Part shown: positions 1 to 64,000 of the stretch, one piece after another | How the letters are laid out: each line of letters starts with the position of its first letter | How positions within the stretch are numbered: position 1 is the first letter of the stretch | Assembly (NCBI GenBank): GCA_964347615.1 | Contig: CAYFZO010000002.1 | Span: 22,261-86,260 of the forward strand | From: an uncultured Chromatiales bacterium | Lineage (GTDB): Bacteria; Pseudomonadota; Gammaproteobacteria; Poriferisulfidales; Oxydemutatoraceae | DNA: 64,000 nucleotides | Direction of reading: 5' to 3' | Notes under the pieces: generated by a model | Told to the model about the DNA's origin: nothing | The model's input: the letters and a program-made list of their open reading frames with translations, nothing else | Database searches by the model: none | Program-made: the position numbers and the translations under genes

Positions 1-100
1 GCGCAGAGAGGCGTTCGATTCACGCCGGAGACGGGGACATACGAGTGACGGGGAAGCGTCCGCAACCCTGCCTCGGTCGCGTTGACTCGGCAAGCGGACT

Positions 101-928
101 TCAGAAAAAAACGGGCTTTCTGCGGTGGTAGTACTTGACGTCGCGGAAGCTGCCGGCGCTGTCGCTGACGCCGAGGTACAGTTCCTTGACGTCCTCGCGC
201 CCGCGCATGGCGGCGGCTTCGCCTTTCAGCATGACGCGCCCGTTTTCCATGATGTAGCCGTAATCAGCGTAACGCAACGCAATCATCGCGTTCTGTTCGG
301 CGACCAGAAAACTGACGCCTTCCTGTTGGTTCAACTTGCTGATGATCCTGAAAACTTCCTCGACGAACTGAGGGGCAAGCCCCATCGAAGGCTCGTCGAG
401 CAGAATCAATTTCGGAGACGCCATCAGCGCGCGCCCGATCGCGGTCATCTGTTGTTCGCCGCCTGAAATCAACCCGGCGGGGCTTTTGCGCCGGTCCTTG
501 ATCCGGGGAAAGTAGCTGTACACCATCTCCAAGCTGCGCCTGACGTCAGCGTGGCTCGCGGTCTTGCGGATGAAAGAGCCGGTCAGCAGATTCTCCTCGA
601 CCGTCAAATGCGAAAAGCAGTGTCGTCCCTCAAGCACCTGCACCACTCCTTCGTCCACCAGGTCGCTGGGAGACATCTCGGCGACGTCGCGGCCCGAAAG
701 TTCAATCGTCCCCTTGGTAACCATGCCGCGTTCGGCGGGCAACAGGTTGGAGCACGCTTTGAGGGTGGTCGTCTTGCCGGCGCCGTTTGCACCGAGCAGG
801 GAAATCACCTTGCCTTTCGGAACGTCGAGCGTGACGCCTCTAAGCGCCAATATCACCTGGTTGTAAACAGCCTCGATATTGTTGACGCTCAACAACGGCT
901 GCGTCTGCTCTGACTGGGACTGGGACAT
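101..928 (-). CDS. livF: branched-chain amino acid (Liv-type) ABC transporter ATP-binding protein LivF
   Basis: 275-aa ORF with Walker A GANGAGKTT, ABC signature LSGGEQQ and LILLDEP Walker B. Last gene of a minus-strand LivGHM-SBP-F cluster. Confidence 0.9.
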   Translation of the reverse strand: MSQSQSEQTQPLLSVNNIEAVYNQVILALRGVTLDVPKGKVISLLGANGAGKTTTLKACSNLLPAERGMVTKGTIELSGRDVAEMSPSDLVDEGVVQVLEGRHCFSHLTVEENLLTGSFIRKTASHADVRRSLEMVYSYFPRIKDRRKSPAGLISGGEQQMTAIGRALMASPKLILLDEPSMGLAPQFVEEVFRIISKLNQQEGVSFLVAEQNAMIALRYADYGYIMENGRVMLKGEAAAMRGREDVKELYLGVSDSAGSFRDVKYYHRRKPVFF

Positions 929-1022
929 GATGCGTATTCTACAGGCAAAAAAAAGGGCAAGGGAAGCGGTTATCCCTCCCTTGCCCCCGGTTGTTATGAC
1001 GTATCAGCCAATAAATCAGGCT

Positions 1023-2372
1023 TTAGATGTCAAAGTTGTCGCGCGACTCGGGATCGCTGCAATCACGCTTCGGAAACTCCGGATGCTCCGCCGCGTATTT
1101 CTCGGCGTTTTCATCAACGACTTGCTGAGAAAAGTCGCTGCGGCCTTCAATCCAGCCGCTGATGAGTTTCCACTTACGCGCGTTCGCGTCCCACTGCTGG
1201 AAACGCGCCTTGTGCAGCGCCGCGTGGTCGAGGCAGGTCACCTTAATCGGAGGCACCACGTCGGCGAGCCCCATCGTGTCCAGGTCCGCTTGGGTCAGCT
1301 CGATATTCTCGAAGCCCCAACGCACCATTGAACTGGTCAGCTCCTTGCCGAAACGCTTTTGCGCCACGCGGATAGCCTCGGAAGACATCACCGCAGCCCA
1401 GATTCCCAGGTTCCAGTAGACGCTGCCGATGCGGCTTTTGTCTTCCAGGTCACCTTTGCCGGCGTTGTAAAGCCGGTCGATGATTTCCTGAGCCGCAGGG
1501 AAGTCGGCGCCCGCCCGGTGGACGGTCACCGCCTGATAGCCGTTGGCGGCCTTACCTGCGGGAATAACGTCCTCGTCGGAGTTACTCCACTCGTTTCCGA
1601 TCAGCCGCGACACGGAATAACCGTTGCGCACGGCCGTCTGCATCGCAACCGGGTTCATGACGCCCCAGCCACGCAGGAAAACGAACGCAGGCTTCAGTCT
1701 GCGGATCTTCAGCCATTGAGCACCTTGCTCGTTGCCGGGATGCGGCACTTCGATCGGCACGTGCTCAAAGCCGTATTGCTCCCCAAGCGAGGTGAGGAAC
1801 TCGTTGGCTTCGCGGCCGTACGGGGAGCCGTGAAACAGAGTCACGATTTTTTCACCCTTCAGCTTGTCGATGCCGCCGAGCTGCGAACCCATGTGCTTAA
1901 TCGTCGCATACGCGAAGTCATAAGCGTTGGTGCCCAACGGAAACTGATACGGAAACACGTCGCCGCGCTCCGTCTCGGTTCTGCCGTGGTTCACGCTGAT
2001 GATCGAGAGCTTGTCTTTGCGCCCTTGTTCGATCAGCGAGGATGAAATACCGACACTCAACGGGTCAAAGTAAAGCGCTTCACCCAGCTCGCCTTTCTTT
2101 TGGCGGTGGTAGCACTCGATGCCTTTGGTGCGGTTGTACTCCGTTTCGCATTCATCCCAGACAATCTTGACGCCGCCGATGCCACCATCGCGCTCATTCA
2201 GAAGGTTATAGTAATCAATAATCCCCCCGAAGTAGCCCGTGCCACCGGCCGCATACGGACCGACTCTATATACCGGCATCGGTACATAGTAGTCCGCGAC
2301 TGCCGCGCTGGCGAACAACAACATTGCCACCAGACTGGATGCAGCTACTAAAAGTTTTCTCATGAGAAACAC
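1023..2372 (-). CDS. Liv-type ABC transporter periplasmic substrate-binding protein (branched-chain amino acid/amide family)
   Basis: 449-aa ORF with a hydrophobic N-terminal signal peptide (LLVAASSLVAMLLFASAAVA) followed by a type I periplasmic binding fold. Sits between the permease and ATPase genes. Confidence 0.8.
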   Translation of the reverse strand: MFLMRKLLVAASSLVAMLLFASAAVADYYVPMPVYRVGPYAAGGTGYFGGIIDYYNLLNERDGGIGGVKIVWDECETEYNRTKGIECYHRQKKGELGEALYFDPLSVGISSSLIEQGRKDKLSIISVNHGRTETERGDVFPYQFPLGTNAYDFAYATIKHMGSQLGGIDKLKGEKIVTLFHGSPYGREANEFLTSLGEQYGFEHVPIEVPHPGNEQGAQWLKIRRLKPAFVFLRGWGVMNPVAMQTAVRNGYSVSRLIGNEWSNSDEDVIPAGKAANGYQAVTVHRAGADFPAAQEIIDRLYNAGKGDLEDKSRIGSVYWNLGIWAAVMSSEAIRVAQKRFGKELTSSMVRWGFENIELTQADLDTMGLADVVPPIKVTCLDHAALHKARFQQWDANARKWKLISGWIEGRSDFSQQVVDENAEKYAAEHPEFPKRDCSDPESRDNFDI

Positions 2373-2597
2373 TCCTTAAAGTATTCAGCTTATCGGCATG
2401 AATTCAGTTTTGATGCATTCATGCAGACTCGCATTTCTATTGATACTCCACTCAAAAACTTTTGGGGAGTATTTTGTTTTGGGCTATTAGCCTATTACTT
2501 TTGAAAAATAACGCAATACCCAAATAAGCTATTGATAATCAAGGCCAAGCCTATCGCCGGCCGCCCGATACATCACTAAAGGGAGAGGGGGGAAGAA

Positions 2598-3734
2598 TCA
2601 GTGTGCAAACGGCCAGCTCCTGAGCTTCTCCTTATACCGCTGCCACAAAGCCGCAAACCCGCCGGGCTCCTTGATCAGCAACAGGATAATCACCACCCCG
2701 GTCAGCACCTTGGCAAGGTTTTCCACGAAGGCGGAGTCGAGCGCGCCGCCGAGCATCTTATCGCCGATGAAACTGATGACGATGTCGAACAGATACACGA
2801 AAGAGGCGCCCATAAATGCGCCCGAAATGGTCCCCAGCCCTCCGATGATAATCATGAACAGCACCTGGAAGGCACGATCGAGCTCGTGCATCCTGAGGTC
2901 TATGTTGGTTGTGTACGAGAACGAGAACAGCGCGCCGGCGATCCCGATGTAGAAAGTGCTGATGAAGAACGCGATCAACTTCGTCGCCGCAACCCGGATC
3001 CCGATGACGCTGGCGGCGATGTCCATGTCCCTGACCGCCATCATGTTCCTGCCGAAAGCGCTGCGCGTGAGGTTTTTGGCGATCACCGTCAACGCAATCA
3101 GGAAAAGAAGCACCAGATAATACTTGCCGGTCGTGGAATTGAGGTTGATTGTCGTGAGAGCGGGGAGGAAATAGTTTTCCGGGTCGAACGTGATCCAAGT
3201 CATTTCGTAGTAACGCGACGACAGCAAGACCACCCCGGCGCGGTCATAGTTGACGAAGTAGGTGTAGGTCCTGAAGAACCACAAGATGAAGTAATGCGCG
3301 GCGAGAGTGGAGACGATCAGATAGAAGCCTTTGATTCTGATGCTGGGCAGACCGAAAATAACGCCGGCCAAACCGGTCACGATGCCGCCCATGATGAACG
3401 CCAGCGGCAACGGCATGTCAAACGGGATGGTCTCGCCGTCGAAGCGGTAGATGAAATTGAACGTCATGATCGCCCCCATCAGCATGAAACCGCCGGTGCC
3501 GAGCGAGAGCTGTCCGGTGTAACCGGTCACGATGTTGAGCCCCAGTGCCGCCAAGGAGAAAACCATCAGAGGGATCAGGATCGCAGACAACCAATAGTCG
3601 TCGCCGATTTCGGGCACGATGAACAACATCACCGCCAAAATCGCGTAGATGAACCAGCGGTCCTGGCGCAGGGGCAGCATCCGCCGGTCCTGCAGATAGT
3701 GAGTGATGATCTGTCTGCCTTCTCGGTAAAACAC
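2598..3734 (-). CDS. livM: Liv-type ABC transporter permease LivM
   Basis: 378-aa polytopic membrane protein of the BPD_transp_2 family, lying between livH and the SBP gene. Confidence 0.85.
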   Translation of the reverse strand: MFYREGRQIITHYLQDRRMLPLRQDRWFIYAILAVMLFIVPEIGDDYWLSAILIPLMVFSLAALGLNIVTGYTGQLSLGTGGFMLMGAIMTFNFIYRFDGETIPFDMPLPLAFIMGGIVTGLAGVIFGLPSIRIKGFYLIVSTLAAHYFILWFFRTYTYFVNYDRAGVVLLSSRYYEMTWITFDPENYFLPALTTINLNSTTGKYYLVLLFLIALTVIAKNLTRSAFGRNMMAVRDMDIAASVIGIRVAATKLIAFFISTFYIGIAGALFSFSYTTNIDLRMHELDRAFQVLFMIIIGGLGTISGAFMGASFVYLFDIVISFIGDKMLGGALDSAFVENLAKVLTGVVIILLLIKEPGGFAALWQRYKEKLRSWPFAH

Positions 3735-3737
3735 GGT

Positions 3738-4661
3738 TCAGACCCTGTCTATGCCTTTTTCACCGAACAGCCCGGCCGGTCTCAGCAGGATGAACAACAT
3801 CGCAACCAAATAGCCGAACCAGTTTTCGATGCCTTGTCCGCCGAACAGGTCGGCAACGTAAATTTCGCCGAGCTTTTCAGCCACGCCGATCAGCAACCCC
3901 CCGACGATGGCGCCGGGTATCGAGGTCAGGCCGCCGATCAGGATCACCGGCAGACCTTTGAGCACCACCGCGGTCAAAGTGAACGACACGCTGATCCGGT
4001 CGGCCCACAGCAGTCCCGCGACCAGCCCGATGATGCCGGTCACCGCCCATACGATGCCCCAGATACGCGACAGCGGGATGCCGACGGCCATCGCCGCCAT
4101 GTGATCGTCGGAGACCGCACGCAGCGACATGCCGGTCTTGGTCTTCTGGAAGAAGAGCGACATCCCGAGGATCATCGTGCCCGCGACAATCGCCGCGAAG
4201 ATGTCAAAGGACGAAATGAGAATGTCGAGCCACGGTACGTAGTCGGCGACGAATATGGGGTCGGGACTCAGCAACTGGAAGTCGAAAAACTCCGACAGCT
4301 TAAGCCCGTGCACCGCCGAGTCCCAGATGCCTTGGGAGAAGCCTTCCAGGAAAACGCTGAGACCCACCGTCGCCATGAACAGCGACAACAGAGATTGGTT
4401 GGCGAGCGGGCGCATGATGAAACGCTCGATCAGCAAGCCCATTATGACCATTGCGCCGAGCGTCAGGATGAACGCGTACCAGAACGACACGCCCTGTTCG
4501 GTCATCTTGACGAAAGTTAAGCCGGCAAACAGCAACATTGTGCCCTGCGCGAAGTTGAACACCCCGGAAGACTTGTAGATCAGGACGAAGCCGATTGCGA
4601 CCAGCGAGTACATGATCCCGCTGAGCAATCCGACGACGACGGTTTCAATGAAAAACAGCAT
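3738..4661 (-). CDS. livH: Liv-type ABC transporter permease LivH
   Basis: 307-aa hydrophobic permease. The 3-nt gap to livM suggests tight translational coupling. Confidence 0.9.
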   Translation of the reverse strand: MLFFIETVVVGLLSGIMYSLVAIGFVLIYKSSGVFNFAQGTMLLFAGLTFVKMTEQGVSFWYAFILTLGAMVIMGLLIERFIMRPLANQSLLSLFMATVGLSVFLEGFSQGIWDSAVHGLKLSEFFDFQLLSPDPIFVADYVPWLDILISSFDIFAAIVAGTMILGMSLFFQKTKTGMSLRAVSDDHMAAMAVGIPLSRIWGIVWAVTGIIGLVAGLLWADRISVSFTLTAVVLKGLPVILIGGLTSIPGAIVGGLLIGVAEKLGEIYVADLFGGQGIENWFGYLVAMLFILLRPAGLFGEKGIDRV

Positions 4662-4690
4662 GTCGGTTGCTCTTGCGCCAGGCCCCCAGA

Positions 4691-5512
4691 TTAATGCGAA
4701 GTCCCGAGATAGGCTTCGATGACTTTCTCGTTCTTCTTGATTTCATCGGGCGTGCCGTCACCTATCTTCTCACCGTAGTCCATCACGATGACGTGGTCGG
4801 AAATGTCCATCACGACGCTCATATCGTGCTCTATCGCAACGATGGTGGTACCGAGCTCGCGGTTGATTTCCATGATGAAACAAGACATGTCCTGCTTTTC
4901 CTCGAGGTTCATGCCGGCCATCGGCTCGTCCAGCAGCAGCATCTTGGGCTCCATCGCCATCGCCCGGCCCAGTTCGACGCGCTTTTGCAGACCGTAGGAA
5001 AGCTTGCTGACCGGGGTGTTGCGGATTGACTGAATCTGCAAAAACTCGATGATCTCCTCGACTTTCTCCCGGTGTTTAACCTCTTCGCTGCGAGACCTGC
5101 CGAAATACACCATCTGCTCGACGAAAGTCGACTTAATCTTCAGATTCCTGCCGGTCATGATGTTCTCCAGGACCGTCATCCCTTGAAACAGGGCGATGTT
5201 TTGAAAAGTGCGCGCGATTCCCCGCACCGCGGCGTCGTGCGCCCGCATGCGCTTGGCGGTGTACCCGTCAAACGTAATCGTGCCTTGCTGTGCACGGTAC
5301 ACGCCGTTGATGAGGTTCAACATCGAACTTTTGCCCGCGCCGTTCGGTCCAATCAACGCACAGATCTCGTTTTCGATTACGTCGAAACTGATGTCGGCGA
5401 TCGCTTGGACCCCCTTGAAGCTCAGCGAAATGTTCTTGACGCTCAACAGCGGCCGACGCCCGCCGGAAGAAGCTGATTTGGATTCGGTCGGCATATCGGA
5501 TGGTACCCTCAA
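4691..5512 (-). CDS. livG: Liv-type ABC transporter ATP-binding protein LivG
   Basis: Walker A GPNGAGKSS, signature LSYGLQKR and LLLDEP. Its 5' end overlaps the upstream ligase gene by 4 nt. Confidence 0.9.
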   Translation of the reverse strand: MRVPSDMPTESKSASSGGRRPLLSVKNISLSFKGVQAIADISFDVIENEICALIGPNGAGKSSMLNLINGVYRAQQGTITFDGYTAKRMRAHDAAVRGIARTFQNIALFQGMTVLENIMTGRNLKIKSTFVEQMVYFGRSRSEEVKHREKVEEIIEFLQIQSIRNTPVSKLSYGLQKRVELGRAMAMEPKMLLLDEPMAGMNLEEKQDMSCFIMEINRELGTTIVAIEHDMSVVMDISDHVIVMDYGEKIGDGTPDEIKKNEKVIEAYLGTSH

Positions 5513-7353
5513 AAGCTTGAGATTCGGAAATCGATCCGGGAGCCGCTGCGCGGGTCGTCGAAAGCGAAGCTCTCCTGCCCGGCGTGCAGCGCCTGAAGCA
5601 TAGCGGAAAAGTGCTCCGCCATCACGCTTCTGCGCATTTTATGGGTCCACGTGAGCTCCTCGGTCTGCGGCGCCAGCTGCCGGTTGAAAATCAGAAAGTG
5701 CGCGACTTCAGGCTGGTCGCCCGCGGCGGCAAGACGCCGGTTCGCTTCCTCGACCTCCTGCCTGATCAACGCCAAAACTTCCGGTTTGGACGCCAGATCC
5801 GCGTAACCGGTGTAGCGAACGTCGTTGTGGTTGGCCCAAGCGCTGACGGTCTCGCCGTCTATCGTGACGACGGCGACGAGAGACTCCTCTCCGTCGCCGT
5901 GGACAAAAGCCTCGTTGACGTAGAGAGACTCCTTGATTTCCCTCTCTATCACTTTCGGCATGAAAGTCGCGCCGTCGCGTAACTTGCCGAGCGCCGACAG
6001 TCGGTCCACCACCGTCAGCTCGCCGCTGCCGCTCATCACACCGACGTCGCCGGTGTGAAACCAACCGTCTTGGTCCAAGGCCGCGGCGGACGTGGCTTCA
6101 TCCTCGTAATATTCGGTGCAGACGTTCTCGCCTCTGCACATCACTTCGCCGTTGGCGGCAATCTTTACTTCCATGCCGCTCACCGCGTGCCCGACGTTTT
6201 TCTCGGTTCTTTCCTCGACCTGCATGGTGGTGAATCCAAGCGTTTCGGTGGTGCCGTAAATTTGCTTCAGCTCGATGCCGAGCGAGTCGAAAAACATGAA
6301 TACGTCCCTGCTGATTGCGTCGCCCCCGGTAAAGGCAACGCGCAAATGGTTAAGGCCGTAGAGCTCGCGTATCGGCACGGCCACCAGAACGTCTCCCAGA
6401 AGCGAACGCTTGTTGCGCGACGCATCCCCCCCGTTCTCCATTCTTTTCATGTAATTATCGTACAGCCGTCTCGACAACCCCCGGGTCAACTCGATACGTT
6501 CACGGATCGTCGCGCGAATCTGCTTGTACACGTGGGGCGGCGCGAACAGAACCGACGGAGACACTTCACGCAGGTTCTCCATCACGGTTTCGGCGTTCTC
6601 GGGACAACTCAGGCACATGCCGGTGACGTGCGACAGGATGTAACCGCAAAGCAGATTGGTGGGCAAGAAAATCGGCATGAACGAAAGCACTTCGTCGGCC
6701 TCGGTTACTTTTTCGGCCTCGGCGACGTACTCCGCGACGTTGATGACGTGGCGGTGGCGCAGAACCAACGCTTTCGGATGCACCTCGACGCCTGAGGTGA
6801 ACAGGATCAACGCCGGATCGTCACCGCTGCCGGCGGCCACCGCTTCCGTGTAACAGCCAGGGTGTGCCGCGAGGTATTCGTCGCCGCGCTTTTGGACGCC
6901 CTCGAAATCACGCACCAGGCGCGGGTCGTAGCCGCTCATGCCCCGCCCGGCGGTGTAAATGATGAGCTCGAACGAAATTCCCAAGGAAGCCAAGCCGAGC
7001 ACGGCGTCCACCTGCTGCTGGTCTTCAGCCACCACGTAACGAGGAGCAACCTTCTTCAGTCTCTCGACGAGCTCTTCACCCGCAAGGTTGCCGTAAATCG
7101 GCATCGGTACCGCACCGATGGACTGACACGCGGTGATCGCGCAGAAAATGCGGGGGACGTTGCCGCCGATAACCGCAACCGCGTCTCCCTTGACCACTCC
7201 CGCGTCGGCAAGACCGCAAGCAAAACGGCGCACTTCAACCTGCACGTCGTCCCACGTCAAACTCTTCCACAATCCCAATCTCTTGGCGCGCATGGCCACT
7301 TTGGCGCCGCGGGTCCGGGCTTGATGGCTCAGTAGCTGGGGAAGCGTATTCAT
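5509..7353 (-). CDS. AMP-dependent synthetase/ligase (acyl-CoA synthetase family) associated with the Liv-type transporter
   Basis: Class I adenylate-forming enzyme motifs (FTSG...PKA, YGTTE, GWFHTGD) are present. I set the start at the ATG at 7351-7353 (MNTLPQL...); the longer track ORF (to 7503) adds a non-conserved arginine-rich extension. Confidence 0.8.
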   Translation of the reverse strand: MNTLPQLLSHQARTRGAKVAMRAKRLGLWKSLTWDDVQVEVRRFACGLADAGVVKGDAVAVIGGNVPRIFCAITACQSIGAVPMPIYGNLAGEELVERLKKVAPRYVVAEDQQQVDAVLGLASLGISFELIIYTAGRGMSGYDPRLVRDFEGVQKRGDEYLAAHPGCYTEAVAAGSGDDPALILFTSGVEVHPKALVLRHRHVINVAEYVAEAEKVTEADEVLSFMPIFLPTNLLCGYILSHVTGMCLSCPENAETVMENLREVSPSVLFAPPHVYKQIRATIRERIELTRGLSRRLYDNYMKRMENGGDASRNKRSLLGDVLVAVPIRELYGLNHLRVAFTGGDAISRDVFMFFDSLGIELKQIYGTTETLGFTTMQVEERTEKNVGHAVSGMEVKIAANGEVMCRGENVCTEYYEDEATSAAALDQDGWFHTGDVGVMSGSGELTVVDRLSALGKLRDGATFMPKVIEREIKESLYVNEAFVHGDGEESLVAVVTIDGETVSAWANHNDVRYTGYADLASKPEVLALIRQEVEEANRRLAAAGDQPEVAHFLIFNRQLAPQTEELTWTHKMRRSVMAEHFSAMLQALHAGQESFAFDDPRSGSRIDFRISSF

Positions 7354-7598
7354 GATTTTTTTAAACGAATCTTGCGCACCGTTGTTTATTTCATCATGCA
7401 AGCCGCCCACCAACTTCGTGCGCCCTGATAATATAAAAAAGCCGTTCGCCTCGGCGAGCGGCGGGCGCATTGTTGTTCCGCGAGGGCGGCAAAAGGTTAG
7501 CATTAATGCACAACCCCCCCCATAAATGCAAGTTTCGCCGAAATCCGGGGCATTTCACCGAACCCGCCCGGCGAATCCCGCCCGGGCGGTGCCGCAGG

Positions 7599-8972
7599 AT
7601 GCAGCTCGGGCTTGCGTTCGCAACGGTTGCCGTGGTTACGTCGGCCTGCAACGTGAATCAGCCGCCGGCGCACGAGAACCGGCTTTACGCCGTCGTCCGC
7701 ACCACGCCGGCCGCGTGGTATTTCGAAAGGGATACCAGCAAAGGCATCGACCACGATTTGCTGACGCTGTTCGCCGAGTCGCTGGACCTGGAACTCGAAA
7801 TCGACTACGTTCCCAACACCGCCGCCGCGCTCGACGCCCTGTGCAACCCCCGGGGACAGTTGGCCGTCGGGCTGCTGACGTCGCCGTCCGCCGGCAGCGA
7901 CAAATTCCGTGCCGGACCCCGCTACGGCGCACTGAGACAGCAGTTGCTCCGCCGTTTCGACCAACCCCACCCGTCGAGCACCACCGAACTGGTCATGAAG
8001 GACGTCGAGGTAGGCGCGGAACCGGCGCAAATCGAAACCCTGCGCCGCCTCAAGCAACGCAACGGCGATCTGACCCGATTGAACGTCCACGAAGATCTCA
8101 GCCCGCACGACCTGATTGAACTGACCGACCGGGGGTTCGTCGAATATACGGTTGCCGATTCACACGCAGTGAGGATGACCAAGCGTTTTTACCCGCGCAT
8201 AAAAGAAACCTTTGACCTCAGCGGCGAACTGCCGTTGCACTGGATATTCGGAGAATGCGCCGGCGACCGAATCGTTTCTTCGGCGGAGGCGTTTTTCGCA
8301 AGCGCCGAAACGAACGGAACACTCAAGCAAATCTTCGACCGCTACCACGGGCACGCGACGCAACTCAGCTACCCCGAAAAATTAACCTTCATAGAAAACG
8401 TTCAGCGGCGACTCGGACGATACAAACCGTTGTTCGTCGAAGCCGCCCGCGAGACCGGTCTCGACTGGAGGCTGCTGGCCGCGCTGGGGTACCAGGAATC
8501 CCGCTGGAACCCGAAAGCGCACTCGCCGAGCGGGGTCGAAGGACTGATGATGCTGACCTTGGAGGCAGCCAAACAAGTCAACGTTTGGGACCGCAACGAC
8601 CCCTACCAAAGCATCATCGGCGGCGCGCACTTTCTGCTCGACCTCAAAAAGCGGCTTCCCTCCGGGGTCGAGGAACCCGACCGCACCTGGTTCGCTCTGG
8701 CGGCCTACAACACCGGTCTCGCCCGCGTCGAAAGAGCGATGAAAGCCGCACGCGACAAGGGGCGCAATTCCCTGCTGTGGGTCGAAGTGCGCGATTTCCT
8801 GCGCACCTCCCCATCCAAGCACAAACGTCCTCTGAACGTCCCCCTCACCTTCGTCTACAACGTGCGCGCTTACCGCGACGTGTTGGCGTGGTCCGACGGC
8901 GCGTTGCGTTTCGACGTGCACGGCGAAGCGCCGAAAGCGCCCAAGCTACCTAGTGCCCCGGCGCCGATTTGA
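7599..8972 (+). CDS. mltF: membrane-bound lytic murein transglycosylase F
   Basis: N-terminal solute-binding-protein family 3-like domain plus C-terminal SLT domain containing the catalytic LGYQESRWNP motif. I placed the start at the ATG at 7599 (MQLGLAFATVAV signal peptide); the upstream track start at 7470 is unsupported. Confidence 0.85.
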   Translation: MQLGLAFATVAVVTSACNVNQPPAHENRLYAVVRTTPAAWYFERDTSKGIDHDLLTLFAESLDLELEIDYVPNTAAALDALCNPRGQLAVGLLTSPSAGSDKFRAGPRYGALRQQLLRRFDQPHPSSTTELVMKDVEVGAEPAQIETLRRLKQRNGDLTRLNVHEDLSPHDLIELTDRGFVEYTVADSHAVRMTKRFYPRIKETFDLSGELPLHWIFGECAGDRIVSSAEAFFASAETNGTLKQIFDRYHGHATQLSYPEKLTFIENVQRRLGRYKPLFVEAARETGLDWRLLAALGYQESRWNPKAHSPSGVEGLMMLTLEAAKQVNVWDRNDPYQSIIGGAHFLLDLKKRLPSGVEEPDRTWFALAAYNTGLARVERAMKAARDKGRNSLLWVEVRDFLRTSPSKHKRPLNVPLTFVYNVRAYRDVLAWSDGALRFDVHGEAPKAPKLPSAPAPI

Positions 8973-9432
8973 CCGCACCTCCGCCCTTTCGCGCCTGCTT
9001 CCGCTTGCGTCTGTCCTCGAAAAACGCCTGCAACAGGGCTGCACAATCCTCCGCGAGCACGCCGCCGCTGACCTCGAGACGATGATTGAACGCGGCAGCG
9101 GCGCGCAGGTCGAGCACGCCGCCGAGAACCCCGCTTTTCGGGTCGCGCGCGCCGAACACCAGCCGCCGAATCCGTGCGTGGACCGCGGCACCGAAACACA
9201 TCGCACAAGGTTCAAGCGTCACATACAAGACCGCGCCGGTGAGGCGGTAATTACCGAGCACTCGGGCGGCTTCACGCAAAGCCAAGACCTCGGCGTGGGC
9301 GGTGGGATCGTTTGCCCCGATCGGGGCGTTGCGGGCGCGGGCGACAACTTCTTGCCCCGCCGCGACCACCGCACCGACCGGGGTTTCGCCGGAATCGGCG
9401 GCAAGCTGCGCCTGCTCCAGAGCGCAACGCAT
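8950..9432 (-). CDS. tadA: tRNA-specific adenosine deaminase
   Basis: Cytidine/deoxycytidylate deaminase zinc motifs HAEVLAL and PCAMC are present. I trimmed the start to the ATG at 9430-9432 (MRCALEQA...). Lies downstream of guaA. Its 3' end overlaps mltF convergently by 23 nt. Confidence 0.85.
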   Translation of the reverse strand: MRCALEQAQLAADSGETPVGAVVAAGQEVVARARNAPIGANDPTAHAEVLALREAARVLGNYRLTGAVLYVTLEPCAMCFGAAVHARIRRLVFGARDPKSGVLGGVLDLRAAAAFNHRLEVSGGVLAEDCAALLQAFFEDRRKRKQARKGGGAVKSAPGH

Positions 9433-9466
9433 GAAATCGACGTCGGAGCGCGTCACGGCGAAGACC

Positions 9467-11072
9467 TCACTCCCATTCGATCGTCGCCGGCGGCTTGCCG
9501 GTAACGTCGTAACACACCCTCGACACCCCCGACACCTCGTTGACGATCCGCCGCGCGACCCCGTCGAGAAAATCCTCGGGCAGGCGCGCACGGCTCGCGG
9601 TCATGAAGTCGCTGGTTTCGACCGCGCGCAAAACGACGACGTGGCTGTACTCCCTGCCGTCCCCCATGACGCTGACCGACTTCACCGGCAGAAACACCGC
9701 GAACGCCTGAGACACCGAGTCGTACAAGCCTCCGCGTCTGAGCTCGTCGATGAAGATTCGGTCGGCCAAGCGCAGGGTCTCGACGTATTCCTCCTTGACT
9801 TCCCCTAAGACGCGAACCGCAAGCCCCGGGCCGGGAAAAGGGTGGCGACCGACGATCTCGTCGGGCAGGCCGAGTTCGCTCCCAAGCTTCCTGACTTCGT
9901 CCTTGAACAACGAAGACAACGGTTCAAGCAACTTCAGCCGCATGCGTTCGGGGAGGCCACCGACGTTGTGGTGAGATTTGATCAAGTGCGACGACTGCGA
10001 CGCCGCGGACTCGATGACGTCGGGGTAAATCGTGCCCTGCGCAAGCCAGGCGACCCGGGGAAATTTCGCCGCTTCCCTCTCGAAGACGTCTATGAACAGG
10101 CCGCCGATGATTTTCCTCTTCTCCTCGGGGTCGCTCACGCCGCGCAGCGCGCCAAAAAACGCGTCCTCGGCGCGCACGTGCACCAGATCAACGCCTACGT
10201 GCTTGGAGAAGGTCTCGACGACCTGCTCGGCTTCCCCCAACCTGAGCAGGCCCGTGTCAACAAACACGCAGTGCAGCTGCGGCCCGATTGCGCGATGGAT
10301 GAGCACCGCGGCCACCGCAGAATCAACGCCGCCCGACAAACCGAGGATAACTTCCTCGTCGCCGACCCGCCGACGAACCTCCTCGAGCTGCCGCTCGGCG
10401 ATCGCGTGCGGAGTCCACGACCGCCCGCAGCCGGCGATGACGGTCAAGAAACGCTCCAATATCGCGTTGCCGCTCGGCGTGTGCGTTACTTCGGGATGAA
10501 ATTGCAGGCCGTAATAACGACGAGACTCGTCGGCCATCGCCGCGACCGGCGAGCCGGCGGTGGCCGCCACCGCCTTGAATCCGGGCGGTATCTCGACCAC
10601 CTTGTCGCCGTGCGACATCCACACGTCCAAGGTATCGCTGCCGGCGTCGTGAACGCCGTCCAACAGCCGGTTGGAACACACCACCGACACTTGAGCGTGC
10701 CCGAATTCCCGGCGCCGCGACGGTTCAACCGCGCCGCCGAGCTGGTGCGCCATCGCCTGCATTCCGTAACAGATACCAAGCACCGGCACGCCGCGTTCAA
10801 ACACGCTCGGATGCACCGCCGGAGGATCGTCGACGTCGGCGGCGATCGATTCGGGCCCGCCCGACAAGATCACGCATTGCGGGGCGAACTCGGCGAGCAC
10901 GTCGGCGTTCACCGCCCGCCAGTCGAAAATCTCGCTGTAGACGCCGAATTCGCGCACTCGGCGTGCAATCAGTTGCGTGTATTGCGAGCCGAAATCCACA
11001 ATCAGCGCCTTGTCCCCGGCGCGCCCGATCGAATCCGCCGGGCGGGCGGCGGCGACCGCGCTGACCCGCGCT

Positions 11073-11080
<8 letters not shown>
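9467..11080 (-). CDS. guaA: GMP synthase (glutamine-hydrolysing)
   Basis: GATase motif [19 protein letters not shown] at the N-terminus and a C-terminal ATP-pyrophosphatase domain (SGGVDS), ending in the conserved TIEWE. The start is uncertain. My best candidate is the GTG at 11078-11080, which overlaps the guaB stop by 8 nt, because no ATG lies near the conserved N-terminus. Confidence 0.85.
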
Positions 11081-12527
<1,447 letters not shown>

Positions 12528-12582
12528 GGCGGCGTGCTTTCGGGCGATTGTATCATAAGGGGGAACGAAACCTCAGACGCTG

Positions 12583-13959
12583 ATGTCCGACGCCGAAACA
12601 GAATTCTCCGAAAACCGGCGCAAGGTTTACACGGTGAGCCGCCTGAACCGCGAAGTCAGGCGGCTGTTGCTCGACCACTTCGAACCGGTCCGGCTTGAAG
12701 GCGAGATTTCAAACCTTTCACGGCCCGCCTCCGGACACGTTTACTTCTCGCTGAAAGACACCGACGCCCAAGTTCGGTGCGCGATGTTTCGCGGCAGAAA
12801 CCGCACGCTCGATTTCAAGCCCGAGAACGGGATGCAGGTCCTGGTGCACGCGCGCGTTGACCTGTACGAGGTGCGCGGAGACTTCCAACTGATCGTGAAC
12901 TTCATGGAAGTCGCCGGACGCGGCGAACTGCACAGACGCTTCGAGGAAGTCAAACGCAAGCTGGCAAAGGAAGGATTGTTCGAGCAAGCGCGCAAACGGG
13001 CGATACCCGAGGCTCCGCGCCGCGTCGGCGTGATTACGTCCAAGCACGGTGCCGCACTGCACGACGTCCTGACGACGTTGAAGAAGCGTTTCCCCGCGAT
13101 CGAGGTCGTCGTGTATCCGACTCCGGTGCAAGGCGACGAAGCGCCCGCGTCAATCTGCCGGATGATCGAGACCGCCAACTCCCGTCGCGAAACCGACGTG
13201 CTGATCCTGGCCCGCGGCGGCGGATCGCTCGAGGATCTGTGGGCATTCAACGAAGAGCGCGTGGCACGCGCCGTCGCGGCTTCCGCCCTGCCGATCATCA
13301 CCGGCGTCGGCCACGAAGTGGACTTCACCATCGCCGACTTCGTCGCCGACGACCACGCACCGACGCCGACCGCCGCGGCGCAACGGGCAAGCCCCGACCG
13401 CGCCGCGCTGCTGCAAAACGCCGCCGACTTGCACCGACGCATGAGGAACCGCCTGACGGAACGGCTCAGGGCAACCGCGCAAACGTTGGCGTTGCAGCAA
13501 TCGCAGTTGATGCGCTTTCACCCGGCAACCCGCATCGAGCAGTGGATGCAAAAAGTGGACGAGGCGGGCGAACGCCTGCGTCTCGACGCCAGAAACTTCA
13601 TGGACGTCGCGGCCCGGCGGCTTGCATTCCTGAAGACGGCGCTGGAGCATCGCGCCCCGTTGGGCGACGTCCGCGCCGCGGCGGCGCGTTCGGCAAACGC
13701 CGCAAAAGCGATGAACCTCGCCGCCGGACGCGCGGTTCAGGTGCATCGCCACCGTCTCGAGCAGCTCTCGGCGCGCCTTGACGCCCGAAACCCGCTTGCC
13801 ACGCTGCAACGCGGCTACGCAATCGCCATTGACGAACGAGGCCGTGCGATTCGGTCGGTCGGCTCGGTCGAAACCGGGCAGAAAATCGAAGTGCGCGTAG
13901 CGGACGGACGAATCGGCGCCACGGTGAAAAGGCTGCACCGAGAGAAACAAACGACGTGA
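12583..13959 (+). CDS. xseA: exodeoxyribonuclease VII large subunit
   Basis: 458 aa with an N-terminal OB-fold (VSRLNREVRRLLLDHFEPVRLEGEISN...SGHVYFSLKD) and a central catalytic domain (ILARGGGSLEDLWAFNEE). Divergent from guaB, as in E. coli. Confidence 0.9.
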   Translation: MSDAETEFSENRRKVYTVSRLNREVRRLLLDHFEPVRLEGEISNLSRPASGHVYFSLKDTDAQVRCAMFRGRNRTLDFKPENGMQVLVHARVDLYEVRGDFQLIVNFMEVAGRGELHRRFEEVKRKLAKEGLFEQARKRAIPEAPRRVGVITSKHGAALHDVLTTLKKRFPAIEVVVYPTPVQGDEAPASICRMIETANSRRETDVLILARGGGSLEDLWAFNEERVARAVAASALPIITGVGHEVDFTIADFVADDHAPTPTAAAQRASPDRAALLQNAADLHRRMRNRLTERLRATAQTLALQQSQLMRFHPATRIEQWMQKVDEAGERLRLDARNFMDVAARRLAFLKTALEHRAPLGDVRAAAARSANAAKAMNLAAGRAVQVHRHRLEQLSARLDARNPLATLQRGYAIAIDERGRAIRSVGSVETGQKIEVRVADGRIGATVKRLHREKQTT

Positions 13960-14312
13960 TTCGCGCGGTTTGACGGGCGCTTGAACCACGCCGGAGCAGT
14001 GCCGGAATCGCCGCCCGGCCGTCGGGCCGGATGGACCCGGGCAACGCGGGAGCGCCCCGACCTCCCGGAACGGGGCAAGCGAGGCCGGTGCCGGCGGGAA
14101 TCTGCATCAGGAAGCATCGACCGGGTCCCGATCCGGCTCTGAGGCAAGGCTTTATCGCCTCAAAATCAAAGGCTGTTAAATCAAGACATTATCACAGCCT
14201 TGCGACCTGAGGCCCATACAGGCACTTGCACACGTTGGGCATAAGTTGTAAAAAGCGTGCGCCCAAAACAAGCCGACCAACCGAATAAGGCCAAACCAAT
14301 AAGGAAACTGTA

Positions 14313-15185
14313 ATGCCCGTAAAAAAGGCCAAAAAAAGCAAAACCAAAAGCGCGAGAAAGACCGTCTCGCCGCGGAAAAAGACCGTCAAGAAAAAGGCGG
14401 TGCGCAAAAAAACCCGCAGCGCGGTCAGGAAAAAAAGCGCGACCGCGAAGAGAAAAACCGCAAGGAAAAGCGTGAAAAAAGGCGCCGCCAAAAGGCGAAC
14501 CGCGTCTTCCGCCAAGAGAACCGTCCGTAAGAAGACCGCCCGCAAGAAGGTTGTCCGCAAGAAAGTCACCAAGAAAGTCGCCCAGAAAGTCACCAAGAGT
14601 GCGGCAAAAAAGAAAAAGGTCGCCAAGACGGCGAAGCGAAAGCCAGCACCCAAAAAGAAAACCGCAGCCAAGAAAAAGGCCGCTTTGAAACCACGCCGCG
14701 CGGCGACCAAACCGAGAAAACAACCACGAAAAAAACCAGGGGCGCGCATGCTCAAGCCCAAGGAAGAAAACGCGTCGCTCAGGCCGTCCAAGGCCTATCA
14801 GATCAAAAAAGGCGAACCCTACATGAACTCCCAGCAGCTAGAACACTTCAGTAAGATGCTGTTGGATTGGAAGAAAGAGCTGATGAAAGAGGTGGACAGG
14901 ACGGTTGATCACATGAAGTCTGGCGCCACCAACTTCGCCGACCCTGCCGACCGGGCGACTCAGGAGGAAGAATTCAGCCTGGAGTTGAGAACCCGCGACC
15001 GGGAAAGAAAGCTGATCAAGAAAATTGACGAGGCGCTGGGCATGATGGACATGGATGAATACGGCTATTGCAGCTCATGCGGCGCCGAAATCGGCGTGCG
15101 GCGACTCGAAGCACGCCCGACCGCAACGCTTTGCATCGACTGCAAAACGATGCAGGAAATCAAAGAGAAACAGATTGCTGACTAG
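14313..15185 (+). CDS. dksA: DksA-family RNA polymerase-binding transcription factor with an N-terminal ~145-aa lysine/alanine/arginine-rich histone H1-like extension
   Basis: The C-terminal 140 aa aligns closely to E. coli DksA. Shared elements are the coiled-coil tip motif DRATQEEEFSLELRTRDRERKLIKKID and the C4 zinc finger CSSCGAEI...CIDC. The N-terminal part is AKKSKTKSARK...KKKK low complexity. A good RBS (AAGGAAA) sits 7 nt upstream of the 14313 ATG. The internal Met at about 14754 (MLKPKEEN) could give a canonical-length isoform. Confidence 0.8.
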   Translation: MPVKKAKKSKTKSARKTVSPRKKTVKKKAVRKKTRSAVRKKSATAKRKTARKSVKKGAAKRRTASSAKRTVRKKTARKKVVRKKVTKKVAQKVTKSAAKKKKVAKTAKRKPAPKKKTAAKKKAALKPRRAATKPRKQPRKKPGARMLKPKEENASLRPSKAYQIKKGEPYMNSQQLEHFSKMLLDWKKELMKEVDRTVDHMKSGATNFADPADRATQEEEFSLELRTRDRERKLIKKIDEALGMMDMDEYGYCSSCGAEIGVRRLEARPTATLCIDCKTMQEIKEKQIAD

Positions 15186-15263
15186 GGGGCCGACTAGGGG
15201 GCCGACCAGGGGGCCGACCAGGGGGCCGACCAGGGGGCCGACCAGGGGGCCGACTAGGGGCTG
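15180..15263 (+). repeat. 12-nt tandem repeat (GAC[T/C]AGGGGGCC) x7, in frame with and containing the dksA stop codon
   Basis: Seven head-to-tail units. Position 4 of each unit is T (making TAG) in units 1, 2 and 7, and C (making CAG) in units 3-6. The first TAG is the dksA stop codon. Confidence 0.9.
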
Positions 15264-15285
15264 ATTAAGGGGCGATCGGGGCAAA

Positions 15286-15330
15286 CGGCGGCACCGCCGC
15301 CAAGCGAGGTGCCGCAAAAAAGCGTTTTTT
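15286..15330. terminator. putative bidirectional intrinsic terminator between the convergent dksA and monooxygenase-cluster genes
   Basis: GC hairpin GGCACC-GCCGCCAAGCGA-GGTGCC (15290-15313) followed by the palindromic A6GCGT6 tract, which gives a U-run in either orientation. Confidence 0.45.
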
Positions 15331-15370
15331 GGGAGGAGACGTTCGCCCCGGGAATTTCAACTCTCCCGGC

Positions 15371-15592
15371 TCAACTCTCCTGATCCTGATCCTTCAGCCA
15401 CTGCCACGGAGTCTCTTTCACGATCAGGAAATAAATCCAGATGTTGCCGACCACTGCGATCAGAAGCAGCACCGCGGCCCCCAAGCTCCACAGCACGTTG
15501 TGCATCACGTCCCGAAAGCCGATGAACTCCATCAGTGCCCATATCGCGAAAGACCAAACCGCCATGGCGGCAAAAGCTGTTAAGGTTTTCAT
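15371..15592 (-). CDS. small 2-TM membrane protein of unknown function, last gene of the monooxygenase cluster
   Basis: I place the start at MKTLTAFAAMAVWSFAIWALMEF, with a strong RBS GGGGAGAA upstream. It has two hydrophobic helices and lies 30 nt downstream of the reductase stop. Confidence 0.45.
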   Translation of the reverse strand: MKTLTAFAAMAVWSFAIWALMEFIGFRDVMHNVLWSLGAAVLLLIAVVGNIWIYFLIVKETPWQWLKDQDQES

Positions 15593-15622
15593 GTTCTCCC
15601 CCTTGGTTGTCAAACCGTCGTG

Positions 15623-16750
15623 CTAGCGCCCGCCCGGTATCGTGCTTGCGTCCAAAAACTTATCATAGAAAATACTTTCTTCGCAAAGCCCGGCTTCGGT
15701 CAGCGCCTTGATGCCCGCGTCTATCATCGGAGGCGGGCCGCACATGTAAGCTTGGCAAACCGTGACGTCAAGCAGACCGGGTTCGATGTAACGGCGGTGG
15801 AGATGCTCGGTGACAAACCCCCGCGGCCCGTCCCAGTCGCTGTCGTCCGGCTCGTTGGAAAGCACGAATTCAAACTCGAATTTATGGTCTTTATGCCAGT
15901 TTGAACGGATCTTTTCCATTTCCTCCCGGCAATAAATATCGGCCTGGGTGCGTGCACCGAACAAAAACACCGCGTCGCGTTGAATCTGGTCGTTGCACGC
16001 GGCTTCGAGCACCGCCTTGACCGCGCTCATGCCGCTGCCGCCGGCGATGCAAATCATCGGTGTGTCGCCGTCGCGCAGATAAAAATTGCCGTAGGGCGCC
16101 ACCACCGTCAAACGCGTCCCTTCACGGTTTTCGCCGAACAGCCACTCGGTGAACTCTCCGCCGGGGACAAGCCGCACGTAAAAGGTAACTTCTCCCTGGT
16201 TTTCGTTCTCGGGCGCTTTGGCGAACGAATAACTGCGTGGTTTGCTCAAGCCCGGGTATGAAATCTCCGCGTACTGCCCGGCCAAGACCCCGGCGGGAAT
16301 CGGCTCGTCGCAAACAATCGTCATCTCCATGATGTCGTGGGTCAGGCGGCGCGCGGAATTCAAGCTGCCTTCCCGGGTCACGACCGCAATCTTGCCGCTC
16401 TCCTCGAGCTCGACTTCGACCGCAACGTCACTTTTCAGCGCGGTCTGGCAGGCCAGGATCATGCCCTGGTTCAGCTGTTCAGGCGTCAAGACGTAGGAAA
16501 AGTCGTTGAGTGCCTTGATCTTGCCTTCCTTCAAGAAGCACCTGCACGTGCCGCAGCTGCCGACCCTGCAATCGTGCGGCCAATCAAGTCCCGCGGCGAG
16601 CCCCGCGGCAAGCAGGTTTTCACCGGCTTTCACGGTCAGCTCGTGTTCCGAGTTGATTGTCGCTCGCCAATCTTTTTTCTTAAACAGTCCAAACACCGTG
16701 AATAAAACCGCTGAAGTTAACCTCACTGCACGGGACACGCGCTTTCCCAA
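15623..16750 (-). CDS. XylA/CymAb-type monooxygenase reductase (N-terminal plant-type [2Fe-2S] ferredoxin fused to ferredoxin-NAD(P)+ reductase)
   Basis: N-terminal CxxxxCxxC...C motif (CRVGSCGTCRC...ILACQ), FAD-binding RSYSFA motif and NAD-binding ICIAGGSGMSAV motif. There is an unusual hydrophobic segment at the extreme N-terminus (LTSAVLFTVFGLF). Confidence 0.8.
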   Translation of the reverse strand: MGKRVSRAVRLTSAVLFTVFGLFKKKDWRATINSEHELTVKAGENLLAAGLAAGLDWPHDCRVGSCGTCRCFLKEGKIKALNDFSYVLTPEQLNQGMILACQTALKSDVAVEVELEESGKIAVVTREGSLNSARRLTHDIMEMTIVCDEPIPAGVLAGQYAEISYPGLSKPRSYSFAKAPENENQGEVTFYVRLVPGGEFTEWLFGENREGTRLTVVAPYGNFYLRDGDTPMICIAGGSGMSAVKAVLEAACNDQIQRDAVFLFGARTQADIYCREEMEKIRSNWHKDHKFEFEFVLSNEPDDSDWDGPRGFVTEHLHRRYIEPGLLDVTVCQAYMCGPPPMIDAGIKALTEAGLCEESIFYDKFLDASTIPGGR

Positions 16751-16838
16751 AAATAAAAGCGCCTGAGCCCATGATAAATGAGATCAAGCGCTTTTAGAAC
16801 AGAGCTTCACGCCCGAAAAGCTTCCGCCCGGGATAAAC

Positions 16839-17498
16839 CTAGACGTTGATAGAGATATCCCGCAACCGCCCTTCCTGCATGTCGTCCGCCGTCGGGACCG
16901 TCGTGAACGGAATGATTTTCTCCTTGCTCGTGCTCGGATGGCTCTTCACTTTCTCAAACCACGCGCTGATAGCGGGTTTCGAATTGACCACGTCGGCACG
17001 TCCCTTGACGTGCAGCATATTGGCGCACGCCGACCAATGAATGTCGGCCAAGGAAAAGTCACCGCATATAAAATCGCCTTTTTTCGGCGGGTTGGCGATT
17101 TGCTTGTCCAATGCGTCGAGAATCGGAGCAAGCTCCGAAACGGAGTCGTCGGCAATCATCTGCTGCGCCCGTCCCATCGCGACGGTAATCCACTGATACA
17201 TGATTGCGCGGTGAACACCGTTTCTCGGCACCAGCGACGGACCGAAACCCTTGTCGTCAAGGTATGACATCACGGCCAAAGTGCCGTAGACCGCATATTT
17301 GATGTCTCTCAGGGCCGGTGCTACCCCGAGAGGGGAAGTGCCGCTGAAATCGGAATCGGCGCCGGCGCTGTTCGGGTCAATCACCTTGGCTTCAATGTCC
17401 ACGCCTTTCTCGGCGGCGGTCTGCAAACATTTGGCAGTATCGATGCACTTGGGGTGCCCGTAAATCAACATCCGATTCCGTAACTGATCGCCAATCAT
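16839..17498 (-). CDS. glutathione S-transferase-like protein
   Basis: GST fold. The N-terminal thioredoxin-like part has a Cys (HPKC) near the usual catalytic position, and the C-terminal helical domain carries the DFSLADI motif. The start may be the internal MLIYGHPKC. Confidence 0.55.
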   Translation of the reverse strand: MIGDQLRNRMLIYGHPKCIDTAKCLQTAAEKGVDIEAKVIDPNSAGADSDFSGTSPLGVAPALRDIKYAVYGTLAVMSYLDDKGFGPSLVPRNGVHRAIMYQWITVAMGRAQQMIADDSVSELAPILDALDKQIANPPKKGDFICGDFSLADIHWSACANMLHVKGRADVVNSKPAISAWFEKVKSHPSTSKEKIIPFTTVPTADDMQEGRLRDISINV

Positions 17499-17606
17499 CT
17501 CAAAACGCCTCCTTTTTCTGGCTGGTCATCAAGAACACCGCCGCTTCAGCTACGGCGGCGCACGGGTCGCTGCGCCCGGCAGCTCCCAGCTGGCAAAACG
17601 CCGCGC

Positions 17607-17789
17607 TTAGCTCTCGTGTACGGTCAGTGCACCGGACGGGCACAGCTTGACCGTTTCACGAATGACTTCTTCGCTGGCGCCACTTTGGTCGATTACAAAC
17701 TTACCGTCCTCAACCTTGAACACGGTAGGCAGGTTCTCGACGCACTTACCCGCGTGGATGCAGGTGCCCTCGTCCCATCTTACTTCCAT
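17607..17789 (-). CDS. divergent 4Fe-4S mono-cluster (Fer4_19/DUF1271-like) small iron-sulfur protein
   Basis: 60 aa with the Cys pattern C-x-H-x-x-x-C...C-P (GTCIHAGKC...KLCPSGAL) typical of the divergent mono-cluster ferredoxin family. Confidence 0.5.
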   Translation of the reverse strand: MEVRWDEGTCIHAGKCVENLPTVFKVEDGKFVIDQSGASEEVIRETVKLCPSGALTVHES

Positions 17790-17940
17790 TGTCGGTATCC
17801 TCCATATATATCAAAACGAATAGGCACAAAAGTCCTTTCCGTCGTTATCGCTCCGGAACGACCCGCCCCGGAGGCAAAAGCACGGGTCCCGGGGGCAACC
17901 CCGAGACCCGCGATTTCTACCACGTCGGCCCGGTGAACCC

Positions 17941-19083
17941 TCAGGCGTAGCCCGCCTGCTTGTTCATCAGGTCCGCAATCCGTCGCTCGCCTTCAGAAGC
18001 CTCCTGCTCGTCCCACTTCTTCAACTGCTTCTGCATCATGGTGTGGAACAGCATCGGCAACAGCGCCACGCCGAACAACGCAAAATAGCCGTAGCCCGTG
18101 TTCGGAGCGCCCACTTCGTCCAATTCCCAAAAGTGGGTCTCGCCTCGGTCGTGGTGATCCGCCTGACGACCGATCTCGATGAAATACCAACTCGTGAACG
18201 CCGTCGAGTTGTCCCACGAGTGGCGGTAGTCTATCGGCTGACCCTTCTCCCGGATCAGACCATAGTGCTCCATGTAGTTCAGCGCCTCCAACTCAAAGTT
18301 CGAAACCAACCACATCACCGCCAAGCACGCTATACCCGTCCACCCGCCGGCGAACCAGAACAGGAACAACGACGGAAGGCTCATCGCGTAGCCGCGAAGC
18401 CAACGATTCTGCCACGACAAAAACGGAACTCCCAGACGCTCCAAGCGTTGCTTCTCCATGCTGTACAGAAACTTCGACTGACCCAGGTGGGACTTCGGAA
18501 AGTGAAGGTAGATGCTGCGACCGCGCGGGGACGTCGCCGGATCGTCGTCGCAACCCAACTCCAGATGATGGTTGTATACGTGCGCGTAGCAAAAATGCGA
18601 CGAACAACTCAATCCCATCATCCACCGCGAAATCACGAAACTGAAGCCTTTCGTGTGCGCCAACTCGTGTCCGTAAATTATCCCGATCCCCATGAATATC
18701 GCCGAAGACAGCGCCGCGCCCGCCAGTTGCGAACCCGTGATCCCCTGATACACCGTGATGCCCAGAATCTCCATCGTCCCAAAAGGCACCGCGTTCACGT
18801 ATTCATACACTCGCCACGCCAGGTTCAACTGCAACAGAATGAAAACCGCAAGCATCAGATACATCACCGCGTTCTGAAACGCCGGTATCCCATACAACTC
18901 GCCGTCCTCGTCGAAACCCGCGCCCATCGTGCGCCACGGCGTCAATGCGTCCAGCACAATCGCCATACCGAGCATATACACGCCCAGCCATACCCACGGG
19001 CCGCCTATGAATACGCCGTACATGCCCAGCACAATCGAAATCGGCGCCAGCATGTAACGACCGTTAATCAGGAACTTCTTCAT
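17941..19083 (-). CDS. AlkB/XylM-family integral-membrane non-heme diiron monooxygenase (alkane/xylene/p-cymene hydroxylase-like)
   Basis: Carries the histidine boxes HELAHTKG and HVYNHH. Also carries the AlkB-family signature NYMEHYGL and the ADHHDRG box, with multiple TM helices. I set the start at the ATG at 19081-19083 (MKKFLINGRY), which has a GGAGG RBS. Confidence 0.85.
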   Translation of the reverse strand: MKKFLINGRYMLAPISIVLGMYGVFIGGPWVWLGVYMLGMAIVLDALTPWRTMGAGFDEDGELYGIPAFQNAVMYLMLAVFILLQLNLAWRVYEYVNAVPFGTMEILGITVYQGITGSQLAGAALSSAIFMGIGIIYGHELAHTKGFSFVISRWMMGLSCSSHFCYAHVYNHHLELGCDDDPATSPRGRSIYLHFPKSHLGQSKFLYSMEKQRLERLGVPFLSWQNRWLRGYAMSLPSLFLFWFAGGWTGIACLAVMWLVSNFELEALNYMEHYGLIREKGQPIDYRHSWDNSTAFTSWYFIEIGRQADHHDRGETHFWELDEVGAPNTGYGYFALFGVALLPMLFHTMMQKQLKKWDEQEASEGERRIADLMNKQAGYA

Positions 19084-19292
19084 CGTTAAGCCTCCAGCTT
19101 GTTTACGTTGTTTATGAGGTTTGTTCTCTGTTTCCGGGAGGATTCGGAACCCAGCCCGACGTATAAAAGAGAGTGCCGTTCGGCACCCGCTTAATCTCAA
19201 TTGCATACCACAATTGCCCGACTACATCCAAGCATACATGCAAAAGCCTCTATATAACAATTGGTTAAGCTTGTGAATATCAGGCGGCAACC

Positions 19293-19691
19293 CTATGTCG
19301 AGAACGCGAGCGACACCGAATTGATGCAGTAGCGCAGGCCGTCGGGCGGCGGCCCGTCGGAAAAAACGTGCCCCAGATGCGCACCGCACGAGGCGCAATG
19401 CACCTCGGTCCTGACCATGCCGTGCGAACAGTCGGGTTCGGTTTCAACGCAAGTCGAATCAAGCGCTCGGGAAAAGCTCGGCCAGCCGGTACCGGAATCA
19501 AATTTGGCTTCGGATGAAAACAACGGCGACCCGCAACAGCTGCATTCATAAATCCCGGGGGTCTTGCAGTCGTGATATTCGCCACTGAACGCAGGTTCGG
19601 TACCTTTGAGTCGGCACACGCGAAACTGCTCGGGGCTTAGGGCGGCGCGCCACTCGGCTTCCGACTTGACGACCTTTTTCACGGCTTGCAC
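19293..19691 (-). CDS. msrB: peptide-methionine (R)-S-oxide reductase
   Basis: SelR domain with two CxxC zinc motifs ([20 protein letters not shown]) and the catalytic GTGWPSF region. The start is uncertain (GTG at 19689-19691 proposed). The track TTG at 19769 abuts the pnp stop and is unlikely. Confidence 0.8.
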
Positions 19692-19769
19692 CCCACTTGC
19701 GCCCCACCTGCACCTCGGGCCGACGGCGGAATCAAGTCTTGGAAAAGCGGCAAAGCCCCCGCGGGACAA

Positions 19770-21845
19770 TCAGGCTGAATCCCTCATGCTGAGGCGAATG
19801 CGCCCTTGCCTGTCGATTTCAAGCACTTTGACCTTGACGACGTCGCCCTCGCTCAACACCTCCTCCACGGTCTTGAGCCGCCGCCCGTCGGCGGCAACCT
19901 GAGAGATGTGCACCAAGCCGTCCCTGCCGGGAAGAATCGTAACAAACGCCCCGAAATCAACGATTTTCGCAACCCGCCCGTCGTAGATCTTGCCGACCTC
20001 GACGTCGGCGGTCAATTCTTCGATTCTGCGTCTTGCTTCCTCCGCGGATGCGCCGTCGCTGGAGGCGATAACAACTTTGCCGGAATCGTCAACGTCTATG
20101 ACCGTACCCGTCTCTTCGGTCAGCGCGCGAATCGTCGCGCCTCCTTTGCCGATAATGTCACGAATCTTGTCGGGATTGACCATTATCGTGAGCAGCCGCG
20201 GCGCGTACGGCGATAATTCGCCGGGGGCGCTAATGACGGCTTCCATCTTTTCCAGAATATGCAGCCGAGCCTCTTTGGCTTGGTCGAGCGCTACCGCCAT
20301 GATTTCCGGGGTCACGCCGTCAGCCTTGATATCCATCTGCAACGCGGTTACTCCTTGCTTGGTCCCGGCAACCTTGAAGTCCATGTCGCCCAGATGATCT
20401 TCGTCGCCGAGGATATCGGTCAGCACCGAAAACTTGTCGTCCTCCAAGATGAGCCCCATCGCAATCCCGGCCACCGGTGCCTTCAAAGGCACACCGGCGT
20501 CCATCAACGCCAAGCTGGTACCGCACACCGAGGCCATCGAACTCGAACCGTTGGACTCGGTGATCTCAGAAACCACCCGCAACACGTAGGGGAACTCGTC
20601 CGGGTCCGGCATGACCCCGAGCAAGCCTCGTTTCGCGAGCCTGCCGTGACCAATCTCGCGGCGCTTGGGTGAACCCATAAAGCCGGTTTCCCCGACGCAG
20701 TAAGGCGGAAAGTTGTAGTGCAGCATGAACCGGTCCTTGCTCTCGCCTTCAATCGCGTCGATGATTTGCGCGTCTCGGTTGGTACCCAAGGTCGCCGCCA
20801 CCAACGCCTGCGTTTCACCGCGGGTGAACAACGCGCTTCCGTGGACGCGGGGCAAGACCCCCGTTTCTATATTCAGCGGCCTGACGGTGCGGGTGTCGCG
20901 TCCGTCAATACGGGACTCGCCGGAAAGGATGCGTCCGCGGACAATCTTTTTCTCAAGCTTGGAAAAGCAGCGCAAAGCCTTGTTCTGCTCTTCTTCGTCC
21001 TCGATGCTTTCGGCCAGTTGATTGCGAAGTCCATCGAGGCGCGTGCGGCGCTGCATCTTGTCGGCGACCGTGTAGGCCTCCTCGACCGGCGCGCGAAAGC
21101 GAGCTTCCAGATCGGTCTCCAGGCCCTCGTCGGTCGCCGCCGGCGTCCATTCCCAGCGCGGCTTTCCGACTTCATCGGCGAGTTCGCGGATGGCGCGGAT
21201 CGCCGGCTGCATCTGCTCGTGTCCGAACATCACCGCGCCCAGCATCTGCTCCTCGGTCAGCAGCTTGGCCTCGGACTCGACCATCAGCACGTCTTTTTCA
21301 TTACCCGCAACGACCAGATCCAAGTCCGACTGCACCAACTGGCCGAAAGTCGGGTTCAGCACGTACCCCCCGTTCAGATAGCCGATCCTTGCGGCGCCGA
21401 CCGGGCCGTTGAAAGGAATGCCCGATATCGCAAGCGCGGCCGAGGCACCGAGCAACGCCGGCACGTCGGCGTCCACGTCCGGGTTCAGCGACACCACCGT
21501 TGCGATAATCTGGACTTCGTTGATGAATCCTTCCGGAAACGACGGGCGCAACGGGCGGTCTATCAACCTGCAAATCAAGGTTTCCTTTTCGCTGGGACGT
21601 CCTTCCCGCTTAAAAAAACCGCCGGGAATCTTGCCGGCGGAATAAGTGCGTTCCTGATAGTTGACCGTCAGCGGGAAAAAGCTTTGATTTTCGGCGGCTT
21701 CGCGCCGTCCGACGGCCGTAACCAGAACGATGGTGTCGGACACGTTGACCAGCACCGCACCGTCGGCTTGGCGCGCGTAGCGGCCGGTCTCCAGCGTCAC
21801 ACGGTGTGCGCCGTACTCGAACGTCTTGGTGGTGGGATTCAGCAA
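19770..21845 (-). CDS. pnp: polyribonucleotide nucleotidyltransferase (PNPase)
   Basis: 691 aa. The N-terminus [21 protein letters not shown] matches E. coli Pnp. It contains two RNase PH domains, a KH domain and a C-terminal S1 domain. A non-ATG (TTG) start is likely, as in E. coli. Confidence 0.95.
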
Positions 21846-21855
21846 AGTCGCCGGC

Positions 21856-22125
21856 TCAGGAGCGCAGGCCCAACGAAGAGACCAAATTCCTGTAGCGGTC
21901 TGGTTTTTTCGACTTGAGGTATTTAAGCAGCTTGCGGCGCGAACTGACCATCTTCAGCAATCCGCGCCGGGAATGATGATCTTGCTTGTGCTGTGAAAAA
22001 TGCTCGGCCAGCGCGTTGATGCGCGCGGTGAGCAATGCAACTTGAACTTCCGGAGAACCCGTATCGCTCTCGGTTTGTCCGTATTGTTTTACAACCTCGC
22101 TTTTTTGCTGGATTGTCAGCGACAT
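21856..22125 (-). CDS. rpsO: 30S ribosomal protein S15
   Basis: 89 aa, [17 protein letters not shown]...[20 protein letters not shown]. Canonical rpsO-pnp pair. Confidence 0.95.
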
Positions 22126-22322
22126 ATCGCTAAAGTCCTTTGTTTCCTTCTTGTATCAGGAAGCGATTATAGCCGAAGTCGCCCACCCCGTCCACACGCG
22201 CATCAGTGCGACGAGGCGTGAGCAAAGAGCGGCCGGCCCGGGTCGTCGTTGCCGGGCGTTCCGGACGTCTCGTCGGTGCCTCGACGCCGCGGCGTCAGCC
22301 CGCGTTCCCCTCGTCTCCGGCG

Positions 22323-23378
22323 TCAAGAGCCGCTTTGACCGCCCCTCTCGACCTCGCGCACGGCCTCGCGCACCGCGTCGGGAGAGATCTCGGTGAGACA
22401 ACGGTAATGTCCGTAGCGACAAGTCCTGCTCCAGCAAGGGCTGCACTCCAGGTTGAGCCACAGACACTTCGACCGGGCGATCATCGGCGGCGTATAGGCC
22501 GGTGTCGTCGCGCCGTAGAGCCCAACCAACGGGCAACCGATCGCGGCGGCGACGTGCATCAATCCGGAATCGTTGGTCGCCGCGAATTCAGCCACCGACA
22601 TCAGATCTATCGCTTCCCCCAACGTCGTACGCCCGCACAGGTTCACCGTCGCGGCACCCGAGGCCGCCTTGATCCGTTCGCCGATCTCACGGTCGGCGGC
22701 GGAACCGAAAATCCACGTCTGCCGTCCTTCGGCGGCGTAACGCCGCGCCAGCTCGGCGAAGTATCGCGGCGGCCACTGCTTGGAGCGCCCGAACGCGGCG
22801 CCCGGCATCAACGCAAACACCCGCGCGTCCGTCCCCAAGCCCAACCGACGCAAACAAGCGTCGCGGCAATCGGGGTCCACTCTCAACGCGGGGGGCGGCG
22901 TTTCAATTTCATCGGCGGGCGAAGCGTCGGGCGGCTGACCCAGAAACACGAAGCGAGTCACAACCCTCGGCATCGCTTTCTCGTCGAGCGAGCGAACGTC
23001 GTTGATCAGCCCGTAACGCAGCTCACCGCGAAACCCCGTCCTGACCGGCACTTCGGCGAACCACGGCAACAGGGCGGCTTTCAAGGAGCGCGGCAAGACG
23101 ATCGCCTGCTCATAGCCACGTCCGCGCAACCTCTTGCCGAGCCGCCGGCGCACACCGAGCTGGAGCTCGCCGTGCCCGACCGGCATCTCGATCACGCGCG
23201 AGACTTCCGGCATCCGCCGGAGCAAATCCGACGACCACGCGGGGGCAACGACGTCGATCTCGACCTCGGCGTCGCGCCGTTTCAATGATTTATACAGGCT
23301 CTGGGCGAGCACCGCGTCGCCGACCCAGGCCGGCCCGACCACCAGAATGCGTTTTGCCGGAACCGCCACTCCGTTCAA
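22323..23378 (-). CDS. waaF: ADP-heptose:LPS heptosyltransferase II
   Basis: Glycosyltransferase family 9. Aligns along its length with E. coli RfaF (ILVVGPAWVGD...MPEV...HGELQLGVRRRLGKRLR...RYGLINDVR). Confidence 0.85.
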   Translation of the reverse strand: MNGVAVPAKRILVVGPAWVGDAVLAQSLYKSLKRRDAEVEIDVVAPAWSSDLLRRMPEVSRVIEMPVGHGELQLGVRRRLGKRLRGRGYEQAIVLPRSLKAALLPWFAEVPVRTGFRGELRYGLINDVRSLDEKAMPRVVTRFVFLGQPPDASPADEIETPPPALRVDPDCRDACLRRLGLGTDARVFALMPGAAFGRSKQWPPRYFAELARRYAAEGRQTWIFGSAADREIGERIKAASGAATVNLCGRTTLGEAIDLMSVAEFAATNDSGLMHVAAAIGCPLVGLYGATTPAYTPPMIARSKCLWLNLECSPCWSRTCRYGHYRCLTEISPDAVREAVREVERGGQSGS

Positions 23379-24808
23379 TCACCGCCGTCGCCGCGGATCC
23401 CGGCGATCAAGCGGCTGGTGGAAAAGCCTTCAAGGGACTCGAGAATCACCACTTCTCCGCCGTGCGCGGTTACATGGTCGTAACCGACCACTTTCTCGGC
23501 GCTGTAGTCGCCGCCTTTGACCAACACGTCCGGTGTAACGCGCTCGATCAGCCGTTGCGGCGTGTCTTCGGAAAAGGGCACGACCCAGTCCACCGCTTCG
23601 AGCGCCGCAAGCAGACGCATGCGCTCGGGCAGGTGGTTGACCGGGCGGTCCCGCCCCTTGAGCCGCGTAACCGAAGCGTCGCCGTTGACCGCAACGATCA
23701 GGCGTCCGCCCAGGGCCGCCGCGCGCATCAGATAATCAATGTGTCCGGCGTGAAGGATGTCGAAGCAACCGTTGGTCATCACGATGCTCTCGCCGCGCCC
23801 GCGGGCCGCCGCGACCAGTTCCAGCAGTTCGTCTTCGTCGTGGACGCCGTGCGCCGTGGGCGTCGCGGCGAAACGCCGGCGCAATTCCTCGGCGGAGACC
23901 GCCGCCGTGCCGGCTTTCTCGACGACCAACCCCGCGGCGCAATTGGCGAGACGCGTCGCCTCGAGCAGCGAAGCACCGGCGCAAAAAGCCGCGGCCAGCA
24001 CCGAAATCACCGTGTCGCCGGCACCGGTGACGTCGTAGACCTCGTGCACCTCGGCGGACAAATGCACCGCGGCGCCGTCCTGCACCAGCGAGATACCCTC
24101 GCCGCCGCGCGTCACCAGCAGCGCGTCAAGGCCGAGGGCGTTGCACGTCGCTTCACCCTTGCGTTCGAGCTCGTCGTTGTCGGCGCAAGCACCGGCGACC
24201 GCCGTGAACTCGGCAAGGTTAGGCGTCAGCACGCTGGCACCGCGGTAGCACGAGAAGTCGGCGCTCTTGGGGTCGACGAACACGGGTTTGCCGGCTTCGC
24301 GCGCCGCCGCGATCAAACGCTCGACGCGCGAAAGGCAGCCTTTCGCGTAGTCCGACAGCACGACGGCGTCAACGTCCCCGAGCCGTTCGGAGAACGCCGC
24401 TTCGACCGCGTCGTGCGGCGCGGCGGAGAAACCGTCTTCAAAATCGATCCGCAGCAGCTGCTGCCCGCGGCTCATCACCCGCGACTTGATGATGGTCGGA
24501 CTGCCCGCGACGGTGACAAACCGACACTCGACGCCGCGTTCGTGCAACAGGCGCTCGAGCACGCCCGCGTCGCCGTCGTCGCCGACCAGTCCCAACAGAA
24601 CCACGTCGGTACCCAAGCTGCTTGCGTTGACCGCGACGTTGGCCGCGCCGCCGGGACGCTCCTCGACGCCGGCGACGTTGACCACCTGTACCGGCGCTTC
24701 GGGCGATATGCGTTCGGCCGGGCCGAGGTAGTAGCGGTCGAGCATCACGTCGCCGGCGACGAGCAAACGCACCGAGGAAAAATCGGGCAGCGGCGCGGCG
24801 GGTTTCAT
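23375..24808 (-). CDS. hldE: bifunctional D-glycero-beta-D-manno-heptose-7-phosphate kinase / heptose-1-phosphate adenylyltransferase
   Basis: N-terminal ribokinase-like domain and C-terminal cytidylyltransferase domain (IVMTNGCFDILHAGH). Overlaps the waaF start by 4 nt. Confidence 0.9.
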   Translation of the reverse strand: MKPAAPLPDFSSVRLLVAGDVMLDRYYLGPAERISPEAPVQVVNVAGVEERPGGAANVAVNASSLGTDVVLLGLVGDDGDAGVLERLLHERGVECRFVTVAGSPTIIKSRVMSRGQQLLRIDFEDGFSAAPHDAVEAAFSERLGDVDAVVLSDYAKGCLSRVERLIAAAREAGKPVFVDPKSADFSCYRGASVLTPNLAEFTAVAGACADNDELERKGEATCNALGLDALLVTRGGEGISLVQDGAAVHLSAEVHEVYDVTGAGDTVISVLAAAFCAGASLLEATRLANCAAGLVVEKAGTAAVSAEELRRRFAATPTAHGVHDEDELLELVAAARGRGESIVMTNGCFDILHAGHIDYLMRAAALGGRLIVAVNGDASVTRLKGRDRPVNHLPERMRLLAALEAVDWVVPFSEDTPQRLIERVTPDVLVKGGDYSAEKVVGYDHVTAHGGEVVILESLEGFSTSRLIAGIRGDGGD

Positions 24809-24820
24809 TTGCGCGGGGCT

Positions 24821-25741
24821 TCAGACAAAGGTAAGCCAGTCGGCGTGGGCGGGCGACCTTCCGTGCACCAGGTCAAAGTACAAGGACTGCAACTTCTCGG
24901 TCACCGCCCCGCGACTCCCGCCGCCGATGGCACGTTCGTCCAACTCGCATACAGGCGTCACTTCGGCGGCGGTTCCGGTGAAAAACACCTCATCCGCCGC
25001 GTAGACCTCGTCGGGCGTCATGCGCCGCTCGCCGACCTCAAGCCCCTGCTCGCGCGCCAGTTCGATCACGGTGCGCCGGGTGATGCCGTCAAGCGCCGCC
25101 GACAAATCGGGCGTGAACAACGCCCCGTCGCGGACGATGAACAGGTTCTCCCCGCTCCCCTCGCACACGAACCCGTCGGCGTCGAGCATCAAGGCCTCGT
25201 CGTAACCCGCGTCGCAAGCCTCGCGCAAAGCCAACATCGAATTGAGATAGCTGCCGTTGGCTTTGACCCTGCTCATCGTCGGGTGGGAATGGCAACGCAC
25301 GAACGACGAGGTCTTGACCCGGATGCCTTTCTTCATGTTGTCCTCGCCGAGGTAAGCGCCCCACTCCCAAGCGGCGACCATCACGTGAACGCTCAACGCA
25401 CCGGCGTGCAGCCCCATGCTTTCGGAACCGTAAAACACCATCGGCCGGATGTACGCCGATTTGAGATCGTTCTTGCGCAGCACTTCCTTTTGCACCTCGT
25501 TCATCTCATCCGCCGAAAACGCGAGCTCCATGCTGACGACGCCGGCGGAATTGAAAAGCCGCTGCGTGTGATCCTGAAGCCGAAAGATCGCGGTGCCGGC
25601 GTCGGTCGCGTACGCCCTGACGCCTTCAAACACCCCCATCCCGTAATGCAGGGTATGGGTCAATAAATGTACTTTGGCTTCTCTCCAAGAAACGAATTCG
25701 CCGTCGAACCAGATCCACCCGTCGCGTTGTTCCATCGACAT
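24821..25741 (-). CDS. ilvE: branched-chain amino acid aminotransferase
   Basis: 306 aa, class IV PLP aminotransferase (WFDGEFVSWREAKVHLLTHTLHYGMGVFEGVRAY...YIRPMVFYG). Confidence 0.9.
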   Translation of the reverse strand: MSMEQRDGWIWFDGEFVSWREAKVHLLTHTLHYGMGVFEGVRAYATDAGTAIFRLQDHTQRLFNSAGVVSMELAFSADEMNEVQKEVLRKNDLKSAYIRPMVFYGSESMGLHAGALSVHVMVAAWEWGAYLGEDNMKKGIRVKTSSFVRCHSHPTMSRVKANGSYLNSMLALREACDAGYDEALMLDADGFVCEGSGENLFIVRDGALFTPDLSAALDGITRRTVIELAREQGLEVGERRMTPDEVYAADEVFFTGTAAEVTPVCELDERAIGGGSRGAVTEKLQSLYFDLVHGRSPAHADWLTFV

Positions 25742-25964
25742 CAGTTGTTTTCCTTATGCAGAACCGGCAGGGACAAATAAAGTTTTCGGGAGTGCGAGAC
25801 GGTGCGACGCCTATTCTATATGCACCGCCGACGCCGCACCCGCCGGCGGGCGACGTACCGACGTCGCGCCGACGCCGTGTTGACAAGCACACGGGCAAAG
25901 CCGATAATAAGATTGATTTTTATTTAGGTTTCGAGCGGGACTCGACTGCTGTGGAGTTAACCTT

Positions 25965-26999
25965 ATGAATTTACGACGTTTTCACCGCGTCATCCCCCTC
26001 GCCGCACTGGTGCTGATTCCGCCGGCGGCGGCGGCGGAGGCGGTCAACGTCTACTCGGCGCGTCAGGAAGCCCTGATCAAACCGCTGCTCGACCGCTTCT
26101 CGCAAGCCTCGGGAATCAACGTGAACCTGGTGACCGGCAAGGCCGACGCCCTGATTGCGCGGCTTGAACTTGAAGGCGAGAACAGCCCCGCCGACGTGCT
26201 GATCACGATCGACGCCGGACGGCTCCACCGCGCCAAAACCGCCGGCCTGCTGCAGAAAGTCCCGTCAAAAATCTTAACCGACGCGGTTCCCGCCAATTAC
26301 CGCGACCAAGACGGCCACTGGTTCGGTCTGTCGCTACGCGCGAGAGTCATCATGGTGGTTACGGGCAAAGCCGGTGCGACAATCTTCAATTCCTACGAGT
26401 CGCTCGCGTCGCCCGCGTTGCGCGGCAAACTCTGCATCCGTTCGTCGGGCAATATATACAACCAGTCCCTGACTGCCTCGATGATTGCGGCGCACGGTGA
26501 GGAAGCCGCGCTCGAGTGGGCACGCGGACTGGTCGCCAACCTTGCCAGAACGCCGACCGGCGGCGACCGCGACCAGATCCTCGCGGCGGCGGGCGGGCTG
26601 TGCGACGTCGCGGTCGCCAACACTTACTACCTTGCGATGATGCTGTCGGGCGACAACCCGCGGCACCACGAGGCCGCGCGCGCGGTCACCGTGGTGTGGC
26701 CGAACCAGGACGGACGCGGTGCGCACGTCAACGTCAGCGGCGCGGGAATCACCCGTGCGGCAGCGAACCGCGAAGGCGCGACCGAAGCGGCGCTTCGGCT
26801 GCTCGAATATCTCGTGTCGGCGCCGGCGCAGAAATGGTACGCCGAGGTCAACAACGAATACCCGGTCACCCCGGGCGTCGAAATCAGTCCCGTGCTGCAA
26901 GCCTGGGGAGGCTTCAAACGCGACGCGATTGCGCTCGAGAAGCTCGGGGAACTGAACGTCGCCGCCGTGAAACTGATGGACAAGGCCGGCTGGAAATAA
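25965..26999 (+). CDS. fbpA: Fe(3+) ABC transporter periplasmic substrate-binding protein (FbpA/AfuA family)
   Basis: Signal peptide followed by a ferric-binding fold (VNVYSARQEALIKPLLDRF...). First gene of a three-gene fbpABC-like unit, divergent from ilvE. Confidence 0.8.
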   Translation: MNLRRFHRVIPLAALVLIPPAAAAEAVNVYSARQEALIKPLLDRFSQASGINVNLVTGKADALIARLELEGENSPADVLITIDAGRLHRAKTAGLLQKVPSKILTDAVPANYRDQDGHWFGLSLRARVIMVVTGKAGATIFNSYESLASPALRGKLCIRSSGNIYNQSLTASMIAAHGEEAALEWARGLVANLARTPTGGDRDQILAAAGGLCDVAVANTYYLAMMLSGDNPRHHEAARAVTVVWPNQDGRGAHVNVSGAGITRAAANREGATEAALRLLEYLVSAPAQKWYAEVNNEYPVTPGVEISPVLQAWGGFKRDAIALEKLGELNVAAVKLMDKAGWK

Positions 27000-27003
27000 G
27001 CGG

Positions 27004-28614
27004 ATGACGTCAGCCGCGCTCAAACCGGTGCCGGCTTTTTCCGCGCCGTCGCGCGGGCGACGAGCGCTGAACGCCGCCACGACCGCGGTCGTGGCGTTGC
27101 TTTCCCTGCCCTTTCTCGCGCTTGTCGCGCAGCTGTTCGCGCCCGAGTACGAAATCTGGTCCCACCTTGCCGACACCGTACTCAAGCATTACCTGATCGA
27201 GTCGCTGGCGCTGTGCGCGGGCGTCATGGCCGGCACTCTCCTGCTCGGCGTCCCGACCGCGTGGCTGTGCAGTGCTTGCGACTTTCCGGCGCGACGTTTC
27301 TTTGAATTCGCCCTGATCCTGCCGCTGGCCTACCCCGCTTACATCGCCGCGTACGTCTACACCGGCATCTTCGACTACGGCGGCGTGGCGTACGCGTGGC
27401 TCAGCGCCGCAGGCTTGCACGCGCCGCTGCCGATCCGCTCGTTGGGCGGCGCGATCGCCGTGCTGACGCTGGTGTTCTACCCTTACGTTTATCTGCTTGC
27501 GCGCGCCTCGTTCATGCAGCAGTCGAACCGGATCATTGAAGCCGGACGCACGCTGGGCACCCGCCCGGGCGGTTGTTTCCTTCACGTTGCGCTGCCTGCC
27601 GCGCGCCCGGCGATCATCGCCGGCGTCGCGCTGGTGATGATGGAAACGCTCGCCGACTTCGGCACCGTCGAGTATTTCGGCGTCAACACCTTCAGCGTCG
27701 GCATCTTCCGCACTTGGTTCGGCCTCGGCAGCATCGCGGGCGCGGCCCAGTTGTCGGTGCTGCTGCTCGCGTTCGTCGTCGCGTTATTGATCATGGAAAA
27801 ACGCGCGCGCCGCCGGGCGCGGTATTACGACGTCGAGCCGCGTCCGACGATCCCAAGCTACCACCTGCGCGGGGTCCACGCGGCAGGGGCAATCGCCGTC
27901 TGCGCGTTGCCGTTGCTGCTCGGCTTCGCCGTCCCGACCCTGCAACTGTCGACGTGGGCCGCCGAACGCCTGCCCGAAACCGAGCTGTCCGGCTACGCGA
28001 CGCTGGTCGCCAACAGCTTCGGCTTGGCGCTTGCAAGCTCGCTCGTCATCCTGACGCTTGCGGTCGTGGTCTCCTACACCAAACGCCTGTGCCCGACCGC
28101 CGGCGTCAAGCTCGCGGTGCAGACGGTTTCCTCGGGGTACGCGATTCCCGGCGTCGTGATTGCAATCGGCGTGCTGATCCTGTTCTCGGCGCTCGACCGG
28201 TGGGGCGGGCTCGCGTTGGGCGGCGGTTTCATCGCGCTGACGTTCGCGTACGCGATCCGCTTTCTCACGCTCGGGTTCAATCCGGTCGAAGCCGCGCTCG
28301 AGAAAGTGTCGCCGGATCTCGACCACGCCGCGCACGCGCTCGCCGCGTCAACGCCCGAAACCCTGGCCAAGGTCCATCTGCCGCTGATACGCGGCGGCCT
28401 GCTGACCGCGGCACTGCTGGTCTTCGTCGAGGTCATCAAGGAACTGCCCGCAACCTTGGTGTTGCGTCCATTCAACTTCAACACGCTCGCGGTCAGGGCG
28501 TTCGAACTCGCGTCGGACGAAAGACTCGCCGACGTCGCGTTGCCTGCGCTCAGCATCGTCGCCGTCGGCGTACTGCCGTTGATCGTGCTCGCCAGGGCGA
28601 CGCGCACGCCCTGA
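27004..28614 (+). CDS. fbpB: Fe(3+) ABC transporter permease (tandem-domain FbpB)
   Basis: 536-aa membrane protein with duplicated BPD_transp_1 permease domains, typical of FbpB/AfuB. Confidence 0.85.
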   Translation: MTSAALKPVPAFSAPSRGRRALNAATTAVVALLSLPFLALVAQLFAPEYEIWSHLADTVLKHYLIESLALCAGVMAGTLLLGVPTAWLCSACDFPARRFFEFALILPLAYPAYIAAYVYTGIFDYGGVAYAWLSAAGLHAPLPIRSLGGAIAVLTLVFYPYVYLLARASFMQQSNRIIEAGRTLGTRPGGCFLHVALPAARPAIIAGVALVMMETLADFGTVEYFGVNTFSVGIFRTWFGLGSIAGAAQLSVLLLAFVVALLIMEKRARRRARYYDVEPRPTIPSYHLRGVHAAGAIAVCALPLLLGFAVPTLQLSTWAAERLPETELSGYATLVANSFGLALASSLVILTLAVVVSYTKRLCPTAGVKLAVQTVSSGYAIPGVVIAIGVLILFSALDRWGGLALGGGFIALTFAYAIRFLTLGFNPVEAALEKVSPDLDHAAHALAASTPETLAKVHLPLIRGGLLTAALLVFVEVIKELPATLVLRPFNFNTLAVRAFELASDERLADVALPALSIVAVGVLPLIVLARATRTP

Positions 28615-28690
28615 ACACCCCCCCCTGAAAGCGCGCCGCGCGCAAAACCGACGCCCCGCGAACTCGAAGCCGATACAATGGGGCCGGGTC

Positions 28691-29773
28691 ATGCGTAAGT
28701 TGCTCGACATCCAGAACCTCAGCGTCTCGGTCGAAGGCCAGACGGTCGTCAACTCGGTCTCTTTCGGACTGAAACCCGGCGACGTCGGCTGCCTGCTCGG
28801 CCCGAGCGGCAGCGGCAAAACCTTATTGCTTCACTGCATCGCGGGGTTCCGCCGCGTCGACGCAGGCACGATCAGCCTCGACAACCGCCCTCTCAGCGGC
28901 CCCGGCGTGCACCTGCCGCCCGAACAGCGCCGCGTCGGCATGATGTTTCAAAGCTACGCGCTGTTCCCCCACCTCAGCGTGGAAAAAAACGTCGCGTTCG
29001 GCATCCGAAGAATGGACAAGGCACAACGCGAACGCAGCGTCGGAGAACTGCTCGAACTGGTCGGCTTGACCGGGCACGGGCACAAATACCCGCACGAACT
29101 GTCGGGCGGCGAACAGCAACGCGTTGCGCTCGCCCGCGCGCTCGCGCCCTCCCCGCGACTCCTGCTGCTCGACGAGCCGTTCTCGAGCCTGGACACCGAG
29201 CTCAGGCTGCAACTCGCCGAAGAGACCAAGCAAGTCGTCACCGAACGCAACATCACGACGCTGCTGGTCACCCACGACCAAGAAGAAGCGTTCGCAACCG
29301 CCGATATGCTCGGCGTGATCGACGACGGCCGCCTGTTACAGTGGAACAGCGCCTACGACGTCTACCACAAACCCGCCTCGCGCGACGTCGCCACGTTTAT
29401 CGGCATGGGCAGCATGCTGCGCGGAGAAATACAGCACGACGACCGCGTTGCAACCGCGCTCGGCCGCTTTCCGATGGGACGCGGAGAACGCGGGTTTGCC
29501 CGAGGCGAAGAAGTGGACGTCCTGATCCGGCCCGACGACGTCATCCACGACGACGCCAGCCCGATGAAAGCGGTCATCCGCAAGAAACAATTCCGCGGCG
29601 CGGAGTTTCTGTATCAGCTGCAGCTCGACAGCGGCGAGACCGTGTACTGCTTCGCCCCCAGCCACCACAACCACCAGATAGGCGAAGCGCTCGGCATCAC
29701 GGTGGACGTCGAGCACGTAATCATCTATTCGCGGCAAAGGCCAGCCCGATCAGGCGCAACCGCTAAGAACTAG
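28691..29773 (+). CDS. fbpC: Fe(3+) ABC transporter ATP-binding protein
   Basis: Walker A GPSGSGKTT, signature LSGGEQQRVALARAL and LLLLDEP, plus a C-terminal TOBE-like regulatory domain. Confidence 0.85.
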   Translation: MRKLLDIQNLSVSVEGQTVVNSVSFGLKPGDVGCLLGPSGSGKTLLLHCIAGFRRVDAGTISLDNRPLSGPGVHLPPEQRRVGMMFQSYALFPHLSVEKNVAFGIRRMDKAQRERSVGELLELVGLTGHGHKYPHELSGGEQQRVALARALAPSPRLLLLDEPFSSLDTELRLQLAEETKQVVTERNITTLLVTHDQEEAFATADMLGVIDDGRLLQWNSAYDVYHKPASRDVATFIGMGSMLRGEIQHDDRVATALGRFPMGRGERGFARGEEVDVLIRPDDVIHDDASPMKAVIRKKQFRGAEFLYQLQLDSGETVYCFAPSHHNHQIGEALGITVDVEHVIIYSRQRPARSGATAKN

Positions 29774-30010
29774 AACGCCAACGAGCGAACACGGACCGAA
29801 GCTCGCCAACAAATCGCGCGAAAGACCCGTCCTCTCCCACGACCCGGTCCAGATCCATCTCCACCACGACGTCACGCGCGAACTCGGTGCCGTCGAGAAA
29901 AAGAGTCTGACCCGTCTTATGGATCTCCTCCCTTAACTTCTGCTTGTAGCGAAAGTTCGACTTCCGGTCAAGCCGAAGCGAAGATACTTTCCGCCGTCAC
30001 AAAATCTATT

Positions 30011-33000
30011 CTACTCCGCCTTAGAGGGCAAGATCTTGTCGAACAGCTTCTTGAGCTTACCGGGCCCTTTCTCGACTTCGGGAGCGCCTTTGAAGTCCAC
30101 CTGCGGATCGTCCCAGCTGCCGTGCAGGTGGTAGCGCAGAGTGACGACCTTATCCACTTTCGAGCCGAGATCGGTCAGCTTGTCAACAAGAAACACCGCG
30201 GCGGCGCCGACAGGGCCGGCGAGCAAGGCACCGGCGACCGGCAGACCCGAGCTCAGGTTCGGCACGACGACGACCTCCTGGTCGTACTGCTTATTCCCGA
30301 CGTCGGTGGTGCCGCTGATCGACATCGCCAGCGCGGGCCCTGCGACGACAAAATCCTCGGTCCGCATGACGCTGTCTTGAAATCTGACTTCTCCTTCCAA
30401 GGTGTCGAAAGCCAACCCTTTCTCGATAACGTCGCGGAAGTCGAGCGACAGACGCCGCACGACGTGGCCGATGCTGAACAGCCCGAGCAGACGACCGACA
30501 CCGGGATCGGCTTTCTCGACAACGCCGTCCTTCAGATTAATTACGACTTCCCCCTTAAGTTTTTCAAGCGCGAACCCGGCGGGCGAGCCGGCCCAGTCGA
30601 CATCCCCGCTCAGGGAACCATCGCCGCCTTTAAGGCTGCTCGAAACGTCGAGCAGCCGCAGCATCCTCCCGTAGTCGCGTCCGTTCACGTCAAAATGAAA
30701 ACTGCTGAGGTGCCCTTGCTCGCCGAACGACCACTCCCCACTCATCACGCCCACCGTCTCACCGGCTTCAAAAGCGAGCCGGCTTATCCTCATGCCGCTA
30801 CTCGACGGTTCGGTGACAAGGTGCAGCTTGGACACCTGCAGATTCCCTAACCGGAACTCGGTGGCTTTGATTTCAAGCGGCGGCACGTCCGCCGGCTCCA
30901 GCTTCGAGGTGCCGGTCGGCGTACTCTTCGGCAAAAACAACCTCTCCATCTGCGCAAACACGGCGCCGTCGCCCCCGGGTATGAAGACCCACCCCTGCGC
31001 CCACGAGGCGTCCACCCGCAGCTTGCGCCCGCCGGTGGCGGGCTTGAGATCGACAAACGTCTCGCCCAACGGTTCGCCGCCTTTGCGCAGTTCGGCAAAC
31101 GACAAAGCGACGTGTTGCAGATAGGGGCTGCCCCCGGCACCGCTTGAACCGAACCAATCGTCAAGTTCGACCGGCTGATTGATTACGCCGCCAATCCTGA
31201 ACCGCCCGCGCTCGGGCGGCGGCTCGCCCGGACCGAAATGCAGATAACCCTGCGGCGTCGGCGAACGCGCACCCGCGTCCCTGATCAGCGCCGCCCTGAC
31301 GTCTTCCCCGTAAGACAACTCATACCGGGTCGTCTCGCCCAGATCGACGTCCGCCGAGAACTCGCGGCGTCGAGCCGCGGTTTTGCCGAACGGCGACGGC
31401 AAACCGATCTCGACCCCTTCAAGCGAAGAAGACAAGGTCATTTGCAACTCATACCCGCCTCCCTCGCGCAAGTTCGGTATCAGCAACTCGGCTTTCCACG
31501 GCGCCGTTCCCCGCACCGCGCCGCGCAGAGGCGTTTGCGACAGGTCGATCAATTCCGCCGCGGCCAAGTCGCCCTCGATCTCGAGCCGGGTCGCGCCCTG
31601 AGCGGGCGCCGCTTTGGCCCGCACCGGCACGCCGTTGAGCGTCGCCGCAAGCGACTGCGAACTGCCGCCGTTGCGATCGAAGTCGAGCGCGCCCGTCAAG
31701 TCGCTGAACTCAAGGTCGAGCGGCGCGACCCGCAAAGACGCCTTGTCAAAACTCAGCGTGCCGTTGACCGAGACGGGCTTGTCGACTTTCTTGCTCAACG
31801 GCGCCTTGACCGACAACCTGAGACTGCTGCCGCCGCCCGGCTCCAGATTGCGCATCACGACGCCGTCGGCGTCCACCAAGCGCGCGTCCTTGAGGTAATC
31901 GAGCACGCCCGGAAGCGGCCCCGTGCCGGACGCGGCGATGATGACGAAAGGTCGGGCGAGGTCTTCTATCTCGACCCGCGCCGACTGCGACAGCAATCCG
32001 TAATGTTCCAGCTTCGACGCCTCGACGACCAAGCGCTGGTTGTCAAAAACAACCCGCGCGTCGAGTTCGTGCAACGGTCGCCGATCTTTCTGGTAATTCA
32101 GCGTCGCGCCCGCAATCTCGCCTTCGGCGTGAAACCGCCCGTCGCCGTCCTTGAACGGAAACGACGACAACGCTCCGCTCAACTCGACGCGGGCGGATTG
32201 CAGAAAGCCCGCGTCGAACGCCCGTTCGAGCCACGCCTTAAGCCGCGGATTGATCCCGTCGCGCGGCAAAAAACCGCCGACCGAGGTCAGCGGCAGGTTT
32301 TCAAGCGACAACGCAAGGTCCAGCGACGGCTCCTCTTCGTCGAACCACGCAAGACGTCCGCCCAGACGCGCCTCGCCCAGCCTGAGCGACAGCTCGTCCG
32401 CACGGACGGTGCGAACCGCGCCGTCGTCGCTGTAACGCAACGCCGACGAAACACCGTCGAGATCGAACGAGCGGTCGGCCCAACCGGGAAACCGCACCGA
32501 GATCTTCTCCAGCGCCAACTTGCCCCGAGCCGTCTTGAGCGCGGGAAGCGAAAGCAGTCGGTCGACGTATCCGGCAGCGTATTCGGCGACGAAACGAACC
32601 CCGTCCTCGATCAGGCGCAACCGGTCGCGGTCGCCGCCCCCGGCAGCAACTCGGGCGGAAAACTCAGGGGGCGTGAAATCAGGGTGGGACAAAGACGCCG
32701 ACAGAGAAACCGAACCGCTTCCGGCGGAGACCTCGACGATTCGCGCCGACTCTTCCCCTCGTCCCGCGGCAAGCCGTGCACCCGCATCAAGCAACGCCGC
32801 GTCGAGTACCGGCATCCTTAACACCAGACCGGCGCCGTCCCCATAATAATCAACGGCGGCGTCGGCGTTGTGAATCACCAGCCGCGACGATTGCCAACCG
32901 ACGTCGAGCATCCCGAGCCGCCAACCGGCTTGATGTGCCCCCCACGACAGACGCGAGCGCGCCGAAATCGGTTCCGGTTGCGCCCCGGCAGCGCAAGCGT

Positions 33001-33829
33001 CGCAGGCAACCTCGCCGTCAAGCCATTGCAAAGCGCCGTCGCGCCAACCGCCCCACAGCTCGACGTTCAGCAGCCCCGTAGCGGCGCCGGGCCTGCCGAC
33101 TTGACGCGCCCATTGAGCCAGGTCGGCGTCGTCGGCGCGGACGTAAACCCGTCCCGCCCCCGCGTTGGCCGGGGCGTTTTCCCGACTATCTTGCTCGGGC
33201 GCGCCGACGTCGAAATCGGCGACGACGTGCAGAAACCGCCCGAGCTCCGCAGGCAGAAACGTCTTCAAGCCGAACCGAAACCGTCCGTCGCGGAATTCAA
33301 ACGCAACGTTGACGTTACTGAACTCGTGGTCGCTACCAACCCGTTCATTGCGCCAACGGACGTTCGCGTTTTCCAAGTGAAGGCTGACGCCCGCCGCCGC
33401 GGTCCCGCCCGAGGCGCCTTTGAGCAGATCGTCCAGAGGCAGAAAACCGGAGACGCGCGAACGGCCCTCGGCGTCGGTCACAACCAGGAAGTCGGTATCG
33501 AAAACGCGCAAGTCGGAAACCTTCACCGCGGCACTCAACAACGACCCGAGCAAATCAAATTCAACGTGCACCCGCCGGGCACGCAACGCTTGGTCGGAGA
33601 CGCCGGGCGGCTTGATCTCGACCTGAGACAGCTCGACAATCGGCTCGAAGCCACGCAACACCCCCTGCACCGTGCCCACCCGCACCTCGACGCCGATCGC
33701 TTCCGACAAGAACGCAACGACGTCGTCCGCGTAATAGTCCGCGTACGACAGCGCAAGCCTCAACCCCAGCGTCAACCCCGCAAAGAGAACCAGCGCCGCG
33801 GCGAAAACCGAAGCGACGCGCCCGACCAT
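30011..33829 (-). CDS. yhdP: YhdP-family (AsmA-like) large inner-membrane-anchored envelope protein
   Basis: About 1270 aa with a single N-terminal TM helix (VASVFAAALVLFAGLTLGL) and a long beta-rich periplasmic body. I set the start at ATG 33827-33829; it overlaps the maf stop in a TGATG configuration (translational coupling). The upstream 72 codons of the track ORF are arginine-rich GC artefact. Confidence 0.8.
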   Translation of the reverse strand: MVGRVASVFAAALVLFAGLTLGLRLALSYADYYADDVVAFLSEAIGVEVRVGTVQGVLRGFEPIVELSQVEIKPPGVSDQALRARRVHVEFDLLGSLLSAAVKVSDLRVFDTDFLVVTDAEGRSRVSGFLPLDDLLKGASGGTAAAGVSLHLENANVRWRNERVGSDHEFSNVNVAFEFRDGRFRFGLKTFLPAELGRFLHVVADFDVGAPEQDSRENAPANAGAGRVYVRADDADLAQWARQVGRPGAATGLLNVELWGGWRDGALQWLDGEVACDACAAGAQPEPISARSRLSWGAHQAGWRLGMLDVGWQSSRLVIHNADAAVDYYGDGAGLVLRMPVLDAALLDAGARLAAGRGEESARIVEVSAGSGSVSLSASLSHPDFTPPEFSARVAAGGGDRDRLRLIEDGVRFVAEYAAGYVDRLLSLPALKTARGKLALEKISVRFPGWADRSFDLDGVSSALRYSDDGAVRTVRADELSLRLGEARLGGRLAWFDEEEPSLDLALSLENLPLTSVGGFLPRDGINPRLKAWLERAFDAGFLQSARVELSGALSSFPFKDGDGRFHAEGEIAGATLNYQKDRRPLHELDARVVFDNQRLVVEASKLEHYGLLSQSARVEIEDLARPFVIIAASGTGPLPGVLDYLKDARLVDADGVVMRNLEPGGGSSLRLSVKAPLSKKVDKPVSVNGTLSFDKASLRVAPLDLEFSDLTGALDFDRNGGSSQSLAATLNGVPVRAKAAPAQGATRLEIEGDLAAAELIDLSQTPLRGAVRGTAPWKAELLIPNLREGGGYELQMTLSSSLEGVEIGLPSPFGKTAARRREFSADVDLGETTRYELSYGEDVRAALIRDAGARSPTPQGYLHFGPGEPPPERGRFRIGGVINQPVELDDWFGSSGAGGSPYLQHVALSFAELRKGGEPLGETFVDLKPATGGRKLRVDASWAQGWVFIPGGDGAVFAQMERLFLPKSTPTGTSKLEPADVPPLEIKATEFRLGNLQVSKLHLVTEPSSSGMRISRLAFEAGETVGVMSGEWSFGEQGHLSSFHFDVNGRDYGRMLRLLDVSSSLKGGDGSLSGDVDWAGSPAGFALEKLKGEVVINLKDGVVEKADPGVGRLLGLFSIGHVVRRLSLDFRDVIEKGLAFDTLEGEVRFQDSVMRTEDFVVAGPALAMSISGTTDVGNKQYDQEVVVVPNLSSGLPVAGALLAGPVGAAAVFLVDKLTDLGSKVDKVVTLRYHLHGSWDDPQVDFKGAPEVEKGPGKLKKLFDKILPSKAE

Positions 33830-34419
33830 CACGAGACCTCCAGCAAACCGACGCGCTCGAACATCCGTGAGACGACGAACAACGGCAGCCCCATCACGCC
33901 GCTGTAACTGCCTTCGAGCCGCTCGACGAACGCCGCGGCGCGACCCTGTATCGCATACGCACCCGCCTTGTCGCGGTATTCGCCGGTGTCGAGATACGCT
34001 TCGATGCGCCCGGCACCGAGTTCGGCGAACTTGACGTCGCTGCAATCGAGACGAACGTCTTCATCGCCGCCGTGCAACAGCGCCACACCGGTCAGCACCC
34101 GGTGCATCCTGCCCGACAAGGCGGCGAGCATCTTCGCCGCCGCGGAGCGCCCGGCGGGCTTGCCGAAGACTTCGCCGTCAAGCACGACGGCGGTGTCCGC
34201 CGCAAGCACCGGCAAAGACGCCTCCTTGAGGCGCTTCGCTTCGCGCGCCTTGCAACGGGCCAGCCGCACGACGTAATCCTCCGGCGCTTCCGCCGACACG
34301 CGCGTCTCGTCTATGCCGACGGGGGCCGACTCACAGACGACGCCCAGCTGTTCAAGCAGCTGGACGCGACGCGGGGAAGCCGACGCCAGAATGACCTTGG
34401 GTGTACGCAACGCGGTCAT
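33829..34419 (-). CDS. maf: Maf-like nucleoside triphosphate pyrophosphatase (septum formation protein Maf)
   Basis: 196 aa; ILASASPRR...LGVV...DE and the conserved GKP and AYAIQG motifs of the Maf/Ham1 family. Confidence 0.85.
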   Translation of the reverse strand: MTALRTPKVILASASPRRVQLLEQLGVVCESAPVGIDETRVSAEAPEDYVVRLARCKAREAKRLKEASLPVLAADTAVVLDGEVFGKPAGRSAAAKMLAALSGRMHRVLTGVALLHGGDEDVRLDCSDVKFAELGAGRIEAYLDTGEYRDKAGAYAIQGRAAAFVERLEGSYSGVMGLPLFVVSRMFERVGLLEVS

Positions 34420-34586
34420 GATTGACTGAAAATCTGCATCAAGCGCGAATTATGACACCCACGGCGCATCGAACCCCCGCCCGTCCGACGCCCCCCCCGC
34501 CGTTCATCGCCCCGGTTGAACCGCCCGCGGAAAATCCGGGAACACGCCAGGGCAAACACCGGCAAACACTCGGGGAAACGGCGCGC

Positions 34587-34904
34587 CTATTCTCGATGGT
34601 AAGAAGGCCCCGACGGCAACGACCATCCTCGACACAGCTGCTCGATGAGCATCAACCGCTTTGAAAACGACCAGCTCTCGCCGGCACCCGCCTCGCCTGT
34701 CGAACGTGCCGACGTCGCCGCAAGCACCGCGCGCCTTTCCTTCTCGAGACACGCCTGCACCGAAACGCCGCGGGTGCGCTTGACCTGAGGCACTTCCTTG
34801 ACAACGATCGGGCACGCCGCGTTCATTCGCTTAAGGTATTCGCCGGCGCCGGCCTCGGCTCACGCGGGCAGGCGGCGGCTGACCGGGACAATGCAAGACT
34901 TCAC
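34587..34904 (-). pseudogene. rlmH: degraded rlmH (23S rRNA m3-pseudouridine1915 methyltransferase) remnant
   Basis: Reading from the GTG right after the rsfS stop gives VKSCIVPVSRRLPA*AEAGAGEYLKRM...SGPSYHRE. This aligns to E. coli RlmH ([27 protein letters not shown]...NHPYHRE). Two lesions are present. One is an in-frame TGA at the conserved Trp codon. The other is an internal deletion of about 49 aa that removes the SPOUT SAM-binding core (LLIGGPEGL region). The track reports only the distal 79-aa piece. Confidence 0.5.
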
Positions 34905-34907
34905 CGC

Positions 34908-35276
34908 TCAACCCGCGTCGCGCGCGTCGGCGTTGCGTTCGGCGAACGTTTTGTGCTCGGTCCGCCACAGCTGTTCGAGGTTGTAGAACTCGCGGGTCTC
35001 CCGTTGCATCACGTGCACGACCGCGTCGCCGAAATCCAGCAGCACCCATTCACCGTCCTCCTTGCCTTCGACGCCGAGCACCTCGCCTCGTGCCTGCTTC
35101 ACCCGTTCGACAAGCCGCTCGGCGACCGCCTGCACGTGGCGGTTTGAAGTGCCGGTCGCAACAAAGACGAAGTCGGTGATCGTCGTCTTCCCGCGCACGT
35201 CCATCATCACCAAGTCCAGCGCCTTGGCGTCCTCAAGACCGCTCCTGACCAGCGCCGCCAGCTGCTCAGCCTGCAT
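34908..35276 (-). CDS. rsfS: ribosomal silencing factor RsfS (Iojap family)
   Basis: 122 aa; DLVMMDVRGKTTITDFVFVATGTSNRHVQAVAERL...WVLLDFGDAVVHVM matches RsfS/YbeB. Overlaps the nadD start by 11 nt. Confidence 0.9.
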   Translation of the reverse strand: MQAEQLAALVRSGLEDAKALDLVMMDVRGKTTITDFVFVATGTSNRHVQAVAERLVERVKQARGEVLGVEGKEDGEWVLLDFGDAVVHVMQRETREFYNLEQLWRTEHKTFAERNADARDAG

Positions 35277-35919
35277 CGTATCCGTAAAGACGGTGGCGAC
35301 GGATGTAATTCCACACCGTGCCGGGCATCAGGTAGCGGGGCTGCTCGCCGCGTTCGAGCAGGGCGCGTACCGCGGTGGACGACGCGGCGACGACGTCGTT
35401 GTCGAACCGGCACACCCGTCCCGCCGGCCGCCGCGCAAGCTCGGCGAGCTCGGCGGGGCCGCCGCTCGCCTCAAGCAGCGGGTGGTCCGCGCCGACCTCG
35501 GCGCAATCGGGGCGACGGGTGACAATCAAGTGAGCCAGCTCAAGCAGCTGCCGGTAATCACGCCAATGGCAAACGCCGCCGAACGCATCTTCGCCCATCA
35601 TGAAAGCCAGCGGCGCGTCGGCACCCAGCTCGGCACGAAATCCGCGCAAGGTATCCACCGTGTAGCCGAGGCCCTCGGCCTGCATCTCGCGGACGTCCAC
35701 GACCATCCCCGGCGGACGCAAGACCAAATTGAGCATCGCCAAGCGGTGTTCGTCGGAAGCGAGGTCGCCGATACGACCCTTATGCGGATGCAGGCGGCTG
35801 GGCACGAAAACCACCCGCGCGATCTCCTCTCGCTGCAGCAGCTGCAAAGCCGGTTTGACGTGCCCGAGATGAACCGGGTCGAAAGCGCCGCCGAAAATCG
35901 CGATGATTCCGCCGGGCAA
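35266..35919 (-). CDS. nadD: nicotinate-nucleotide adenylyltransferase
   Basis: HxGH-type nucleotidyltransferase motif (GGAFDPVHLGH) and C-terminal SSTAVR motif. Synteny is nadD-rsfS-rlmH. Confidence 0.9.
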   Translation of the reverse strand: MPGGIIAIFGGAFDPVHLGHVKPALQLLQREEIARVVFVPSRLHPHKGRIGDLASDEHRLAMLNLVLRPPGMVVDVREMQAEGLGYTVDTLRGFRAELGADAPLAFMMGEDAFGGVCHWRDYRQLLELAHLIVTRRPDCAEVGADHPLLEASGGPAELAELARRPAGRVCRFDNDVVAASSTAVRALLERGEQPRYLMPGTVWNYIRRHRLYGYDAG

Positions 35920-35937
35920 CGCATCCTCTCTCAGGCT

Positions 35938-37203
35938 TTAAGTGCGAACGTTGCCGTCGCCGAACACGACGAACTTCTGCGTGGTCAGACCTTCGAGCCC
36001 GACCGGCCCCCGCACGTGAAGGCGGTCGGTGCTGATACCGATCTCCGCACCCAGACCGTACTCGAAACCGTCGGCAAACCGCGTCGACGCGTTGACGATC
36101 ACCGAACTCGAATCAACTTCGCGCGTGAACCGCCGCGCTTTTTCCTCGTCCTCGGTCACAATCGCGTCGGTGTGGTGCGAGCCGTGCCGGGCGACGTGCG
36201 CCAGCGCCTCGTCGAAGCCGGCAACGGTTTTCACCGACAAAATCGGCGCCAAGTACTCGGTGTCCCAATCTTCTTCGGTCGCCGCCGCTGCGCCGTTGAG
36301 AAACGGCAAGCTTCTGTCGCAACCCCTGAGCTCGATGCCCGCCGTACGCAACGCTTCCGCGGCTCGCGGCAGGAACTCGGCGGCGATTCCGGCGTCGACG
36401 AGCAAGGTCTCCATCGCGTTGCACACCCCGACGCGTTGCGCCTTCGCGTTGACGGCGATCGCAAGCGCCTTGTCCAGGTCGGCGTCGCGGTCGACGTAGA
36501 CGTGGCAAACCCCGTGGAGATGCTTAATCACCGGGATCTTCGATTCCTCCGACACCCGTTCGATCAACGCTTTGCCGCCGCGCGGAATAATCACGTCAAT
36601 CAAGTCATCGAGCGAAAGCATCTCGCCGACCGCTTCGCGCGAAGTCGTCGCGACGAGCTGCACGCACCCCCGCGGCAGCCCCACCTCGGCGATGCCCGCG
36701 TGGACGCATTCGGCGATTGCCTGGTTGGAACGCATCGCTTCGGAACCGCCCCTGAGCAGCACCGCGTTGCCCGACTTCAGGCACAAGCCGGCGGCGTCCG
36801 CGGTTACCGTCGGGCGCGCCTCGTAGATGATGCCGATGACGCCGATCGGCACCCGCATCCGCCCGACGCGGATACCCGACGGACGGGACTGCATCCCGCT
36901 GACCGCACCGACCGGGTCGTCGAGCGCGACGATTTGACGCAAGCCTTCGGCCATCGCCTCGATGCGCTCGTCGTTCAACGCCAGACGATCGAGCAAGGCG
37001 TCGTCCATGCCCTTGCTCCTGCTCTGCGTCAGATCCTTGCGGTTTTCCTCGAGCAGGCGCGCACGGGCGTCGAGCAAGGCCGCGGCGATCGCTTCCAAGG
37101 CTCGGTTCTTTTGCGCGGCGTCGGCGGCGCCCAACGCCCGCGTGCTTTCGCGCGCCATCTCAGCGAGACCGCGCACCGAACCTTTTTGATAGTCGCTGCT
37201 CAT
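35938..37203 (-). CDS. proA: gamma-glutamyl phosphate reductase
   Basis: Aldehyde dehydrogenase-family ProA with the catalytic Cys region ([10 protein letters not shown]). I set the start at ATG 37201-37203 (MSSDYQKG). proA is adjacent to nadD, as in Pseudomonas. Confidence 0.9.
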
Positions 37204-37207
37204 CGTT

Positions 37208-38236
37208 TCACGCCTGCGTCGCCGGACGATAAACAAGGCGCCTGTGCATCGCCCGCGCACCCGCGATCCGGAGCGTCAACTCGAGCAACTCGTTCCACTC
37301 GGCGTCGTCGCCCACGCCCTTGGCCGCCTTGTCGGCCTCGGCGCACCAGAAGAGCAGGCGTTGCCAGCGCGCGCCGAGCTTTCTGCCGAGCGCCTTCTTC
37401 AGGATCCCGCGCTTGGTGCGCCATTCGCTCCTGAGCAAGGCGTCAACGCTTTCGCCGGCGGCGACGCGCCGTTCGAGCGTCGCGAGCTTCCTGACCTGCG
37501 CCACCAGTCCCCACAACACCAGCACGATCGGCTGGTTCTCGCTCCTGAGCCCGCGCAGAACCGTCACCGCGCGCTTGCCGTCCCCGACGACCGCCGCGTC
37601 GGCAAGGTCGTACGGACTGAACCGGGCGTTGTCGCCGACCGACGCAAGCACGTCTTCCTCACGAACCACTTCGTCGGGATAAAGCAGCGACAACTTGATC
37701 ACTTCCTGCGCCGCCGCGAGCATGTTGCCTTCGGTGTGTTCGATGATGATGTCAATCACTTGGCTTTCGGTCCTCAAACCCGCTTTCAAGGTCCGCTCCC
37801 TCAACCACGGTTTCATCTCGGTCGGTGTCTTTCGGTAGACCTGCACCAAGACGCCGATCTCGGCGGCTTTCTTGACCCACGCCAGACGCCCGTCGAGCTT
37901 CGGCGTACGCACCATGAGCAACACCCCCTCGGGAGGCGAGGCGACGAACTCCCTGAAGAAGTCGCTGCCACCGGACTTGGCCGACATGAAACACACGTCG
38001 AACAGCTGCCGCGTCGAAAACAACCCCAGATTGTTCGAAGCAAGGGTCATCCGACTCCAGTCAAATCCGTCGTCGACCGCAAACAGGCGGTGCTCCTCGA
38101 TGCCTTGCTTGCGCGCCGCCGCGCGAATCAAGTCGGCGGCTTCCATCCTTTGCAAAGGCTCGTCGCCGACAATCAGGTAAATCGGCGCGAGCGGTTTCTC
38201 CAACGCCGCGGGCAACCGGTTAAAATAGGTTTTCAT
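37208..38236 (-). CDS. holA: DNA polymerase III delta subunit
   Basis: 342 aa; N-terminus [28 protein letters not shown] is typical of HolA. Conserved lptE-holA neighbourhood downstream of leuS. Confidence 0.85.
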
Positions 38237-38280
38237 TCGTTGATTTTACCGCGAGCGGAACCTCTACCGGAGACCGAACC

Positions 38281-39159
38281 ATGCCCTCTGAAACCGTTTC
38301 TTTCATCGGCCCCGGCATCATGGGCGGACCCATGGCGCTGAACCTTCTCAAAGGCGGCCACCGCCTTTTCGCCTACGCGCGGCGGGCGCAGGCCCTCGAG
38401 CCACTGGCCGAGGCAGGCGCCGCGACCTGCGCCTCTTGCGCCGAAGCCGCCGCCGCGTCCGACTTCTGCATCGTCATGGTATCAGACACCCCCGACGTCG
38501 AAGAGGTCCTGTTCCGCGAGGACGGGGTCGCGGCGGGGGCACGCGCCGGCAGCGTCGTCGTCGTGATGAGCACGATCTCGCCGCAGGCGATTCCCGGGAT
38601 GGCCGAACGGCTTGCGCAAAAGGAGGTGCACCTGCTCGACGCACCGGTCTCCGGCGGCGACGTCGGCGCGCGCGCCGGTACCCTCTCGATCATGGTCGGC
38701 GGCGAGGAAGACGCCTTCAAACGCGCTTTGCCGATGTTGGAGTGCATGGGCAAGAACGTCGTGCACGTCGGCGCCGCCGGGGCCGGACAGGTCGCCAAGA
38801 CGTGCAACCAACTTCTCGCGGCACAGACCATCGCCGCGGTCGCCGAGGCGTTCGAGTTCGCACGCGCCGCCGGGGTTGACCGCGCCAAGGTGCGCGAAGC
38901 ACTGCTCGGCGGCTTCGCCTACAGCCGCGTGCTCGAGCTGCACGGGCAAAGAATGCTCGACGACGATTACGCCCCGGGGTTCAAGGCCGAACTGCATCTG
39001 AAAGACATGAACATCGCGGCGGATTTCGCCGCCGAGAGGCAACTCACGCTGCCGGGCACGGACGCCGCACGCGGCCTCCTGGAACAGTTGGTCGCCGAAG
39101 GCGGCGGCGAACTGGATTCATCGGCGATAGCCAAAGTGGTCGCGGCGAAAGCGCGGTAA
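38281..39159 (+). CDS. NAD(P)-dependent 3-hydroxyisobutyrate/tartronate-semialdehyde dehydrogenase-family oxidoreductase
   Basis: N-terminal Rossmann motif FIGPGIMGGPMALNL and the HIBADH-family catalytic region. Inserted on the opposite strand between holA and lptE. Confidence 0.8.
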   Translation: MPSETVSFIGPGIMGGPMALNLLKGGHRLFAYARRAQALEPLAEAGAATCASCAEAAAASDFCIVMVSDTPDVEEVLFREDGVAAGARAGSVVVVMSTISPQAIPGMAERLAQKEVHLLDAPVSGGDVGARAGTLSIMVGGEEDAFKRALPMLECMGKNVVHVGAAGAGQVAKTCNQLLAAQTIAAVAEAFEFARAAGVDRAKVREALLGGFAYSRVLELHGQRMLDDDYAPGFKAELHLKDMNIAADFAAERQLTLPGTDAARGLLEQLVAEGGGELDSSAIAKVVAAKAR

Positions 39160-39224
39160 CAGCGGCGGCAACGTCGATTCGGTCCGGGGCCGGGAAAACA
39201 CGGGGCCGCTGGCGCTTCACGCAA

Positions 39225-39761
39225 TCAGCGCCCGATCGTCGAAAGGCGCAGCACGATCTTTCTGCACAGTTCGGCTTCGAGGTCTCCGGCGACGGTGCGT
39301 TTTTCGTTCTTGGAGAGCAACGGCCGGTCGGGGTCGGTCAAGTACGCGGCTTCGGCCTTCACGGTCTGCTCGGGCAACAAGGTGTCAAGCTTCTTCCCGC
39401 CCGAGCGCACGCTGAACGACGTTTCAACGGTCAGCATGTACTCGCGCGCCTTGACGTCGTCGCCGACCGCGCTGCGCCTCTGGCGTTCGCGTCTGCCGGA
39501 AAAAATCAGACGCGCCGACGCGCGCGCCGGCGACACCACCTTGACGCCGTAGCCGTGCAAGGTGACGACCAGCGTCTTGCGTAAGCTTTCATATCGTCCC
39601 AGCCCCTCGATCGAAACCCGCTTCAACACCGGCGAAAAAATCCGCCCTCGGTCCTCGCCGGACCCGGCGAGGTGATAACCGCAGGCCGAGAGCGCCGCGA
39701 CCAGCGCCGCCGACGCCGCGAACGCCAACGCGCGAAAGACGAAACCTCGGAAAAGCGTCAT
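39225..39761 (-). CDS. lptE: LPS-assembly lipoprotein LptE
   Basis: 178 aa with a lipobox (LSACGY) after the signal peptide. Position is leuS-lptE-holA. Its 5' end overlaps the leuS stop by 4 nt. Confidence 0.8.
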   Translation of the reverse strand: MTLFRGFVFRALAFAASAALVAALSACGYHLAGSGEDRGRIFSPVLKRVSIEGLGRYESLRKTLVVTLHGYGVKVVSPARASARLIFSGRRERQRRSAVGDDVKAREYMLTVETSFSVRSGGKKLDTLLPEQTVKAEAAYLTDPDRPLLSKNEKRTVAGDLEAELCRKIVLRLSTIGR

Positions 39762-42202
39762 TTATCCACGACGAAGTTGACCAGCCGGTCGGGCACGACG
39801 ATGGTCTTGCGCACCGCCGCGCCGCGGGTGAACCGCTTGATTTTCTCATCGGCGAGCGCGGCTTCCGCTACGGCGTCGCGCTCACTGCCGACCGGCATCT
39901 CGATGCGCCCGCGCAGCTTGCCGTTGACCTGAATCGCGATCTCGCAGGTCTTCCTGACCAGCGCGTCCGGATCCGCCTGCGGCCACGGGCTGTCTATCAC
40001 CGCGTCGTCGTGCCCGAGCAACCGCCACAGGGCGTGCGTGACGTGCGGCACCACCGGCGACAACGTCCGAACCACCGCCTCGAACCCTTCCTGCCTGACC
40101 TCGTGCCCCGCGCGCGAGCGGTCGTCGAAACGCGCGAGCTCGTTGAGCAGTTCCATGTTGGCCGCGATCGCCGTATTGAACGTGTAACGCCTGCCGACGT
40201 CGTCGCTGACCTTGGCGATGGTCTCGTGGACGCGGCGGCGCAGCTCGACGCAACGTTCCTCGTCGCCCGCGACGTCTTCCGAGACGGTGCTTTCGCAATG
40301 CTCGGACACTTGCTTCCACAGCCGCTTGAGGAAACGGTACGCGCCCTCGACCCCGGCGTCGGACCATTCGAGCGACTGTTCCGGCGGCGCCGCGAACATG
40401 ACGAACAGACGCACCGTGTCGGCGCCGTAGCGCTCGATCAGTCCTTCGGGGTCCACCGTGTTGCCGCGCGACTTCGACATCTTGGCACCGTCCTTGAGCA
40501 CCATGCCCTGAGTCAGCAGCCGCTTGAAAGGCTCGACCTCCTTGACCAGCCCCATATCGTGCATCAACTTGTAGAAAAAGCGCGCGTACAGCAAGTGCAG
40601 CACCGCGTGTTCGATGCCGCCGACGTATTGATCGACCGGCAACCAGTAATCGGCCTCGTCGCCGAGCATCGCGGTCTCGCAGCCGGGGCTTGCGAAACGG
40701 GCGAAGTACCAGCTCGACTCGAAGAAAGTGTCGAAGGTGTCGGTCTCGCGCAACAGCGGCTTGCCGGCGCGGGTCTTGCCGGTGTCACGAAAGGCCGGCG
40801 CGTGCAACGGCGACGCGCCCGGCTCGAGCTCACCGCCTTCGGGCAAGGTGACCGGCAGATCATCGTCGGCCACCGCCTCGACCCGTTCGCCGGCGTGCAA
40901 CACCGGTATCGGCGCGCCCCAATAGCGCTGGCGTGAGACCCCCCAGTCGCGCAGCCGGTAGTTGACGGCTTGACGCCCCCTTCCGACCTGTTCCAAGTCG
41001 GCGGCGAGCGCCTCGAAAGCGGCGTCGAAGTCCATGCCGTCGTAAGCGCCCGAGTCGCAAAGCACCCCTTTCTCGACGAACGCGCCTTGCTCGACGTCAA
41101 CGTCCTCCCGTCCGGCGTGCGGACGGATGACCCGGCGGATCTCAAGCCCGTAGAGCTTGGCGAACTCCCAGTCGCGCTGATCGTGGGCCGGCACCGACAT
41201 CACCGCGCCCGATCCGTACTCCATCAAAACGAAGTTCGCGCACCACACCGGCAGCAACTCGTCGGTCAACGGGTGGCGACAACGCAAACCCAGGTCGAGG
41301 CCGGCTTTCTCCTCGACGGCGGCGGCGGCCTCGGCGGTCGAACGCCGTCGGCACGCCTCGACGAACCCGGCGATCTCGGGCTCGGATTCGGTGAGCCTCC
41401 CGACCAACGGATGCTCCGGCGCAAGCGCGAGGTAGGTCGCGCCCATCAGCGTGTCGGGGCGCGTCGTGAACACCGTGATCGAATCGTCGCGTCCGTCGAG
41501 CTCGAACTCGATCTCCAGCCCCCGCGAGCGACCGATCCAGTTGCGCTGCATCGTCCTGACCTGCTCGGGCCATTCGTCGAGCAGATCGAGGTCGTCGAGC
41601 AACCGCTGAGCGTAATCGGTGATGCGCAAGAACCACTGCGGAACGTTGCGGCGCTCGACCGGCGCACCCGAACGCCAGCCCTTGCCCTCGATAACCTGCT
41701 CGTTCGCGAGCACCGTGTTGTCCACCGGGTCCCAATTGACCCACGCCCGCTTGCGGTACGCGACGCCCTGCTTGAACAGGCGGGTGAAAAACCACTGCTC
41801 CCAGCGGTAGTACTCCGGCTTGCAGGTCGTGATCTCGCGCTCCCAGTCGTAACCGAAGCCGAGACGGCGCAGCTGCCCTTTCATGTGCTCGACGTTCGCC
41901 TCGGTCCACGCGGCGGGCGCCTGCTTGTTCTGGATCGCCGCGTTCTCGGCGGGCAAGCCGAACGCGTCCCAGCCCATCGGCTGCAGCACGTTCTTGCCGA
42001 GCATCCGCTGGTAGCGGCTGATCACGTCGCCGATCGTGTAGTTGCGCACGTGCCCTATATGCAGCCTGCCGCTGGGGTAGGGAAACATCGACAAGCAATA
42101 GTACTTCTCGCGCGCCGGGTCGGCGACGGCGCGAAAGCAGCGGTTTTTCTCCCAGTATTCCTGAGCCTCCCGCTCGAGGCGTCGCGGGTCGTACTTCTCC
42201 AT
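39758..42202 (-). CDS. leuS: leucyl-tRNA synthetase
   Basis: 814 aa, class I aaRS with HIGH (PYPSGRLHIGH) and KMSKS motifs, an editing domain and a C-terminal anticodon-binding domain. Confidence 0.95.
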   Translation of the reverse strand: MEKYDPRRLEREAQEYWEKNRCFRAVADPAREKYYCLSMFPYPSGRLHIGHVRNYTIGDVISRYQRMLGKNVLQPMGWDAFGLPAENAAIQNKQAPAAWTEANVEHMKGQLRRLGFGYDWEREITTCKPEYYRWEQWFFTRLFKQGVAYRKRAWVNWDPVDNTVLANEQVIEGKGWRSGAPVERRNVPQWFLRITDYAQRLLDDLDLLDEWPEQVRTMQRNWIGRSRGLEIEFELDGRDDSITVFTTRPDTLMGATYLALAPEHPLVGRLTESEPEIAGFVEACRRRSTAEAAAAVEEKAGLDLGLRCRHPLTDELLPVWCANFVLMEYGSGAVMSVPAHDQRDWEFAKLYGLEIRRVIRPHAGREDVDVEQGAFVEKGVLCDSGAYDGMDFDAAFEALAADLEQVGRGRQAVNYRLRDWGVSRQRYWGAPIPVLHAGERVEAVADDDLPVTLPEGGELEPGASPLHAPAFRDTGKTRAGKPLLRETDTFDTFFESSWYFARFASPGCETAMLGDEADYWLPVDQYVGGIEHAVLHLLYARFFYKLMHDMGLVKEVEPFKRLLTQGMVLKDGAKMSKSRGNTVDPEGLIERYGADTVRLFVMFAAPPEQSLEWSDAGVEGAYRFLKRLWKQVSEHCESTVSEDVAGDEERCVELRRRVHETIAKVSDDVGRRYTFNTAIAANMELLNELARFDDRSRAGHEVRQEGFEAVVRTLSPVVPHVTHALWRLLGHDDAVIDSPWPQADPDALVRKTCEIAIQVNGKLRGRIEMPVGSERDAVAEAALADEKIKRFTRGAAVRKTIVVPDRLVNFVVDK

Positions 42203-42213
42203 TTCGTTGCGGG

Positions 42214-43665
42214 CTAAGACTCGCCGGTTCTGCCGTAGTTGTCCTCGAAGCGTTCGATGTCGTCCTCACCGAGGTAGTCGCCGCATTGCACTTCGATCAG
42301 GTGGGCGGGGTCGGTCCCCGGATTCTCCAGACGGTGCTTGGTCTCGACCGGAATGTAGGTGGACTCGTTGACCCTGAGCGTGAAGCGTTCGTCGCCGCGC
42401 GTCACGAGCACTTCCCCGCGCACCACGACCCAATGCTCAGAACGGCGGTGGTGAAGCTGCAAGGACAGGCTTTGCCCGGGGTTGACGACGATGCGCTTGA
42501 CCTGAAAGCCGGCGGCGGCGTCAACGCTTTCGTAAGACCCCCACGGGCGATAGACCTTGCGATGTTCGGTCGCCTGAACCCGCCCGAGCCCGCGCAGTTT
42601 CTCGACCATGCGTTTGACCTCCTGCGCCTTGCCGCGTTGCGCGACCAACACCGCGTCGGACGTCTCGGCGATGATGCAGTCGTCGACGCCGAGCACGGCG
42701 ACCAGGCGTCCTCCCGCGTAGACGACGTTGTTCGAGGCGTCGGCGAACACGACGTCGCCGGCGGACGCGTTGCCGTCGCCGTCGCCGTCGAGCAACGGCG
42801 CGAGCGCCTCCCACGAACCGACGTCGCTCCAGCCGATTTTCGCCGGCACCAACGCGACGTTGCCGGCTTTCTCCATCACCGCGTAGTCCACCGATATATC
42901 GGGGCACGCCTCGAAAGCCTCACGCTCGGCGCAGACAAAGTCGAGGTTCGGCGTGCGCCCGGCGTACGCCTTCTCGCACGCCGCGTGGATTTCCGGCGCC
43001 ACGGCGCGCAGCTGTTCCAGATACGCACTCGCCTTGAACAGGAACATGCCGCTGTTCCAGTAATACTCCCCCGATTCAAGCCAGCGTTGCGCGGTCGCAA
43101 GGTCGGGCTTTTCATGAAACGCCGCGGCGCGATAAACCTCGCCCGCGCCGAGATCCAGCACCTCGCCCCTGCGGACGTAGCCGTAGCCGGTTTCGGCGCG
43201 TTCGGGGACGACGCCGAAAGTCGCGAGCATCCCTTCGCGCGCCGCTGACGCCGCCGCGTGCACCGCCTTGGCGAAGCCGTCGCGGTCGGAAACCACGTGG
43301 TCCGACGGCAACACCAGCATCAAGCCGTCGCCGTCGTGCTCGATCAGGTCAAACGCCGCGAGGGCGATCGCCGGCGCGGTGTTGCGCGACACCGGCTCGA
43401 CCAGGATCGAGAAGTCGACGCCCTTGAACCCGCTCAGGTTGTCCGAGACGAAAAACCGGGCGTCTTCGCTGCATAAAAGCAGTACGCGTTCCGGCGCGAG
43501 CGACGTCGCGCGCTCGAGCGTCGCGCGGAACAGGTTGCTCCCGGTGCCGCCGGGCGACGGCACCGGGGCAAACTGTTTCGGAAAACGCTTGCGCGACAAC
43601 GGCCACAGGCGCGTGCCCGCGCCGCCGCACAAGACGACCGGCGTCAGGTTCAGTTGGTTTTCCAT
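42214..43665 (-). CDS. manC: mannose-1-phosphate guanylyltransferase / mannose-6-phosphate isomerase (AlgA/XanB/ManC type)
   Basis: N-terminal nucleotidyltransferase motif VLCGGAGTRLWPLS and a C-terminal cupin domain. I set the start at ATG 43663-43665 (MENQLNLTPV). The 97-codon upstream extension in the track is GC artefact. Overlaps the lnt 3' end by 16 nt. Confidence 0.85.
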   Translation of the reverse strand: MENQLNLTPVVLCGGAGTRLWPLSRKRFPKQFAPVPSPGGTGSNLFRATLERATSLAPERVLLLCSEDARFFVSDNLSGFKGVDFSILVEPVSRNTAPAIALAAFDLIEHDGDGLMLVLPSDHVVSDRDGFAKAVHAAASAAREGMLATFGVVPERAETGYGYVRRGEVLDLGAGEVYRAAAFHEKPDLATAQRWLESGEYYWNSGMFLFKASAYLEQLRAVAPEIHAACEKAYAGRTPNLDFVCAEREAFEACPDISVDYAVMEKAGNVALVPAKIGWSDVGSWEALAPLLDGDGDGNASAGDVVFADASNNVVYAGGRLVAVLGVDDCIIAETSDAVLVAQRGKAQEVKRMVEKLRGLGRVQATEHRKVYRPWGSYESVDAAAGFQVKRIVVNPGQSLSLQLHHRRSEHWVVVRGEVLVTRGDERFTLRVNESTYIPVETKHRLENPGTDPAHLIEVQCGDYLGEDDIERFEDNYGRTGES

Positions 43666-45128
43666 ACCCGTCGCCTCGCCGCCGCAACCGCAAGGCCAAG
43701 CACCGAAAGCAAGGACCACGCCAGCACCGGGACGTCGCCCCAAACCGAATACGGAGTGCGCCCGCGGCGCGGTTCGACCGTCGCGGTGAGCAGCTGTTCG
43801 GCGAACTGCCGCGAACGTTCGACCACGTTCCCCTCGTGGTCGATGACCGCCGAGACGCCGGTGCTGGTCGCCCTGACCATCGCCCGCCCGGTCTCCGCCG
43901 TGCGCAACCGGGCAAGCTGCAAATGCTGATACGGCGCGGTCGAGTCGCCGAACCACGAGTCGTTGCTGACGTTGATCAAGTAAGCGGCCTCCGGCAAAGC
44001 GTCCATTATCTCACTTGCGAATGAAACTTCATAACAAATCGAAACCCCGACGTCGTGTTCGCCGACGCGCATCAAAGGTCGGTCGCGCCCGGCCTTGAGA
44101 TCGGACATCGGAATCAGTATCCACGCCCTGAAAAAGTTCAGCAGACCACGCAACGGCAGGTATTCGCCGAAAGGCACCAGATGCCGCTTGCGGTAGACCT
44201 GCGGCGGGGACGCGACCTTGACCAGCGCGTTGTAAGCGCCGCCGTCCTCGTCGCGCACGAAAGCGCCCAGCACGAACTCCCCGCCGGCTTCACGGATCTC
44301 GTCGCCGAGCGGCACCGCCAGCTCCTTCTCGAGCAAATCGTAATACGCCGGCACCGCGGTCTCCGGCCACAGCACGAGATCGGCGCCCAGCGCGCGCGCG
44401 CTCAGCCCGCGGTAAGCCTCGACGATGCGCCGGAAGTTGTCCCGGTCGAACTTGAGGTTCTGCTCGACGTTGCCTTGCGCCAGCGCAACCTCGACGCGCT
44501 CTCCGGCGGGGGCGGTCCATTCAAGCAACGCCGAGACCGCACCCGCGACCGAGACCACGACGAAAGCGCCGGCGGCGACGATGACAGTCCGGGTATTGCG
44601 ACGTGAGAAGGCGAGCACCAGACAGCCCGCAAGAAAAACCACAAGCCACGACGCGCCGGTCGCACCGAACACCGGCAACACCCCGGCGAGCGGAGAATCC
44701 ACCGCCGCCTGCCCGACGAAGTTCCACGGAAACCCGGTCAGCAGAACGCCCCTCAACCATTCGCTCAAGCTCCACAGCGACGGATACAGCAACAGGCACG
44801 AAGGCGCAATCGGAACGAAGCGCGCGGCGCACGAGACCGCCCAAGCCAAAGCCGCGAAATACACCGCCAAAGCCGCGACGAACAACAAGGTCGCCGCGAC
44901 CGCAAGCATCGCCGGCGCCTCGCCGAAGTCGTGCAAGCTGTAATAGACCCAGTAGAAGCTCGTGGCGAAATGCGCGAAACCGAAAACCCAGCCGCTCAAC
45001 GCCGCCGCTTTCGGCGTGCGCCGCCGCCACGACCACAGCACCGCCGCCGGCACCAGCGCCGCGAGAGGAAACCACGACAAGGGCGCGTAAGCGCCGGTCA
45101 GCGCAACCCCCGCCACCGCGTTGAACAT
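43650..45128 (-). CDS. lnt: apolipoprotein N-acyltransferase
   Basis: N-terminal polytopic membrane region and C-terminal CN-hydrolase (nitrilase-like) domain. Conserved position downstream of corC (ybeX). Confidence 0.85.
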   Translation of the reverse strand: MFNAVAGVALTGAYAPLSWFPLAALVPAAVLWSWRRRTPKAAALSGWVFGFAHFATSFYWVYYSLHDFGEAPAMLAVAATLLFVAALAVYFAALAWAVSCAARFVPIAPSCLLLYPSLWSLSEWLRGVLLTGFPWNFVGQAAVDSPLAGVLPVFGATGASWLVVFLAGCLVLAFSRRNTRTVIVAAGAFVVVSVAGAVSALLEWTAPAGERVEVALAQGNVEQNLKFDRDNFRRIVEAYRGLSARALGADLVLWPETAVPAYYDLLEKELAVPLGDEIREAGGEFVLGAFVRDEDGGAYNALVKVASPPQVYRKRHLVPFGEYLPLRGLLNFFRAWILIPMSDLKAGRDRPLMRVGEHDVGVSICYEVSFASEIMDALPEAAYLINVSNDSWFGDSTAPYQHLQLARLRTAETGRAMVRATSTGVSAVIDHEGNVVERSRQFAEQLLTATVEPRRGRTPYSVWGDVPVLAWSLLSVLGLAVAAARRRVWKTN

Positions 45129-45159
45129 CAGCCCCTTGAACGCAGCGGCGCCGATTGGA

Positions 45160-45999
45160 TCAGCCCTTTTTCCTGACCGACAATAAATGGATGCGCCGGT
45201 CGTCGGCGCGGACGACCTCGAACCGGAAGACGCCGATCTCGACGCTCTCCCCGCGTTTCGGCAGATGGCCGAAAGCGTTGACGACGACGCCTCCCACCGT
45301 GTCGGCGGAGCCGTTGGTCAGCCGGGTCTTGAAACGTTCGTTGAAGTCTTCCAAGGGAGTGAGCGCCTTGACCTGAAAATGCCCGTCGCGGTGCGCGAAG
45401 ATATAGCTGTCCTCGTCAACGTCGTATTCGTCGGTGATGTCGCCGACGATTTGTTCGAGGACGTCCTCGATTGTCACCAAACCGGAAACCCCGCCGTATT
45501 CGTCCACCACGATCGCCAAGTGATTGCGGTTGTTGCGGAACTCCCCGAGCAGCACCTTGAGCCGCTTGCTCTCGGGCACGATCACCGGCGGGCGCAAGTG
45601 CTCGTTGACGTCGAGAGACCGATTGCCTTCGTTGCTGAAGAAGTTCAGGAGATCCTTGGCGTGGAGTATTCCCTCGATCTTGTCGGGGTTGTCGCCGACG
45701 ACCGGAAAACGCGAGTGTGAACCGTCGGTGACCATCGCCAGAATCTGTTCGGCGGTCGCGTCCTTGCGGATGACCTTCATCTGCGGCCTCGGAACCATGA
45801 TGTCGCGCACCCGCAGGTCCGCGACGCAGAGTACGCCCTCGATCATCACCAGCAGGTCGCGGTCGAGCACGCCGTCGGCGGAGGCGCGCTTGAGCATCGT
45901 AATCAGTCCCTGCGAATTGCGCGGGCGCAGGCACAGCCGGGCGCTAAGACGCCGCAGCCAGCTTCTACTGGGAGGTTCTTCTTTGACGTCCTTACTCAT
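45160..45999 (-). CDS. corC: CorC/HlyC-family magnesium and cobalt efflux protein (YbeX)
   Basis: Tandem CBS domains and a C-terminal CorC_HlyC transporter-associated domain. The start is likely MSKDVKEE. Confidence 0.85.
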   Translation of the reverse strand: MSKDVKEEPPSRSWLRRLSARLCLRPRNSQGLITMLKRASADGVLDRDLLVMIEGVLCVADLRVRDIMVPRPQMKVIRKDATAEQILAMVTDGSHSRFPVVGDNPDKIEGILHAKDLLNFFSNEGNRSLDVNEHLRPPVIVPESKRLKVLLGEFRNNRNHLAIVVDEYGGVSGLVTIEDVLEQIVGDITDEYDVDEDSYIFAHRDGHFQVKALTPLEDFNERFKTRLTNGSADTVGGVVVNAFGHLPKRGESVEIGVFRFEVVRADDRRIHLLSVRKKG

Positions 46000-46531
46000 C
46001 GGATGAACGATCGGCGACCCGCACTCGGTAGGGATTCTCAAAACCCAGACGGCTCAGAACGGCGATTTCCCGTGCTTCCATCCGCTCGGCCTCCCGGTCC
46101 TCGGCGTGGTCGTAGCCTTGCAAGTGGAGCATCGCGTGAACGAACAGATGCGCCCAATGGGCGACGGGCTGCTTGCCCTGCTCGCGCGCCTCGGCCTCGA
46201 CCACCGGCGCGGCGATCACGACGTCGCCAAGCGGCTTCGGCTCGCCGCCGGGCGGCATCGGCGCGTCGCAAGGGAAAGCCAGCACGTTGGTCGGCGCAGG
46301 CCGGTTGAAGTGCCGCCGGTTCAACGCGGCGGACTCCTCGACGTCGACCACGACCACGCACACCTCGAGCCCCGCGTCCGGCCCGGCCTTCGCACCCGCG
46401 TCGAGCGCCGCGTCGGCCCAGCGGTTGAAGTCGGCGCGCGCCGGAACGTCGAAACGGGCGAGGTCGTCCAGGTTCGTCTTCAGGACGACCTCGACGGCGC
46501 GCGGCGGGTTGTCCTCACGACTTCTCTTCAT
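45992..46531 (-). CDS. ybeY: rRNA maturation endoribonuclease YbeY
   Basis: Metal-binding H-x3-H-x5-H motif (HAMLHLQGYDH) and a conserved NVLAFP segment. Overlaps the corC start by 8 nt. Confidence 0.85.
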   Translation of the reverse strand: MKRSREDNPPRAVEVVLKTNLDDLARFDVPARADFNRWADAALDAGAKAGPDAGLEVCVVVVDVEESAALNRRHFNRPAPTNVLAFPCDAPMPPGGEPKPLGDVVIAAPVVEAEAREQGKQPVAHWAHLFVHAMLHLQGYDHAEDREAERMEAREIAVLSRLGFENPYRVRVADRSSDE

Positions 46532-47519
46532 GGTCCTCGTAGGCGCGGATAATGCGCTTGACCAGGGCGTGGCGAACCACGTCCTCGGAGCCGAAGTGCA
46601 CGAAGTTGACGCCTTCGACCTTGTCGAGCACGCGCGTGACGTGCCTGAGCCCCGACTCCCTGTTGTCGGGAAGGTCCACTTGGGTGACGTCGCCGGTCAC
46701 CACGGTTCTCGAACCGAAGCCGACGCGCGTCAAGAACATCTTCATCTGCTCGATCGTCGTATTCTGCGCCTCGTCGAGAATAATGAACGCCTTGTTCAGG
46801 GAGCGCCCGCGCATGTAGGCCAGCGGCGCAATCTCGATCATGTTCTTGTCGATCAACTTGTTGACCCGGTCGAAACCCATGGTCTCGTAAAGCGCGTCGT
46901 ACATCGGCTTCAGGTAAGGGTCGACCTTCTGCGCCAGGTCGCCCGGAAGAAACCCGAGCCTCTCACCGGCCTCGACCGCCGGCCTGACCAGCACCAGCTT
47001 GTCCACCGCGTTCTTCTCCAGCGCCTCGACGCCCGCCGCGACCGCGAGATAGGTCTTGCCGGTGCCGGCCGGGCCGATGCCGAAAGTCAGGTCGCAATTA
47101 CGCATGCTCGTCAGATAATCGGCCTGGGCCGCGCCTTTGGCCTTGACCCGGGTGTGGCGCGTGCGCACCAGCACGTCCTCGCGCTGCGGCTCCTCGACCA
47201 CCTTGTGCAAATTGGCGTCCTGCAAGTAAAGGTGAACCTCGTTTGAAGTCAGTTCCTCGTCTTCGGTCGTGTCGTACAAGGCCTTGATGATCTTGACGGT
47301 TGCACGACCCGCCCCCTCGGAACCGGAAACCGAAAAGTAGTTGCCTCGGTTGAGAATCTGAACGCCGAAGCGTTGCTCTATCTGGCGCAAGTGCTCGTTC
47401 ATGGGGCCGCATAGATTGACCAAGCGGGGATTGTCGGCGGGCTCGAGAACGAGCGAGAAGCTGCGGATTCGGTCTGTCAAAAAAGTCTTGGGCGCACCGG
47501 TCGATAACGTGAGCGTCAT
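46515..47519 (-). CDS. phoH: PhoH-like ATPase (YbeZ)
   Basis: Walker A GPAGTGKTYLAV and the PhoH signature LVLVRPAVEAGERLGFLPGDL. I set the start at ATG 47517-47519 (MTLTLSTG). The upstream 82 codons of the track ORF are arginine-rich artefact. Confidence 0.9.
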   Translation of the reverse strand: MTLTLSTGAPKTFLTDRIRSFSLVLEPADNPRLVNLCGPMNEHLRQIEQRFGVQILNRGNYFSVSGSEGAGRATVKIIKALYDTTEDEELTSNEVHLYLQDANLHKVVEEPQREDVLVRTRHTRVKAKGAAQADYLTSMRNCDLTFGIGPAGTGKTYLAVAAGVEALEKNAVDKLVLVRPAVEAGERLGFLPGDLAQKVDPYLKPMYDALYETMGFDRVNKLIDKNMIEIAPLAYMRGRSLNKAFIILDEAQNTTIEQMKMFLTRVGFGSRTVVTGDVTQVDLPDNRESGLRHVTRVLDKVEGVNFVHFGSEDVVRHALVKRIIRAYEDHEEKS

Positions 47520-47596
47520 TATAGCAAGTCCGAAACCCCGCCCGCGCGAAGCCCTGCGCGCGGCAAGGCCCCGCCGGATTCCCCGTACCTCCCCCC

Positions 47597-48919
47597 TTAA
47601 GCCCGCACCCCGCGCAAAGAGTTGGGCAACGCCTCGGTAATCCGCATGGACAGGAACTCGCCGGGGCGGGTTTCCTGCGCTTCGAAATTGACGACGCGGT
47701 TGTTCCCGGTGCGTCCGCACAGCTCGCCGCGGCCTTTCTTCGCTTCGCCTTCGACCAGTACGCATTGCACGCTGCCGACCATCCGGTTCGAAATCTCCGC
47801 GGCGTTTCGGTCGAGCCTCGCTTGCAGGGTCTGCAGGCGTTCTTTCTTGACCTCCGCCGGCGTGTCGTCGGGCAACGCCGCCGCCGGCGTCCCCGGACGC
47901 GCGCTGTAAATGAAACTGAACGACTGGTCGAAACCGACCGCCTCGACCAAGTCCATCGTCTTCTGAAAGTCCTCGTCGGTCTCGCCGGGAAAACCGACGA
48001 TGAAATCCGACGACACCGATATTTCCGGCCTGAGCTCGCGCAGCTTACGGATGATGGATTTGTATTCGAGCGCGGTGTAGCCGCGTTTCATCGCCGCGAG
48101 CACCCGGTCTGAGCCGCTTTGCACCGGCAGGTGCAGGTGGTCGGGCAGCTGCGGCACGTCGGCGTACGCCTCGATCAGCTCGGGCGTGAACTCGATCGGA
48201 TGCGAGGAGGTGTAACGGATGCGCTCGACGCCGTCGAGCGCGGCGACGTAGTACAGCAACAACGCAAAGTCCACCGGCGTACCGTCCTCGGAGACGCTGC
48301 GGTAAGCGTTGACGTTCTGCCCGAGCAAGGTCACTTCCCTGACCCCGCCGGCGGTGAGCCGCCGGATTTCCTGCAGGACGCCGGCGACCGGACGGCTGAC
48401 TTCCTCGCCACGGGTGTACGGCACGACGCAGAACGAGCAGTATTTGCTGCACCCTTCCATGATCGAGACGAACGCGGTCGGCCCGGTGACCCGCGGTTCG
48501 GGCAGGCGGTCGAACTTCTCGACCTGCGGAAACGAGACGTCAACGAGGCGTTTCTTGCCCGCCACCGCCTCGTCGAACAAGCGCGGCAGACGGTGCAGGG
48601 TCTGCGGGCCGAACACGATGTCCACGCACGGCGCGCGCTCCTGCAAAGCCTTGCCCTCCTGGCTTGCGACGCAGCCGCCGACGCCGATGACCGTGCCCGG
48701 CTTGGCGGATTTCAGCGCTTTCCAGCGCCCGAGTTCGGAGAACACCTTCTCCTGGGCTTTCTCGCGCACCGAGCAGGTGTTCAGCAACAGCAGGTCGGCC
48801 TCCTCGGGCGTCTTCGCTTCGGTCATGCCATGTGATTTGCGCAGCACGTCGAACATCTTGTCCGAGTCGTACTCGTTCATCTGGCAGCCGTACGTCTTGA
48901 TGTGAACCTTTTTGCTCAT
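47597..48919 (-). CDS. miaB: tRNA-2-methylthio-N6-dimethylallyladenosine synthase
   Basis: UPF0004 N-terminal domain ([12 protein letters not shown]), radical-SAM CxxxCxxC motif (CSKYCSFC) and a TRAM domain. The order miaB-ybeZ-ybeY-ybeX-lnt matches E. coli. Confidence 0.9.
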
Positions 48920-49065
48920 GCCGTTTTCCGCAAGCCTTCGGGCATTGCTTGCAGCGACCGTCGATTATACAGCGTCCCCGGGACCCTCCCCGGGAACTCC
49001 CCCGGGAATCCCCCTGGGAACCTCGGGCGTCAGACTTGCACACGTGACAACCCTCCCCGCCGACG

Positions 49066-51327
49066 TCAGAACTTCAGACGAAGACCCGCGGTCGCGGTGC
49101 GGTCCTTGTTCGGCCGCGCGCCGTACGGATGACGCGCCACGACGTCGTCCTCGTCGGTGAGGTTCTCGACGCGACCGAAAATCTCGACCTTGTCGGTGAA
49201 CCGATAGTTGGCCGCCAGATCCAGGGTCCAAGTCTCGTCGGTGCGCTCGAACCTGCCGCACGACGCGCGTACGCACACTTCGTCGACGTAGTTGGCGCTC
49301 AGATAAGCCGCCCAATCCGCCTTCTCGATCCCGACCGACGCGCGCATCTGATGCTCCGGGACGTAGGGAATCGGGTCACCCTTGCTCACGTCGCCGAAGA
49401 AGTCGGTGTCGGCAACGTCGGAATCGAACTCAGCGTCCATATAGGTATAGCTCAGCGAAAACGGCGTATTGAAGCCGCGGTCCGGCGTCAAGTCGAGCGT
49501 GAACAACGCCTCGACCCCCTCGACCGTCGCGGCGTCGCCGTTGAACGCGTCGCCCGCCTCGCAGTCGGAACCCGACGACGAAGTGCATTCGCCGAGAATG
49601 TTGTCGTAGTCGCTGACGAAACCGATGACCTCACCGCGCAGGTTGGCGCCCGCGTAGCGGAATCCGAACTCGTAGTTGATCGCGTCCTCCTCGTCCACGC
49701 CGGGCGCGTTGCTCGGCGCGGTGAACCCCTTGTGCACGCCGGCGAGCAAGGTCCACTCGTCGCTCAAACGATAGAGCACGCCCAAGCCCGGCAGCCAAAC
49801 GCTGGTATGGTTCCTGCGGCTGTCCCGAAACACCCGAGCGGCGCCGTCGGAGTAGCGGGTCCGTTTCTGAGAGATATCCTCGTAGCGCACCCCCGGACTG
49901 AACGTCCAGTTGCCCCAATCTATGCTGTCGTAAACGTGTATCGCGACGGCTTCGGCCTCCTGCACGCGATTGCCGGCGTTGCCGAGCTCGCCGAGGTCGT
50001 CGAGCACCAGTTCACCGTTTTCCTGGTGGTAGGTACTGTTGCGTTGCAGCCGGTCCTCTTCGTCCTCGTGGTAGCGTACGCCGACCTCCAAGTCGTGGTG
50101 CATCGCACCGAGCTCGCCTTGCCAGTTGAAACCCAGCTGCACGCCGCGCGAGTAGTACTCACGCGCGTTCGAGCGCAGTTGGATGCTGCCGTCGGCGGTG
50201 TCCATCGTGCCGTCGAGGATGGCCTGCAACTCCGCCGGGGTAAGCCCCTCGTGGTCTTCACCTTTGTTGATCGCCTGGATGATGCTGAACCAGCTGGTGC
50301 GGTCGAAATCCTCGGCGTTCATGCTGCCGTCCGCGTCCAGCCCCTCGGTCTTGAACCAAGTGCGCTCGTGCTCGTTGTCGTAGGCGGTGACCGAAAAGCT
50401 CATCTCGTCGCTCAAGTCGAACTGGTAGCTGAGAATGTACTGATGGTGCTCGGTCTTGATGTTGTCGAGCGAAGACACGCCGTAGCGACGGTAGGAATCG
50501 GCGTCGAAGTCGGCGTCGGTCAGGCCGAGATAACTTTGATCCGAATCCTGGTCGGCGTACTGAAACTTGAAATTGACGCGGTGGCGTTCGTCGGGCGACT
50601 GATACCCCAGCTTGAACGTGTAGTCGTCCACGCTCAATCCGGTGTCAACGCCGCTGCGGTCTACGTGCTGGAAGCCGTCGGAACCCCATTGGTGGGTTTC
50701 GAGCAGGAAACTGAAGCCGTTGTGCAGCCCGCCGCCGTAGTAGCCGTGGGCGCGACGGGTCGCGTCCTCGCCGCCCTCGGCGAGCAGCGTGCCGCCCGAC
50801 TTCTCGGGGATCGGCGTCGAGATCATGTTCAACGCGCCGCCGATGGTGTACGGCCCCTGCGTAATCGCCGCCGGGCCTTTCAACACCTCGAACGCGTACA
50901 TGCGTCCCGGCGTCGGGAAGTAATAAGCCGCCGGCGCGGAATACGGCGCCGGCGCAATCAACACGTTGTCCTCCAACAACGTGATGCGCCCGCTGCGCTC
51001 GGTCGCAACGCCGCGGATACTGATGTTGGGACGCAAGCCGTAACCATCTTCAACCTGAACCGACACGCCGGGCACCTCGCGCACGATGCGCTGGATATCG
51101 GAATAGAAAAACTTCTCCAACTCCTCAGGACCGATGAAATAAGCCGACCCCGGAATCTCCTCGACGCGATGCTGGCTGCCGAGAATGACGATCTTCTCGT
51201 CCAGCTCGGTCCCGGCGACACCGATAACCGGCGCCGCGACACAAGCCAGTAAAACCAACCCGCCGACCGACAACGGCCTGAAACGTCGGTGCGGCCACCG
51301 CTGCGCGGACTCTGCGAACAAGAACAT
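49066..51327 (-). CDS. TonB-dependent outer-membrane receptor
   Basis: Signal peptide, N-terminal plug, 22-strand barrel repeats and a C-terminal aromatic residue (...AGLRLKF). The substrate cannot be assigned from the sequence. Confidence 0.85.
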   Translation of the reverse strand: MFLFAESAQRWPHRRFRPLSVGGLVLLACVAAPVIGVAGTELDEKIVILGSQHRVEEIPGSAYFIGPEELEKFFYSDIQRIVREVPGVSVQVEDGYGLRPNISIRGVATERSGRITLLEDNVLIAPAPYSAPAAYYFPTPGRMYAFEVLKGPAAITQGPYTIGGALNMISTPIPEKSGGTLLAEGGEDATRRAHGYYGGGLHNGFSFLLETHQWGSDGFQHVDRSGVDTGLSVDDYTFKLGYQSPDERHRVNFKFQYADQDSDQSYLGLTDADFDADSYRRYGVSSLDNIKTEHHQYILSYQFDLSDEMSFSVTAYDNEHERTWFKTEGLDADGSMNAEDFDRTSWFSIIQAINKGEDHEGLTPAELQAILDGTMDTADGSIQLRSNAREYYSRGVQLGFNWQGELGAMHHDLEVGVRYHEDEEDRLQRNSTYHQENGELVLDDLGELGNAGNRVQEAEAVAIHVYDSIDWGNWTFSPGVRYEDISQKRTRYSDGAARVFRDSRRNHTSVWLPGLGVLYRLSDEWTLLAGVHKGFTAPSNAPGVDEEDAINYEFGFRYAGANLRGEVIGFVSDYDNILGECTSSSGSDCEAGDAFNGDAATVEGVEALFTLDLTPDRGFNTPFSLSYTYMDAEFDSDVADTDFFGDVSKGDPIPYVPEHQMRASVGIEKADWAAYLSANYVDEVCVRASCGRFERTDETWTLDLAANYRFTDKVEIFGRVENLTDEDDVVARHPYGARPNKDRTATAGLRLKF

Positions 51328-51379
51328 GGGCTTTTCTCCTTTAATAAATGAGTGTTCGCGCTAGCCTACACAAATGCGA

Positions 51380-51410
51380 TAGGTAATGCAAATCATTATT
51401 ATTTATATTA
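51380..51410 (-). promoter_or_regulatory. candidate Fur box in the AT-rich promoter of the TonB-dependent receptor
   Basis: Minus-strand sequence ATAATAATGATTTGCATTACC matches the 19-bp Fur consensus GATAATGATAATCATTATC at about 14/19 positions. It lies 55-85 nt upstream of the receptor start in a 488-nt AT-rich intergenic region. Confidence 0.35.
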
Positions 51411-51815
51411 TAGAGAAAACCCGCGCCAATCGGCGCCTGCCGAACACAACCTCTTGAAATTACAAGGAAATCAGGGAGATGACCGGGAGCTTATGAAAGC
51501 GTAAAACCGCGGCGCGAAACCGGGCAGCCCCGACGGACAAGGGAACTATATTAAAGAAGAGTTGACGAGCAACCCTCAGATCAATCCGACGCTTCATCAC
51601 CCGACCAACATCGCCAGCTCCATGTCCAGCTGCCTCGTTCCTGGAGGCCGACCCGCCAGATACGGGCAGGCGTCATCAATCTGCCTCATTATTATTGAGG
51701 CGAGAGGCAGGCGCAGCCCGTCTTGTCAACTGATGTATAGAAGTCCCACGGATAACCCCGCCAAGCAAGCTCGGGAAAGCTGACGAAAAGCCCGCCGCCC
51801 AACGAGGCGCGTCCG

Positions 51816-53681
51816 TCACGAATCGCCGCGGGACGCCGCCGCTTCCCGGACCAAGGCCTCGACCTCGCCGCTGCGTCTGGTGTCGGCGGCCTGCTCGATC
51901 TTGTCGAGCAACGCCTCCAACGCCGACCACTGCGGCGGCGCGTTCTGCAGCCACAGGATTTTCGGATGGCCGGTCTCCAGGACGTTGCTGCCGGTCAGCA
52001 ACTCCTCGTTCAACTTCTCGCCGGGCCTGAGCCCGGTGTAGTGAATCTCGACGTCGCCCATCGGGCGGTCTTCGCTTTTGACGCTCAACCCGCTGAGGTG
52101 GATCATCTTGCGCGCGAGCTCGCCGATGTTGACCGGCTCGCCCATGTCGAGCACGAAAATCTCCCCGCCTTTCGCCATCGCCCCCGCCTGTATGACCAGC
52201 TCGACCGCTTCGTTGACCGTCATGAAGTAGCGCGTCGCGGCAGGGTCGGTGACGGTCAACGCCTTGCGTTCGGCGATTTGCTGGCGAAACAAAGGCACGA
52301 CCGACCCCGACGAGTCGAGCACGTTGCCGAAACGCACGACGCTGAAGCGGGTCTTCCCCGCCCCCGACGAAGCCAAGCCTTGCAGGATCATCTCGGCGAG
52401 CCGCTTGCTCGCCCCCATCACGCTGGTCGGACGCACCGCCTTGTCGGTCGAGATCAGAACGAACGTCGCGACCCCGGCCTTGACCGCGGCCTCGGCGACG
52501 ACGCGCGTGCCGAGCGCGTTGTTGCGTACGCCCTCGACGACGTTGCCCTCAACGATCGGCACGTGCTTGTAGGCCGCGGCGTGATAGAGCGTCTCGATCG
52601 AACCTTCGCGCAACACCGCCTCGATCAGGTTACGGTCGAGCACCGAACCCAGCACCGCCGTCAACGAATCCCCGCCGCCGTGCTCGCGCAGACGCCGCTC
52701 GATCTCGTACAGGGCGCTCTCCGACTGCTCCAGGACGACCAGCCGACGCGGGCCCAAATCAAGCACCTGGCGGCACAGCTCCGAACCGATCGAACCGCCG
52801 GCGCCGGTCACCAATACGTTGCGTCCCTTGACGTCGGCCTCGAGCGACGCACGTTGCGGCGGCACCGGGTCGCGCCCGAGCAAGTCCTCGGCGTCCACCT
52901 GCCGGAAGTCGGCGAAGTCCACCTTGCCCTGAGCCAGCTCCGACACCAGCGGCATCAGACGCACCCGCACCGAATACGGCTCGAGCTTGTTCACCAAGCG
53001 ACTGCGTTCCTCGTGCGAACGCGCCGGGATCGCAATCAACACTTCCTTGACGCCGTAGCGGTCGCGAATCTTTTCGAAGCCCTCCAGCGGATGCACGCGC
53101 AAGCCCGCGACGTGGCTTCCCTGCAGACTCGGCGCGTCGTCGAGAAACGCGACCGGCGACACTTCGGCGCTGTGCTGCAACGCGGTCGCCAACTGCACCC
53201 CGGAAGAACCCGCACCGTAAATCACGATGCGCTCGCCGGCGGTGTGCCGCAAAAGCCAGCTCGCGACAAGACGTCCGACGCCGACCAGGGCTAACACCAG
53301 CAACCCATAAATGAACACGACTGAACGCGGCAAGTCGGGAAACCGCAACAGCAAGGCAACCGATACCCACGCGAGCACCGCAACGATCACCCCTTTCGCT
53401 ACCATCCACAGAACCTGAAACCCGACGTGGCGCACCACCACCCGATACAAACCGAGATACGCGAAAAACGGCAAGGCCAACACCGGCGCCGCGACGAACA
53501 ACGGCCACCACTTGCCGGTCACCGCAACCGGTTCGCCGAGACGTAGCCAGAAAGCGAGCCACAACGACAACGGCACGACCACCAGGTCGAACACGACGGC
53601 GAGGAACACTTTCCATCCGCCCGGCAACTCGAGCAGCCACTCGACCGCCGCCGCCGCGGCATTCCTGACAAGCTTGGCCAT
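51816..53681 (-). CDS. wbpM: membrane-anchored nucleoside-diphosphate-sugar 4,6-dehydratase/epimerase (WbpM/PglF/CapD family)
   Basis: N-terminal TM helices plus a C-terminal Polysacc_synt_2 domain with the NAD-binding motif VLVTGAGGSIGSELCRQ. The start is likely MAKLVRNAAA at about 53681. Confidence 0.85.
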   Translation of the reverse strand: MAKLVRNAAAAAVEWLLELPGGWKVFLAVVFDLVVVPLSLWLAFWLRLGEPVAVTGKWWPLFVAAPVLALPFFAYLGLYRVVVRHVGFQVLWMVAKGVIVAVLAWVSVALLLRFPDLPRSVVFIYGLLVLALVGVGRLVASWLLRHTAGERIVIYGAGSSGVQLATALQHSAEVSPVAFLDDAPSLQGSHVAGLRVHPLEGFEKIRDRYGVKEVLIAIPARSHEERSRLVNKLEPYSVRVRLMPLVSELAQGKVDFADFRQVDAEDLLGRDPVPPQRASLEADVKGRNVLVTGAGGSIGSELCRQVLDLGPRRLVVLEQSESALYEIERRLREHGGGDSLTAVLGSVLDRNLIEAVLREGSIETLYHAAAYKHVPIVEGNVVEGVRNNALGTRVVAEAAVKAGVATFVLISTDKAVRPTSVMGASKRLAEMILQGLASSGAGKTRFSVVRFGNVLDSSGSVVPLFRQQIAERKALTVTDPAATRYFMTVNEAVELVIQAGAMAKGGEIFVLDMGEPVNIGELARKMIHLSGLSVKSEDRPMGDVEIHYTGLRPGEKLNEELLTGSNVLETGHPKILWLQNAPPQWSALEALLDKIEQAADTRRSGEVEALVREAAASRGDS

Positions 53682-53685
53682 CACG

Positions 53686-54759
53686 TTACGAAGAGGCGGT
53701 GTGGCGCGCGGTGAACAACACCGACGCCACCAACGGCGCGAGCGCGACGCCCGCCAACGCCGCACTCCATACGGGCCACAACGCCGCGGCGACCGCCAGC
53801 GGCGTCAGCCAGAACAAGTTGATCGCCCCAATCGCCAGCGAGACGGTGCGGTGCGCGTTCGCCCGCGCCTGCTCGGGCGACAACATCACCCCCTCGGCCT
53901 TTTGCAAACTGCGCGACAACCTTTGATACGCATGTCGGCGATGCGCGTGCGACAAACGCTCGCGGGCGACGACGCGCAACACCAGGGTCACGGTCGAATC
54001 GGTGAAGAACACGCCGAACAGGATCAGCCAGCACCACACGTTGACCCCGACCATCTCGCCCGGCCCCGAGGTCACCAACGCGAACTGCGCCAGCAGGAAA
54101 CCCAGAAACCCGCTCGCCGCGTCGCCCATGAAAATCTTCGCCGGCGGCCAGTTCCAAAGCAGGAAACCCGCGACCGCCGCCGCCAGCAACCACAAGTAAG
54201 GCGCCAACACGTGGCCCGGGGCCGCGACCGCAAGCAAGATCCACGCGCCGATCGCCATCGTCACCGCCTCGACCGCCGCGATGCCGTCTATGCCGTCCAT
54301 GAAATTGAAAAAGTTAAGGCACCACACCATCGCAATCGCCGCCAGCGGCCAACCCAACCAAGCCAAGTCAATCATCCACGGCCCCAGCGGAACGTCGGGC
54401 ACGCCGAAATACACGACGCAGACGAACGCCGCCGCGAAATGCGCCGCAATCCGAAACGACGGCGATAACGAACGACGGTCGTCAAGCCAGCCGACAACCG
54501 CGACCACCAAAGCGGTCAACCCGATCACCGAAGCGTCGAGCGCCTCCATCGCGGTCGGCATCGACCATACCGACAACGCCGCCGCGACGACAAAAAACAC
54601 GATGATGATCGCCACGCCGCCTCCGCGAGGCGTCGGCTTGAGGTGCGAACTGCGGGCGTTCGGGACGTCAAGCACCCGATGCTTCAGCGCGTAATCGCGG
54701 GCGACGCCGACGCCGAACACCGACAACAGGAACGAAACGACGGCAAGTATGAAAAGCAT
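53686..54759 (-). CDS. wbpL: glycosyltransferase family 4 (WecA/WbpL/MraY-like) undecaprenyl-phosphate sugar-1-phosphate transferase
   Basis: Polytopic membrane protein with the conserved NFMDGIDG motif. The order wbpL-wbpM matches the end of Pseudomonas O-antigen clusters. Confidence 0.8.
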   Translation of the reverse strand: MLFILAVVSFLLSVFGVGVARDYALKHRVLDVPNARSSHLKPTPRGGGVAIIIVFFVVAAALSVWSMPTAMEALDASVIGLTALVVAVVGWLDDRRSLSPSFRIAAHFAAAFVCVVYFGVPDVPLGPWMIDLAWLGWPLAAIAMVWCLNFFNFMDGIDGIAAVEAVTMAIGAWILLAVAAPGHVLAPYLWLLAAAVAGFLLWNWPPAKIFMGDAASGFLGFLLAQFALVTSGPGEMVGVNVWCWLILFGVFFTDSTVTLVLRVVARERLSHAHRRHAYQRLSRSLQKAEGVMLSPEQARANAHRTVSLAIGAINLFWLTPLAVAAALWPVWSAALAGVALAPLVASVLFTARHTASS

Positions 54760-54867
54760 GATGAGGGCGAATGAAGCGTGTTCCTTATGAATAACCGGCG
54801 CCGGCTGCCGGGGAGCGGAGAATCAAGCTCGAAGCGCAACCCGGCCGACACATTATATTAAAGGCTC

Positions 54868-55626
54868 TCACGCATCTTCGGAAACCGAGCGTTTGCGGCG
54901 GCGATCCGGCAGAAACTCCTCGTATATTTCCGGGTCCGGGTCCAACTCGACCACCTTGCCGTCGATCCAAGTCACCACCTTGGTTTCGGTCAGATAGGCG
55001 ATAAAGTGGGCACGTCTGTAAGCGCGACGGAGCGCCGCCAAGACACGCTCCTGATCCAAACCTTCCGGCTCGTCCTGTTTTTGTTCGGACACTTTTTTCA
55101 CTGCTGCTTCGTTTTTCCCTCTCTCCAGCACGGTCGGCGCTCGCCCGGCGTTGTCATACAGAGTCCAATCGTCAACGCAACGGCGATAGATTGCCTTGAA
55201 GTTTCCCAAGCCGCTTGCGAAACGGTGACGTATCACTTCTCCGGGAACGTCGTGCCCGCCTTGCCGCACCCTGAATTCTACCCGCCGGATCGCCTCTTCG
55301 GGAGCCGGAAGCAACAGGAATATCAGACTGACGCGGTATCCGTTCTCGCGCCATCCGTGAATCCGACGGATATAACCCCGCCCCGACAACGTCGTCTCAA
55401 ACGCGAAGTTCCTGCCGGCGCGGGCGTGACCGTCAATATCCTGCAACAGCAACCGCCCGGCGCGGAAACCCGAAGCACCCGACTGGAACGGAGACAAGCC
55501 CGCCGAAATCAAGTCCGCATTGACAAAGATCAAGCAATCCTTTTCGCGAGGCAGATACTCCCGGGCGAAAGTCGTCTTGCCGGCGCCGTTCGGCCCGGCG
55601 ATGATGATGATTTTCTTGGTTGGCAT
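54868..55626 (-). CDS. zeta-toxin/AAA_33-like P-loop kinase with ~70-aa C-terminal extension
   Basis: Walker A IIIAGPNGAGKTT near the N-terminus, plus a zeta-toxin-like core (ETTLS...). I set the start at ATG 55624-55626 (MPTKKIIII). No epsilon-like antitoxin ORF is recognisable upstream. Confidence 0.6.
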   Translation of the reverse strand: MPTKKIIIIAGPNGAGKTTFAREYLPREKDCLIFVNADLISAGLSPFQSGASGFRAGRLLLQDIDGHARAGRNFAFETTLSGRGYIRRIHGWRENGYRVSLIFLLLPAPEEAIRRVEFRVRQGGHDVPGEVIRHRFASGLGNFKAIYRRCVDDWTLYDNAGRAPTVLERGKNEAAVKKVSEQKQDEPEGLDQERVLAALRRAYRRAHFIAYLTETKVVTWIDGKVVELDPDPEIYEEFLPDRRRKRSVSEDA

Positions 55627-56006
55627 CGCGACCTCTCTGCAACGCCCTCGACAGCCGGCAAACCGCGCTTGAACCTGCACGGGCGGGCGATTTTATCACC
55701 CTGCTTGGCAGTAACCTGCCGTCGCGTACGCCAAGTGAGCAAGACAACGCTCGCAAAGGACGTTGTTAAGGGCATGGGTGCGATGCCGACGTCTCGCCGC
55801 GCCTAGCCGACTACGAGTTCTCCCACAACTACCAACACCCGCACCGGGTGCTGGCTTCGAGCATTCCAATGGAGTATCTTGAGCACCTCGGAATAGCTGT
55901 TTGAAAGAGAGGCCTTTTGTCTCATAATGTCCTGAACCCATACATTGACGTAGAGCACGTACTCTCATACATTATCCTGTTCTCGTATTTCCCTCAGGAT
56001 GGGTCT

Positions 56007-56552
56007 ATGAAGAAAATAAGCATCAAAGAGACGACATTCGAACGTCTCCGCCGCCACGCAAAGCCGCTAGAGGACACCTCGGACACCGTTATCAACCGGG
56101 CACTGGACGCGTTGGAGATGCGAGATGGAAACGCAGCACCCCCAGAGAGAGCAGACGATGAACGAAGAATAGACCCAAGCATGCTCCCAGACTTGAGATA
56201 CACCAAGATCATCGATGCATCCGTTGACGGAAGCGATATAGCACGACCAGAATGGATTCGCTTGTTCGGCCGCATCGTCATCCTTGCCACGAAAAAGCTC
56301 CCTGATCTTGAGAAAGTTAAGCAGCTATGTTCTGTGAAAATGGTCGAGGGATGGAAAAAGGATAAGGGCTATCATTATCTGGAAGAAATCGATAAATCAG
56401 TCCAGGGAAAGAGCGCGAACGCTACCTGCCAGTCAGTGGTAACAGCGGCGCAGGAACTCGGCATCTCCATTAACATCGGACTCCAGTGGAGGCGCAACAA
56501 AAAAGCGCCGCACCCTGGAGAACGAGCACGTTTGGTCATATCCGAATCTTAG
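56007..56552 (+). CDS. hypothetical protein with N-terminal ribbon-helix-helix-like DNA-binding domain fused to a ~130-aa unknown C-terminal domain
   Basis: I set the start at ATG 56007 (MKKISIKETTFERLRRHAKPLEDTSDTVINRALDALE has a beta-alpha-alpha pattern typical of Arc/MetJ/CopG RHH). GC is about 50% versus about 65% for the core. Confidence 0.45.
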   Translation: MKKISIKETTFERLRRHAKPLEDTSDTVINRALDALEMRDGNAAPPERADDERRIDPSMLPDLRYTKIIDASVDGSDIARPEWIRLFGRIVILATKKLPDLEKVKQLCSVKMVEGWKKDKGYHYLEEIDKSVQGKSANATCQSVVTAAQELGISINIGLQWRRNKKAPHPGERARLVISES

Positions 56553-56837
56553 CAGTCCGGCAACCGGACCAGGGCTGTGTGAAGCAAGGCTGGGAAAAAT
56601 ACGCGAGCCGATAATAAAACACCGAAAGAAGATGGAAAAGGCACGTTGATTCCGGATTATGAAACAGAAATCGATTACCTGAACTGCGAATCAATATCTC
56701 GAAACGCCCAGTGAGTATACTGTCTCATTAGAGGCCGCTTGATTCCCCGATGTCATAATGTACTGAGCCAGCCGCGCGGCAACTTGCTTGGTTGTTGAAC
56801 TTCAGCTATCGTTGTCACCGGGAACCTTGGAGGCCCA

Positions 56838-57098
56838 ATGATGAGCAAAGAAGACTTACGCGACTCCCGTTTTTCACAGGACCGGACACGCCCCAGTGAG
56901 GCTGAAGTTATCCAGCTTCTCCAAGAAGCGGCACGACAGTACGAGGAGTACATGCGTCTTGCAGATCTGGCTGACATATCCGCGGAAGATGAAATCATCT
57001 ATCCAAGATACGCATGGGACAATCCTATAGGACTTATAGTGGAGAGGCCGTCGAATGCCGGGTTGAGTTGGTCTTCAGAACGGATTGAAGCGCATTGA
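56838..57098 (+). CDS. small hypothetical protein (86 aa)
   Basis: ORF in the low-GC island, convergent with the AAA+ ATPase gene. It has no recognisable motifs, and I cannot confirm it is coding. Confidence 0.25.
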   Translation: MMSKEDLRDSRFSQDRTRPSEAEVIQLLQEAARQYEEYMRLADLADISAEDEIIYPRYAWDNPIGLIVERPSNAGLSWSSERIEAH

Positions 57099-57213
57099 GC
57101 CAGCCAAGAGAAGCCATCACGTATTCCTTAGCAAGGCGAAATTCCGCAATATCAGGAGAAGCTTCTATAAATCTTGTTCAACTGAACTCGGTGAACTCGC
57201 CCGGCACAATCCT

Positions 57214-58179
57214 TTACTTCTCCTCCTTTCCATAAGCCAGACGTCGTTCATGCAGCATTTTTTTAAGGCGGGTTGCCGTTACCGTCGTCTTGTCGGATAA
57301 GATCGAGTCTTTAATAGCATCGTTGCACGCTTGCGCAATTTCAGAGTGGCTGAGGCCTTCGGATTCTTTCACCACAATTTTCAAAGAAAAACCTTTATTA
57401 ATAAACTGTGCAAGGCGATTTTCTACGAGGCGCTTGATTTCATTTTCGTCGGGAAGGTGGTAGTAAAGCACGTCGTCAAAGCGGCGAAAAAGCGCTCTGT
57501 CCAAAATCTCAGGATTGTTGGTGGCTGCCACAATCAAACTGAGTGAATCATCTTGCTCGATAAACTGTAGGAACGAGTTAAGGACCCGCCGCATTTCACC
57601 CACGTCATCACTTCGCCCCCGTTCACCTCCGATTGCATCGAACTCATCGAATAGATATACCCCGCGTTGATCTTTGATTACGTCGAAGATTTGCCGAAGC
57701 TTGGCACTAGTCTCACCCATGAATTTGGTTACCAGCTTATCCATGAGGATCGTATGAAGCGGCAGATGCAGCTCACCCGCCAGAGCGGCTGCTGTCATCG
57801 TCTTGCCGGTACCCGGGGGGCCTGCCAACAAAAGTTTGCGGCGGTTGTTCAGACCATATTTCTTTATTTTTCCCTGCTGGCGATACTCCTGCAGGATACG
57901 GCTGATGCGATCTCGCATACCGTCGGAAACAATTAGATCCTTAAGCCGCTCCCGAGGTTCAGTGGAAATTACTAAGTCACTTAATTCTCGCTTAAAGGGG
58001 ACGATTTGAACCTGAGTCAATTTAGCCTTATCTATGATGGCGCGTATTTCACGCGCGAGCGAACCGTGCCCCTGATTTGCTTCATGAGCCGCCAACTGCA
58101 AGGCAACGGTAACGAACCGCTCGCGCTCGTCCCCGAAATGAGAACGTATAAGTGACTTTAGTTGATCAGCTGTGGCCAT
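57214..58179 (-). CDS. SpoVK/CbbX-like AAA+ ATPase (classic-clade AAA, PF00004-like) with ~110-aa N-terminal domain
   Basis: Walker A LLAGPPGTGKTMTA, Walker B VYLFDEFDAI, the second region of homology ATNNPEILDRALFRRF and the FMGETSAKLRQIF motif. Lies 157 nt downstream of hsdR on the same strand. Confidence 0.8.
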   Translation of the reverse strand: MATADQLKSLIRSHFGDERERFVTVALQLAAHEANQGHGSLAREIRAIIDKAKLTQVQIVPFKRELSDLVISTEPRERLKDLIVSDGMRDRISRILQEYRQQGKIKKYGLNNRRKLLLAGPPGTGKTMTAAALAGELHLPLHTILMDKLVTKFMGETSAKLRQIFDVIKDQRGVYLFDEFDAIGGERGRSDDVGEMRRVLNSFLQFIEQDDSLSLIVAATNNPEILDRALFRRFDDVLYYHLPDENEIKRLVENRLAQFINKGFSLKIVVKESEGLSHSEIAQACNDAIKDSILSDKTTVTATRLKKMLHERRLAYGKEEK

Positions 58180-58336
58180 GGCCGCTCACCGAGCCGGATT
58201 CTCGCACTTTATAGCCCACCGATTGCAAACCCAATCTCAAAAAGCGCGGCAAGCAAGGCCAAAGCCGCGTGGACAAGTGCCTCAAGTGCCTAAGTAATAC
58301 TCGGCGACAAGAAATCAGCCGCCCGGCGTCAGCCGG

Positions 58337-61300
58337 TTAATGGGTGGTTGCTTCGGCGTAGACCGGCGACGGGAGCGTCGGGTATGCGCGACGCACGTGA
58401 CGAAAGACTTCCTCCGATATCTTCCTGACTTCTTCCTCCGTGTAGAGGTTGGCGGAAAGTCCACTTTTGTCGTTGAAAAGAAACCTTTCGATGTCGGTTC
58501 TTACGCCGTCGCTCGTGCTCTGTTTCTCCGTCCACTGATAGGCGCAAAGCGATCGGGTTTTCAACGTCTTCAATAAGTCAACCGAAACGTTTTTGATCCG
58601 CTTGATCTCCGCCTTGCTCAAATCCGGCTTTCTCAGGAGGTCGAAAATCGCCAGCTGCTCCTCGTCCAAACCTTCTCGAACCGCCCGGCTTTCCTCCTCG
58701 TCCAACTCATCAGTCAGCTTGATCAACTCCTCAAAAACCCTCTCGATCGTTGCTTGGTCTTTATTGCGGTTGTATTCCTCGACCAGTTTCTCGTAGTGCG
58801 TCTGGAAGTTGGTGCGCATCGGATTTTGCTTCAGCAGGCGTTGCAACTTTTTTTCCACGATATGCATCAGCGTTTGGGTGGCGGTACGTCTCGTGGTGCT
58901 TCTCTCAAACTCCACTTTCAGTTTCTTGGCGTTGACGTGGCTGATATCGTAAAGCTTCGTGTCTCTGACCTCGCCGTCGGGAGGCTGAGCCACAATCGCC
59001 TCATCCACGACGCCGTGCAGCGCGCGGATGACGTCGCTGATGTCCGCTCTATCGCGGTCCTGTTGCAGGCTCTTGTAGATGATGCTGATGGCCTTGTGCT
59101 CCGCCCGGTACTCTTCCATGCCCTTGACGTTGATGCAGGCTTTGTAGCAGTTGAAAACCTCACGGCACATCACCTCGAAACGCTTGCGGGTTTCGTGGCT
59201 TTCGTTGACCGCCTCTTTGCAGGCTACGATGGCAGCGTTGAGAGCAAAGCCTTCCTGCCCGATGACGTCGTCCAATGAGGTCTGTCGCTCTTCAAGGAAC
59301 GCCCGCACCAGCGCAATCGCCTGAGCCAGCTTCTCCAGCAGCTTTTCGATGGGCTCGGTGGGACCGCCACCGCCTTCGCCCTCGCCCTCGCCCGGCTCTT
59401 GGGCACCAAAAGTCGCCAGCGCACGGCGCAGATGCTGGAGGATGCCGCAGTAATCCACGATCAAGCCGTTGGTCTTGCTTTCGTTGACGCGGTTGGCGCG
59501 CGCGATGGCCTGCATCAAGGTGTGCGCCTTGAGCGGCTTGTCGAGGTAAAGCGTCGAAAGGCTGGGGACGTCGAAACCGGTCAGCCACATCGCGCAGACG
59601 ACGGCAATGCGGAAAGGATGGTCCTGATGCTTGAACGCCTCGTCGAGCGGCATGGACACCTTGCCTTGAAACTCAGGCCTGCCGCGCATGGATTCCGGCA
59701 GGTCCACGCCGTCCTTGATGAGCCTGCGGTGCGGCCTGATGTCAATACCCCACTTGCGAAACGCCTCGACCTCGCCTTGCTCCTCGCTGATGACCACCGC
59801 CATACGGGTTTCTTTCATCCAGTTGATCTGGTTCCGGATCTGCACCGCTTCCTGTTCGTCGACGCATCGCTTTTCCGCTGCCTCCAACTCGCCGATGCGC
59901 TCGCGCCAATGACGGTCGATCAACTCGTACATGCGCACGCAGGTCACCTTATCTATGCAAACCAGCATCGCCTTGCCGCTTTCCCAAGCCGTCGAGTAGT
60001 GTTCGACGAAGTCCCGCGCGACCTGATCCAGGCGTTTCTCCGCGGTCATCACGTGGTAATCCCGCCTGAGCTCCTGCTCCAGACGCTGCACCACGTCTAT
60101 ATCCTCGGTCTCCAAATCCCCGAACTCTTCCAGCTTGTTCGCAATGCGCTCGTTCAGGTCGCCGACGGCGATGTCGAGCTTGTCGCCGCGGGCATCGTAG
60201 TAAAGCGGCACCGTGGCCCCGTCGTCCACCGCGCGCTGAAAGTCGTAGGTCGAGACGTATTCTCCGAAAACCCGCCGCGTGATCTCGTCGTCCTTGAACA
60301 ACGGCGTGCCGGTGAAGCCGATGTAACTCGCGTTGGGCAACGCGTCGTGCATATTGCGCGCGAGATCGCCGTACTGAGTGCGATGAGCTTCGTCGGTGAT
60401 GACAATGACGTCGTCCCGGTCGGAATACGCCTCTCCCGGCCCGATTTCCTGATTGAACTTCTGAATCAACGAGAAGACGTAGGACTTGTTCTCGCCGAGC
60501 AGACGTTTCAAATGCGTACTGCTCGCCGCCCGGCAATCGTCGCTCTCGTTCGTCACTTCGCAACCGGCGAAAGTCTTGTAAATCTGCACGTCGAGGTCGA
60601 GACGGTCGGTCAGCACCAGAAAGGTGAAGTTGCCGCTGAGTCTGCGATGCACCTTGCGGGTGAACATGACCATCGAATAACTCTTGCCCGCGCCCTGCGT
60701 GTGCCAAAAGACGCCCAGCCTGCCCTTGCGCGCCTTGCGCTCGCGCACCGCCTCGATCGCGCGGTTGACGCCGAGAAACTGATGGTTGCGCGCGAGGATC
60801 TTCCTTGTCTTGCCGGTGGAATCGTCGAAAAGGATGAAGTTCTCGAACAAGTCCATGAAGTTGCGCTTGTCGCAGACGCCCTTGAGCAAGGTCTCCATGT
60901 CCACCCTGCCTTCGTCGCCCTCGGCCAGCCGTTTCCATTCGTGAAAATGTCCCCACTCGCTGGTGATCGACCCGATTTTCGCCTTGTCGCCGTTGCCGAA
61001 CATGATGATCGCGTTGTAATGGAACAGATGCGGGATGGTGACACGATAGTCGGAGTAGTTCTTTTCAAAAGCCGTCCGGAGATTCCGATGGATGTTCTTC
61101 AACTCGACGAAGAGCAGCGGCAAGCCGTTGATGAACCCGACGACGTCGAGCCGACGGCGATAAAGATCGCCGCGCACCCAGAGCTCACGCACGCAGAGGA
61201 AGCGATTGTTCTCCGGCGCGTCAAAGTCAAAGACCCGCAGCCTCTTTCGGACCGACTCGCCCTTGTCGTTGCGAAAAGAAACCTGCACGCCGTCGCGTAT

Positions 61301-61588
61301 CAGCGCATACTTCTCCTTGTTGGCGGGCACGACGTCCTGCGAAGCGGTCGGAGCGGCAATCTTCCGCACCGCGTCGTCATAAGCCTCATCAGGCAGGCCC
61401 GGATTGAACTCGACGAGCTTCTCGCGCAGGGTGCGCGTCAGCACCACTTCATGGTCGGAAGCTCGACCCAGCAGACTGTCCGGCCCGAAGTCCTCCCTGT
61501 TGTAAGCGTAGACGGATTCCCAACCGAGCTGCTGCTCCAGATGATCCGCCATCGTTTTCTGGACGATGGTGTCTTCGGTGTAGTTCAT
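58337..61588 (-). CDS. hsdR: type I restriction enzyme R (restriction/helicase) subunit
   Basis: 1083 aa with an HSDR_N nuclease domain at the N-terminus, SF2 helicase motifs (GAGKSYSMV, VITDEAHRTQYG, FTGTP) and a C-terminal domain. ATG at 61586-61588 has a GGGAGAA RBS. No hsdM or hsdS is present in the window. Confidence 0.9.
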   Translation of the reverse strand: MNYTEDTIVQKTMADHLEQQLGWESVYAYNREDFGPDSLLGRASDHEVVLTRTLREKLVEFNPGLPDEAYDDAVRKIAAPTASQDVVPANKEKYALIRDGVQVSFRNDKGESVRKRLRVFDFDAPENNRFLCVRELWVRGDLYRRRLDVVGFINGLPLLFVELKNIHRNLRTAFEKNYSDYRVTIPHLFHYNAIIMFGNGDKAKIGSITSEWGHFHEWKRLAEGDEGRVDMETLLKGVCDKRNFMDLFENFILFDDSTGKTRKILARNHQFLGVNRAIEAVRERKARKGRLGVFWHTQGAGKSYSMVMFTRKVHRRLSGNFTFLVLTDRLDLDVQIYKTFAGCEVTNESDDCRAASSTHLKRLLGENKSYVFSLIQKFNQEIGPGEAYSDRDDVIVITDEAHRTQYGDLARNMHDALPNASYIGFTGTPLFKDDEITRRVFGEYVSTYDFQRAVDDGATVPLYYDARGDKLDIAVGDLNERIANKLEEFGDLETEDIDVVQRLEQELRRDYHVMTAEKRLDQVARDFVEHYSTAWESGKAMLVCIDKVTCVRMYELIDRHWRERIGELEAAEKRCVDEQEAVQIRNQINWMKETRMAVVISEEQGEVEAFRKWGIDIRPHRRLIKDGVDLPESMRGRPEFQGKVSMPLDEAFKHQDHPFRIAVVCAMWLTGFDVPSLSTLYLDKPLKAHTLMQAIARANRVNESKTNGLIVDYCGILQHLRRALATFGAQEPGEGEGEGGGGPTEPIEKLLEKLAQAIALVRAFLEERQTSLDDVIGQEGFALNAAIVACKEAVNESHETRKRFEVMCREVFNCYKACINVKGMEEYRAEHKAISIIYKSLQQDRDRADISDVIRALHGVVDEAIVAQPPDGEVRDTKLYDISHVNAKKLKVEFERSTTRRTATQTLMHIVEKKLQRLLKQNPMRTNFQTHYEKLVEEYNRNKDQATIERVFEELIKLTDELDEEESRAVREGLDEEQLAIFDLLRKPDLSKAEIKRIKNVSVDLLKTLKTRSLCAYQWTEKQSTSDGVRTDIERFLFNDKSGLSANLYTEEEVRKISEEVFRHVRRAYPTLPSPVYAEATTH

Positions 61589-61597
61589 TTTTTCTCC

Positions 61598-61616
61598 CGA
61601 TATACCGGATATATCG
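61598..61616. promoter_or_regulatory. near-perfect palindrome immediately upstream of the hsdR RBS (candidate operator)
   Basis: CGATATA-CCGG-ATATATCG (an 8/7-nt inverted repeat centred on CCGG) lies 9-27 nt upstream of the hsdR start codon in the 245-nt hsdR-S8 intergenic region. Confidence 0.3.
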
Positions 61617-61833
61617 TACTCACTAATGCCTTGAATTTCTTACCTCGCGTCCATACTTGAGCGGGCAACACAAGGCCGCCGCAGTTAAAAATATCAACTG
61701 GGATTTTCAACAAGGCGACGAGGAGGAATATCCTTAATCTCCGGCGCACGACCGCCTAACTCGGCAAGCCGCCGCGCACTTTCCCGTTCTATCAATGCTT
61801 TCAACACTGTATAACTTCGTATGAAAATATATT

Positions 61834-63993
61834 TTATTCATTTTCCGGCGCACCGATTCCAACGCGCGGAGCAATGCGCTCACGAATTTCCTCATAAATA
61901 GGAATACCAATAATAGGAATATCAACTCCTTCAACGATTTCAAGAGTTACAGCGAGTCCGTATGTCACAGGTTTTTGGACATCTTCCGCATCCTTCCGGC
62001 AATTTACTTTAATTGTGAAAATACCGTCATCCACTATCGCAACAGATTTAGAACCTTCGAACACCTCGTGCTGTACGGTCCCTCGCCGAGACGTATTGTT
62101 GTCAATCTCTCTGCGAGAGGTCTCGACAACATTTGGGTTATTCTGGTCGTTCACTTCAAACCACAACTGCGTAGAACGATAGGCTTGTGTATTCACCGCG
62201 ACAGGAGATATCCAAGCTAGCGTAACTGTAAGCCGTCGTCTTACATGCTGTGCACTCAGAGAAGGAGGTAAAGGCAAGCCAAAAAGATGGGCGCCCTCAT
62301 CCAAGAGTTCCCCATACCCAAGTACTGTAGCCCTCTGTGCTGTACACGCCAAAACACGAGTATGGTCTGGAACACCGTAACCCAACCACCGACTAATCCA
62401 TTTTTTTGTATCTCTTCCATCAATTTCGGGTTGTAAAGCAGCTTTGAGATGACCCCTTATCTCCCCCCAAGAACAACCATGAACAACCATGGCTTTGATA
62501 AGAGAAGTTATATATCGATCCGGTTCGTCCTCAGGCTTTTGCTCCTTAAATATCTCCAGCAGGGTGTCGTGACAAATCGCTGCCGTTCTGGAAGTCAGGG
62601 CAGCTGCATTACTGGTTCCACAACAATTCTTAACTCCATTTAACTTTCCACTTACACGGCCAAGCGTAGCTGTTCGATTTCCTGACGCATTCCCGCCGGA
62701 TGATATTTGAAATGTTGTATCGGGATTGTTTCCATGTATCTCCCGATAAAGAACTCGCCCTCCATTAAACAAAAGATCCGGTTTAACGGATCTTCTATAT
62801 CCACCCCCAAATGCAGAAATTGGGCTTGGCAACTGATGCTTAAACAAATCAACTGAACTTCCCTGATAATCTTCTTTCGAAGCATCGTGATGAAAAGCAC
62901 CAACCGCGATGCTATTGATGCTCTCACTTGGTGCCAAGATTCTTCTTTTCCGCTCATCCTCGTACAAAGCCTTAACAACTTGCTTTTCTTTTTCTTCATC
63001 CGACAGGCGATTAAACTCCGTTGTCGGCATGTTGATTTTGATATCCTCTTGATGGTTTCCCGCGCTAACGACAAAAAGAACCGGGTATTTAACGCTCAAC
63101 CAATCTAATAGCCTAGCTAAGGGACTTAACGCTCGTGTGAATTGCCGGCATCGGTCGCCAATTGAAAAATTGATTACTCTAATTGTCGGGGCGATGGCCG
63201 GAGTCGAACCTTCGCCCTCAAATATACGACGAACGGCTCGATGAATATAATCGACCATCAAAACATCACGTGGTAAAGCCTCCGAGGGTGTTTCGCTCGA
63301 TTGAACAGGTTTCATGACGGGGCGAACATAAACAGGACGAGAAAGCGGTGATGTCCCATCGTTCAAATCACCATGAACAACTAAAGACGCCATTGCAGTT
63401 CCATGTGCCCGATTTGAAACTGGATACTCTGAGGCATAATTATCCGGGTCATCGATTATCAATCTATTTTGGAGTAACTCATGATTTTCTAATGGAAGCC
63501 CATCTAAAATTGCTATAATCGGGTCCCCCTCTGGTACCGCGTCTTGTTCCAGCTTATGGCTAGATAGGTTTTCTTCCATCAAGTATTTTCCCGTCGTCAT
63601 CTGACCAACAGGGCGGACAAACATTACTTCATCACTCTTAATAAGATCTACATCCTGATGTTCGATAATGTTTTCAGCTTCACCTGCCGGTATTTCTGCA
63701 AGTAACGCATGATAGCTGATATCGTCAATTACGCAGCTGCTAAGAACCATCCCGTTAAGACTGCTAACTAAAGTTTCAATCCTTTCTTTAGCATTTCGCC
63801 TTTTTTCTTTGGCAGCACGAAACCACAACTCGACTTCAAATCGAACTGGGCGGTTCTGGTCATATTTCAAATCTTCTTCCCAAGCATTCAAAAGACCTGT
63901 CTCGTCAAGACGGTCTTCAACGTCCCACCTACGAATATTTCTAAGCCATTTGAAAACCTCTTTAAATTTAGCTTGACCTCTTTCAAACACCAC
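61834..63993 (-). CDS. subtilisin-like S8 serine peptidase, cytoplasmic (no signal peptide), N-terminally extended; probably runs past the window edge
   Basis: Catalytic triad motifs in order are Asp (IIAILDGLP), His (HGTAMASLVVHG) and Ser (GTSNAAA), with the oxyanion-hole Asn (VVSAGN). The reading frame stays open to position 64000, so the true N-terminus may lie outside the window. Confidence 0.8.
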   Translation of the reverse strand: MVFERGQAKFKEVFKWLRNIRRWDVEDRLDETGLLNAWEEDLKYDQNRPVRFEVELWFRAAKEKRRNAKERIETLVSSLNGMVLSSCVIDDISYHALLAEIPAGEAENIIEHQDVDLIKSDEVMFVRPVGQMTTGKYLMEENLSSHKLEQDAVPEGDPIIAILDGLPLENHELLQNRLIIDDPDNYASEYPVSNRAHGTAMASLVVHGDLNDGTSPLSRPVYVRPVMKPVQSSETPSEALPRDVLMVDYIHRAVRRIFEGEGSTPAIAPTIRVINFSIGDRCRQFTRALSPLARLLDWLSVKYPVLFVVSAGNHQEDIKINMPTTEFNRLSDEEKEKQVVKALYEDERKRRILAPSESINSIAVGAFHHDASKEDYQGSSVDLFKHQLPSPISAFGGGYRRSVKPDLLFNGGRVLYREIHGNNPDTTFQISSGGNASGNRTATLGRVSGKLNGVKNCCGTSNAAALTSRTAAICHDTLLEIFKEQKPEDEPDRYITSLIKAMVVHGCSWGEIRGHLKAALQPEIDGRDTKKWISRWLGYGVPDHTRVLACTAQRATVLGYGELLDEGAHLFGLPLPPSLSAQHVRRRLTVTLAWISPVAVNTQAYRSTQLWFEVNDQNNPNVVETSRREIDNNTSRRGTVQHEVFEGSKSVAIVDDGIFTIKVNCRKDAEDVQKPVTYGLAVTLEIVEGVDIPIIGIPIYEEIRERIAPRVGIGAPENE

Positions 63994-64000
63994 CCTTTCA

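What the first reader, a model, noticed from the sequence alone, without database searches (positions are those of the whole stretch)
14313..15185. DksA fused to a ~145-aa histone H1-like lysine-rich N-terminal tail
The C-terminal 140 residues are a textbook DksA (the coiled-coil tip motif DRATQEEEFSLELRTRDRERKLIKKID and the Cys4 zinc finger CSSCGAEI...CIDC). The ORF begins 440 nt earlier at an ATG with an excellent RBS. The extra stretch encodes a low-complexity tail that is more than 45% Lys/Arg and rich in Ala, resembling eukaryotic H1 C-terminal domains, AlgP or Hc1. Canonical DksA binds the RNAP secondary channel and has no DNA-binding domain. A polycationic nucleic-acid-binding tail could tether it to the nucleoid or to rRNA. 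The internal Met at MLKPKEEN is preceded by a weak AGGGG. Both a long isoform and a canonical-length isoform may therefore be made.
Basis: seen in the sequence. Interest (0 to 1): 0.65.

Follow-up and report, generated by a model that had tools for sequence, protein, structure and literature searches.

The report
DksA with a lysine-rich disordered tail
This is a genuine gene for the transcription factor DksA with a 145-residue, highly positively charged, disordered N-terminal tail; the tail is real and under selection, but the design is common in Gammaproteobacteria and has published precedents, so it is interesting background rather than a discovery.

Summary
ORF 14313..15185 (+) encodes 290 aa. 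Residues 160-289 are 65% identical to E. coli DksA, with every tip, zinc-finger and ppGpp-site residue kept. Residues 1-145 are 48% Lys+Arg, have no Asp or Glu, carry a net charge of about +69, and are predicted disordered.

The tail is coding. Against a 72%-identical orthologue its dN/dS is 0.13 (core 0.10). All indels between strains and orthologues are whole codons. The ATG and its Shine-Dalgarno site are conserved. Synteny shows these genes are orthologues.

The design is not rare. In a core-only search, 113 of the 150 best representatives have extensions of 40 aa or more, and 59 of those are K/R-rich. It has precedent: Streptomyces DdbA (H1-like domain plus DksA-like domain, binds DNA in EMSA), and Xanthomonas euvesicatoria DksA, re-annotated from 147 to 256 aa using the MS peptide AAPAAAKPAAKPVASK and start-codon mutagenesis.

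The tail belongs to no curated H1, Hc2 or AlgP family. It resembles them in composition only.

The two-isoform idea stays open. The junction Met is kept only in this small clade, and its SD-like G-run decays in more distant orthologues.

Verdict: a real gene, a new member of a known but little-studied architecture. Tail function is inferred, not shown.

The parts
14160..14285 (+). Conserved non-coding block upstream of the long ORF; candidate promoter or 5' leader for the long form
   Evidence: It is nearly invariant among strains L081, L082 and L083, while the neighbouring stretch 13960-14160 carries many substitutions. The consensus scan called no sigma-70 site here, so the promoter assignment is inferred.
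14301..14306 (+). Shine-Dalgarno site (AAGGAA) of the long form, 7 nt before the ATG
   Evidence: Duplex energy with the anti-SD is -6.2 kcal/mol. An AGGA/GGGA-type site is kept in L081, L082 and L001. A duplication of about 15 nt just upstream (AATAAGG twice, 14284-14304) is present in the window and L083 only.
14313..14747 (+). Coding region of the polycationic, predicted disordered N-terminal tail (aa 1-145)
   Evidence: Composition: 48% K+R, no D/E, charge about +69. Selection: dN/dS 0.126 against L001, whole-codon indels only. Structure: pLDDT below 50 and no secondary structure for aa 1-134.
14558..14598 (+). Internal 12-nt tandem repeat (AAGAAAGTCACC, encoding VTKK-type units) that varies in copy number between strains
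   Evidence: TRF finds period 12 with 3.4 copies. L081 lacks one unit and L082 lacks two, giving proteins of 286 and 282 aa.
14738..14750 (+). Candidate internal start: AGGGG followed by ATG (Met146), which would give a canonical-length DksA of 145 aa
   Evidence: SD-like duplex energy is -5.7 kcal/mol here and -8.6 in L001, but only -2.2 to -4.2 in L084-L086. The Met is kept in the clade as ARM[LIV]KP, but P0011 has Ile there, and 107 of 170 long forms have no Met near the junction. Use of this start is unproven.
14748..15182 (+). DksA core (aa 146-290): linker, coiled-coil hairpin with DxxDxA tip, Cys4 zinc finger and C-terminal helix
   Evidence: Matches E. coli DksA 1TJL residues 21-150 at E=1.3e-52, 84/130 identical. 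D71, D74, A76, R91, L95, K98, R125, R129, K139 and all four Cys are conserved. AF2 places helices at 173-205, 211-246 and 275-289.
15183..15185 (+). Stop codon TAG, lying inside the first unit of the downstream repeat
15180..15260 (+). 12-nt variable-number tandem repeat GAC[C/T]AGGGGGCC immediately 3' of the gene
   Evidence: 6.8 copies at 97% match. It is unique in the window (6 matches against 0.41 expected). Copy number differs between strains. Its function is unknown and it is probably not part of the protein.

Best explanation
One gene makes one main product: a 290-aa DksA translated from ATG 14313.

The C-terminal 130-145 residues are an orthodox DksA. They bind the RNA polymerase secondary channel with the DxxDxA coiled-coil tip and form ppGpp site 2. 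This is shown here at the level of sequence conservation. It is inferred at the level of activity.

The N-terminal 145 residues are an intrinsically disordered polycation of about +69 charge. It evolves quickly in sequence and length by gain and loss of short repeats, but it is kept lysine-rich and free of acidic residues.

The most likely role of the tail is non-specific electrostatic binding to DNA, and probably to other polyanions. This would make DksA a nucleoid-associated protein and raise its local concentration around transcribing RNA polymerase. This is inferred by analogy with Streptomyces DdbA, whose H1-like N-terminal domain alone shifts DNA in EMSA.

From established knowledge of the E. 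coli RNAP-DksA structures (not tested here), the N-terminus of DksA lies on the globular domain outside the channel. An N-terminal appendage should therefore not block polymerase binding.
For: DksA identity:
- establish it: TIGR02420 scores 165 bits (cutoff 115.5), identity to 1TJL is 65%, and all functional residues are kept.

Translation of the tail:
- The ATG and SD are conserved.
- Indels are whole codons only, in strains and orthologues.
- dN/dS is 0.126 in the tail against 0.103 in the core. The four other non-shadow frames give 1.3-2.0.
- The tail fills almost all of the xseA-dksA spacer in syntenic orthologues.
- In genomes without a tail, the frame closes 15-50 codons upstream of the core. 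In tail-bearing lineages it stays open for 100-270 codons.

Conservation of the property rather than the sequence:
- 120 of 120 biased hits and 113 of 150 core-only hits have an extension of 40 aa or more. 59 of the 150 also have K+R of at least 25%.

Disorder:
- AF2 gives pLDDT below 50 for aa 1-134.

Experimental precedent:
- DdbA's N-terminal domain binds DNA, and DdbA overexpression suppresses relA phenotypes (PMC3643593).
- The Xanthomonas DksA extension was proven translated by the MS peptide AAPAAAKPAAKPVASK and by start-codon mutagenesis (PMC5559785).
- The H1-like tails of AlgP and PhaF bind DNA (PMC9239181 and PMC11894788).
Against: - No experiment exists for this protein or its clade. 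DNA binding and nucleoid localisation rest on analogy and on charge.
- The tail passes no curated histone-like family threshold.
- dN/dS and stop counts cannot separate the sense frame from its wobble-aligned antisense shadow (0.126 against 0.149). The choice of the sense frame rests on continuity with the core, the conserved start and SD, the conserved K-rich composition and the Xanthomonas proteomics.
- The promoter is not mapped, and the consensus scan found none.
- A tail this cationic would also bind RNA, ribosomes and polyphosphate, so DNA may not be the relevant ligand.
Confidence: 0.6

Rival explanations
1. Two isoforms are made. One is the long tailed DksA. The other is a canonical-length DksA, produced either by internal initiation at Met146 or by proteolytic removal of the tail. 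The ratio of the two would tune how much DksA is tethered and how much is free. This is compatible with the best explanation and adds to it.
For: - ATG 14748 is preceded by an SD-like G-run (-5.7 kcal/mol here, -8.6 in L001).
- Met146 aligns with residue 7 of E. coli DksA, so the short product would be canonical in size.
- The Met is kept in eight clade members.
- In Xanthomonas euvesicatoria a shorter 'processed variant' was seen alongside the full-length protein (PMC5559785).
Against: - P0011 has Ile at that position, and 107 of 170 long K/R-rich DksAs have no Met near the junction.
- The SD-like element weakens to between -2.2 and -4.2 kcal/mol in L084-L086, although the Met is kept. The Met may therefore simply be part of the peptide motif ARM[LIV]KP.
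- No promoter-like site lies inside the tail.
Confidence: 0.25
2. The tail's relevant ligand is not DNA but polyphosphate or RNA. During starvation, polyphosphate would sequester tailed DksA in granules or condensates, or would hand it to the Lon protease. DksA availability would then depend on polyphosphate levels.
For: - AlgP, a +55 lysine-rich H1-like protein, is enriched on polyphosphate granules and localises to them (PMC9239181).
- Lysine-rich sequences bind polyphosphate non-covalently (PMC12077175 abstract).
- DksA is genetically linked to polyphosphate accumulation in E. coli (Gray 2019, seen only as a reference).
- The window tail carries about +69 charge and no acidic residues.
- From my own knowledge, not checked here: polyphosphate-Lon degrades lysine-rich ribosomal proteins (Kuroda et al. 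2001).
Against: This is entirely analogical. Nothing in the window links the gene to ppk, ppx or lon. The tail lacks the KPAA repeats of AlgP and PhaF. DdbA, the closest architectural precedent, was shown to bind DNA.
Confidence: 0.15
3. Only the canonical DksA is made, from Met146. The upstream 435 nt would be an A-rich untranslated leader whose open frame is an accident of its T-poor composition.
For: 3.9% of shuffles of the tail sequence are also open in frame 0. The promoter is unmapped. Older annotations of Xanthomonas made exactly this call, at 147 aa.
Against: - dN/dS is 0.126, with 43 of 68 differences at codon position 3 (p=4e-7).
- All indels are multiples of 3.
- The ATG and SD are conserved.
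- K-rich open extensions recur in hundreds of divergent lineages with unrelated DNA sequence.
- The Xanthomonas short annotation was overturned by MS and mutagenesis.
Confidence: 0.04
4. The real gene under the tail region is the antisense ORF 14192..14791 (-, 199 aa, Phe/Leu-rich), and the sense openness is its shadow.
For: This antisense frame is open in 11 of 12 orthologues, and its dN/dS (0.149) is close to that of the sense frame.
Against: - Its openness is forced by the sense composition. Its stops need a sense codon starting TA or CA (Tyr, His or Gln), and such codons are almost absent from the tail.
- It starts with TTG inside the DksA core.
- The sense frame is continuous with DksA and has a conserved ATG and SD.
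- In Xanthomonas the equivalent antisense gene, XCV2557, yielded no peptides and was proposed for deletion.
Confidence: 0.02

Closest known systems
Streptomyces coelicolor DdbA (SCO2075), Aldridge et al. 2013, PMC3643593
   Same: The two-part design is the same: an N-terminal, highly basic, Lys/Ala-rich H1-like region, then a C-terminal DksA-type coiled coil with two tip aspartates and a Cys4 zinc finger. The tail length varies between orthologues. DdbA's N-terminal domain binds and condenses DNA, and its overexpression suppresses relA phenotypes.
   Different: DdbA's C-terminal half is only distantly DksA-like (BLASTP E=8e-11 to E. coli DksA according to the paper). The window core is 65% identical to E. 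coli DksA and passes the DksA equivalog model. DdbA's tail is 93 aa with S/T-A-A-K-K repeats and pI 10.5. The window tail is 145 aa with pI 12. The authors found orthologues only in streptomycetes, so the gammaproteobacterial fusion is most likely an independent acquisition (inference).
Xanthomonas euvesicatoria DksA, long form (256 aa), PMC5559785
   Same: It is a gammaproteobacterial bona fide DksA whose true start lies more than 100 codons upstream of the originally annotated one. The extension is Ala/Lys/Pro-rich (peptide AAPAAAKPAAKPVASK). A shadow ORF had been annotated on the opposite strand. A shorter processed species was also observed.
   Different: Its start is GTG rather than ATG. 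Its tail is shorter (about 109 aa) and of the AlgP-like KPAA type, not the K/R/T/V-rich type seen here. The function of the tail was not studied.
Canonical E. coli DksA (151 aa; PDB 1TJL, 5VSW, 5W1T)
   Same: Residues 160-289 align without gaps to DksA 21-150. The tip DxxDxA, the Cys4 finger and the basic residues R91, K98, R125, R129 and K139 are all kept. The predicted fold has the coiled-coil hairpin and the C-terminal helix.
   Different: There are 139 extra N-terminal residues. N88 is replaced by Thr. The gene lies next to xseA rather than upstream of gluQ.
Bacterial H1-like polycationic tails: AlgP and PhaF (Pseudomonas), Hc1 and Hc2 (Chlamydia), Burkholderia/Bordetella H1-like proteins
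   Same: All are Lys/Ala-rich, intrinsically disordered and repeat-driven, with length variation between strains. All are expected to bind polyanions.
   Different: None of their family models is matched: NF038053 scores 10.2 bits (cutoff 80) and NF038052 scores 9.6 bits (cutoff 135), and Pfam HC2 gives no hit for the window protein. There are no KPAA or S/TPKK repeats. The tail is N-terminal to an RNAP-binding module, not C-terminal to a coiled coil or a phasin.

Membership tests
DksA (RNA polymerase-binding transcription factor; TIGR02420, PF21157 + PF01258) | Passes the curated family thresholds for the DksA_N and DksA/TraR zinc-finger domains | tested here: met
   TIGR02420 scores 165.4 bits against a cutoff of 115.5. 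PF21157 scores 113.7 against 27. PF01258 scores 43.8 against 24.9. The stricter enterobacterial model NF008045 (198 bits against 289) is not passed, as expected for a non-enteric orthologue.
DksA | Coiled-coil tip motif DxxDxA (E. coli D71, D74, A76) | tested here: met
   D210, D213 and A215 align to D71, D74 and A76.
DksA | Cys4 zinc finger (E. coli C114, C117, C135, C138) | tested here: met
   C253, C256, C274 and C277.
DksA | Basic residues that contribute to ppGpp site 2 and RNAP contacts (R91, L95, K98, R125, R129, K139). The residue list comes from my knowledge of the E. coli literature. | tested here: met
   All are identical in the window protein, at 230, 234, 237, 264, 268 and 278.
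DksA | Binds the RNAP secondary channel and potentiates ppGpp | not testable with these tools
   Needs in vitro transcription, or complementation of a dksA mutant.
Histone H1-like / Hc2 DNA-binding proteins (PF07382; NCBIfam NF038052, NF038053) | Passes the family model threshold | tested here: not met
   NF038053 scores 10.2 bits (cutoff 80) and NF038052 scores 9.6 bits (cutoff 135). PF07382 gives no hit at E<=1 for the window protein. Some relatives do carry a precomputed PF07382 hit.
Histone H1 C-terminal-domain-like tails | Lys/Ala-rich, acid-free, disordered composition | tested here: met
   35% K, 17% A, no D/E. pLDDT is below 50 and no secondary structure is predicted.
Histone H1 C-terminal-domain-like tails | S/TPKK-type repeats | tested here: not met
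   There are 0 matches to [ST]PKK in the tail.
AlgP / PhaF-type tails | Tandem KPAA (AAKP) repeats | tested here: not met
   The tail sequence contains no KPAA (read directly). Other long DksAs do have such repeats, for example P0130 and the Xanthomonas peptide.
DdbA (Streptomyces SCO2075 orthologue group) | Orthology to SCO2075 | not tested
The paper reports orthologues only in streptomycetes. The window core is an orthologue of proteobacterial DksA, so the two share an architecture, not membership.
DdbA-like architecture (basic tail plus DksA-type domain) | N-terminal polycationic low-complexity region directly fused to a DksA-type coiled coil and zinc finger | tested here: met
DdbA-like architecture | The tail binds DNA | not testable with these tools
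   Needs EMSA or in vivo localisation.

The most novel reading that the evidence does not exclude
Tailed DksA may be a recurrently evolved device that physically couples the stringent-response cofactor to a cellular polyanion: the nucleoid, nascent rRNA or polyphosphate condensates. Release of a canonical DksA core, by internal initiation or by polyphosphate/Lon-type processing at the conserved junction, would then act as a starvation switch that sets how much DksA can reach RNA polymerase. That would be a layer of stringent control absent from E. coli, present across many environmental Gammaproteobacteria and convergent with Streptomyces DdbA.
Probability: 0.1. Interest if true: 0.65.

Novelty: new member of a known kind. 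Interest (0 to 1): 0.3.

Why it matters
Almost all mechanistic knowledge of DksA comes from the 151-aa E. coli protein. The data here show that a large share of gammaproteobacterial DksA sequence clusters carry long, fast-evolving polycationic tails. In the held literature, only one paper (Xanthomonas) proves that such a tail is translated, and only one (Streptomyces DdbA) tests what such a tail does.

If the tail localises DksA to the nucleoid or to polyphosphate, models of stringent control derived from E. coli would need adjusting for many environmental and plant-pathogenic bacteria.

There is also a practical point for annotation. Start-codon callers can truncate these genes, or can call the wobble-aligned antisense shadow ORF instead, as happened in Xanthomonas.

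For this particular window the result is modest. It is a correctly read gene of a common, already exemplified type.

Tried and rejected
- Naming the organism failed. The listing of cluster members returned no names for ten relatives. The genome-contig scan did not contain the species; the nearest hit is an uncultured Chromatiales MAG at 72% identity. Rfam found no rRNA or any other RNA family in the window.
- The sigma-70 consensus scan found no promoter, either upstream of the ORF or inside the tail. Transcript structure therefore remains inferred from conservation.
- Stop-codon counts were meant to separate the sense frame from the antisense ORFs. They cannot, because the wobble-aligned antisense frame is open in 11 of 12 orthologues as a by-product of composition.
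- dN/dS per frame rejects four frames and neutrality, but not the shadow frame (0.149 against 0.126).
- The junction-Met test gave no general signal. The Met is specific to this clade. The SD-energy comparison was inconclusive.
- A second DksA or TraR paralogue, or another K-rich ORF, was looked for in the window. None was found.
- The core-only representative search over-counts long forms, because clustering at 50% identity splits fast-evolving tails into many clusters. I therefore do not give a true frequency.
- A fold search was not run. The sequence match to PDB 1TJL (E=1e-52) already settles the fold, and the tail is unmodellable.
- Three further literature searches found no additional description of long-form proteobacterial DksA.

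Full report
**1. Observation**

- An AAGGAA Shine-Dalgarno site sits 7 nt before the ATG, with a duplex energy of -6.2 kcal/mol against the anti-SD.
- The quoted DksA motifs are present.
- The internal Met is at 14748 (Met146), preceded by AGGGG.
- The first 145 residues are 35.2% Lys, 13.1% Arg and 17.2% Ala. They contain no Asp or Glu, have pI 12 and carry a net charge of about +69. The remaining 145 residues have pI 5.8.

**2. The C-terminal half is an orthodox DksA**
- Pfam finds DksA_N (aa 175-242, E=4.6e-33) and zf-dskA_traR (aa 250-279).
- The NCBIfam equivalog model TIGR02420 scores 165.4 bits against a cutoff of 115.5.
- Residues 160-289 align without gaps to residues 21-150 of E. coli DksA (PDB 1TJL) at E=1.3e-52, with 84 of 130 identical.
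- The tip residues D71, D74 and A76, the four zinc cysteines, and R91, L95, K98, R125, R129 and K139 are all identical.
- AlphaFold2 places the coiled-coil hairpin (helices 173-205 and 211-246), the zinc-finger strands and the C-terminal helix (275-289) at moderate to good confidence.

**3. Is the tail translated?**

The open frame alone is weak evidence. The stretch has only 5.5% T, and 3.9% of shuffles are also open. The comparative evidence is much stronger.

*Closely related strains.* Three syntenic loci were compared (L081 and L082 from one metagenome; L083 is identical to the window).
- They differ in the tail by deletions of exactly 12 and 24 nt, which are units of an AAGAAAGTCACC (VTKK) repeat.
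- The only other indel, about 15 nt, lies in the untranslated leader.
- The ATG and SD are kept.

*A 72%-identical orthologue.* This is L001, an uncultured Chromatiales MAG.
- Tail dN/dS is 0.126, against 0.103 for the core.
- 43 of 68 tail differences fall at codon position 3 (p=4e-7).
- The gaps are 1, 18, 4 and 4 whole codons.

*More distant orthologues.* L084, L085 and L086 have cores about 80-84% identical.
- They share the neighbourhood guaA-guaB | xseA-dksA | small membrane protein-reductase-GST-ferredoxin-desaturase-pnp.
- Their long ORF starts only about 115-150 nt after xseA.

*Species-representative genomes.* Where there is no tail (Pseudomonas, Thiothrix, Aeromonas), the frame closes 15-50 codons upstream of the core. 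In tail-bearing lineages (Chromatiales, Thiotrichales and Granulosicoccaceae MAGs) it stays open for 100-270 codons and begins with ATG.

**4. A control that matters: the antisense shadow ORF**

The minus-strand ORF 14192..14791 (199 aa) shares wobble positions with the sense frame.
- It is open in 11 of 12 orthologues, and its dN/dS is 0.149. Neither stop counts nor dN/dS can therefore separate it from the sense frame.
- Its openness is forced by the sense composition. Its stops need a sense codon starting TA or CA (Tyr, His or Gln), and such codons are nearly absent from the tail.
- The four other frames give dN/dS of 1.3-2.0 and are rejected.

The sense reading is preferred for four reasons:
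- It is continuous with DksA.
- It has a conserved ATG and SD.
- Its product keeps the same unusual composition across lineages with unrelated DNA.
- In Xanthomonas the sense frame yielded peptides, while the annotated antisense gene XCV2557 yielded none.

**5. How common is the architecture?**
- A full-length search returned thousands of DksA proteins of 200-330 aa. Some carry a precomputed Hc2 (PF07382) hit, and NCBI names one of them plainly as DksA (Methylohalomonas lacus, 277 aa). That search is biased by lysine-rich words in the query.
- An exhaustive core-only search of 1.84 billion representatives is not biased in that way. Of the 150 best hits, 113 have an extension of 40 aa or more, 59 of those have K+R of at least 25%, and 25 have at least 35%.
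- Clustering at 50% identity over-counts fast-diverging tails, so these numbers show the fusion is abundant but do not give a frequency.
- Tail types range from K/R/T/V-rich (this clade) to AlgP-like AAKP repeats (P0130). Some reach 450 aa (P0135, P0199), and P0199 also has an acidic segment.

**6. Literature**

Two precedents were found, and three further searches found nothing more.

*Streptomyces coelicolor DdbA (PMC3643593).*
- The N-terminal domain alone binds DNA in EMSA.
- Loss of the protein alters nucleoid condensation and supercoiling.
- Overexpression suppresses relA phenotypes.
- The authors considered the tail specific to streptomycetes.

*Xanthomonas euvesicatoria dksA (PMC5559785).*
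- It was re-annotated from 147 to 256 aa by proteogenomics.
- The diagnostic peptide is AAPAAAKPAAKPVASK.
- A processed shorter variant was seen.
- The extension is shared by X. citri and X. oryzae.

**7. What the tail is and is not**

It resembles H1 C-terminal domains, AlgP, PhaF and Hc2 in composition and in predicted disorder.

It does not belong to any of those families.
- The H1-like and Hc2 NCBIfam models score about 10 bits against cutoffs of 80-135.
- Pfam gives no HC2 hit.
- There are no S/TPKK or KPAA repeats.

It is best described as a lineage-specific low-complexity polycation that grows and shrinks by repeat slippage.

**8. Mechanism**

*Shown by sequence.* The core has everything needed for canonical DksA action.

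*Inferred.* The tail confers non-specific binding to DNA or other polyanions and makes DksA nucleoid-associated, as for DdbA. From the known RNAP-DksA structures (my knowledge, not tested here), the DksA N-terminus lies outside the secondary channel, so the tail should be sterically tolerated.

*Polyphosphate rival.* The relevant polyanion could instead be polyphosphate or RNA. AlgP, with a net charge of +55, sits on polyphosphate granules.

*Two-isoform idea.* This remains open.
- The Met is conserved in the window's small clade as ARM[LIV]KP, but it is Ile in P0011.
- 107 of 170 long forms have no Met near the junction.
- The SD-like G-run is good in the closest strains and weak in L084-L086.

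**9. Verdict**

It is a new member of an architecture that is abundant in sequence databases and has been exemplified experimentally twice. The function of the tail in bona fide proteobacterial DksA is unstudied, and that is the only real source of interest here. I score interest at 0.3.

Noticed in passing
window 15180-15260: A 12-nt tandem repeat, GAC[C/T]AGGGGGCC, with 6.8 copies starts inside the dksA stop codon. It is unique in the window. Copy number is 6.8 in the window and L083, about 2 in L081 and about 1 in L082. Read in frame it would encode (GADQ)n, interrupted by TAG in the first two units and the last. Its function is unknown.
   Followed up: partly
window 14284-14304: A duplication of about 15 nt in the dksA leader gives two AATAAGG motifs in the window and L083. 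L081 and L082 have a single copy. It lies directly at the ribosome-binding site and could alter translation efficiency.
   Followed up: partly
window 14558-14598: An internal 12-nt repeat (VTKK units) accounts for the 290, 286 and 282-aa strain variants. This is the same kind of repeat-number variation reported for the H1-like domain of AlgP.
   Followed up: yes
window 14181-14791, minus strand: Two long antisense ORFs (180 and 199 aa, Phe/Leu-rich) overlap the tail. They are compositional shadows of the lysine-rich sense frame, and gene callers could mis-annotate them, as happened with XCV2557 in Xanthomonas.
   Followed up: yes
window 15371-19206, minus strand: A gene cluster convergent with dksA and conserved in all orthologous loci. 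It comprises a small membrane protein with no Pfam hit, a Fer2/NAD-binding reductase, a GST-like protein, a small ferredoxin, and a membrane FA_desaturase-family protein (PF00487) whose histidine motifs look AlkB/XylM-like to me (not tested). It could be a hydrocarbon or lipid hydroxylase system.
   Followed up: no
proteins P0009-P0054: Another clade of long DksAs has a well-conserved linker, LIPDEPxVGxTLPVEGIDPY, between the K-rich tail and the core. This suggests a specific function at the junction, such as a docking or cleavage site.
   Followed up: no
proteins P0135, P0199: Some DksA homologues reach about 450 aa. In P0199 the K-rich region is followed by a strongly acidic Asp/Glu-rich segment before the core.
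   Followed up: no
proteins P0140, P0219: These are DksA cores followed by long Arg/Pro/Ala-rich C-terminal text. In P0219 that text contains a GluQ-RS-like motif. They are probably frameshift or read-through gene-call artefacts across the usual dksA-gluQ junction. In the window's clade, gluQ is not downstream of dksA.
   Followed up: no
window 13960-14160: The GC-rich (63-68%) first part of the 353-nt xseA-dksA spacer is much more variable between strains than the block next to it (14160-14285). In the more distant orthologues the spacer is only about 115-150 nt.
   Followed up: partly

What the first reader, a model, noticed from the sequence alone, without database searches (positions are those of the whole stretch)
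15180..15263. In-frame 12-nt tandem repeat in which TAG/CAG alternation creates the dksA stop codon
Seven copies of GAC(T/C)AGGGGGCC begin exactly at the last sense codon of dksA. The repeat period is 12 nt, so it preserves the frame. In units 1, 2 and 7 the variable base makes TAG (stop); in units 3-6 it makes CAG (Gln). A single T-to-C change in units 1 and 2 would append a (DQGA)n tail to DksA. Repeat expansion or contraction and T/C flips could therefore modulate the DksA C-terminus. Alternatively, the array is a nucleic-acid-level element, such as a protein-binding iteron or a terminator component, sitting just before the bidirectional terminator hairpin at 15290-15330. CTAG is usually strongly avoided in proteobacterial genomes, which makes a CTAG-bearing repeat more conspicuous.
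Basis: seen in the sequence. Interest (0 to 1): 0.55.

Follow-up and report, generated by a model that had tools for sequence, protein, structure and literature searches.

The report
Strain-variable tandem repeat after dksA stop
The 12-base repeat is real, but it is an ordinary fast-changing tandem duplication that copied the last codons and stop codon of dksA into the untranslated DNA behind the gene; it differs in length between close strains and leaves the DksA protein unchanged.

Summary
There are six perfect 12-nt units GACYAGGGGGCC at 15180-15251 and a seventh partial unit at 15252-15263. The variable base reads T,T,C,C,C,C,T, and unit 1 holds Asp290 and the TAG stop of dksA. The stop is ancestral: every close DksA homologue ends ...AD at this position, with TAG, TAA or TGA. 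So the gene end seeded the repeat, not the reverse. Two sister strains, about 98.5% identical over 6.9 kb, carry 3 and 2 degenerate units of 11-12 nt. A relative at 72% protein identity carries 4 units. One at 63% carries 2 units that copy its own GAT-TGA. Four further '...AD' relatives and 80 more distant dksA loci carry none. A second in-frame 12-nt repeat inside the Lys-rich N-terminus of the same gene also varies between the strains (3/2/1 copies). The 12-mer is not dispersed in the window, matches no Rfam family and cannot be coding in any frame. The expanded allele is a canonical G-quadruplex motif (seven G5/G4 tracts, 7-nt loops), but no relative shares this, so it is probably a by-product. 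Verdict: a young slipped-strand VNTR in the dksA 3' region. Low interest.

The parts
14313..15185 (+). dksA homologue, 290 aa. It has a ~145-aa Lys/Ala/Arg-rich N-terminal extension followed by the DksA_N and C4 zinc-finger domains, and ends ...KEKQIAD-TAG.
   Evidence: ORF list. Pfam PF21157 at 4.6e-33 and PF01258 at 2.5e-11. Homologues all end in AD.
15180..15251 (+). Six perfect 12-nt units GACYAGGGGGCC (Y = T,T,C,C,C,C). Unit 1 contains the last sense codon and the stop codon (TAG 15183-15185). Unit 2 carries a second in-frame TAG (15195-15197).
15252..15263 (+). Seventh, partial unit GACTAGGGGCTG (9/12 match) with a third in-frame TAG at 15255-15257.
15264..15282 (+). Two old, decayed units (ATTAAGGGGC, GATCGGGGC). 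The sister strains share them almost unchanged (L003 lacks the G that precedes ATTAAGGGGC). In the 72%-identity relative they are recognisable as GACTGGGGGCC AACTAGGGCC.
   Evidence: Alignment A1.
15288..15315 (.). GC-rich hairpin (GCGGCACC ... GGTGCCGC) followed by A6-GCG-T6 (15316-15330). It is the likely end of the dksA transcript, which would place the array in the 3' UTR. This step is inferred, not shown.
   Evidence: ViennaRNA folds. Conserved in L002 and L003. Not called by the consensus terminator scan.
15371..15565 (-). Convergent small gene (called as 64 aa, no Pfam family). Its 3' end faces the hairpin and the array. It is syntenic in all relatives of the clade.
14558..14598 (+). 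Second 12-nt repeat, in frame, inside the Lys-rich N-terminus of dksA (AAGAAAGTCRCC). It has 3 copies here, 2 in L002 and 1 in L003, giving proteins of 290, 286 and 282 aa.
   Evidence: TRF; alignment A2; protein sequences; indel list.

Best explanation
The array is a young, strain-variable minisatellite (VNTR). It arose by tandem duplication and slipped-strand mispairing of the segment Ala-Asp-stop-GGGG at the very end of dksA. Everything after the first TAG is untranslated, so duplications that include the stop codon are invisible to selection on the protein and can persist, expand and contract. A short array of about 2-4 units with an 11-12 nt period existed in the ancestor of this species and its nearest relatives. 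In the window's strain the units were homogenised to a perfect 12-mer and the C-type unit was amplified to four identical copies. The T/C alternation is inherited difference between unit types: a T-type first unit pinned by its role as the stop codon, and a C-type second unit already present in the relatives. It is not a switch. DksA itself is unchanged. The array most likely lies in the 3' untranslated part of the dksA transcript, upstream of the hairpin at 15288-15315. Shown: the anatomy, the ancestral stop position, the copy-number variation between strains, and the restriction to one small clade. Inferred: slippage as the mutational mechanism, transcription of the array, and the absence of a selected function.
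For: (1) Copy number differs among strains about 98.5% identical over 6.9 kb: 7 units here, 3 in L002 and 2 in L003, with collinear flanks. (2) The array and a second 12-nt repeat in the same gene are two of only four indel loci longer than 10 nt among the three strains. The second repeat shows the same rank order, 3/2/1 copies. (3) The stop position is ancestral. All homologues of the clade end in AD followed by TAG, TAA or TGA, including four loci with no repeat. (4) In L015 the duplicated unit copies that lineage's own GAT-TGA (GATTGAGGGGCT GATTGAGGAGGCC). This shows that the gene end is the template for the repeat. (5) Units of 11 nt in L003 and L014 destroy every reading frame, so the array is not coding in any frame. 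(6) None of 80 more distant dksA loci has such a repeat. (7) The 12/15-mer is not dispersed in the window and there is no Rfam match. (8) Two unrelated genomes show the same phenomenon, with TAG-type units of this 12-mer starting at a real stop codon: L006 ...PGAD-TAG x2, and L005 ...APQIAP-TAG x3 followed by CAG. (9) Published surveys find tandem repeats enriched just downstream of stop codons in prokaryotes and rarer inside genes (PMC12418385).
Against: A 2-4 unit array has stayed recognisable through about 80-88% nucleotide divergence (L014, L015). The first two units are 21/22 identical between L003 and L014, while the rest of the intergenic region is barely alignable. That could mean constraint. 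It is also expected if unit 1, fixed by coding selection, keeps re-templating its neighbours, and 21/22 is not significantly above the roughly 85% identity of the flanking genes (my estimate, P about 0.14). Only three alleles of the species exist in the databases. No read-level data were available, so within-population instability is untested.
Confidence: 0.7

Rival explanations
1. The array is a functional 3'-UTR element. Its G-tracts fold into RNA (or DNA) G-quadruplexes, or another structure, that tune dksA mRNA 3'-end stability, termination or translation. Copy number would act as an evolutionary tuning knob.
For: The array is the only canonical G4 motif on the + strand of the 64-kb window, where 0.13 are expected from shuffles. 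G4-aware folding lowers the 3'-UTR minimum free energy by about 20 kcal/mol, from -64.9 to -85.3. None of 78 control dksA 3' regions has such a motif. rG4s are reported to be generally depleted in bacteria (Guo & Bartel 2016, as cited in PMC10801317), so a perfect seven-tract motif is conspicuous. A G-rich post-stop repeat persists in the clade.
Against: The G4 potential is confined to this one strain. L002, L003 and L014 have no canonical or relaxed motif and gain 0 kcal/mol from G4 folding. Two strains about 98.5% identical over 6.9 kb do without it. There are no expression data, and the transcript end is only inferred.
Confidence: 0.15
2. The array is a contingency locus for the DksA C-terminus. 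Loss of the T-type units, or T-to-C changes, would fuse a (DQGA)n tail of up to 24 aa to DksA and alter its function.
For: The period of 12 keeps the frame, and units 3-6 are open in the dksA frame. In an unrelated gammaproteobacterial MAG the same 12-mer is translated as an (ADQG)4 C-terminal tail on an LpxH-like protein, so such tails can exist.
Against: The stop position is invariant in all three strains and in every relative. Two successive in-frame TAGs must both go. Sister alleles have 11-nt units, so there the downstream copies are out of frame. TAG is an ordinary stop here, used by 8 of 39 long ORFs. Slippage within the array leaves the 5'-most TAG in place (inference).
Confidence: 0.03
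3. The array is a DNA-level protein-binding array (iteron-like or operator-like), or a set of phased G-tracts that shape DNA between two convergent genes.
For: The direct repeats have a regular 12-nt (ancestrally 11-nt) spacing close to one helical turn. Each unit contains the palindromes GGCC and, in T-type units, CTAG.
Against: The sister strains lack the perfect units and keep only 2-3 degenerate ones. The site is not near a promoter or origin but at the 3' ends of two convergent genes. No further copies occur in the window. The unit has no dyad symmetry.
Confidence: 0.04
4. The array length is an assembly artefact, that is, repeat collapse or expansion in a metagenome assembly.
For: The source is a metagenome assembly, and no reads were available.
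Against: A second contig from an ENA assembly (ERZ21848999 NODE_361) carries the identical array within 6,873 identical bases. At 84 nt the array is shorter than ordinary sequencing reads (general knowledge). The shorter alleles sit on contigs of 0.79 and 1.15 Mb.
Confidence: 0.03

Closest known systems
Bacterial VNTR / minisatellite loci used for MLVA typing, e.g. Bacillus anthracis vrrA (12-bp unit; alleles 301 and 313 bp in PMC2730295)
   Same: Head-to-tail units of about 12 nt, conserved unique flanks, copy number that differs between closely related strains, and presumed slipped-strand origin.
   Different: vrrA lies inside an ORF and changes protein length (my own knowledge). That matches the second repeat at 14558-14598. 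The array in question starts at the stop codon and is untranslated.
Simple-sequence-repeat contingency loci (phase variation in Neisseria, Haemophilus, Helicobacter; e.g. PMC5084427, PMC4081817, listed)
   Same: Repeat-number change by slippage at a specific gene.
   Different: Those repeats sit in the 5' coding part or the promoter, and their copy number changes frame or promoter spacing. Here the unit is a multiple of three and lies after the stop, so copy number does not affect the protein.
G-quadruplex-forming repeats (C9orf72 GGGGCC expansion; bacterial rG4s such as those in M. tuberculosis PE/PPE transcripts, PMC10801317)
   Same: Each unit contains GGGGGCC. The array fits G3+N1-7 x4 several times over and is predicted to fold into two stacked G4s.
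   Different: Folding is predicted only. The motif is absent from sister strains. It lies in a bacterial 3' region, not in a 5' UTR or coding region where the known bacterial examples act.
Tandem (back-up) in-frame stop codons
   Same: A second in-frame stop lies 4 codons after the first in the window, in L002 and in L015.
   Different: Here the back-up stop is a by-product of duplicating the gene end. In L003 and L014 the next in-frame stop is 7-11 codons away because the units are 11 nt.

Membership tests
Bacterial VNTR / minisatellite | Tandem head-to-tail copies of a unit of roughly 10-100 nt | tested here: met
   Period 12, 6.8 copies, 97% matches.
Bacterial VNTR / minisatellite | Copy number differs between strains of one species while the flanks stay collinear | tested here: met
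   7, 3 and 2 units in strains about 98.5% identical over 6.9 kb.
Bacterial VNTR / minisatellite | Length changes arise by replication slippage or unequal recombination at measurable frequency | not testable with these tools
   Needs raw reads or a culture.
Phase-variable contingency locus | Repeat-number change alters the reading frame, protein or promoter of the associated gene | tested here: not met
   The array begins at the stop codon and its unit is a multiple of 3. The protein terminus is identical in all alleles.
Phase-variable contingency locus | High-frequency reversible switching within a population | not testable with these tools
   No read-level data.
Canonical G-quadruplex motif | At least four G-tracts of 3 or more G separated by loops of 1-7 nt | tested here: met
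   Seven G-tracts of 4-5 G (six G5, one G4) with 7-nt loops, 15185-15260.
Canonical G-quadruplex motif | Folding demonstrated, or motif conserved in relatives | tested here: not met
   Conservation is not met: there is no motif in L002, L003, L014, L015 or L016. Folding itself is not testable here.
Intrinsic terminator | GC-rich hairpin immediately followed by a U-run | tested here: not met
   The array itself has no such form and the consensus scan finds nothing in it. A separate hairpin lies downstream at 15288-15315, with its T-run 9 nt after the stem.
Dispersed intergenic repeat (REP / MITE-like) | Many copies at different loci of the genome | tested here: inconclusive
   There are no other copies in the 64-kb window; off-array matches at 3 mismatches equal chance. 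The rest of the genome is not available. Ten hits in 185,579 species genomes are unrelated loci, mostly coding (ADQG)n.
Known RNA family (Rfam) | Match to a curated covariance model | tested here: not met
   The only hit is a chance-level one at 14138-14164 (E = 0.25), outside the array.
Iterons | Direct repeats next to a replication origin or rep gene that bind an initiator | tested here: not met
   The context is chromosomal, guaB-xseA-dksA followed by convergent genes, with no rep gene. Binding is not testable.

The most novel reading that the evidence does not exclude
A post-stop G-rich repeat has been kept in the dksA 3' UTR of this small gammaproteobacterial clade because it is a cis-acting RNA element. 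In its expanded form it would be a stack of RNA G-quadruplexes that sets dksA mRNA 3'-end stability or termination. Strains would then tune the level of a global stringent-response regulator by changing repeat number.
Probability: 0.08. Interest if true: 0.55.

Novelty: new member of a known kind. Interest (0 to 1): 0.2.

Why it matters
As read here it matters little. It is one more bacterial VNTR, useful at most as a strain marker for this uncultured lineage. It also gives a clean illustration that tandem duplications spanning a stop codon escape selection on the protein. If the minority reading were true, it would be a rare bacterial case of a G-quadruplex-forming 3'-UTR repeat that modulates a global regulator, and synthetic 3' UTRs of 2, 3 and 7 units would test it directly.

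Tried and rejected
(1) I looked for more alleles. An exact 36-nt anchor from the dksA 3' end found nothing in JGI metagenomes. Exact-protein look-ups of DksA and of the convergent 64-aa protein returned only the same two contigs. L001 is 100% identical to the window over 6,873 nt, so it is the same strain and not independent.

(2) I tried to name the organism. The cluster look-up returned no names. The closest named DksA is from Methylohalomonas lacus, at 65% identity over half the protein.

(3) Coding in another frame (ORFs 15055..15264 + and 15075..15317 -) is rejected. The 11-nt units in L003 and L014 break all frames.

(4) CsrA/RsmA-binding GGA motifs are rejected. Sister units contain CAGGAGC, but the window's units contain no GGA at all.

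(5) Very-short-patch repair as the cause of CTAGG to CCAGG is inconclusive. The direction of change fits the known bias (PMC5337935). Outside the array, however, CCAG/CTGG are not enriched (O/E 1.06) and CCWGG is itself under-represented (O/E 0.59).

(6) TAG reassignment is rejected, because 8 of 39 long ORFs end in TAG.

(7) A dispersed element is rejected for this window.

(8) The ten hits to two tandem units in 185,579 species genomes are unrelated loci, not a shared element.

(9) A literature search for dksA with tandem repeat and stop codon gave nothing relevant.

Full report
**What is there.** Window 15180-15263 reads GACTAGGGGGCC, GACTAGGGGGCC, four copies of GACCAGGGGGCC, then GACTAGGGGCTG. 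Tandem Repeats Finder gives period 12, 6.8 copies, 97% matches and score 141, the strongest array in the window. The 12-mer with up to one mismatch occurs six times, all here. Dinucleotide shuffles give a mean of 0.58, and none of 100 reaches six.

The ORF 14313..15185 (+) is a 290-aa DksA homologue (PF21157 at 4.6e-33, PF01258 at 2.5e-11). It carries a Lys/Ala/Arg-rich N-terminal extension of about 145 aa. Its last codon GAC (Asp290) and its TAG stop are the first six bases of unit 1. The register can be moved 3 nt to the left, because GCT-GAC-TAG-GGG at 15177 matches GCC-GAC-YAG-GGG at 11 of 12 positions. The repeat therefore copies Ala-Asp-stop-GGGG. Two decayed units follow at 15264-15282.

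**The stop codon is older than the repeat.** The eight closest homologues all end ...(I/V/L)AD. In the loci I fetched the stop is TAG, TAA or TGA at the same codon. This includes four loci of the same syntenic clade that have no repeat: L016, L098, L099 and L100. So the repeat did not create the stop. The gene end seeded the repeat.

**Sister strains.** L001 is 100% identical to the window over 6,873 nt and has the same array. It is the same strain, so it only shows that a second assembly reproduces the array. L002 and L003 encode DksA proteins 98% and 96% identical to the window's. All three strains are about 98.5% identical to one another over 6.9 kb.
- L002 reads GACTAAGGGGCT GACTAGAGGGCC GACCAGGAGCC GATTAAGGGGC.
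- L003 reads GACTAGGGGCC GACCAGGAGCT ATTAAGGGGC.

The window thus has 7 units against 3 and 2 degenerate units of 11-12 nt, with collinear flanks. Both unit types already exist in these strains: T-type first, C-type second. The four identical C-type units in the window are a recent amplification.

Only four indel loci longer than 10 nt separate the three strains. Two of them are 12-nt repeats in dksA: this array, and an in-frame AAGAAAGTCRCC repeat at 14558-14598. The second repeat has 3, 2 and 1 copies and explains the 290-, 286- and 282-aa proteins. The same strain order at two 12-nt repeats in one gene points to slippage as the process at work.

**More distant relatives.** L014 (72% protein identity) has four 10-11-nt units: GACTAGGGGCC GACCAGGAGCC GACTGGGGGCC AACTAGGGCC. 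L015 (63%) has GATTGAGGGGCT GATTGAGGAGGCC, so its duplicated unit copies its own last codon GAT and its own stop TGA. This is either concerted evolution with the constrained first unit or a fresh duplication. Either way the coding end is the template. None of 80 further dksA loci from metagenomes (63-77% identity in the core domain) shows a repeated stop unit. The 11-nt units break every reading frame, so the array is not coding on either strand, and the ORFs at 15055..15264 (+) and 15075..15317 (-) are spurious.

**Is it something else?**
- The 12/15-mer is not dispersed in the window. Off-array matches at three mismatches number 5, against 5.2 expected by chance.
- Rfam gives nothing over the array.
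- A scan of 185,579 species genomes for two perfect tandem units gave ten unrelated loci. Most encode (ADQG)n stretches.
- In a gammaproteobacterial MAG, an LpxH-like protein ends in ADQGADQGADQGADQG.
- The two hits with TAG-type units both start at a real stop codon: L006 ...PGAD-TAG twice, and L005 ...APQIAP-TAG three times followed by a CAG unit. These are independent examples of the same phenomenon.
- A published survey finds tandem repeats enriched just downstream of stop codons in prokaryotes and rarer within genes (PMC12418385).

**Structure.** A hairpin lies downstream at 15288-15315 (GCGGCACC...GGTGCCGC), followed by A6-GCG-T6. It folds at -22 kcal/mol with a modest z-score (-1.3 on the + strand, -1.8 on the - strand). 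It is conserved in L002 and L003, but the consensus terminator scan does not call it. If it ends the dksA transcript, the array is in a 3' UTR of about 145 nt. This step is inferred.

The array is the only canonical G-quadruplex motif on the + strand of the window, where 0.13 are expected. G4-aware folding lowers the 3'-UTR energy from -64.9 to -85.3 kcal/mol. However, L002, L003 and L014 have no such motif and gain nothing from G4 folding, and none of 78 control dksA 3' regions has one. The G4 potential belongs to this one expanded allele. It is most simply a by-product, although it makes the allele conspicuous, because RNA G4s are reported to be depleted in bacteria (Guo & Bartel 2016, as cited in PMC10801317).

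**The T/C site.** CTAG is avoided in the window (O/E 0.42 outside the array), and 3 of its 15 occurrences sit in the array. CTAGG to CCAGG is the direction favoured by very-short-patch repair in enterobacteria (PMC5337935). In this window, however, CCWGG is itself under-represented (O/E 0.59) and CCAG/CTGG are not enriched, so that explanation is unproven. TAG is an ordinary stop codon here, ending 8 of 39 long ORFs.

**Verdict.** This is a real, strain-variable VNTR seeded on the last two codons and the stop of dksA. It lies after the stop and leaves the protein unchanged. The proposed modulation of the DksA C-terminus has no support: the stop position is invariant in every allele and relative, two TAGs must be lost, and whole-unit slippage keeps the 5'-most TAG. 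A regulatory role for the G-rich 3' region cannot be excluded, because a short array has persisted across roughly 80-88% nucleotide divergence. The evidence for constraint is weak, though: 21/22 identity of the first two units between L003 and L014 is not clearly above the identity of the flanking genes. I file it as a new member of a known kind, with low interest.

Noticed in passing
window 14558-14598 (inside dksA): An in-frame 12-nt repeat AAGAAAGTCRCC in the Lys-rich N-terminal extension has 3 copies here, 2 in L002 and 1 in L003. This gives DksA proteins of 290, 286 and 282 aa. The strain order is the same as for the post-stop array.
   Followed up: yes
window 14313-14747 (N-terminal 145 aa of DksA) and ATG at 14748-14750: DksA carries a histone-H1/HC2-like Lys/Ala/Arg-rich extension of about 145 aa, and many homologues carry a precomputed PF07382 hit. 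An analogous H1-like + DksA-like fusion, DdbA, is described in Streptomyces (PMC3643593). All close homologues keep 'ARM' at the junction, and AGGGG lies 5 nt upstream of that ATG. An internal start that yields a canonical-length DksA is therefore conceivable.
   Followed up: partly
window 48965-49024 (G-rich on the - strand): A second 12-nt tandem array (about 4 units, TTCCCGGGGGAG-like, each containing the palindrome TCCCGGGA) lies between the stop of a TonB-dependent receptor gene (49066) and the start of a MiaB/RimO-like radical-SAM gene (48919). It sits directly upstream of TGTATAAT (48964-48971, - strand). It also fits a canonical G4 motif. It may be an operator or promoter element. I did not compare it with sister strains.
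   Followed up: partly
L005 5380-5470; L006 340-380; L007 6573-6660: Unrelated genomes carry the same 12-mer in tandem. In an alphaproteobacterial MAG a PdxA-like gene ends ...APQTAPQIAP-TAG, followed by two more TAG units and then a CAG unit. In a Phenylobacterium MAG a small ORF ends ...PGAD-TAG with the unit duplicated. In a gammaproteobacterial MAG an LpxH-like protein ends in a translated (ADQG)4 tail.
   Followed up: partly
whole window (array masked): CCWGG is under-represented (O/E 0.59) as well as CTAG (O/E 0.42). This might reflect a CCWGG-specific restriction-modification system in this lineage.
   Followed up: no
window ~13949 and ~14286: Two further strain-specific indels lie next to dksA. 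One is 20 nt, present in L002 and L003 but absent here, at the 3' end of xseA. The other is 15 nt (TAAGGCCAAACCAAT), present only here, just upstream of the dksA start.
   Followed up: no

What the first reader, a model, noticed from the sequence alone, without database searches (positions are those of the whole stretch)
15371..19083. Orphan XylM/AlkB-family membrane monooxygenase cluster with atypical partners inserted downstream of pnp-msrB
Five co-directional genes form the cluster. They encode an AlkB/XylM-type diiron hydroxylase (histidine boxes plus the NYMEHYGL signature), a divergent mono-cluster 4Fe-4S mini-protein, a GST-like protein with an active-site Cys, a XylA/CymAb-type ferredoxin-FNR reductase and a 2-TM peptide. 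Known xyl, cym and alk operons pair the hydroxylase with alcohol or aldehyde dehydrogenases, or with rubredoxin. None of these is present. Instead a GST and a DUF1271-like Fe-S protein are interleaved. The reductase also carries an N-terminal hydrophobic segment not seen in XylA. The cluster sits between dksA and msrB-pnp-rpsO, which suggests a housekeeping role rather than hydrocarbon catabolism. Possible roles are lipid or quinone modification, or detoxification coupled to glutathione.
Basis: partly seen in the sequence, partly recalled or inferred. Interest (0 to 1): 0.55.

Follow-up and report, generated by a model that had tools for sequence, protein, structure and literature searches.

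The report
Membrane oxygenase operon tied to dimethylsulfide
This five-gene operon encodes a membrane iron oxygenase from a sharply separate, highly conserved cousin family of the alkane and xylene monooxygenases; its counterpart in Methylophaga is switched on more than 100-fold by dimethylsulfide and lies a few kb from methanethiol oxidase, so it is a testable candidate for the still-unidentified enzyme that starts breakdown of this climate-active gas.

Summary
The five co-directional minus-strand genes are real. They encode an AlkB/XylM-fold hydroxylase, a Fer4_19 mini-ferredoxin, a GST-like protein with Cys at the catalytic position, a XylA-type reductase and a 2-TM peptide. The set is a conserved cassette, not a chance adjacency: 18 of 66 informative related loci carry Fdx-GST-RED-2TM after the hydroxylase. 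The hydroxylase family is a discrete clade, at least 51% identical within the sampled loci and at most 37% to anything else. In 261 of 261 members the first His of His-box 3, an Fe2 ligand in AlkB, is Gln. No locus carries rubredoxin or alcohol/aldehyde dehydrogenases. Hosts are sulfur oxidisers and methylotrophs. In M. thiooxydans DMS010 the collinear cassette lies about 8 kb from mtoX. Published RNA-seq shows its hydroxylase, reductase and globin induced 29- to 136-fold by DMS. Best reading (about 0.45): a membrane monooxygenase acting on DMS or a related methyl-sulfur compound, giving methanethiol and formaldehyde. The "housekeeping" reading and the "N-terminal hydrophobic segment" of the reductase are not supported. 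Caveats: no mtoX in this window, 0 of 46 mtoX-anchored metagenome loci carry the hydroxylase, and there is no biochemistry.

The parts
17941..19083 (-). Hydroxylase (HYD), 380 aa: an AlkB/XylM-fold membrane diiron monooxygenase of a discrete family. Motifs: HELAHTKG, AHVYNHH, NYMEHYGL, GRQADHHDRGETH.
   Evidence: PF00487 E=6e-25. AlkB 8f6t/8sbb are the only PDB relatives by sequence and by fold, TM 0.72-0.74. RBS GGAGG before the ATG. Gln307 replaces the first His of box 3.
19084..19292 (-). Upstream intergenic region. It contains a terminator-like hairpin after msrB (19171-19188), so HYD probably has its own promoter in about 19084-19170.
   Evidence: Terminator-like site 19188-19171(-); sequence read. 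No sigma-70 consensus match was found, so the promoter is inferred, not shown.
17881..17912 (-). GC-rich 14-bp stem-loop followed by CTTTTG, between HYD and the ferredoxin gene. It may be a partial terminator or attenuator that sets HYD above its partners.
   Evidence: 14 pairs, 11 G-C. Its function is inferred only.
17607..17789 (-). 60-aa Fer4_19 (DUF1271-type) mini-ferredoxin. Cys10, His12, Cys16 and Cys50 are invariant.
   Evidence: PF06902 E=1.4e-14. It resembles the Thermotoga 4Fe-4S ferredoxin 1rof, with the second Cys replaced and His12 conserved. 54% identical to the M. thiooxydans orthologue.
16839..17498 (-). 219-aa GST-fold protein with Cys18 at the catalytic position. The canonical Glu-Ser of the glutathione site is Gly-Thr.
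   Evidence: GST_N/GST_C hits. Phi-class GST 5f06 at E=2e-14, with Cys18 aligned to the catalytic Ser. Cys18 is kept in 27 of 29 orthologues, while paralogues have His or Asp there.
15623..16696 (-). XylA/BenC-type reductase (plant-type 2Fe-2S + FAD + NAD domains), 357 aa from the GTG at 16696.
   Evidence: Fer2, FAD_binding_6 and NAD_binding_1. BenC-like 1e-63. 38% identical to XylA and 44% to the Hydrocarboniclastica AlkB-partner reductase. Start set by the conserved N-terminus of more than 40 orthologues.
15371..15592 (-). 73-aa peptide with two predicted transmembrane segments, a conserved last gene of the cassette; candidate small subunit or assembly factor of HYD.
   Evidence: RBS AAGGGGGAG before the ATG. 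Two hydrophobic segments. Homologues after the reductase or GST in 36 of 66 loci. 32% identical to the M. thiooxydans orthologue.

Best explanation
The cluster encodes a complete membrane monooxygenase system of a distinct AlkB/XylM-related family.

Shown: the component identities, their conservation as a cassette, and the separateness of the hydroxylase family.

Inferred electron path: NADH reduces the XylA-type reductase (FAD, then 2Fe-2S). Electrons pass, directly or through the 60-aa Fer4_19 ferredoxin, to the diiron site of the membrane hydroxylase. The 2-TM peptide is a small membrane partner.

Inferred substrate and chemistry: a small hydrophobic methyl-sulfur compound, most likely dimethylsulfide. 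It is hydroxylated on a methyl carbon to the hemithioacetal CH3-S-CH2OH, which falls apart to methanethiol and formaldehyde.

Inferred GST role: the Cys-type GST-like protein handles a reactive product. It may transfer the hydroxymethyl group to a thiol, or reduce methanethiol mixed disulfides.

Where mtoX is present, methanethiol oxidase takes the methanethiol onward.
For: (1) Collinear orthologues of all five genes occur in Methylophaga thiooxydans DMS010 (L094, scaffold GG657883.1). Identities are HYD 68%, Fdx 54%, GST 42%, RED 48% and 2TM 32%.

(2) In DMS010, published RNA-seq (PMC6548844 Table S6) gives DMS versus methanol expression of:
- 'oxidoreductase NAD-binding': 618 vs 12
- HbN globin: 601 vs 21
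- mtoX: 17350 vs 37
- SCO1/MauG: 1428 vs 15
- a LysR 'cysB': 669 vs 11
These annotations and strands match the genes of L094. The authors state that the first DMS-degrading enzyme of this organism is unknown. Reviews up to June 2026 still list only DmoA, Ddh, Dso and Tmm plus an 'unidentified DMS methyltransferase'.

(3) mtoX lies within 10 kb of HYD in Methylophaga (L033, L085-L089, L094) and in two betaproteobacterial loci (L059, with two mtoX copies; L076). A SCO1/MauG homologue and a weak PDO/rhodanese match lie near HYD in Hyphomicrobium GJ21 (L070). Persulfide dioxygenase, a Pyr_redox_2 protein and SulP flank it in a sea-ice MAG (L093).

(4) Hosts are sulfur oxidisers and methylotrophs: M. 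sulfidovorans, Hyphomicrobium, Thiobacillus, purple sulfur bacteria and sponge thiotrophs.

(5) No alcohol or aldehyde dehydrogenase was seen in the ORF-family maps of the 80 loci (neighbours only partly annotated). The nearest out-group AlkBs do have them. This fits a product that decomposes spontaneously.

(6) A FadL/TodX channel in 18 of 66 loci points to an external hydrophobic substrate.

(7) The Fe2 ligand change His-to-Gln is invariant in the family and absent outside it, which fits altered chemistry.
Against: - There is no biochemical or genetic test of any family member.
- The 64-kb window has no mtoX, globin, FadL or sensor genes. I could not check whether the host genome has mtoX.
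- The reverse test failed: of 80 mtoX-anchored metagenome loci (46 of at least 8 kb), none carries HYD within 10 kb. The adjacency is therefore lineage-restricted.
- DMS induction could be indirect, through sulfide, peroxide or methanethiol stress. The authors of the RNA-seq study read the 'desaturase' as membrane repair.
- The locus-tag mapping of Table S6 to L094 rests on annotation strings and strands. The FadL-like tag (906, + strand) does not fit the strand of the cassette's FadL gene.
- DMS is membrane-permeant, so a FadL channel is not obviously needed.
- The GST-like protein lacks the canonical Glu-Ser glutathione contact.
Confidence: 0.45

Rival explanations
1. It is a hydrocarbon monooxygenase for short or medium alkanes, alkenes or alkyl-aromatics from the marine or sponge environment. 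The GST-like proteins would open or detoxify epoxides or other electrophilic products, by analogy with isoprene and styrene pathways.
For: - AlkB fold; the nearest relatives are alkane and xylene monooxygenases.
- FadL/TodX channels accompany it, as in xyl/tod operons.
- Up to three GST paralogues occur in some loci.
- Methylophaga has been implicated in hydrocarbon degradation by stable-isotope probing (PMC3936186, title seen).
Against: - No alcohol or aldehyde dehydrogenase, acyl-CoA ligase or epoxide-pathway gene (IsoG/H-like) was seen in the ORF-family maps of the 80 loci (neighbours only partly annotated). The closest true AlkB clusters do have such genes.
- Hosts are thiotrophs and methylotrophs rather than classical oil degraders.
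- The cassette is DMS-induced and lies in an mtoX island in M. thiooxydans.
Confidence: 0.2
2. It oxidises a different organosulfur or C1 compound that appears during DMS or methanethiol metabolism. Candidates are dimethyl disulfide, methylthio-alkanes or S-methyl thiol conjugates. Alternatively it S-oxygenates rather than C-hydroxylates.
For: The same sulfur-linked context as the main explanation. A Cys-type GST suits thiol/disulfide exchange. Fer4_19 and SCO4226-like genes also sit beside mtoX in loci that lack HYD.
Against: DMS was the growth substrate that induced the cassette. Nothing in the sequence discriminates among small thioethers.
Confidence: 0.15
3. It has a housekeeping or stress role: modification or repair of membrane lipids or quinones under sulfide or oxidative stress. 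This is the first reader's idea, and also the reading given for the 'desaturase' in PMC6548844.
For: - It belongs to the desaturase/hydroxylase superfamily.
- Here it sits among housekeeping genes with conserved synteny pnp-msrB-cluster-dksA-xseA.
- msrB is adjacent.
- A second gene copy lies beside a MerR/B12-binding (CarH/LitR-like) regulator.
Against: - Distribution is patchy.
- The family is linked to FadL uptake channels and dedicated sensor kinases.
- It is far closer to AlkB/XylM than to acyl-lipid desaturases, and keeps the AlkB-specific NYxEHYG motif.
- Induction is more than 100-fold on a specific growth substrate.
Confidence: 0.1

Closest known systems
Xylene monooxygenase XylM/XylA (TOL plasmid pWW0)
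   Same: Two-component design: a membrane diiron hydroxylase plus a 2Fe-2S/FAD/NAD reductase, with no rubredoxin. RED is 38% identical to XylA and has a similar N-terminus. HYD aligns with XylM over its full length. A FadL/TodX-type channel (XylN) is also part of the xyl operon.
   Different: - HYD is only 30% identical to XylM and forms a separate clade.
- Box 3 is RQxDHH, not NHxNHH.
- There are no benzyl-alcohol or benzaldehyde dehydrogenases.
- Extra Fer4_19 ferredoxin, GST-like protein and 2-TM peptide are present.
- Hosts are thiotrophs and methylotrophs.
Ferredoxin/ferredoxin-reductase-type AlkB (Polaromonas naphthalenivorans CJ2 pPNAP01 fusion; Hydrocarboniclastica marina plasmid AlkB with separate reductase)
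   Same: The nearest out-group in the NJ tree, and the best tblastn E-values in the plasmid search (about 33% identity over the catalytic core). It uses the same reductase type; RED is 44% identical.
   Different: Those clusters carry GMC oxidoreductase, aldehyde dehydrogenase and acyl-CoA ligase, and an AraC regulator. They keep the box-3 His (RHSHHH). They have no GST, Fer4_19 or 2-TM genes.
Alkane 1-monooxygenase AlkB with rubredoxin AlkG (FtAlkB structures 8F6T/8SBB)
   Same: Same fold (TM-score 0.72-0.74). Eight of the nine His ligands, the Glu ligand and the NYxEHYG motif are kept.
   Different: 22-26% identity. No rubredoxin partner. The Fe2 ligand His311 (FtAlkB numbering) is Gln. There are extra invariant His163, His194 and His317.
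DMS monooxygenase DmoAB (Hyphomicrobium sulfonivorans)
   Same: The same proposed net reaction: DMS + O2 + reductant gives methanethiol + formaldehyde.
   Different: From my own knowledge, DmoA is a soluble FMNH2-dependent luciferase-like enzyme. HYD matched only the FA_desaturase family and the AlkB fold. DmoA is reported absent from Methylophaga (PMC6548844).
Isoprene monooxygenase cluster with glutathione transferases IsoI/IsoJ
   Same: An oxygenase genetically coupled to GST-like proteins that process its reactive product. This is an analogy from my own knowledge.
   Different: That oxygenase is a soluble diiron enzyme. IsoG/IsoH-type partners are absent here. The GST here has Cys at the catalytic position.

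Membership tests
AlkB/XylM membrane diiron monooxygenases | FA_desaturase-superfamily domain and the AlkB fold with six TM helices | tested here: met
   PF00487 E=6e-25. AF2 model pTM 0.82. Foldseek finds only 8f6t/8sbb, TM 0.72-0.74.
AlkB/XylM membrane diiron monooxygenases | Nine conserved His plus one Glu ligating the two irons (FtAlkB: His137, 141, 167, 171, 172, 272, 311, 314, 315 and Glu271; PMC10113152) | tested here: not met
   Eight His and the Glu are kept. The first His of box 3 (FtAlkB His311, an Fe2 ligand) is Gln307 in the window and in 261 of 261 family members. It is His in all but a few of the out-group hits matched, where the pattern match itself is unreliable.
AlkB/XylM membrane diiron monooxygenases | NYxEHYG(L/M) motif | tested here: met
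   NYMEHYGL at residues 269-276; the Glu, His and second Gly of the motif are invariant and the other positions nearly so.
AlkB sensu stricto (alkane 1-monooxygenase) | Rubredoxin (AlkG) as electron donor, fused or adjacent | tested here: not met
   No rubredoxin ORF in the cluster. None was noted in the ORF-family maps of the 80 loci. The partner is a XylA-type reductase.
AlkB sensu stricto / XylM sensu stricto | Sequence falls inside a characterised clade | tested here: not met
   24-30% identical to AlkB, XylM and fusion-AlkB. In 1.84 billion representatives there is one full-length in-family representative at 614 bits; the next full-length hit is 186 bits at 37%.
XylMA-type two-component systems | Adjacent 2Fe-2S/FAD/NAD(P)H reductase of XylA type | tested here: met
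   Fer2 + FAD_binding_6 + NAD_binding_1. 38% identical to XylA. Present in 36 of 66 loci.
xyl/alk/cym catabolic operons | Alcohol and aldehyde dehydrogenases for the hydroxylated product | tested here: not met
   None in the window cluster. None was seen in the ORF-family maps of the 80 related loci (neighbours only partly annotated). They are present in the out-group clusters.
AlkB/XylM membrane diiron monooxygenases | Hydroxylation of alkanes or methyl-aromatics | not testable with these tools
   Needs enzyme assays.
DMS monooxygenase DmoAB | FMNH2-dependent luciferase-like monooxygenase fold (DmoA fold stated from my own knowledge) | tested here: not met
   HYD matched only PF00487 in Pfam at E<=0.01 and folds like AlkB. 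Any shared function would be analogous, not homologous.
Glutathione transferases | Thioredoxin-like N-domain plus helical C-domain | tested here: met
   GST_N/GST_N_2/GST_N_3 and GST_C/GST_C_3 hits at 1e-4 to 1e-5. Phi-class GSTs in the PDB at E=2e-14 over both domains. cis-Pro61 is invariant.
Glutathione transferases | Canonical glutathione-contact residues (catalytic Ser/Tyr/Cys; Glu-Ser in helix 3) | tested here: inconclusive
   Cys18 occupies the catalytic Ser position and is kept in 27 of 29 orthologues. The Glu-Ser pair is Gly-Thr. Binding of glutathione is not shown.
Fer4_19 (DUF1271) mono-cluster ferredoxins | Pfam PF06902 match above its cutoff, with conserved cluster ligands | tested here: met
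   54.3 bits against a cutoff of 24. Cys10, His12, Cys16 and Cys50 are invariant in 12 orthologues.

The most novel reading that the evidence does not exclude
This hydroxylase family, marked by the box-3 signature GRQxDHHxRGETH, would be the long-missing membrane-bound DMS-demethylating monooxygenase of Methylophaga, Thiobacillus, Hyphomicrobium and many uncultured marine and sponge-associated thiotrophs. That would be a third, non-homologous route from DMS to methanethiol, using an AlkB-type diiron site with an altered Fe2 ligand. Its dedicated partners would be the mini-ferredoxin, Cys-GST and 2-TM subunit, and elsewhere globins and a CbbQ/VWA activase.
Probability: 0.4. Interest if true: 0.85.

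Novelty: new variant of a known kind. Interest (0 to 1): 0.68.

Why it matters
DMS is the main biogenic sulfur gas from the ocean. The enzyme that begins its breakdown in key degraders such as Methylophaga has been unknown since a 'DMS methyltransferase' was postulated (PMC6548844; it is still marked '?' in a 2025 preprint).

This cassette gives a concrete five-gene candidate that is ready to clone. It also gives a perfect sequence marker, Gln in His-box 3, for counting the gene in metagenomes; it already appears in Tara Oceans and many sponge-symbiont genomes.

Whatever the substrate, this is an AlkB-fold enzyme with a changed iron ligand and unusual partners. That bears on how these membrane diiron sites tune reactivity. 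It also warns that many database entries labelled 'alkane 1-monooxygenase' (KEGG K00496) in thiotrophs probably do not report alkane degradation.

Tried and rejected
- NCBIfam has no model for the hydroxylase.
- Rfam at gathering score found nothing in the whole window, so there is no riboswitch lead.
- The sigma-70 consensus scan found no promoter in 15100-19900.
- Recent horizontal insertion: GC3 of the five genes (0.71-0.74) matches the neighbours. The pnp-msrB-cluster-dksA-xseA order is shared by genomes whose hydroxylases are only 72-93% identical. Any insertion is therefore old.
- Literature searches for AlkB with globin/NorQ/FadL, for Hyphomicrobium DMS with alkane monooxygenase, for mtoX with alkane, and for the host genera found no description of this system. 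One DOI look-up failed.
- The listing of cluster members on ten NCBI-sourced hits gave no names. A second call found the M. thiooxydans entry.
- The reverse neighbourhood test from mtoX was negative: 0 of 46 long loci.
- My greedy ORF caller picked antisense ORFs for three high-GC loci in the first tree. Those three leaves were ignored.

Full report
**1. The observation**

Five ORFs lie head to tail on the minus strand between dksA (14313-15185, +) and msrB-pnp-rpsO.

- Hydroxylase (HYD), 17941-19083, 380 aa:
  - GGAGG lies 7 nt before the ATG.
  - It matches PF00487 at E=6e-25.
  - It has no NCBIfam model.
  - Among solved structures it matches only AlkB (8f6t, 8sbb; E about 1e-25).
  - An AlphaFold model built on 39 homologues (pLDDT 79, pTM 0.82) finds only those two entries by fold, at TM 0.72-0.74.
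- Mini-ferredoxin, 17607-17789: 60 aa, Fer4_19, E=1.4e-14.
- GST-fold protein, 16839-17498: it gives several weak GST_N and GST_C hits. It matches plant Phi-class GSTs at 2e-14 in the PDB.
- Reductase, 15623-16750 as an ORF: Fer2, FAD_binding_6 and NAD_binding_1; BenC-like at 1e-63.
- Small hydrophobic protein, 15371-15613 as an ORF.

- An alignment of 45 reductase homologues shows a conserved N-terminus MFG(L/F)F-KK. That places the start at the GTG at 16696, giving 357 aa. XylA and the other XylA-type reductases begin in a similar way.
- The small protein starts at the ATG at 15592, behind AAGGGGGAG. It is 73 aa with two hydrophobic segments.

**2. A conserved cassette, not a chance adjacency**

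A scan of one genome per species returned 80 loci that encode relatives of the hydroxylase at 51-93% identity. I analysed them by tblastn with the window proteins and with Methylophaga proteins, and by clustering of all neighbouring ORFs.

Of the 66 loci with at least 3.5 kb downstream:

| Arrangement after the hydroxylase | Loci |
|---|---|
| Fdx-GST-RED-2TM in the window's order | 18 (5 without extras, as here; 13 also with a truncated globin, 7 of these with a FadL/TodX channel as well) |
| globin-RED | 16 |
| GST-2TM-FadL | 11 |
| No partner (orphan copies) | 14 |

The same pnp-msrB-cluster-dksA-xseA order occurs in L002 and L013, and L001 has the same order from the hydroxylase onwards (its contig begins there); their hydroxylases are 72-93% identical to this one. 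GC3 of the five genes (0.71-0.74) matches that of the neighbours.

**3. The hydroxylase family is discrete and has its own iron-site signature**

- Identity to XylM (pWW0) is 30%.
- Identity to the ferredoxin-reductase-type AlkBs of Polaromonas CJ2 and Hydrocarboniclastica is about 30%, or 33% over the catalytic core.
- Identity to rubredoxin-type AlkBs is 24-26%.
- In a neighbour-joining tree, without support values, the family is one tight clade. It is sister to the ferredoxin-reductase AlkBs, then XylM.
- Against 1.84 billion representatives clustered at 50% identity, the family collapses to one full-length representative (614 bits). The next full-length protein scores 186 bits at 37% identity.

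The motifs HELxHTKG, AHVYNHH and NYMEHYGL are kept. Box 3 is GRQ(A/G/C/S)DHHxRGETH. The first His of AlkB's RHSDHH is Gln307 in all 261 family sequences fetched. It is His in all but a few of the out-group hits that my pattern matched, and those few matches are unreliable.

In the FtAlkB structure that His (His311) ligates Fe2, the iron nearer the substrate methyl group (PMC10113152). His163, His194 and His317 are additional family invariants.

It therefore works like an AlkB/XylM enzyme, but it fails two membership tests for either named family: the ligand set and clade placement.

**4. The partners**

- Ferredoxin: it resembles the Thermotoga 4Fe-4S ferredoxin (1rof), with the second Cys lost and an invariant His12.
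- GST-like protein:
  - Cys18 aligns with the catalytic Ser of Phi-class GSTs.
  - Cys18 is kept in 27 of 29 orthologues, whereas the extra GST paralogues of some loci have His or Asp there.
  - The Glu-Ser that normally holds glutathione is Gly-Thr, so glutathione binding is unproven.
- 2-TM peptide: its homologues follow the reductase or GST gene in most loci that carry it. It was detected in 36 of 66 loci.
- A 14-bp GC-rich hairpin with a T-tract sits between the hydroxylase and the ferredoxin gene (17881-17912). A terminator-like hairpin follows msrB (19171-19188).

**5. What the wider family is attached to**

In Methylophaga-type loci (L037, L057, L085-L089, L094) the gene order is as follows.

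- An acyl-CoA-dehydrogenase-like gene, a PAS histidine kinase and a FixJ-type regulator lie in one operon. In L037 and several other loci this operon is upstream; in M. thiooxydans (L094) and L085-L087 the ACAD-like gene lies at the downstream end.
- A divergent CbbQ/NorQ AAA+ gene and a 700-aa VWA protein follow.
- Then come HYD, truncated globin, Fer4_19, GST, RED, 2TM, a FadL/TodX channel, a second (secreted) globin, an SCO4226-like protein, a nitronate-monooxygenase-like protein and a 400-aa protein with a weak methyltransferase match.

In Thiobacillus, Hyphomicrobium and relatives the core is HYD-globin-RED with the same sensor module.

No locus map shows alcohol or aldehyde dehydrogenases, although the neighbours were only partly annotated. 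The out-group AlkB clusters do carry them.

**6. The link to dimethylsulfide**

Hosts include Methylophaga sulfidovorans, Hyphomicrobium spp., Thiobacillus, purple sulfur bacteria and sponge thiotrophs of the Oxydemutatoraceae and Porisulfidus. From my own knowledge, several of these genera are classical DMS degraders.

A cluster look-up identified the M. thiooxydans protein EEF81234.1, 'Fatty acid desaturase domain protein', as a family member. Its locus on DMS010 scaffold GG657883.1 (L094) reads:

SCO1/MauG, MtoX (SBP56), 6PGD, LysR, two small ORFs, CbbQ, VWA, HYD, globin, Fer4_19, GST, RED, 2TM, FadL, and onward.

All five window genes have collinear orthologues there, at 68, 54, 42, 48 and 32% identity.

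Kroeber and Schaefer's RNA-seq (PMC6548844, Table S6) reports these DMS versus methanol values:

| Annotation in Table S6 | DMS | Methanol |
|---|---|---|
| oxidoreductase, NAD-binding | 618 | 12 |
| HbN globin | 601 | 21 |
| mtoX | 17350 | 37 |
| SCO1/MauG | 1428 | 15 |
| LysR 'cysB' | 669 | 11 |

The strands of these six entries fit L094. The FadL-like tag does not fit by strand.

The authors state that no DMS monooxygenase activity or dmoA/ddh gene exists in this organism, and that the first enzyme is unknown. A June 2026 review and a December 2025 preprint still list only DmoA, Ddh, Dso and Tmm, plus an unidentified methyltransferase.

mtoX also lies within 10 kb of the hydroxylase in two betaproteobacterial loci (L059, L076). 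A SCO1/MauG homologue and a weak PDO/rhodanese match lie near it in Hyphomicrobium GJ21 (L070). Persulfide-oxidation genes flank it in a sea-ice MAG (L093).

**7. Counter-evidence**

- The window has no mtoX, globin, FadL or sensor genes.
- I anchored on MtoX in metagenome contigs and examined 80 loci, 46 of them at least 8 kb long. None has the hydroxylase within 10 kb.
- The adjacency is thus confined to some lineages. From my own knowledge, this fits MtoX also serving methanethiol from sources other than DMS.
- No family member has been tested biochemically.

**8. Conclusion**

The best-supported mechanism is an NADH-driven, XylMA-like membrane monooxygenase acting on DMS or a close methyl-sulfur relative. 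It would yield methanethiol and formaldehyde through an unstable hemithioacetal. The Cys-type GST-like protein would process a reactive product.

- Shown: the components and their conservation.
- Inferred: the substrate, the role of each accessory protein and the electron path.

Confidence is about 0.45. The rivals are a hydrocarbon monooxygenase (0.2), another organosulfur substrate (0.15) and lipid or quinone modification or repair (0.1).

It is a new variant of a known kind.

Noticed in passing
window 17941-19083 versus L081:8806-9953 (also L002/L003 and L012/L013): A second, orphan copy of the hydroxylase gene exists on another contig of the same or a sister genome. It is 99.2% identical in DNA, and the similarity stops within 5 nt of the coding sequence. 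Cluster and orphan copies are 98.0% and 100% identical within two other genomes, but only about 82% identical between genomes. This points to gene conversion keeping two differently regulated copies the same.
   Followed up: partly
L081:7680-8648 (-), and the same position in L003-L014: The orphan hydroxylase copy sits divergently next to a 322-aa MerR + B12-binding_2 regulator (CarH/LitR-like, possibly light-responsive). BolA, rhodanese and NUDIX genes are nearby. The arrangement is conserved in about ten sponge-symbiont genomes.
   Followed up: partly
window 14313-14790 (+): DksA carries a Lys/Ala/Arg-rich N-terminal extension of about 160 aa (histone-H1-like, strong A-skew) ahead of the normal DksA_N and zinc-finger domains. 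ORFs of 271-358 aa at the dksA position in L001, L002 and L013 suggest the extension is kept in relatives.
   Followed up: partly
window 15180-15260: A perfect-looking 12-nt tandem repeat (GACCAGGGGGCC, 6.8 copies, 97% matches) starts in the last codons of dksA and runs into the convergent gap before the cluster's last gene.
   Followed up: no
L102-L161 (mtoX-anchored metagenome loci), e.g. L124:1652-2188 and L161:3081-4823: An SCO4226-like 91-aa gene lies directly beside mtoX in about 24 of 80 loci. A Fer4_19 mini-ferredoxin (52-60% identical to the cassette's) does so in at least two loci that lack the hydroxylase. These two small proteins may belong to methanethiol metabolism in their own right.
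   Followed up: partly
L037:4709-7658 (-), L085:6776-9693 (-), L094:6781-9590 (-): A CbbQ/NorQ-type AAA+ ATPase and a 660-710-aa VWA protein are encoded divergently from the hydroxylase in Methylophaga-type loci. By analogy with NorQ/NorD, which insert non-heme iron into nitric oxide reductase (from my own knowledge), they could load or reactivate the diiron site. They are absent from the window.
   Followed up: no
L037:934-4656 (+) and 27-28 other loci: An acyl-CoA-dehydrogenase-like flavoprotein is translationally coupled to a PAS histidine kinase and a FixJ-type response regulator. The three are found near the hydroxylase across alpha-, beta- and gammaproteobacteria. This looks like a possible flavoprotein-based sensor module of unknown ligand.
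   Followed up: no
window 54868-63993: The end of the window drops to GC3 0.37-0.57, against about 0.75-0.85 elsewhere. Read by eye, it holds what look like a zeta-toxin-like P-loop protein, a 1083-aa type I restriction-enzyme-like ORF and a 719-aa low-GC ORF. It is probably a foreign defence island.
   Followed up: no

Follow-up and report, generated by a model that had tools for sequence, protein, structure and literature searches.

We find that an interval of 318 nt directly 3' of rsfS (34904-34587, minus strand) in the stretch of DNA analysed here, the whole 64 kb of which we refer to as the window, is very probably a unitary pseudogene of rlmH, sitting at the ancestral position of this gene in a nadD-rsfS-rlmH-maf-yhdP cluster. 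The product of rlmH is a SPOUT methyltransferase that makes m3-pseudouridine 1915 (m3Ψ1915) in 23S rRNA, and bacteria normally have a single rlmH, adjoining rsfS. Comparison with relatives indicates that, after the split from the lineage of the related loci L001 and L070, the window copy gathered at least four disabling lesions, namely a change of TGG to TGA at codon 15 and three deletions, of 16, 113 and 24 nt, and that these deletions took out all three of the bights that form the SAM pocket. The organism would be expected to lack m3Ψ1915 unless a second rlmH resides elsewhere, a loss that may have been tolerated since the modification is dispensable, possibly with relaxed selection in a host-associated (sponge-symbiont-like) lifestyle. 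The original prediction had described an inactivated remnant of rlmH with a nonsense codon at Trp15 and without its SAM-binding core, and in these respects our analysis bears it out.

The genes of the rsfS-rlmH-maf stretch all lie on the minus strand. The stop codon of rsfS (TGA, 34910-34908) is followed 3 nt further on by the GTG of the relic (34904-34902), from which the frame reads VKSCIVPVSRRLPA-TGA-AEAGAGEYLKRM...SYHRE and closes with TAG at 34589-34587; past the TGA (34862-34860) the translation is AEAGAGEYLKRMNAACPIVVKEVPQVKRTRGVSVQACLEKERRAVLAATSARSTGEAGAGESWSFSKRLMLIEQLCRGWSLPSGPSYHRE. Alignment to PF02590, which had been proposed as a check, gave a split match when the TGA was set to W: with 34.5 bits (E = 2.5e-8; the curated cutoff is 27 bits), the 105-aa translation aligns in two pieces that cover profile positions 4-65 and 134-154 of 154. 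BLASTP aligns the relic to Escherichia coli RlmH with an E-value of 2e-13 and a 50-residue gap. Frame, profile and BLASTP agree on the RlmH-like GTG frame with its internal TGA that had been claimed for this site, and the homology of the relic to RlmH, judged by these scores, is far above chance. Neither a full-length, above-cutoff match to PF02590 nor an uninterrupted ORF of ~155 aa is present for the relic. All four retained blocks share 79-85% DNA identity with the intact rlmH of L070, and orthology is indicated both by position, 3' of rsfS and 5' of maf, and by nucleotide homology to the genes of sister lineages. We note that the public assemblies containing the loci L038 and L039 have no gene call in the rlmH interval, and that Rfam, promoter and terminator scans of 33.5-35.5 kb returned nothing above noise and nothing overlapping the relic.

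The lesions (Table 1) were defined against the intact L070 rlmH, which encodes the 156-aa protein P0001, with L001 and L002 as support. Alignment to these related orthologs, which had likewise been proposed, showed TGG at codon 15 and a full frame in all three, and at least 90% of 20 aligned RlmH sequences have W in the column of codon 15, in keeping with the claim that the TGA falls at a conserved Trp. The N-terminal block of codons 1-63 (34716-34904) is identical to L070 at 160 of 189 positions. Beyond it lies a 28-nt segment that matches reference position 206 at 23 of 28 nt, in L070 and in L001 alike; since the runner-up position reaches only 16/28, this segment does not appear to be an artefact of the alignment. 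We also considered a model with one deletion of 129 nt, under which the same segment matches at 12/28 or 7/28 rather than at the 23/28 obtained with two deletions, and rejected it. The first two deletions sum to 129 nt (16 + 113), so that the reading frame is regained after the second, and the total loss relative to L070 is 153 nt, or 51 codons (16 + 113 + 24). The loss of a core of ~49 residues had been proposed; the SAM-binding core is indeed gone, but through three deletions, two of them frame-shifting, and not through one.

Table 1. Features of the rlmH relic, its neighbors and other regions of the window (positions are those of the window).
Feature	Position	Strand	Remarks
Ferredoxin-NAD(P) reductase-type protein	15623-16750		Fer2 + FAD_binding_6 + NAD_binding_1
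219-aa ORF	16839-17498		No Pfam match
Membrane fatty-acid-desaturase/alkane-hydroxylase-family protein	17941-19206		
maf	33829-34419	-	Intact downstream neighbor; PF02545 186 bits, profile positions 1-186/187
rlmH-maf spacer	34420-34586	-	167 nt; ~40 nt maf-proximal (34420-34458, GTGTCATAATTCG...CAGATTTTCA) conserved with L070
Probable rlmH pseudogene	34587-34904	-	GTG to TAG, 105 codons including in-frame TGA
Residual 79-aa ATG ORF downstream of TGA	34587-34826	-	Pfam 17 bits, below cutoff of 27
Retained C-terminal helix and tail	34587-34659	-	RLMLIEQLCRGWSLPSGPSYHRE + TAG; 58/70 identity to L070
24-nt deletion junction	34659-34660	-	LTFPHSLA removed (E. coli L125-V132, bight 3 including H129)
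Retained in-frame block ...GESWSFSK	34660-34687	-	Reference nt 347-374; 22/28 identity at position 347
113-nt deletion junction	34687-34688	-	Reference nt 234-346 lost; frame restored
28-nt out-of-frame segment	34688-34715	-	Reference nt 206-233; now encodes TSARSTGEA
16-nt deletion junction	34715-34716	-	Reference nt 190-205 lost; frame shifted
Retained in-frame codons 16-63	34716-34859	-	Part of N-terminal beta-alpha region; ungapped versus L001 and L070
TGA nonsense codon at Trp15	34860-34862	-	TGG in L001, L070 and L002; same TGA in L038 and L039
rsfS	34908-35276	-	Intact upstream neighbor, ends in TGA; PF02410 112 bits
Zeta-toxin/AAA_33-like protein	54868-55680		Low-GC3 right end
AAA ATPase	57214-58179		Low-GC3 right end
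Type I restriction R subunit	58337-61588		Low-GC3 right end
Large ORF running off the window	61834-63999		Low-GC3 right end

Translation from the GTG of the relic ends after 14 residues, and the deletions bear on what could be made by reading further. In E. coli RlmH three bights of the knot build the SAM pocket: L72, D73 and I74 make up bight 1 (the beta3-alpha3 loop), bight 2 consists of L102, the glycine-rich 103-GGPEG-107 and L108, and bight 3 (the beta5-alpha5 loop) spans L122-V132 and includes H129, with bights 1 and 3 also contributing to the dimer interface (PMC5430550). We mapped these residues through an alignment of 20 intact RlmHs and the relic. Bight 1 falls in the out-of-frame segment between the 16-nt and 113-nt deletions and is not kept; the GGPEG of bight 2 lies inside the 113-nt deletion, and the GG..G columns, conserved in at least 90% of the 20 RlmHs, are missing from the relic; the 24-nt deletion corresponds to bight 3. 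With every SAM-binding loop of the SPOUT knot lost, the product of the relic could not be a methyltransferase, and by this mapping it is predicted to be incapable of SAM binding, knot formation, dimerization or rRNA methylation, even if the TGA were read through. The relic keeps E138, R142, S145, Y152, H153, R154 and E155 (E. coli numbering; tail ...IEQLCRGWSLPSGPSYHRE), and so still contains all of the catalytic triad and tail residues E138, R142, Y152, H153 and R154. The conserved Y141 of this tail has changed to C, and an L to P and an S to P change are also present in it.

Relatives of the window were collected using RsfS as an anchor. L001 is from an uncultured Chromatiales MAG (RsfS identity 84%) whose rlmH is partial in the available sequence, L002 (OZ243040.1) is a complete 1.94-Mb chromosome labeled Ca. 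Oxydemutatoraceae (RsfS 69%), and L070/L071 (Logan SRR23238410 and SRR23264968; RsfS 82%) is the DNA that encodes P0001. The latter was the single match when a large protein database was queried with the remnant, and it is a full-length RlmH of 156 aa; no short form of RlmH was found in that database. TGG and an intact rlmH frame are found in the nearest lineages, L001, L070/L071 and L002, and the loss is therefore recent and lineage-specific. A scan of JGI metagenomes for lineages between the window species and L001/L070 gave a best RsfS identity of 55%, and a genome scan found no RsfS between 84% and 100% identity to that of the window. Two loci do carry the relic, and in both it is base-for-base identical to that of the window, with its TGA and three deletions. 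L038, a 51-kb short-read contig from a separate assembly, matches the window without a single difference over 12.4 kb; L039, on a 1.15-Mb contig of another ENA assembly, is 97.7% identical over 9.2 kb (210 differences), and its flanking gene content differs from that of the window, which marks it as a separate strain. At least in the sampled strains, which are ~2.3% apart, the loss has gone to fixation. We place the inactivation, from these comparisons, after the split from the L001/L070 lineage (~88% DNA identity) and before the two strains separated.

The age and constraint of the relic can be gauged from its divergence. Genes neighboring the relic share 86-89% DNA identity between the window and L001, and the 79-85% identity between the relic blocks and L070 is about equal to this. 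The dN/dS relative to L001 is 0.38 for rlmH codons 1-63 and 0.14-0.26 for holA, proA, nadD and rsfS, while lineage-specific changes in 94 in-frame codons, polarized with L002 as outgroup, number 13 nonsynonymous to 11 synonymous in the window and 6 to 10 in L070 (Fisher p = 0.35). Constraint on the relic may thus have been relaxed, but with few sites this is a trend that is not significant, and it is in keeping with a gene that died fairly recently. The identity of the relic in the two strains is uninformative on constraint, because the whole maf-relic-rsfS patch is only ~0.3% diverged between them. Past the TGA the frame stays open for 90 codons (P ~0.06 in random sequence of 61% GC), and the net deletions are in frame (129 + 24 nt), for which the chance is ~1/9. 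The in-frame sums, the 90 open codons and the kept tail might be read as residual constraint; recent inactivation would explain them equally well, since in-frame sums have a chance of ~1/9 and the divergence of the relic from L070 is at most about that of the neighboring genes from L001.

We note that divergence between the window (30000-39300) and L039 is patchy, at ~5-6% in the 3' part of yhdP (30300-31200), ~3% in nadD and ~0.3% across maf-relic-rsfS, which suggests recombination between strains. The flanks of L039 carry a D12-class methyltransferase where the window has lptE/leuS, and an AAA_15/SMC_N ATPase where the window has an ABC transporter.

Several other accounts of this locus deserve consideration. 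The general prior for metagenome assemblies is all that speaks for an error of sequencing or assembly that hides an intact gene, and since L038 and L039 carry an identical relic, with four separate lesions that are the same in a short-read contig and in a diverged strain, the relic is no such artefact and is older than the strain split; we regard the probability of an error as negligible. A working, truncated RlmH-like protein of 105 aa would result if UGA were read as Trp, through genetic code 4 or programmed read-through, and it is true that the TGA falls exactly at a Trp codon and that the frame downstream is open to the canonical SYHRE. TGA nevertheless closes rsfS, maf, nadD and holA, and the majority of the remaining high-GC3 ORFs of the window, at Pfam-consistent lengths, and since the Pfam models are matched to their ends, UGA is an ordinary stop codon in this organism. 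TGG to TGA is moreover a single transition and the commonest route to nonsense at a Trp codon, and the read-through product would carry 9 out-of-frame residues and lack bights 1-3, so this alternative from the original prediction, which fails on stop-codon usage and on the missing SAM-binding loops alike, is next to inconceivable. The original prediction also took the site for a rearrangement breakpoint, at which an event that swapped mrdA-rodA for maf-yhdP would have cut rlmH. Although mrdA is flanked by rlmH in many genomes (PMC12516126), an rlmH followed by a PBP2-type gene (mrdA) was confirmed among our loci only in Moritella (L014) and a Pseudomonadales MAG (L019), whereas maf lies immediately 3' of an intact rlmH in the closest relatives, L002 and L070/L071, and in ~18 additional beta- and gammaproteobacterial loci. 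The order in L002 is nadD-rsfS-rlmH-maf (Maf by Pfam), with a yhdP homolog farther downstream, and in L070/L071 it is rsfS-rlmH-maf, with the same 3 nt between rsfS and rlmH as in the window and a spacer of 126 nt before maf. The 167 nt between the TAG of the relic and the maf ATG at 34419, a gap whose predicted length our measurement (34586-34420) reproduces, thus make up an ordinary rlmH-maf spacer, the ends of which are conserved with L070. The relic retains its 5' end, its 3' end and its native stop region, and every deletion is internal to the gene. By comparison with these relatives the gene order of the window is the lineage-typical rlmH-maf arrangement; the argument from lost synteny, based on the E. 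coli order rlmH-mrdA-rodA, does not transfer to ancestral rlmH-maf lineages, and a breakpoint is vanishingly unlikely.

Two further possibilities accept the lesions and differ in what they imply for the cell. A second, intact rlmH elsewhere in the genome, either a duplicate or a xenolog, could have allowed the syntenic copy to decay while m3Ψ1915 is still made; yet a tblastn search with 20 diverse RlmHs found only the relic in the 64-kb window and in the 12-kb loci of L038 and L039, and the syntenic copy is the intact one in L070/L071 and L002, so that we consider such redundancy improbable. The search for an intact rlmH, mrdA and rodA that had been called for was carried out within the window, by a Pfam scan of 30 further ORFs; among these there was no mrdA, no rodA, no second rlmH and no rluD, the gene for the enzyme that makes the Ψ1915 on which RlmH acts. 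It is also conceivable that the residual 79-aa ORF (ATG at 34826) is expressed as a neofunctionalized mini-protein, a small ribosome-binding or RsfS-associated factor that would rely on a retained basic patch (the equivalent of K42/R43) and on the C-terminal tail with E138, R142, Y152, H153 and R154. Losses that sum in frame and the 90 open codons after the TGA would suit such a protein, as would the kept tail residues, on which both ribosome binding and catalysis depend in E. coli (PMC5430550). Against this, no relative has a short form and the protein search gave the full-length P0001 only, gene callers skipped the ORF in L038 and L039, no Shine-Dalgarno-like motif is seen by eye 5' of the ATG (GAATACCTTAAGCGAATG), the kept tail carries the Y141 to C, L to P and S to P changes, and bights 1 and 3, which would provide the dimer interface, are missing. 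All of these features are expected of a young pseudogene; we would give the mini-protein an exceedingly small chance, and the 79-aa ORF is, on its sequence features, probably not a gene. We regard as highly unlikely the broader proposition that m3Ψ1915 on helix 69 has been abandoned in a gene-dense genome of 61% GC, or else that the 79-aa ORF is a non-catalytic ribosome-binding factor beside rsfS. A unitary pseudogene of rlmH remains the reading that we favor.

Within the rsfS-maf interval the sole differences between the window and L039 lie in the spacer, at 34491-34572. A 10-nt unit (GTGTTTGCCG-like) is present in 2 copies in the window and 3 in L039, there are substitutions within the repeats at 34553 and 34560, and a poly-G tract has 8 residues in the window and 7 in L039; these look like minor slippage-type variation. 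Variation of another kind is seen in L002, where a 161-bp unit corresponding to rlmH nt 1-161 occurs in four extra tandem copies between rsfS and the intact rlmH (L002:6363-7157; by TRF, period 161, 4.9 copies, 93% matches and no indels). Each extra copy has an ATG and an open frame of 54 codons (50 RlmH residues and a short tail), and 23 of the 161 columns vary between copies, codon positions 3, 1 and 2 standing at 10:6:2 and the changes being mostly silent. This repeat may represent a real amplification, gene conversion or an effect of assembly. Because of these tandem copies, we describe the 5' region of rlmH as structurally unstable in the clade of the window and L002. More distantly, no RlmH was detected in the 4-6 kb downstream of rsfS in L008, L010, L011, L012, L013 and L015 (gammaproteobacterial MAGs of ~43% GC, RsfS ~52%) or in L048. 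Several of these RlmH-negative loci have a convergent gene of 664 aa directly after rsfS, and L008 has a gap of 560 nt without explanation at the rlmH spot. Going by these loci, the adjacency of rsfS and rlmH is not universal.

Set beside RlmH of E. coli (YbeA; PF02590 SPOUT_MTase/COG1576; PDB 1NS5, 5TWJ and 5TWK), the relic is alike in its N-terminal 63 and C-terminal ~30 residues and in its position after rsfS, and differs in the nonsense codon at W15, 51 lost codons, 9 codons out of frame, the absence of the bights and the change of Y141 to C. P0001 of L070/L071 and the partial gene of L001 resemble it more closely, with a GTG 3 nt after rsfS, maf downstream and 79-85% DNA identity; P0001 departs from it in running to its full 156 aa and in having TGG as codon 15; the four lesions are those of the window copy. 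The original prediction held the loss to be unusual for a near-universal methyltransferase, which we consider overstated. Several mollicute groups lack rlmH (PMC7226160), and E. coli strains with rlmH deleted are viable and serve as a source of unmethylated ribosomes for assays (PMC5430550), so that loss of rlmH is a known kind of event. As in the mollicutes, the same non-essential rRNA modification gene would have been lost inside an rlmH-positive clade (PMC7226160), but the mollicutes have reduced genomes, whereas the loss here is at the pseudogene stage in a gammaproteobacterium of 61% GC that has no minimal genome and whose 64-kb window otherwise appears gene-dense and intact. Unitary pseudogenes of eroding host-associated genomes, for example that of Serratia symbiotica (PMC5013485), offer a further parallel, in that the relic is likewise syntenic and bears a nonsense mutation together with internal deletions; the difference is that, for the window organism, only the labeling of related genomes points to host association. 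Its nearest named relatives, the sponge symbionts of Ca. Oxydemutatoraceae (PMC11685487), include Ca. Oxydemutator, which is placed in the Chromatiales. The window organism would, on RsfS identities of 69-84% to labeled MAGs, be a relative of the Ca. Oxydemutator group, for which a host-associated lifestyle is plausible.

The significance of these observations is mainly for annotation. They document the ordinary, recent loss, particular to this lineage, of an rRNA modification enzyme that is conserved yet dispensable, in an uncultured Chromatiales-like bacterium with a probable kinship to sponge symbionts. The interval 34587-34904 should be annotated as a pseudogene and the 79-aa ORF should stay uncalled. 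If the whole genome has no other rlmH, the lineage would provide a natural ΔrlmH comparison for studies of helix-69 modification.

The window otherwise appears gene-dense and unremarkable, encoding among others a branched-chain amino-acid ABC transporter, guaA, xseA, dksA, pnp, LPS heptosyltransferases, an iron-type ABC transporter, proA, holA, leuS, lptE and a miaB-like gene. In addition to the 219-aa ORF of Table 1, ORFs without a Pfam match are found at 46173-47246 (357 aa), 8953-9504 and 44055-44606. The group of genes at 15623-19206, which includes the reductase-type and desaturase/hydroxylase-family proteins, may form a hydroxylase or desaturase system. Lastly, the right end of the window (54868-64000) has a GC3 of 0.37-0.57, as compared with ~0.8 elsewhere, and is probably a horizontally acquired defence island.
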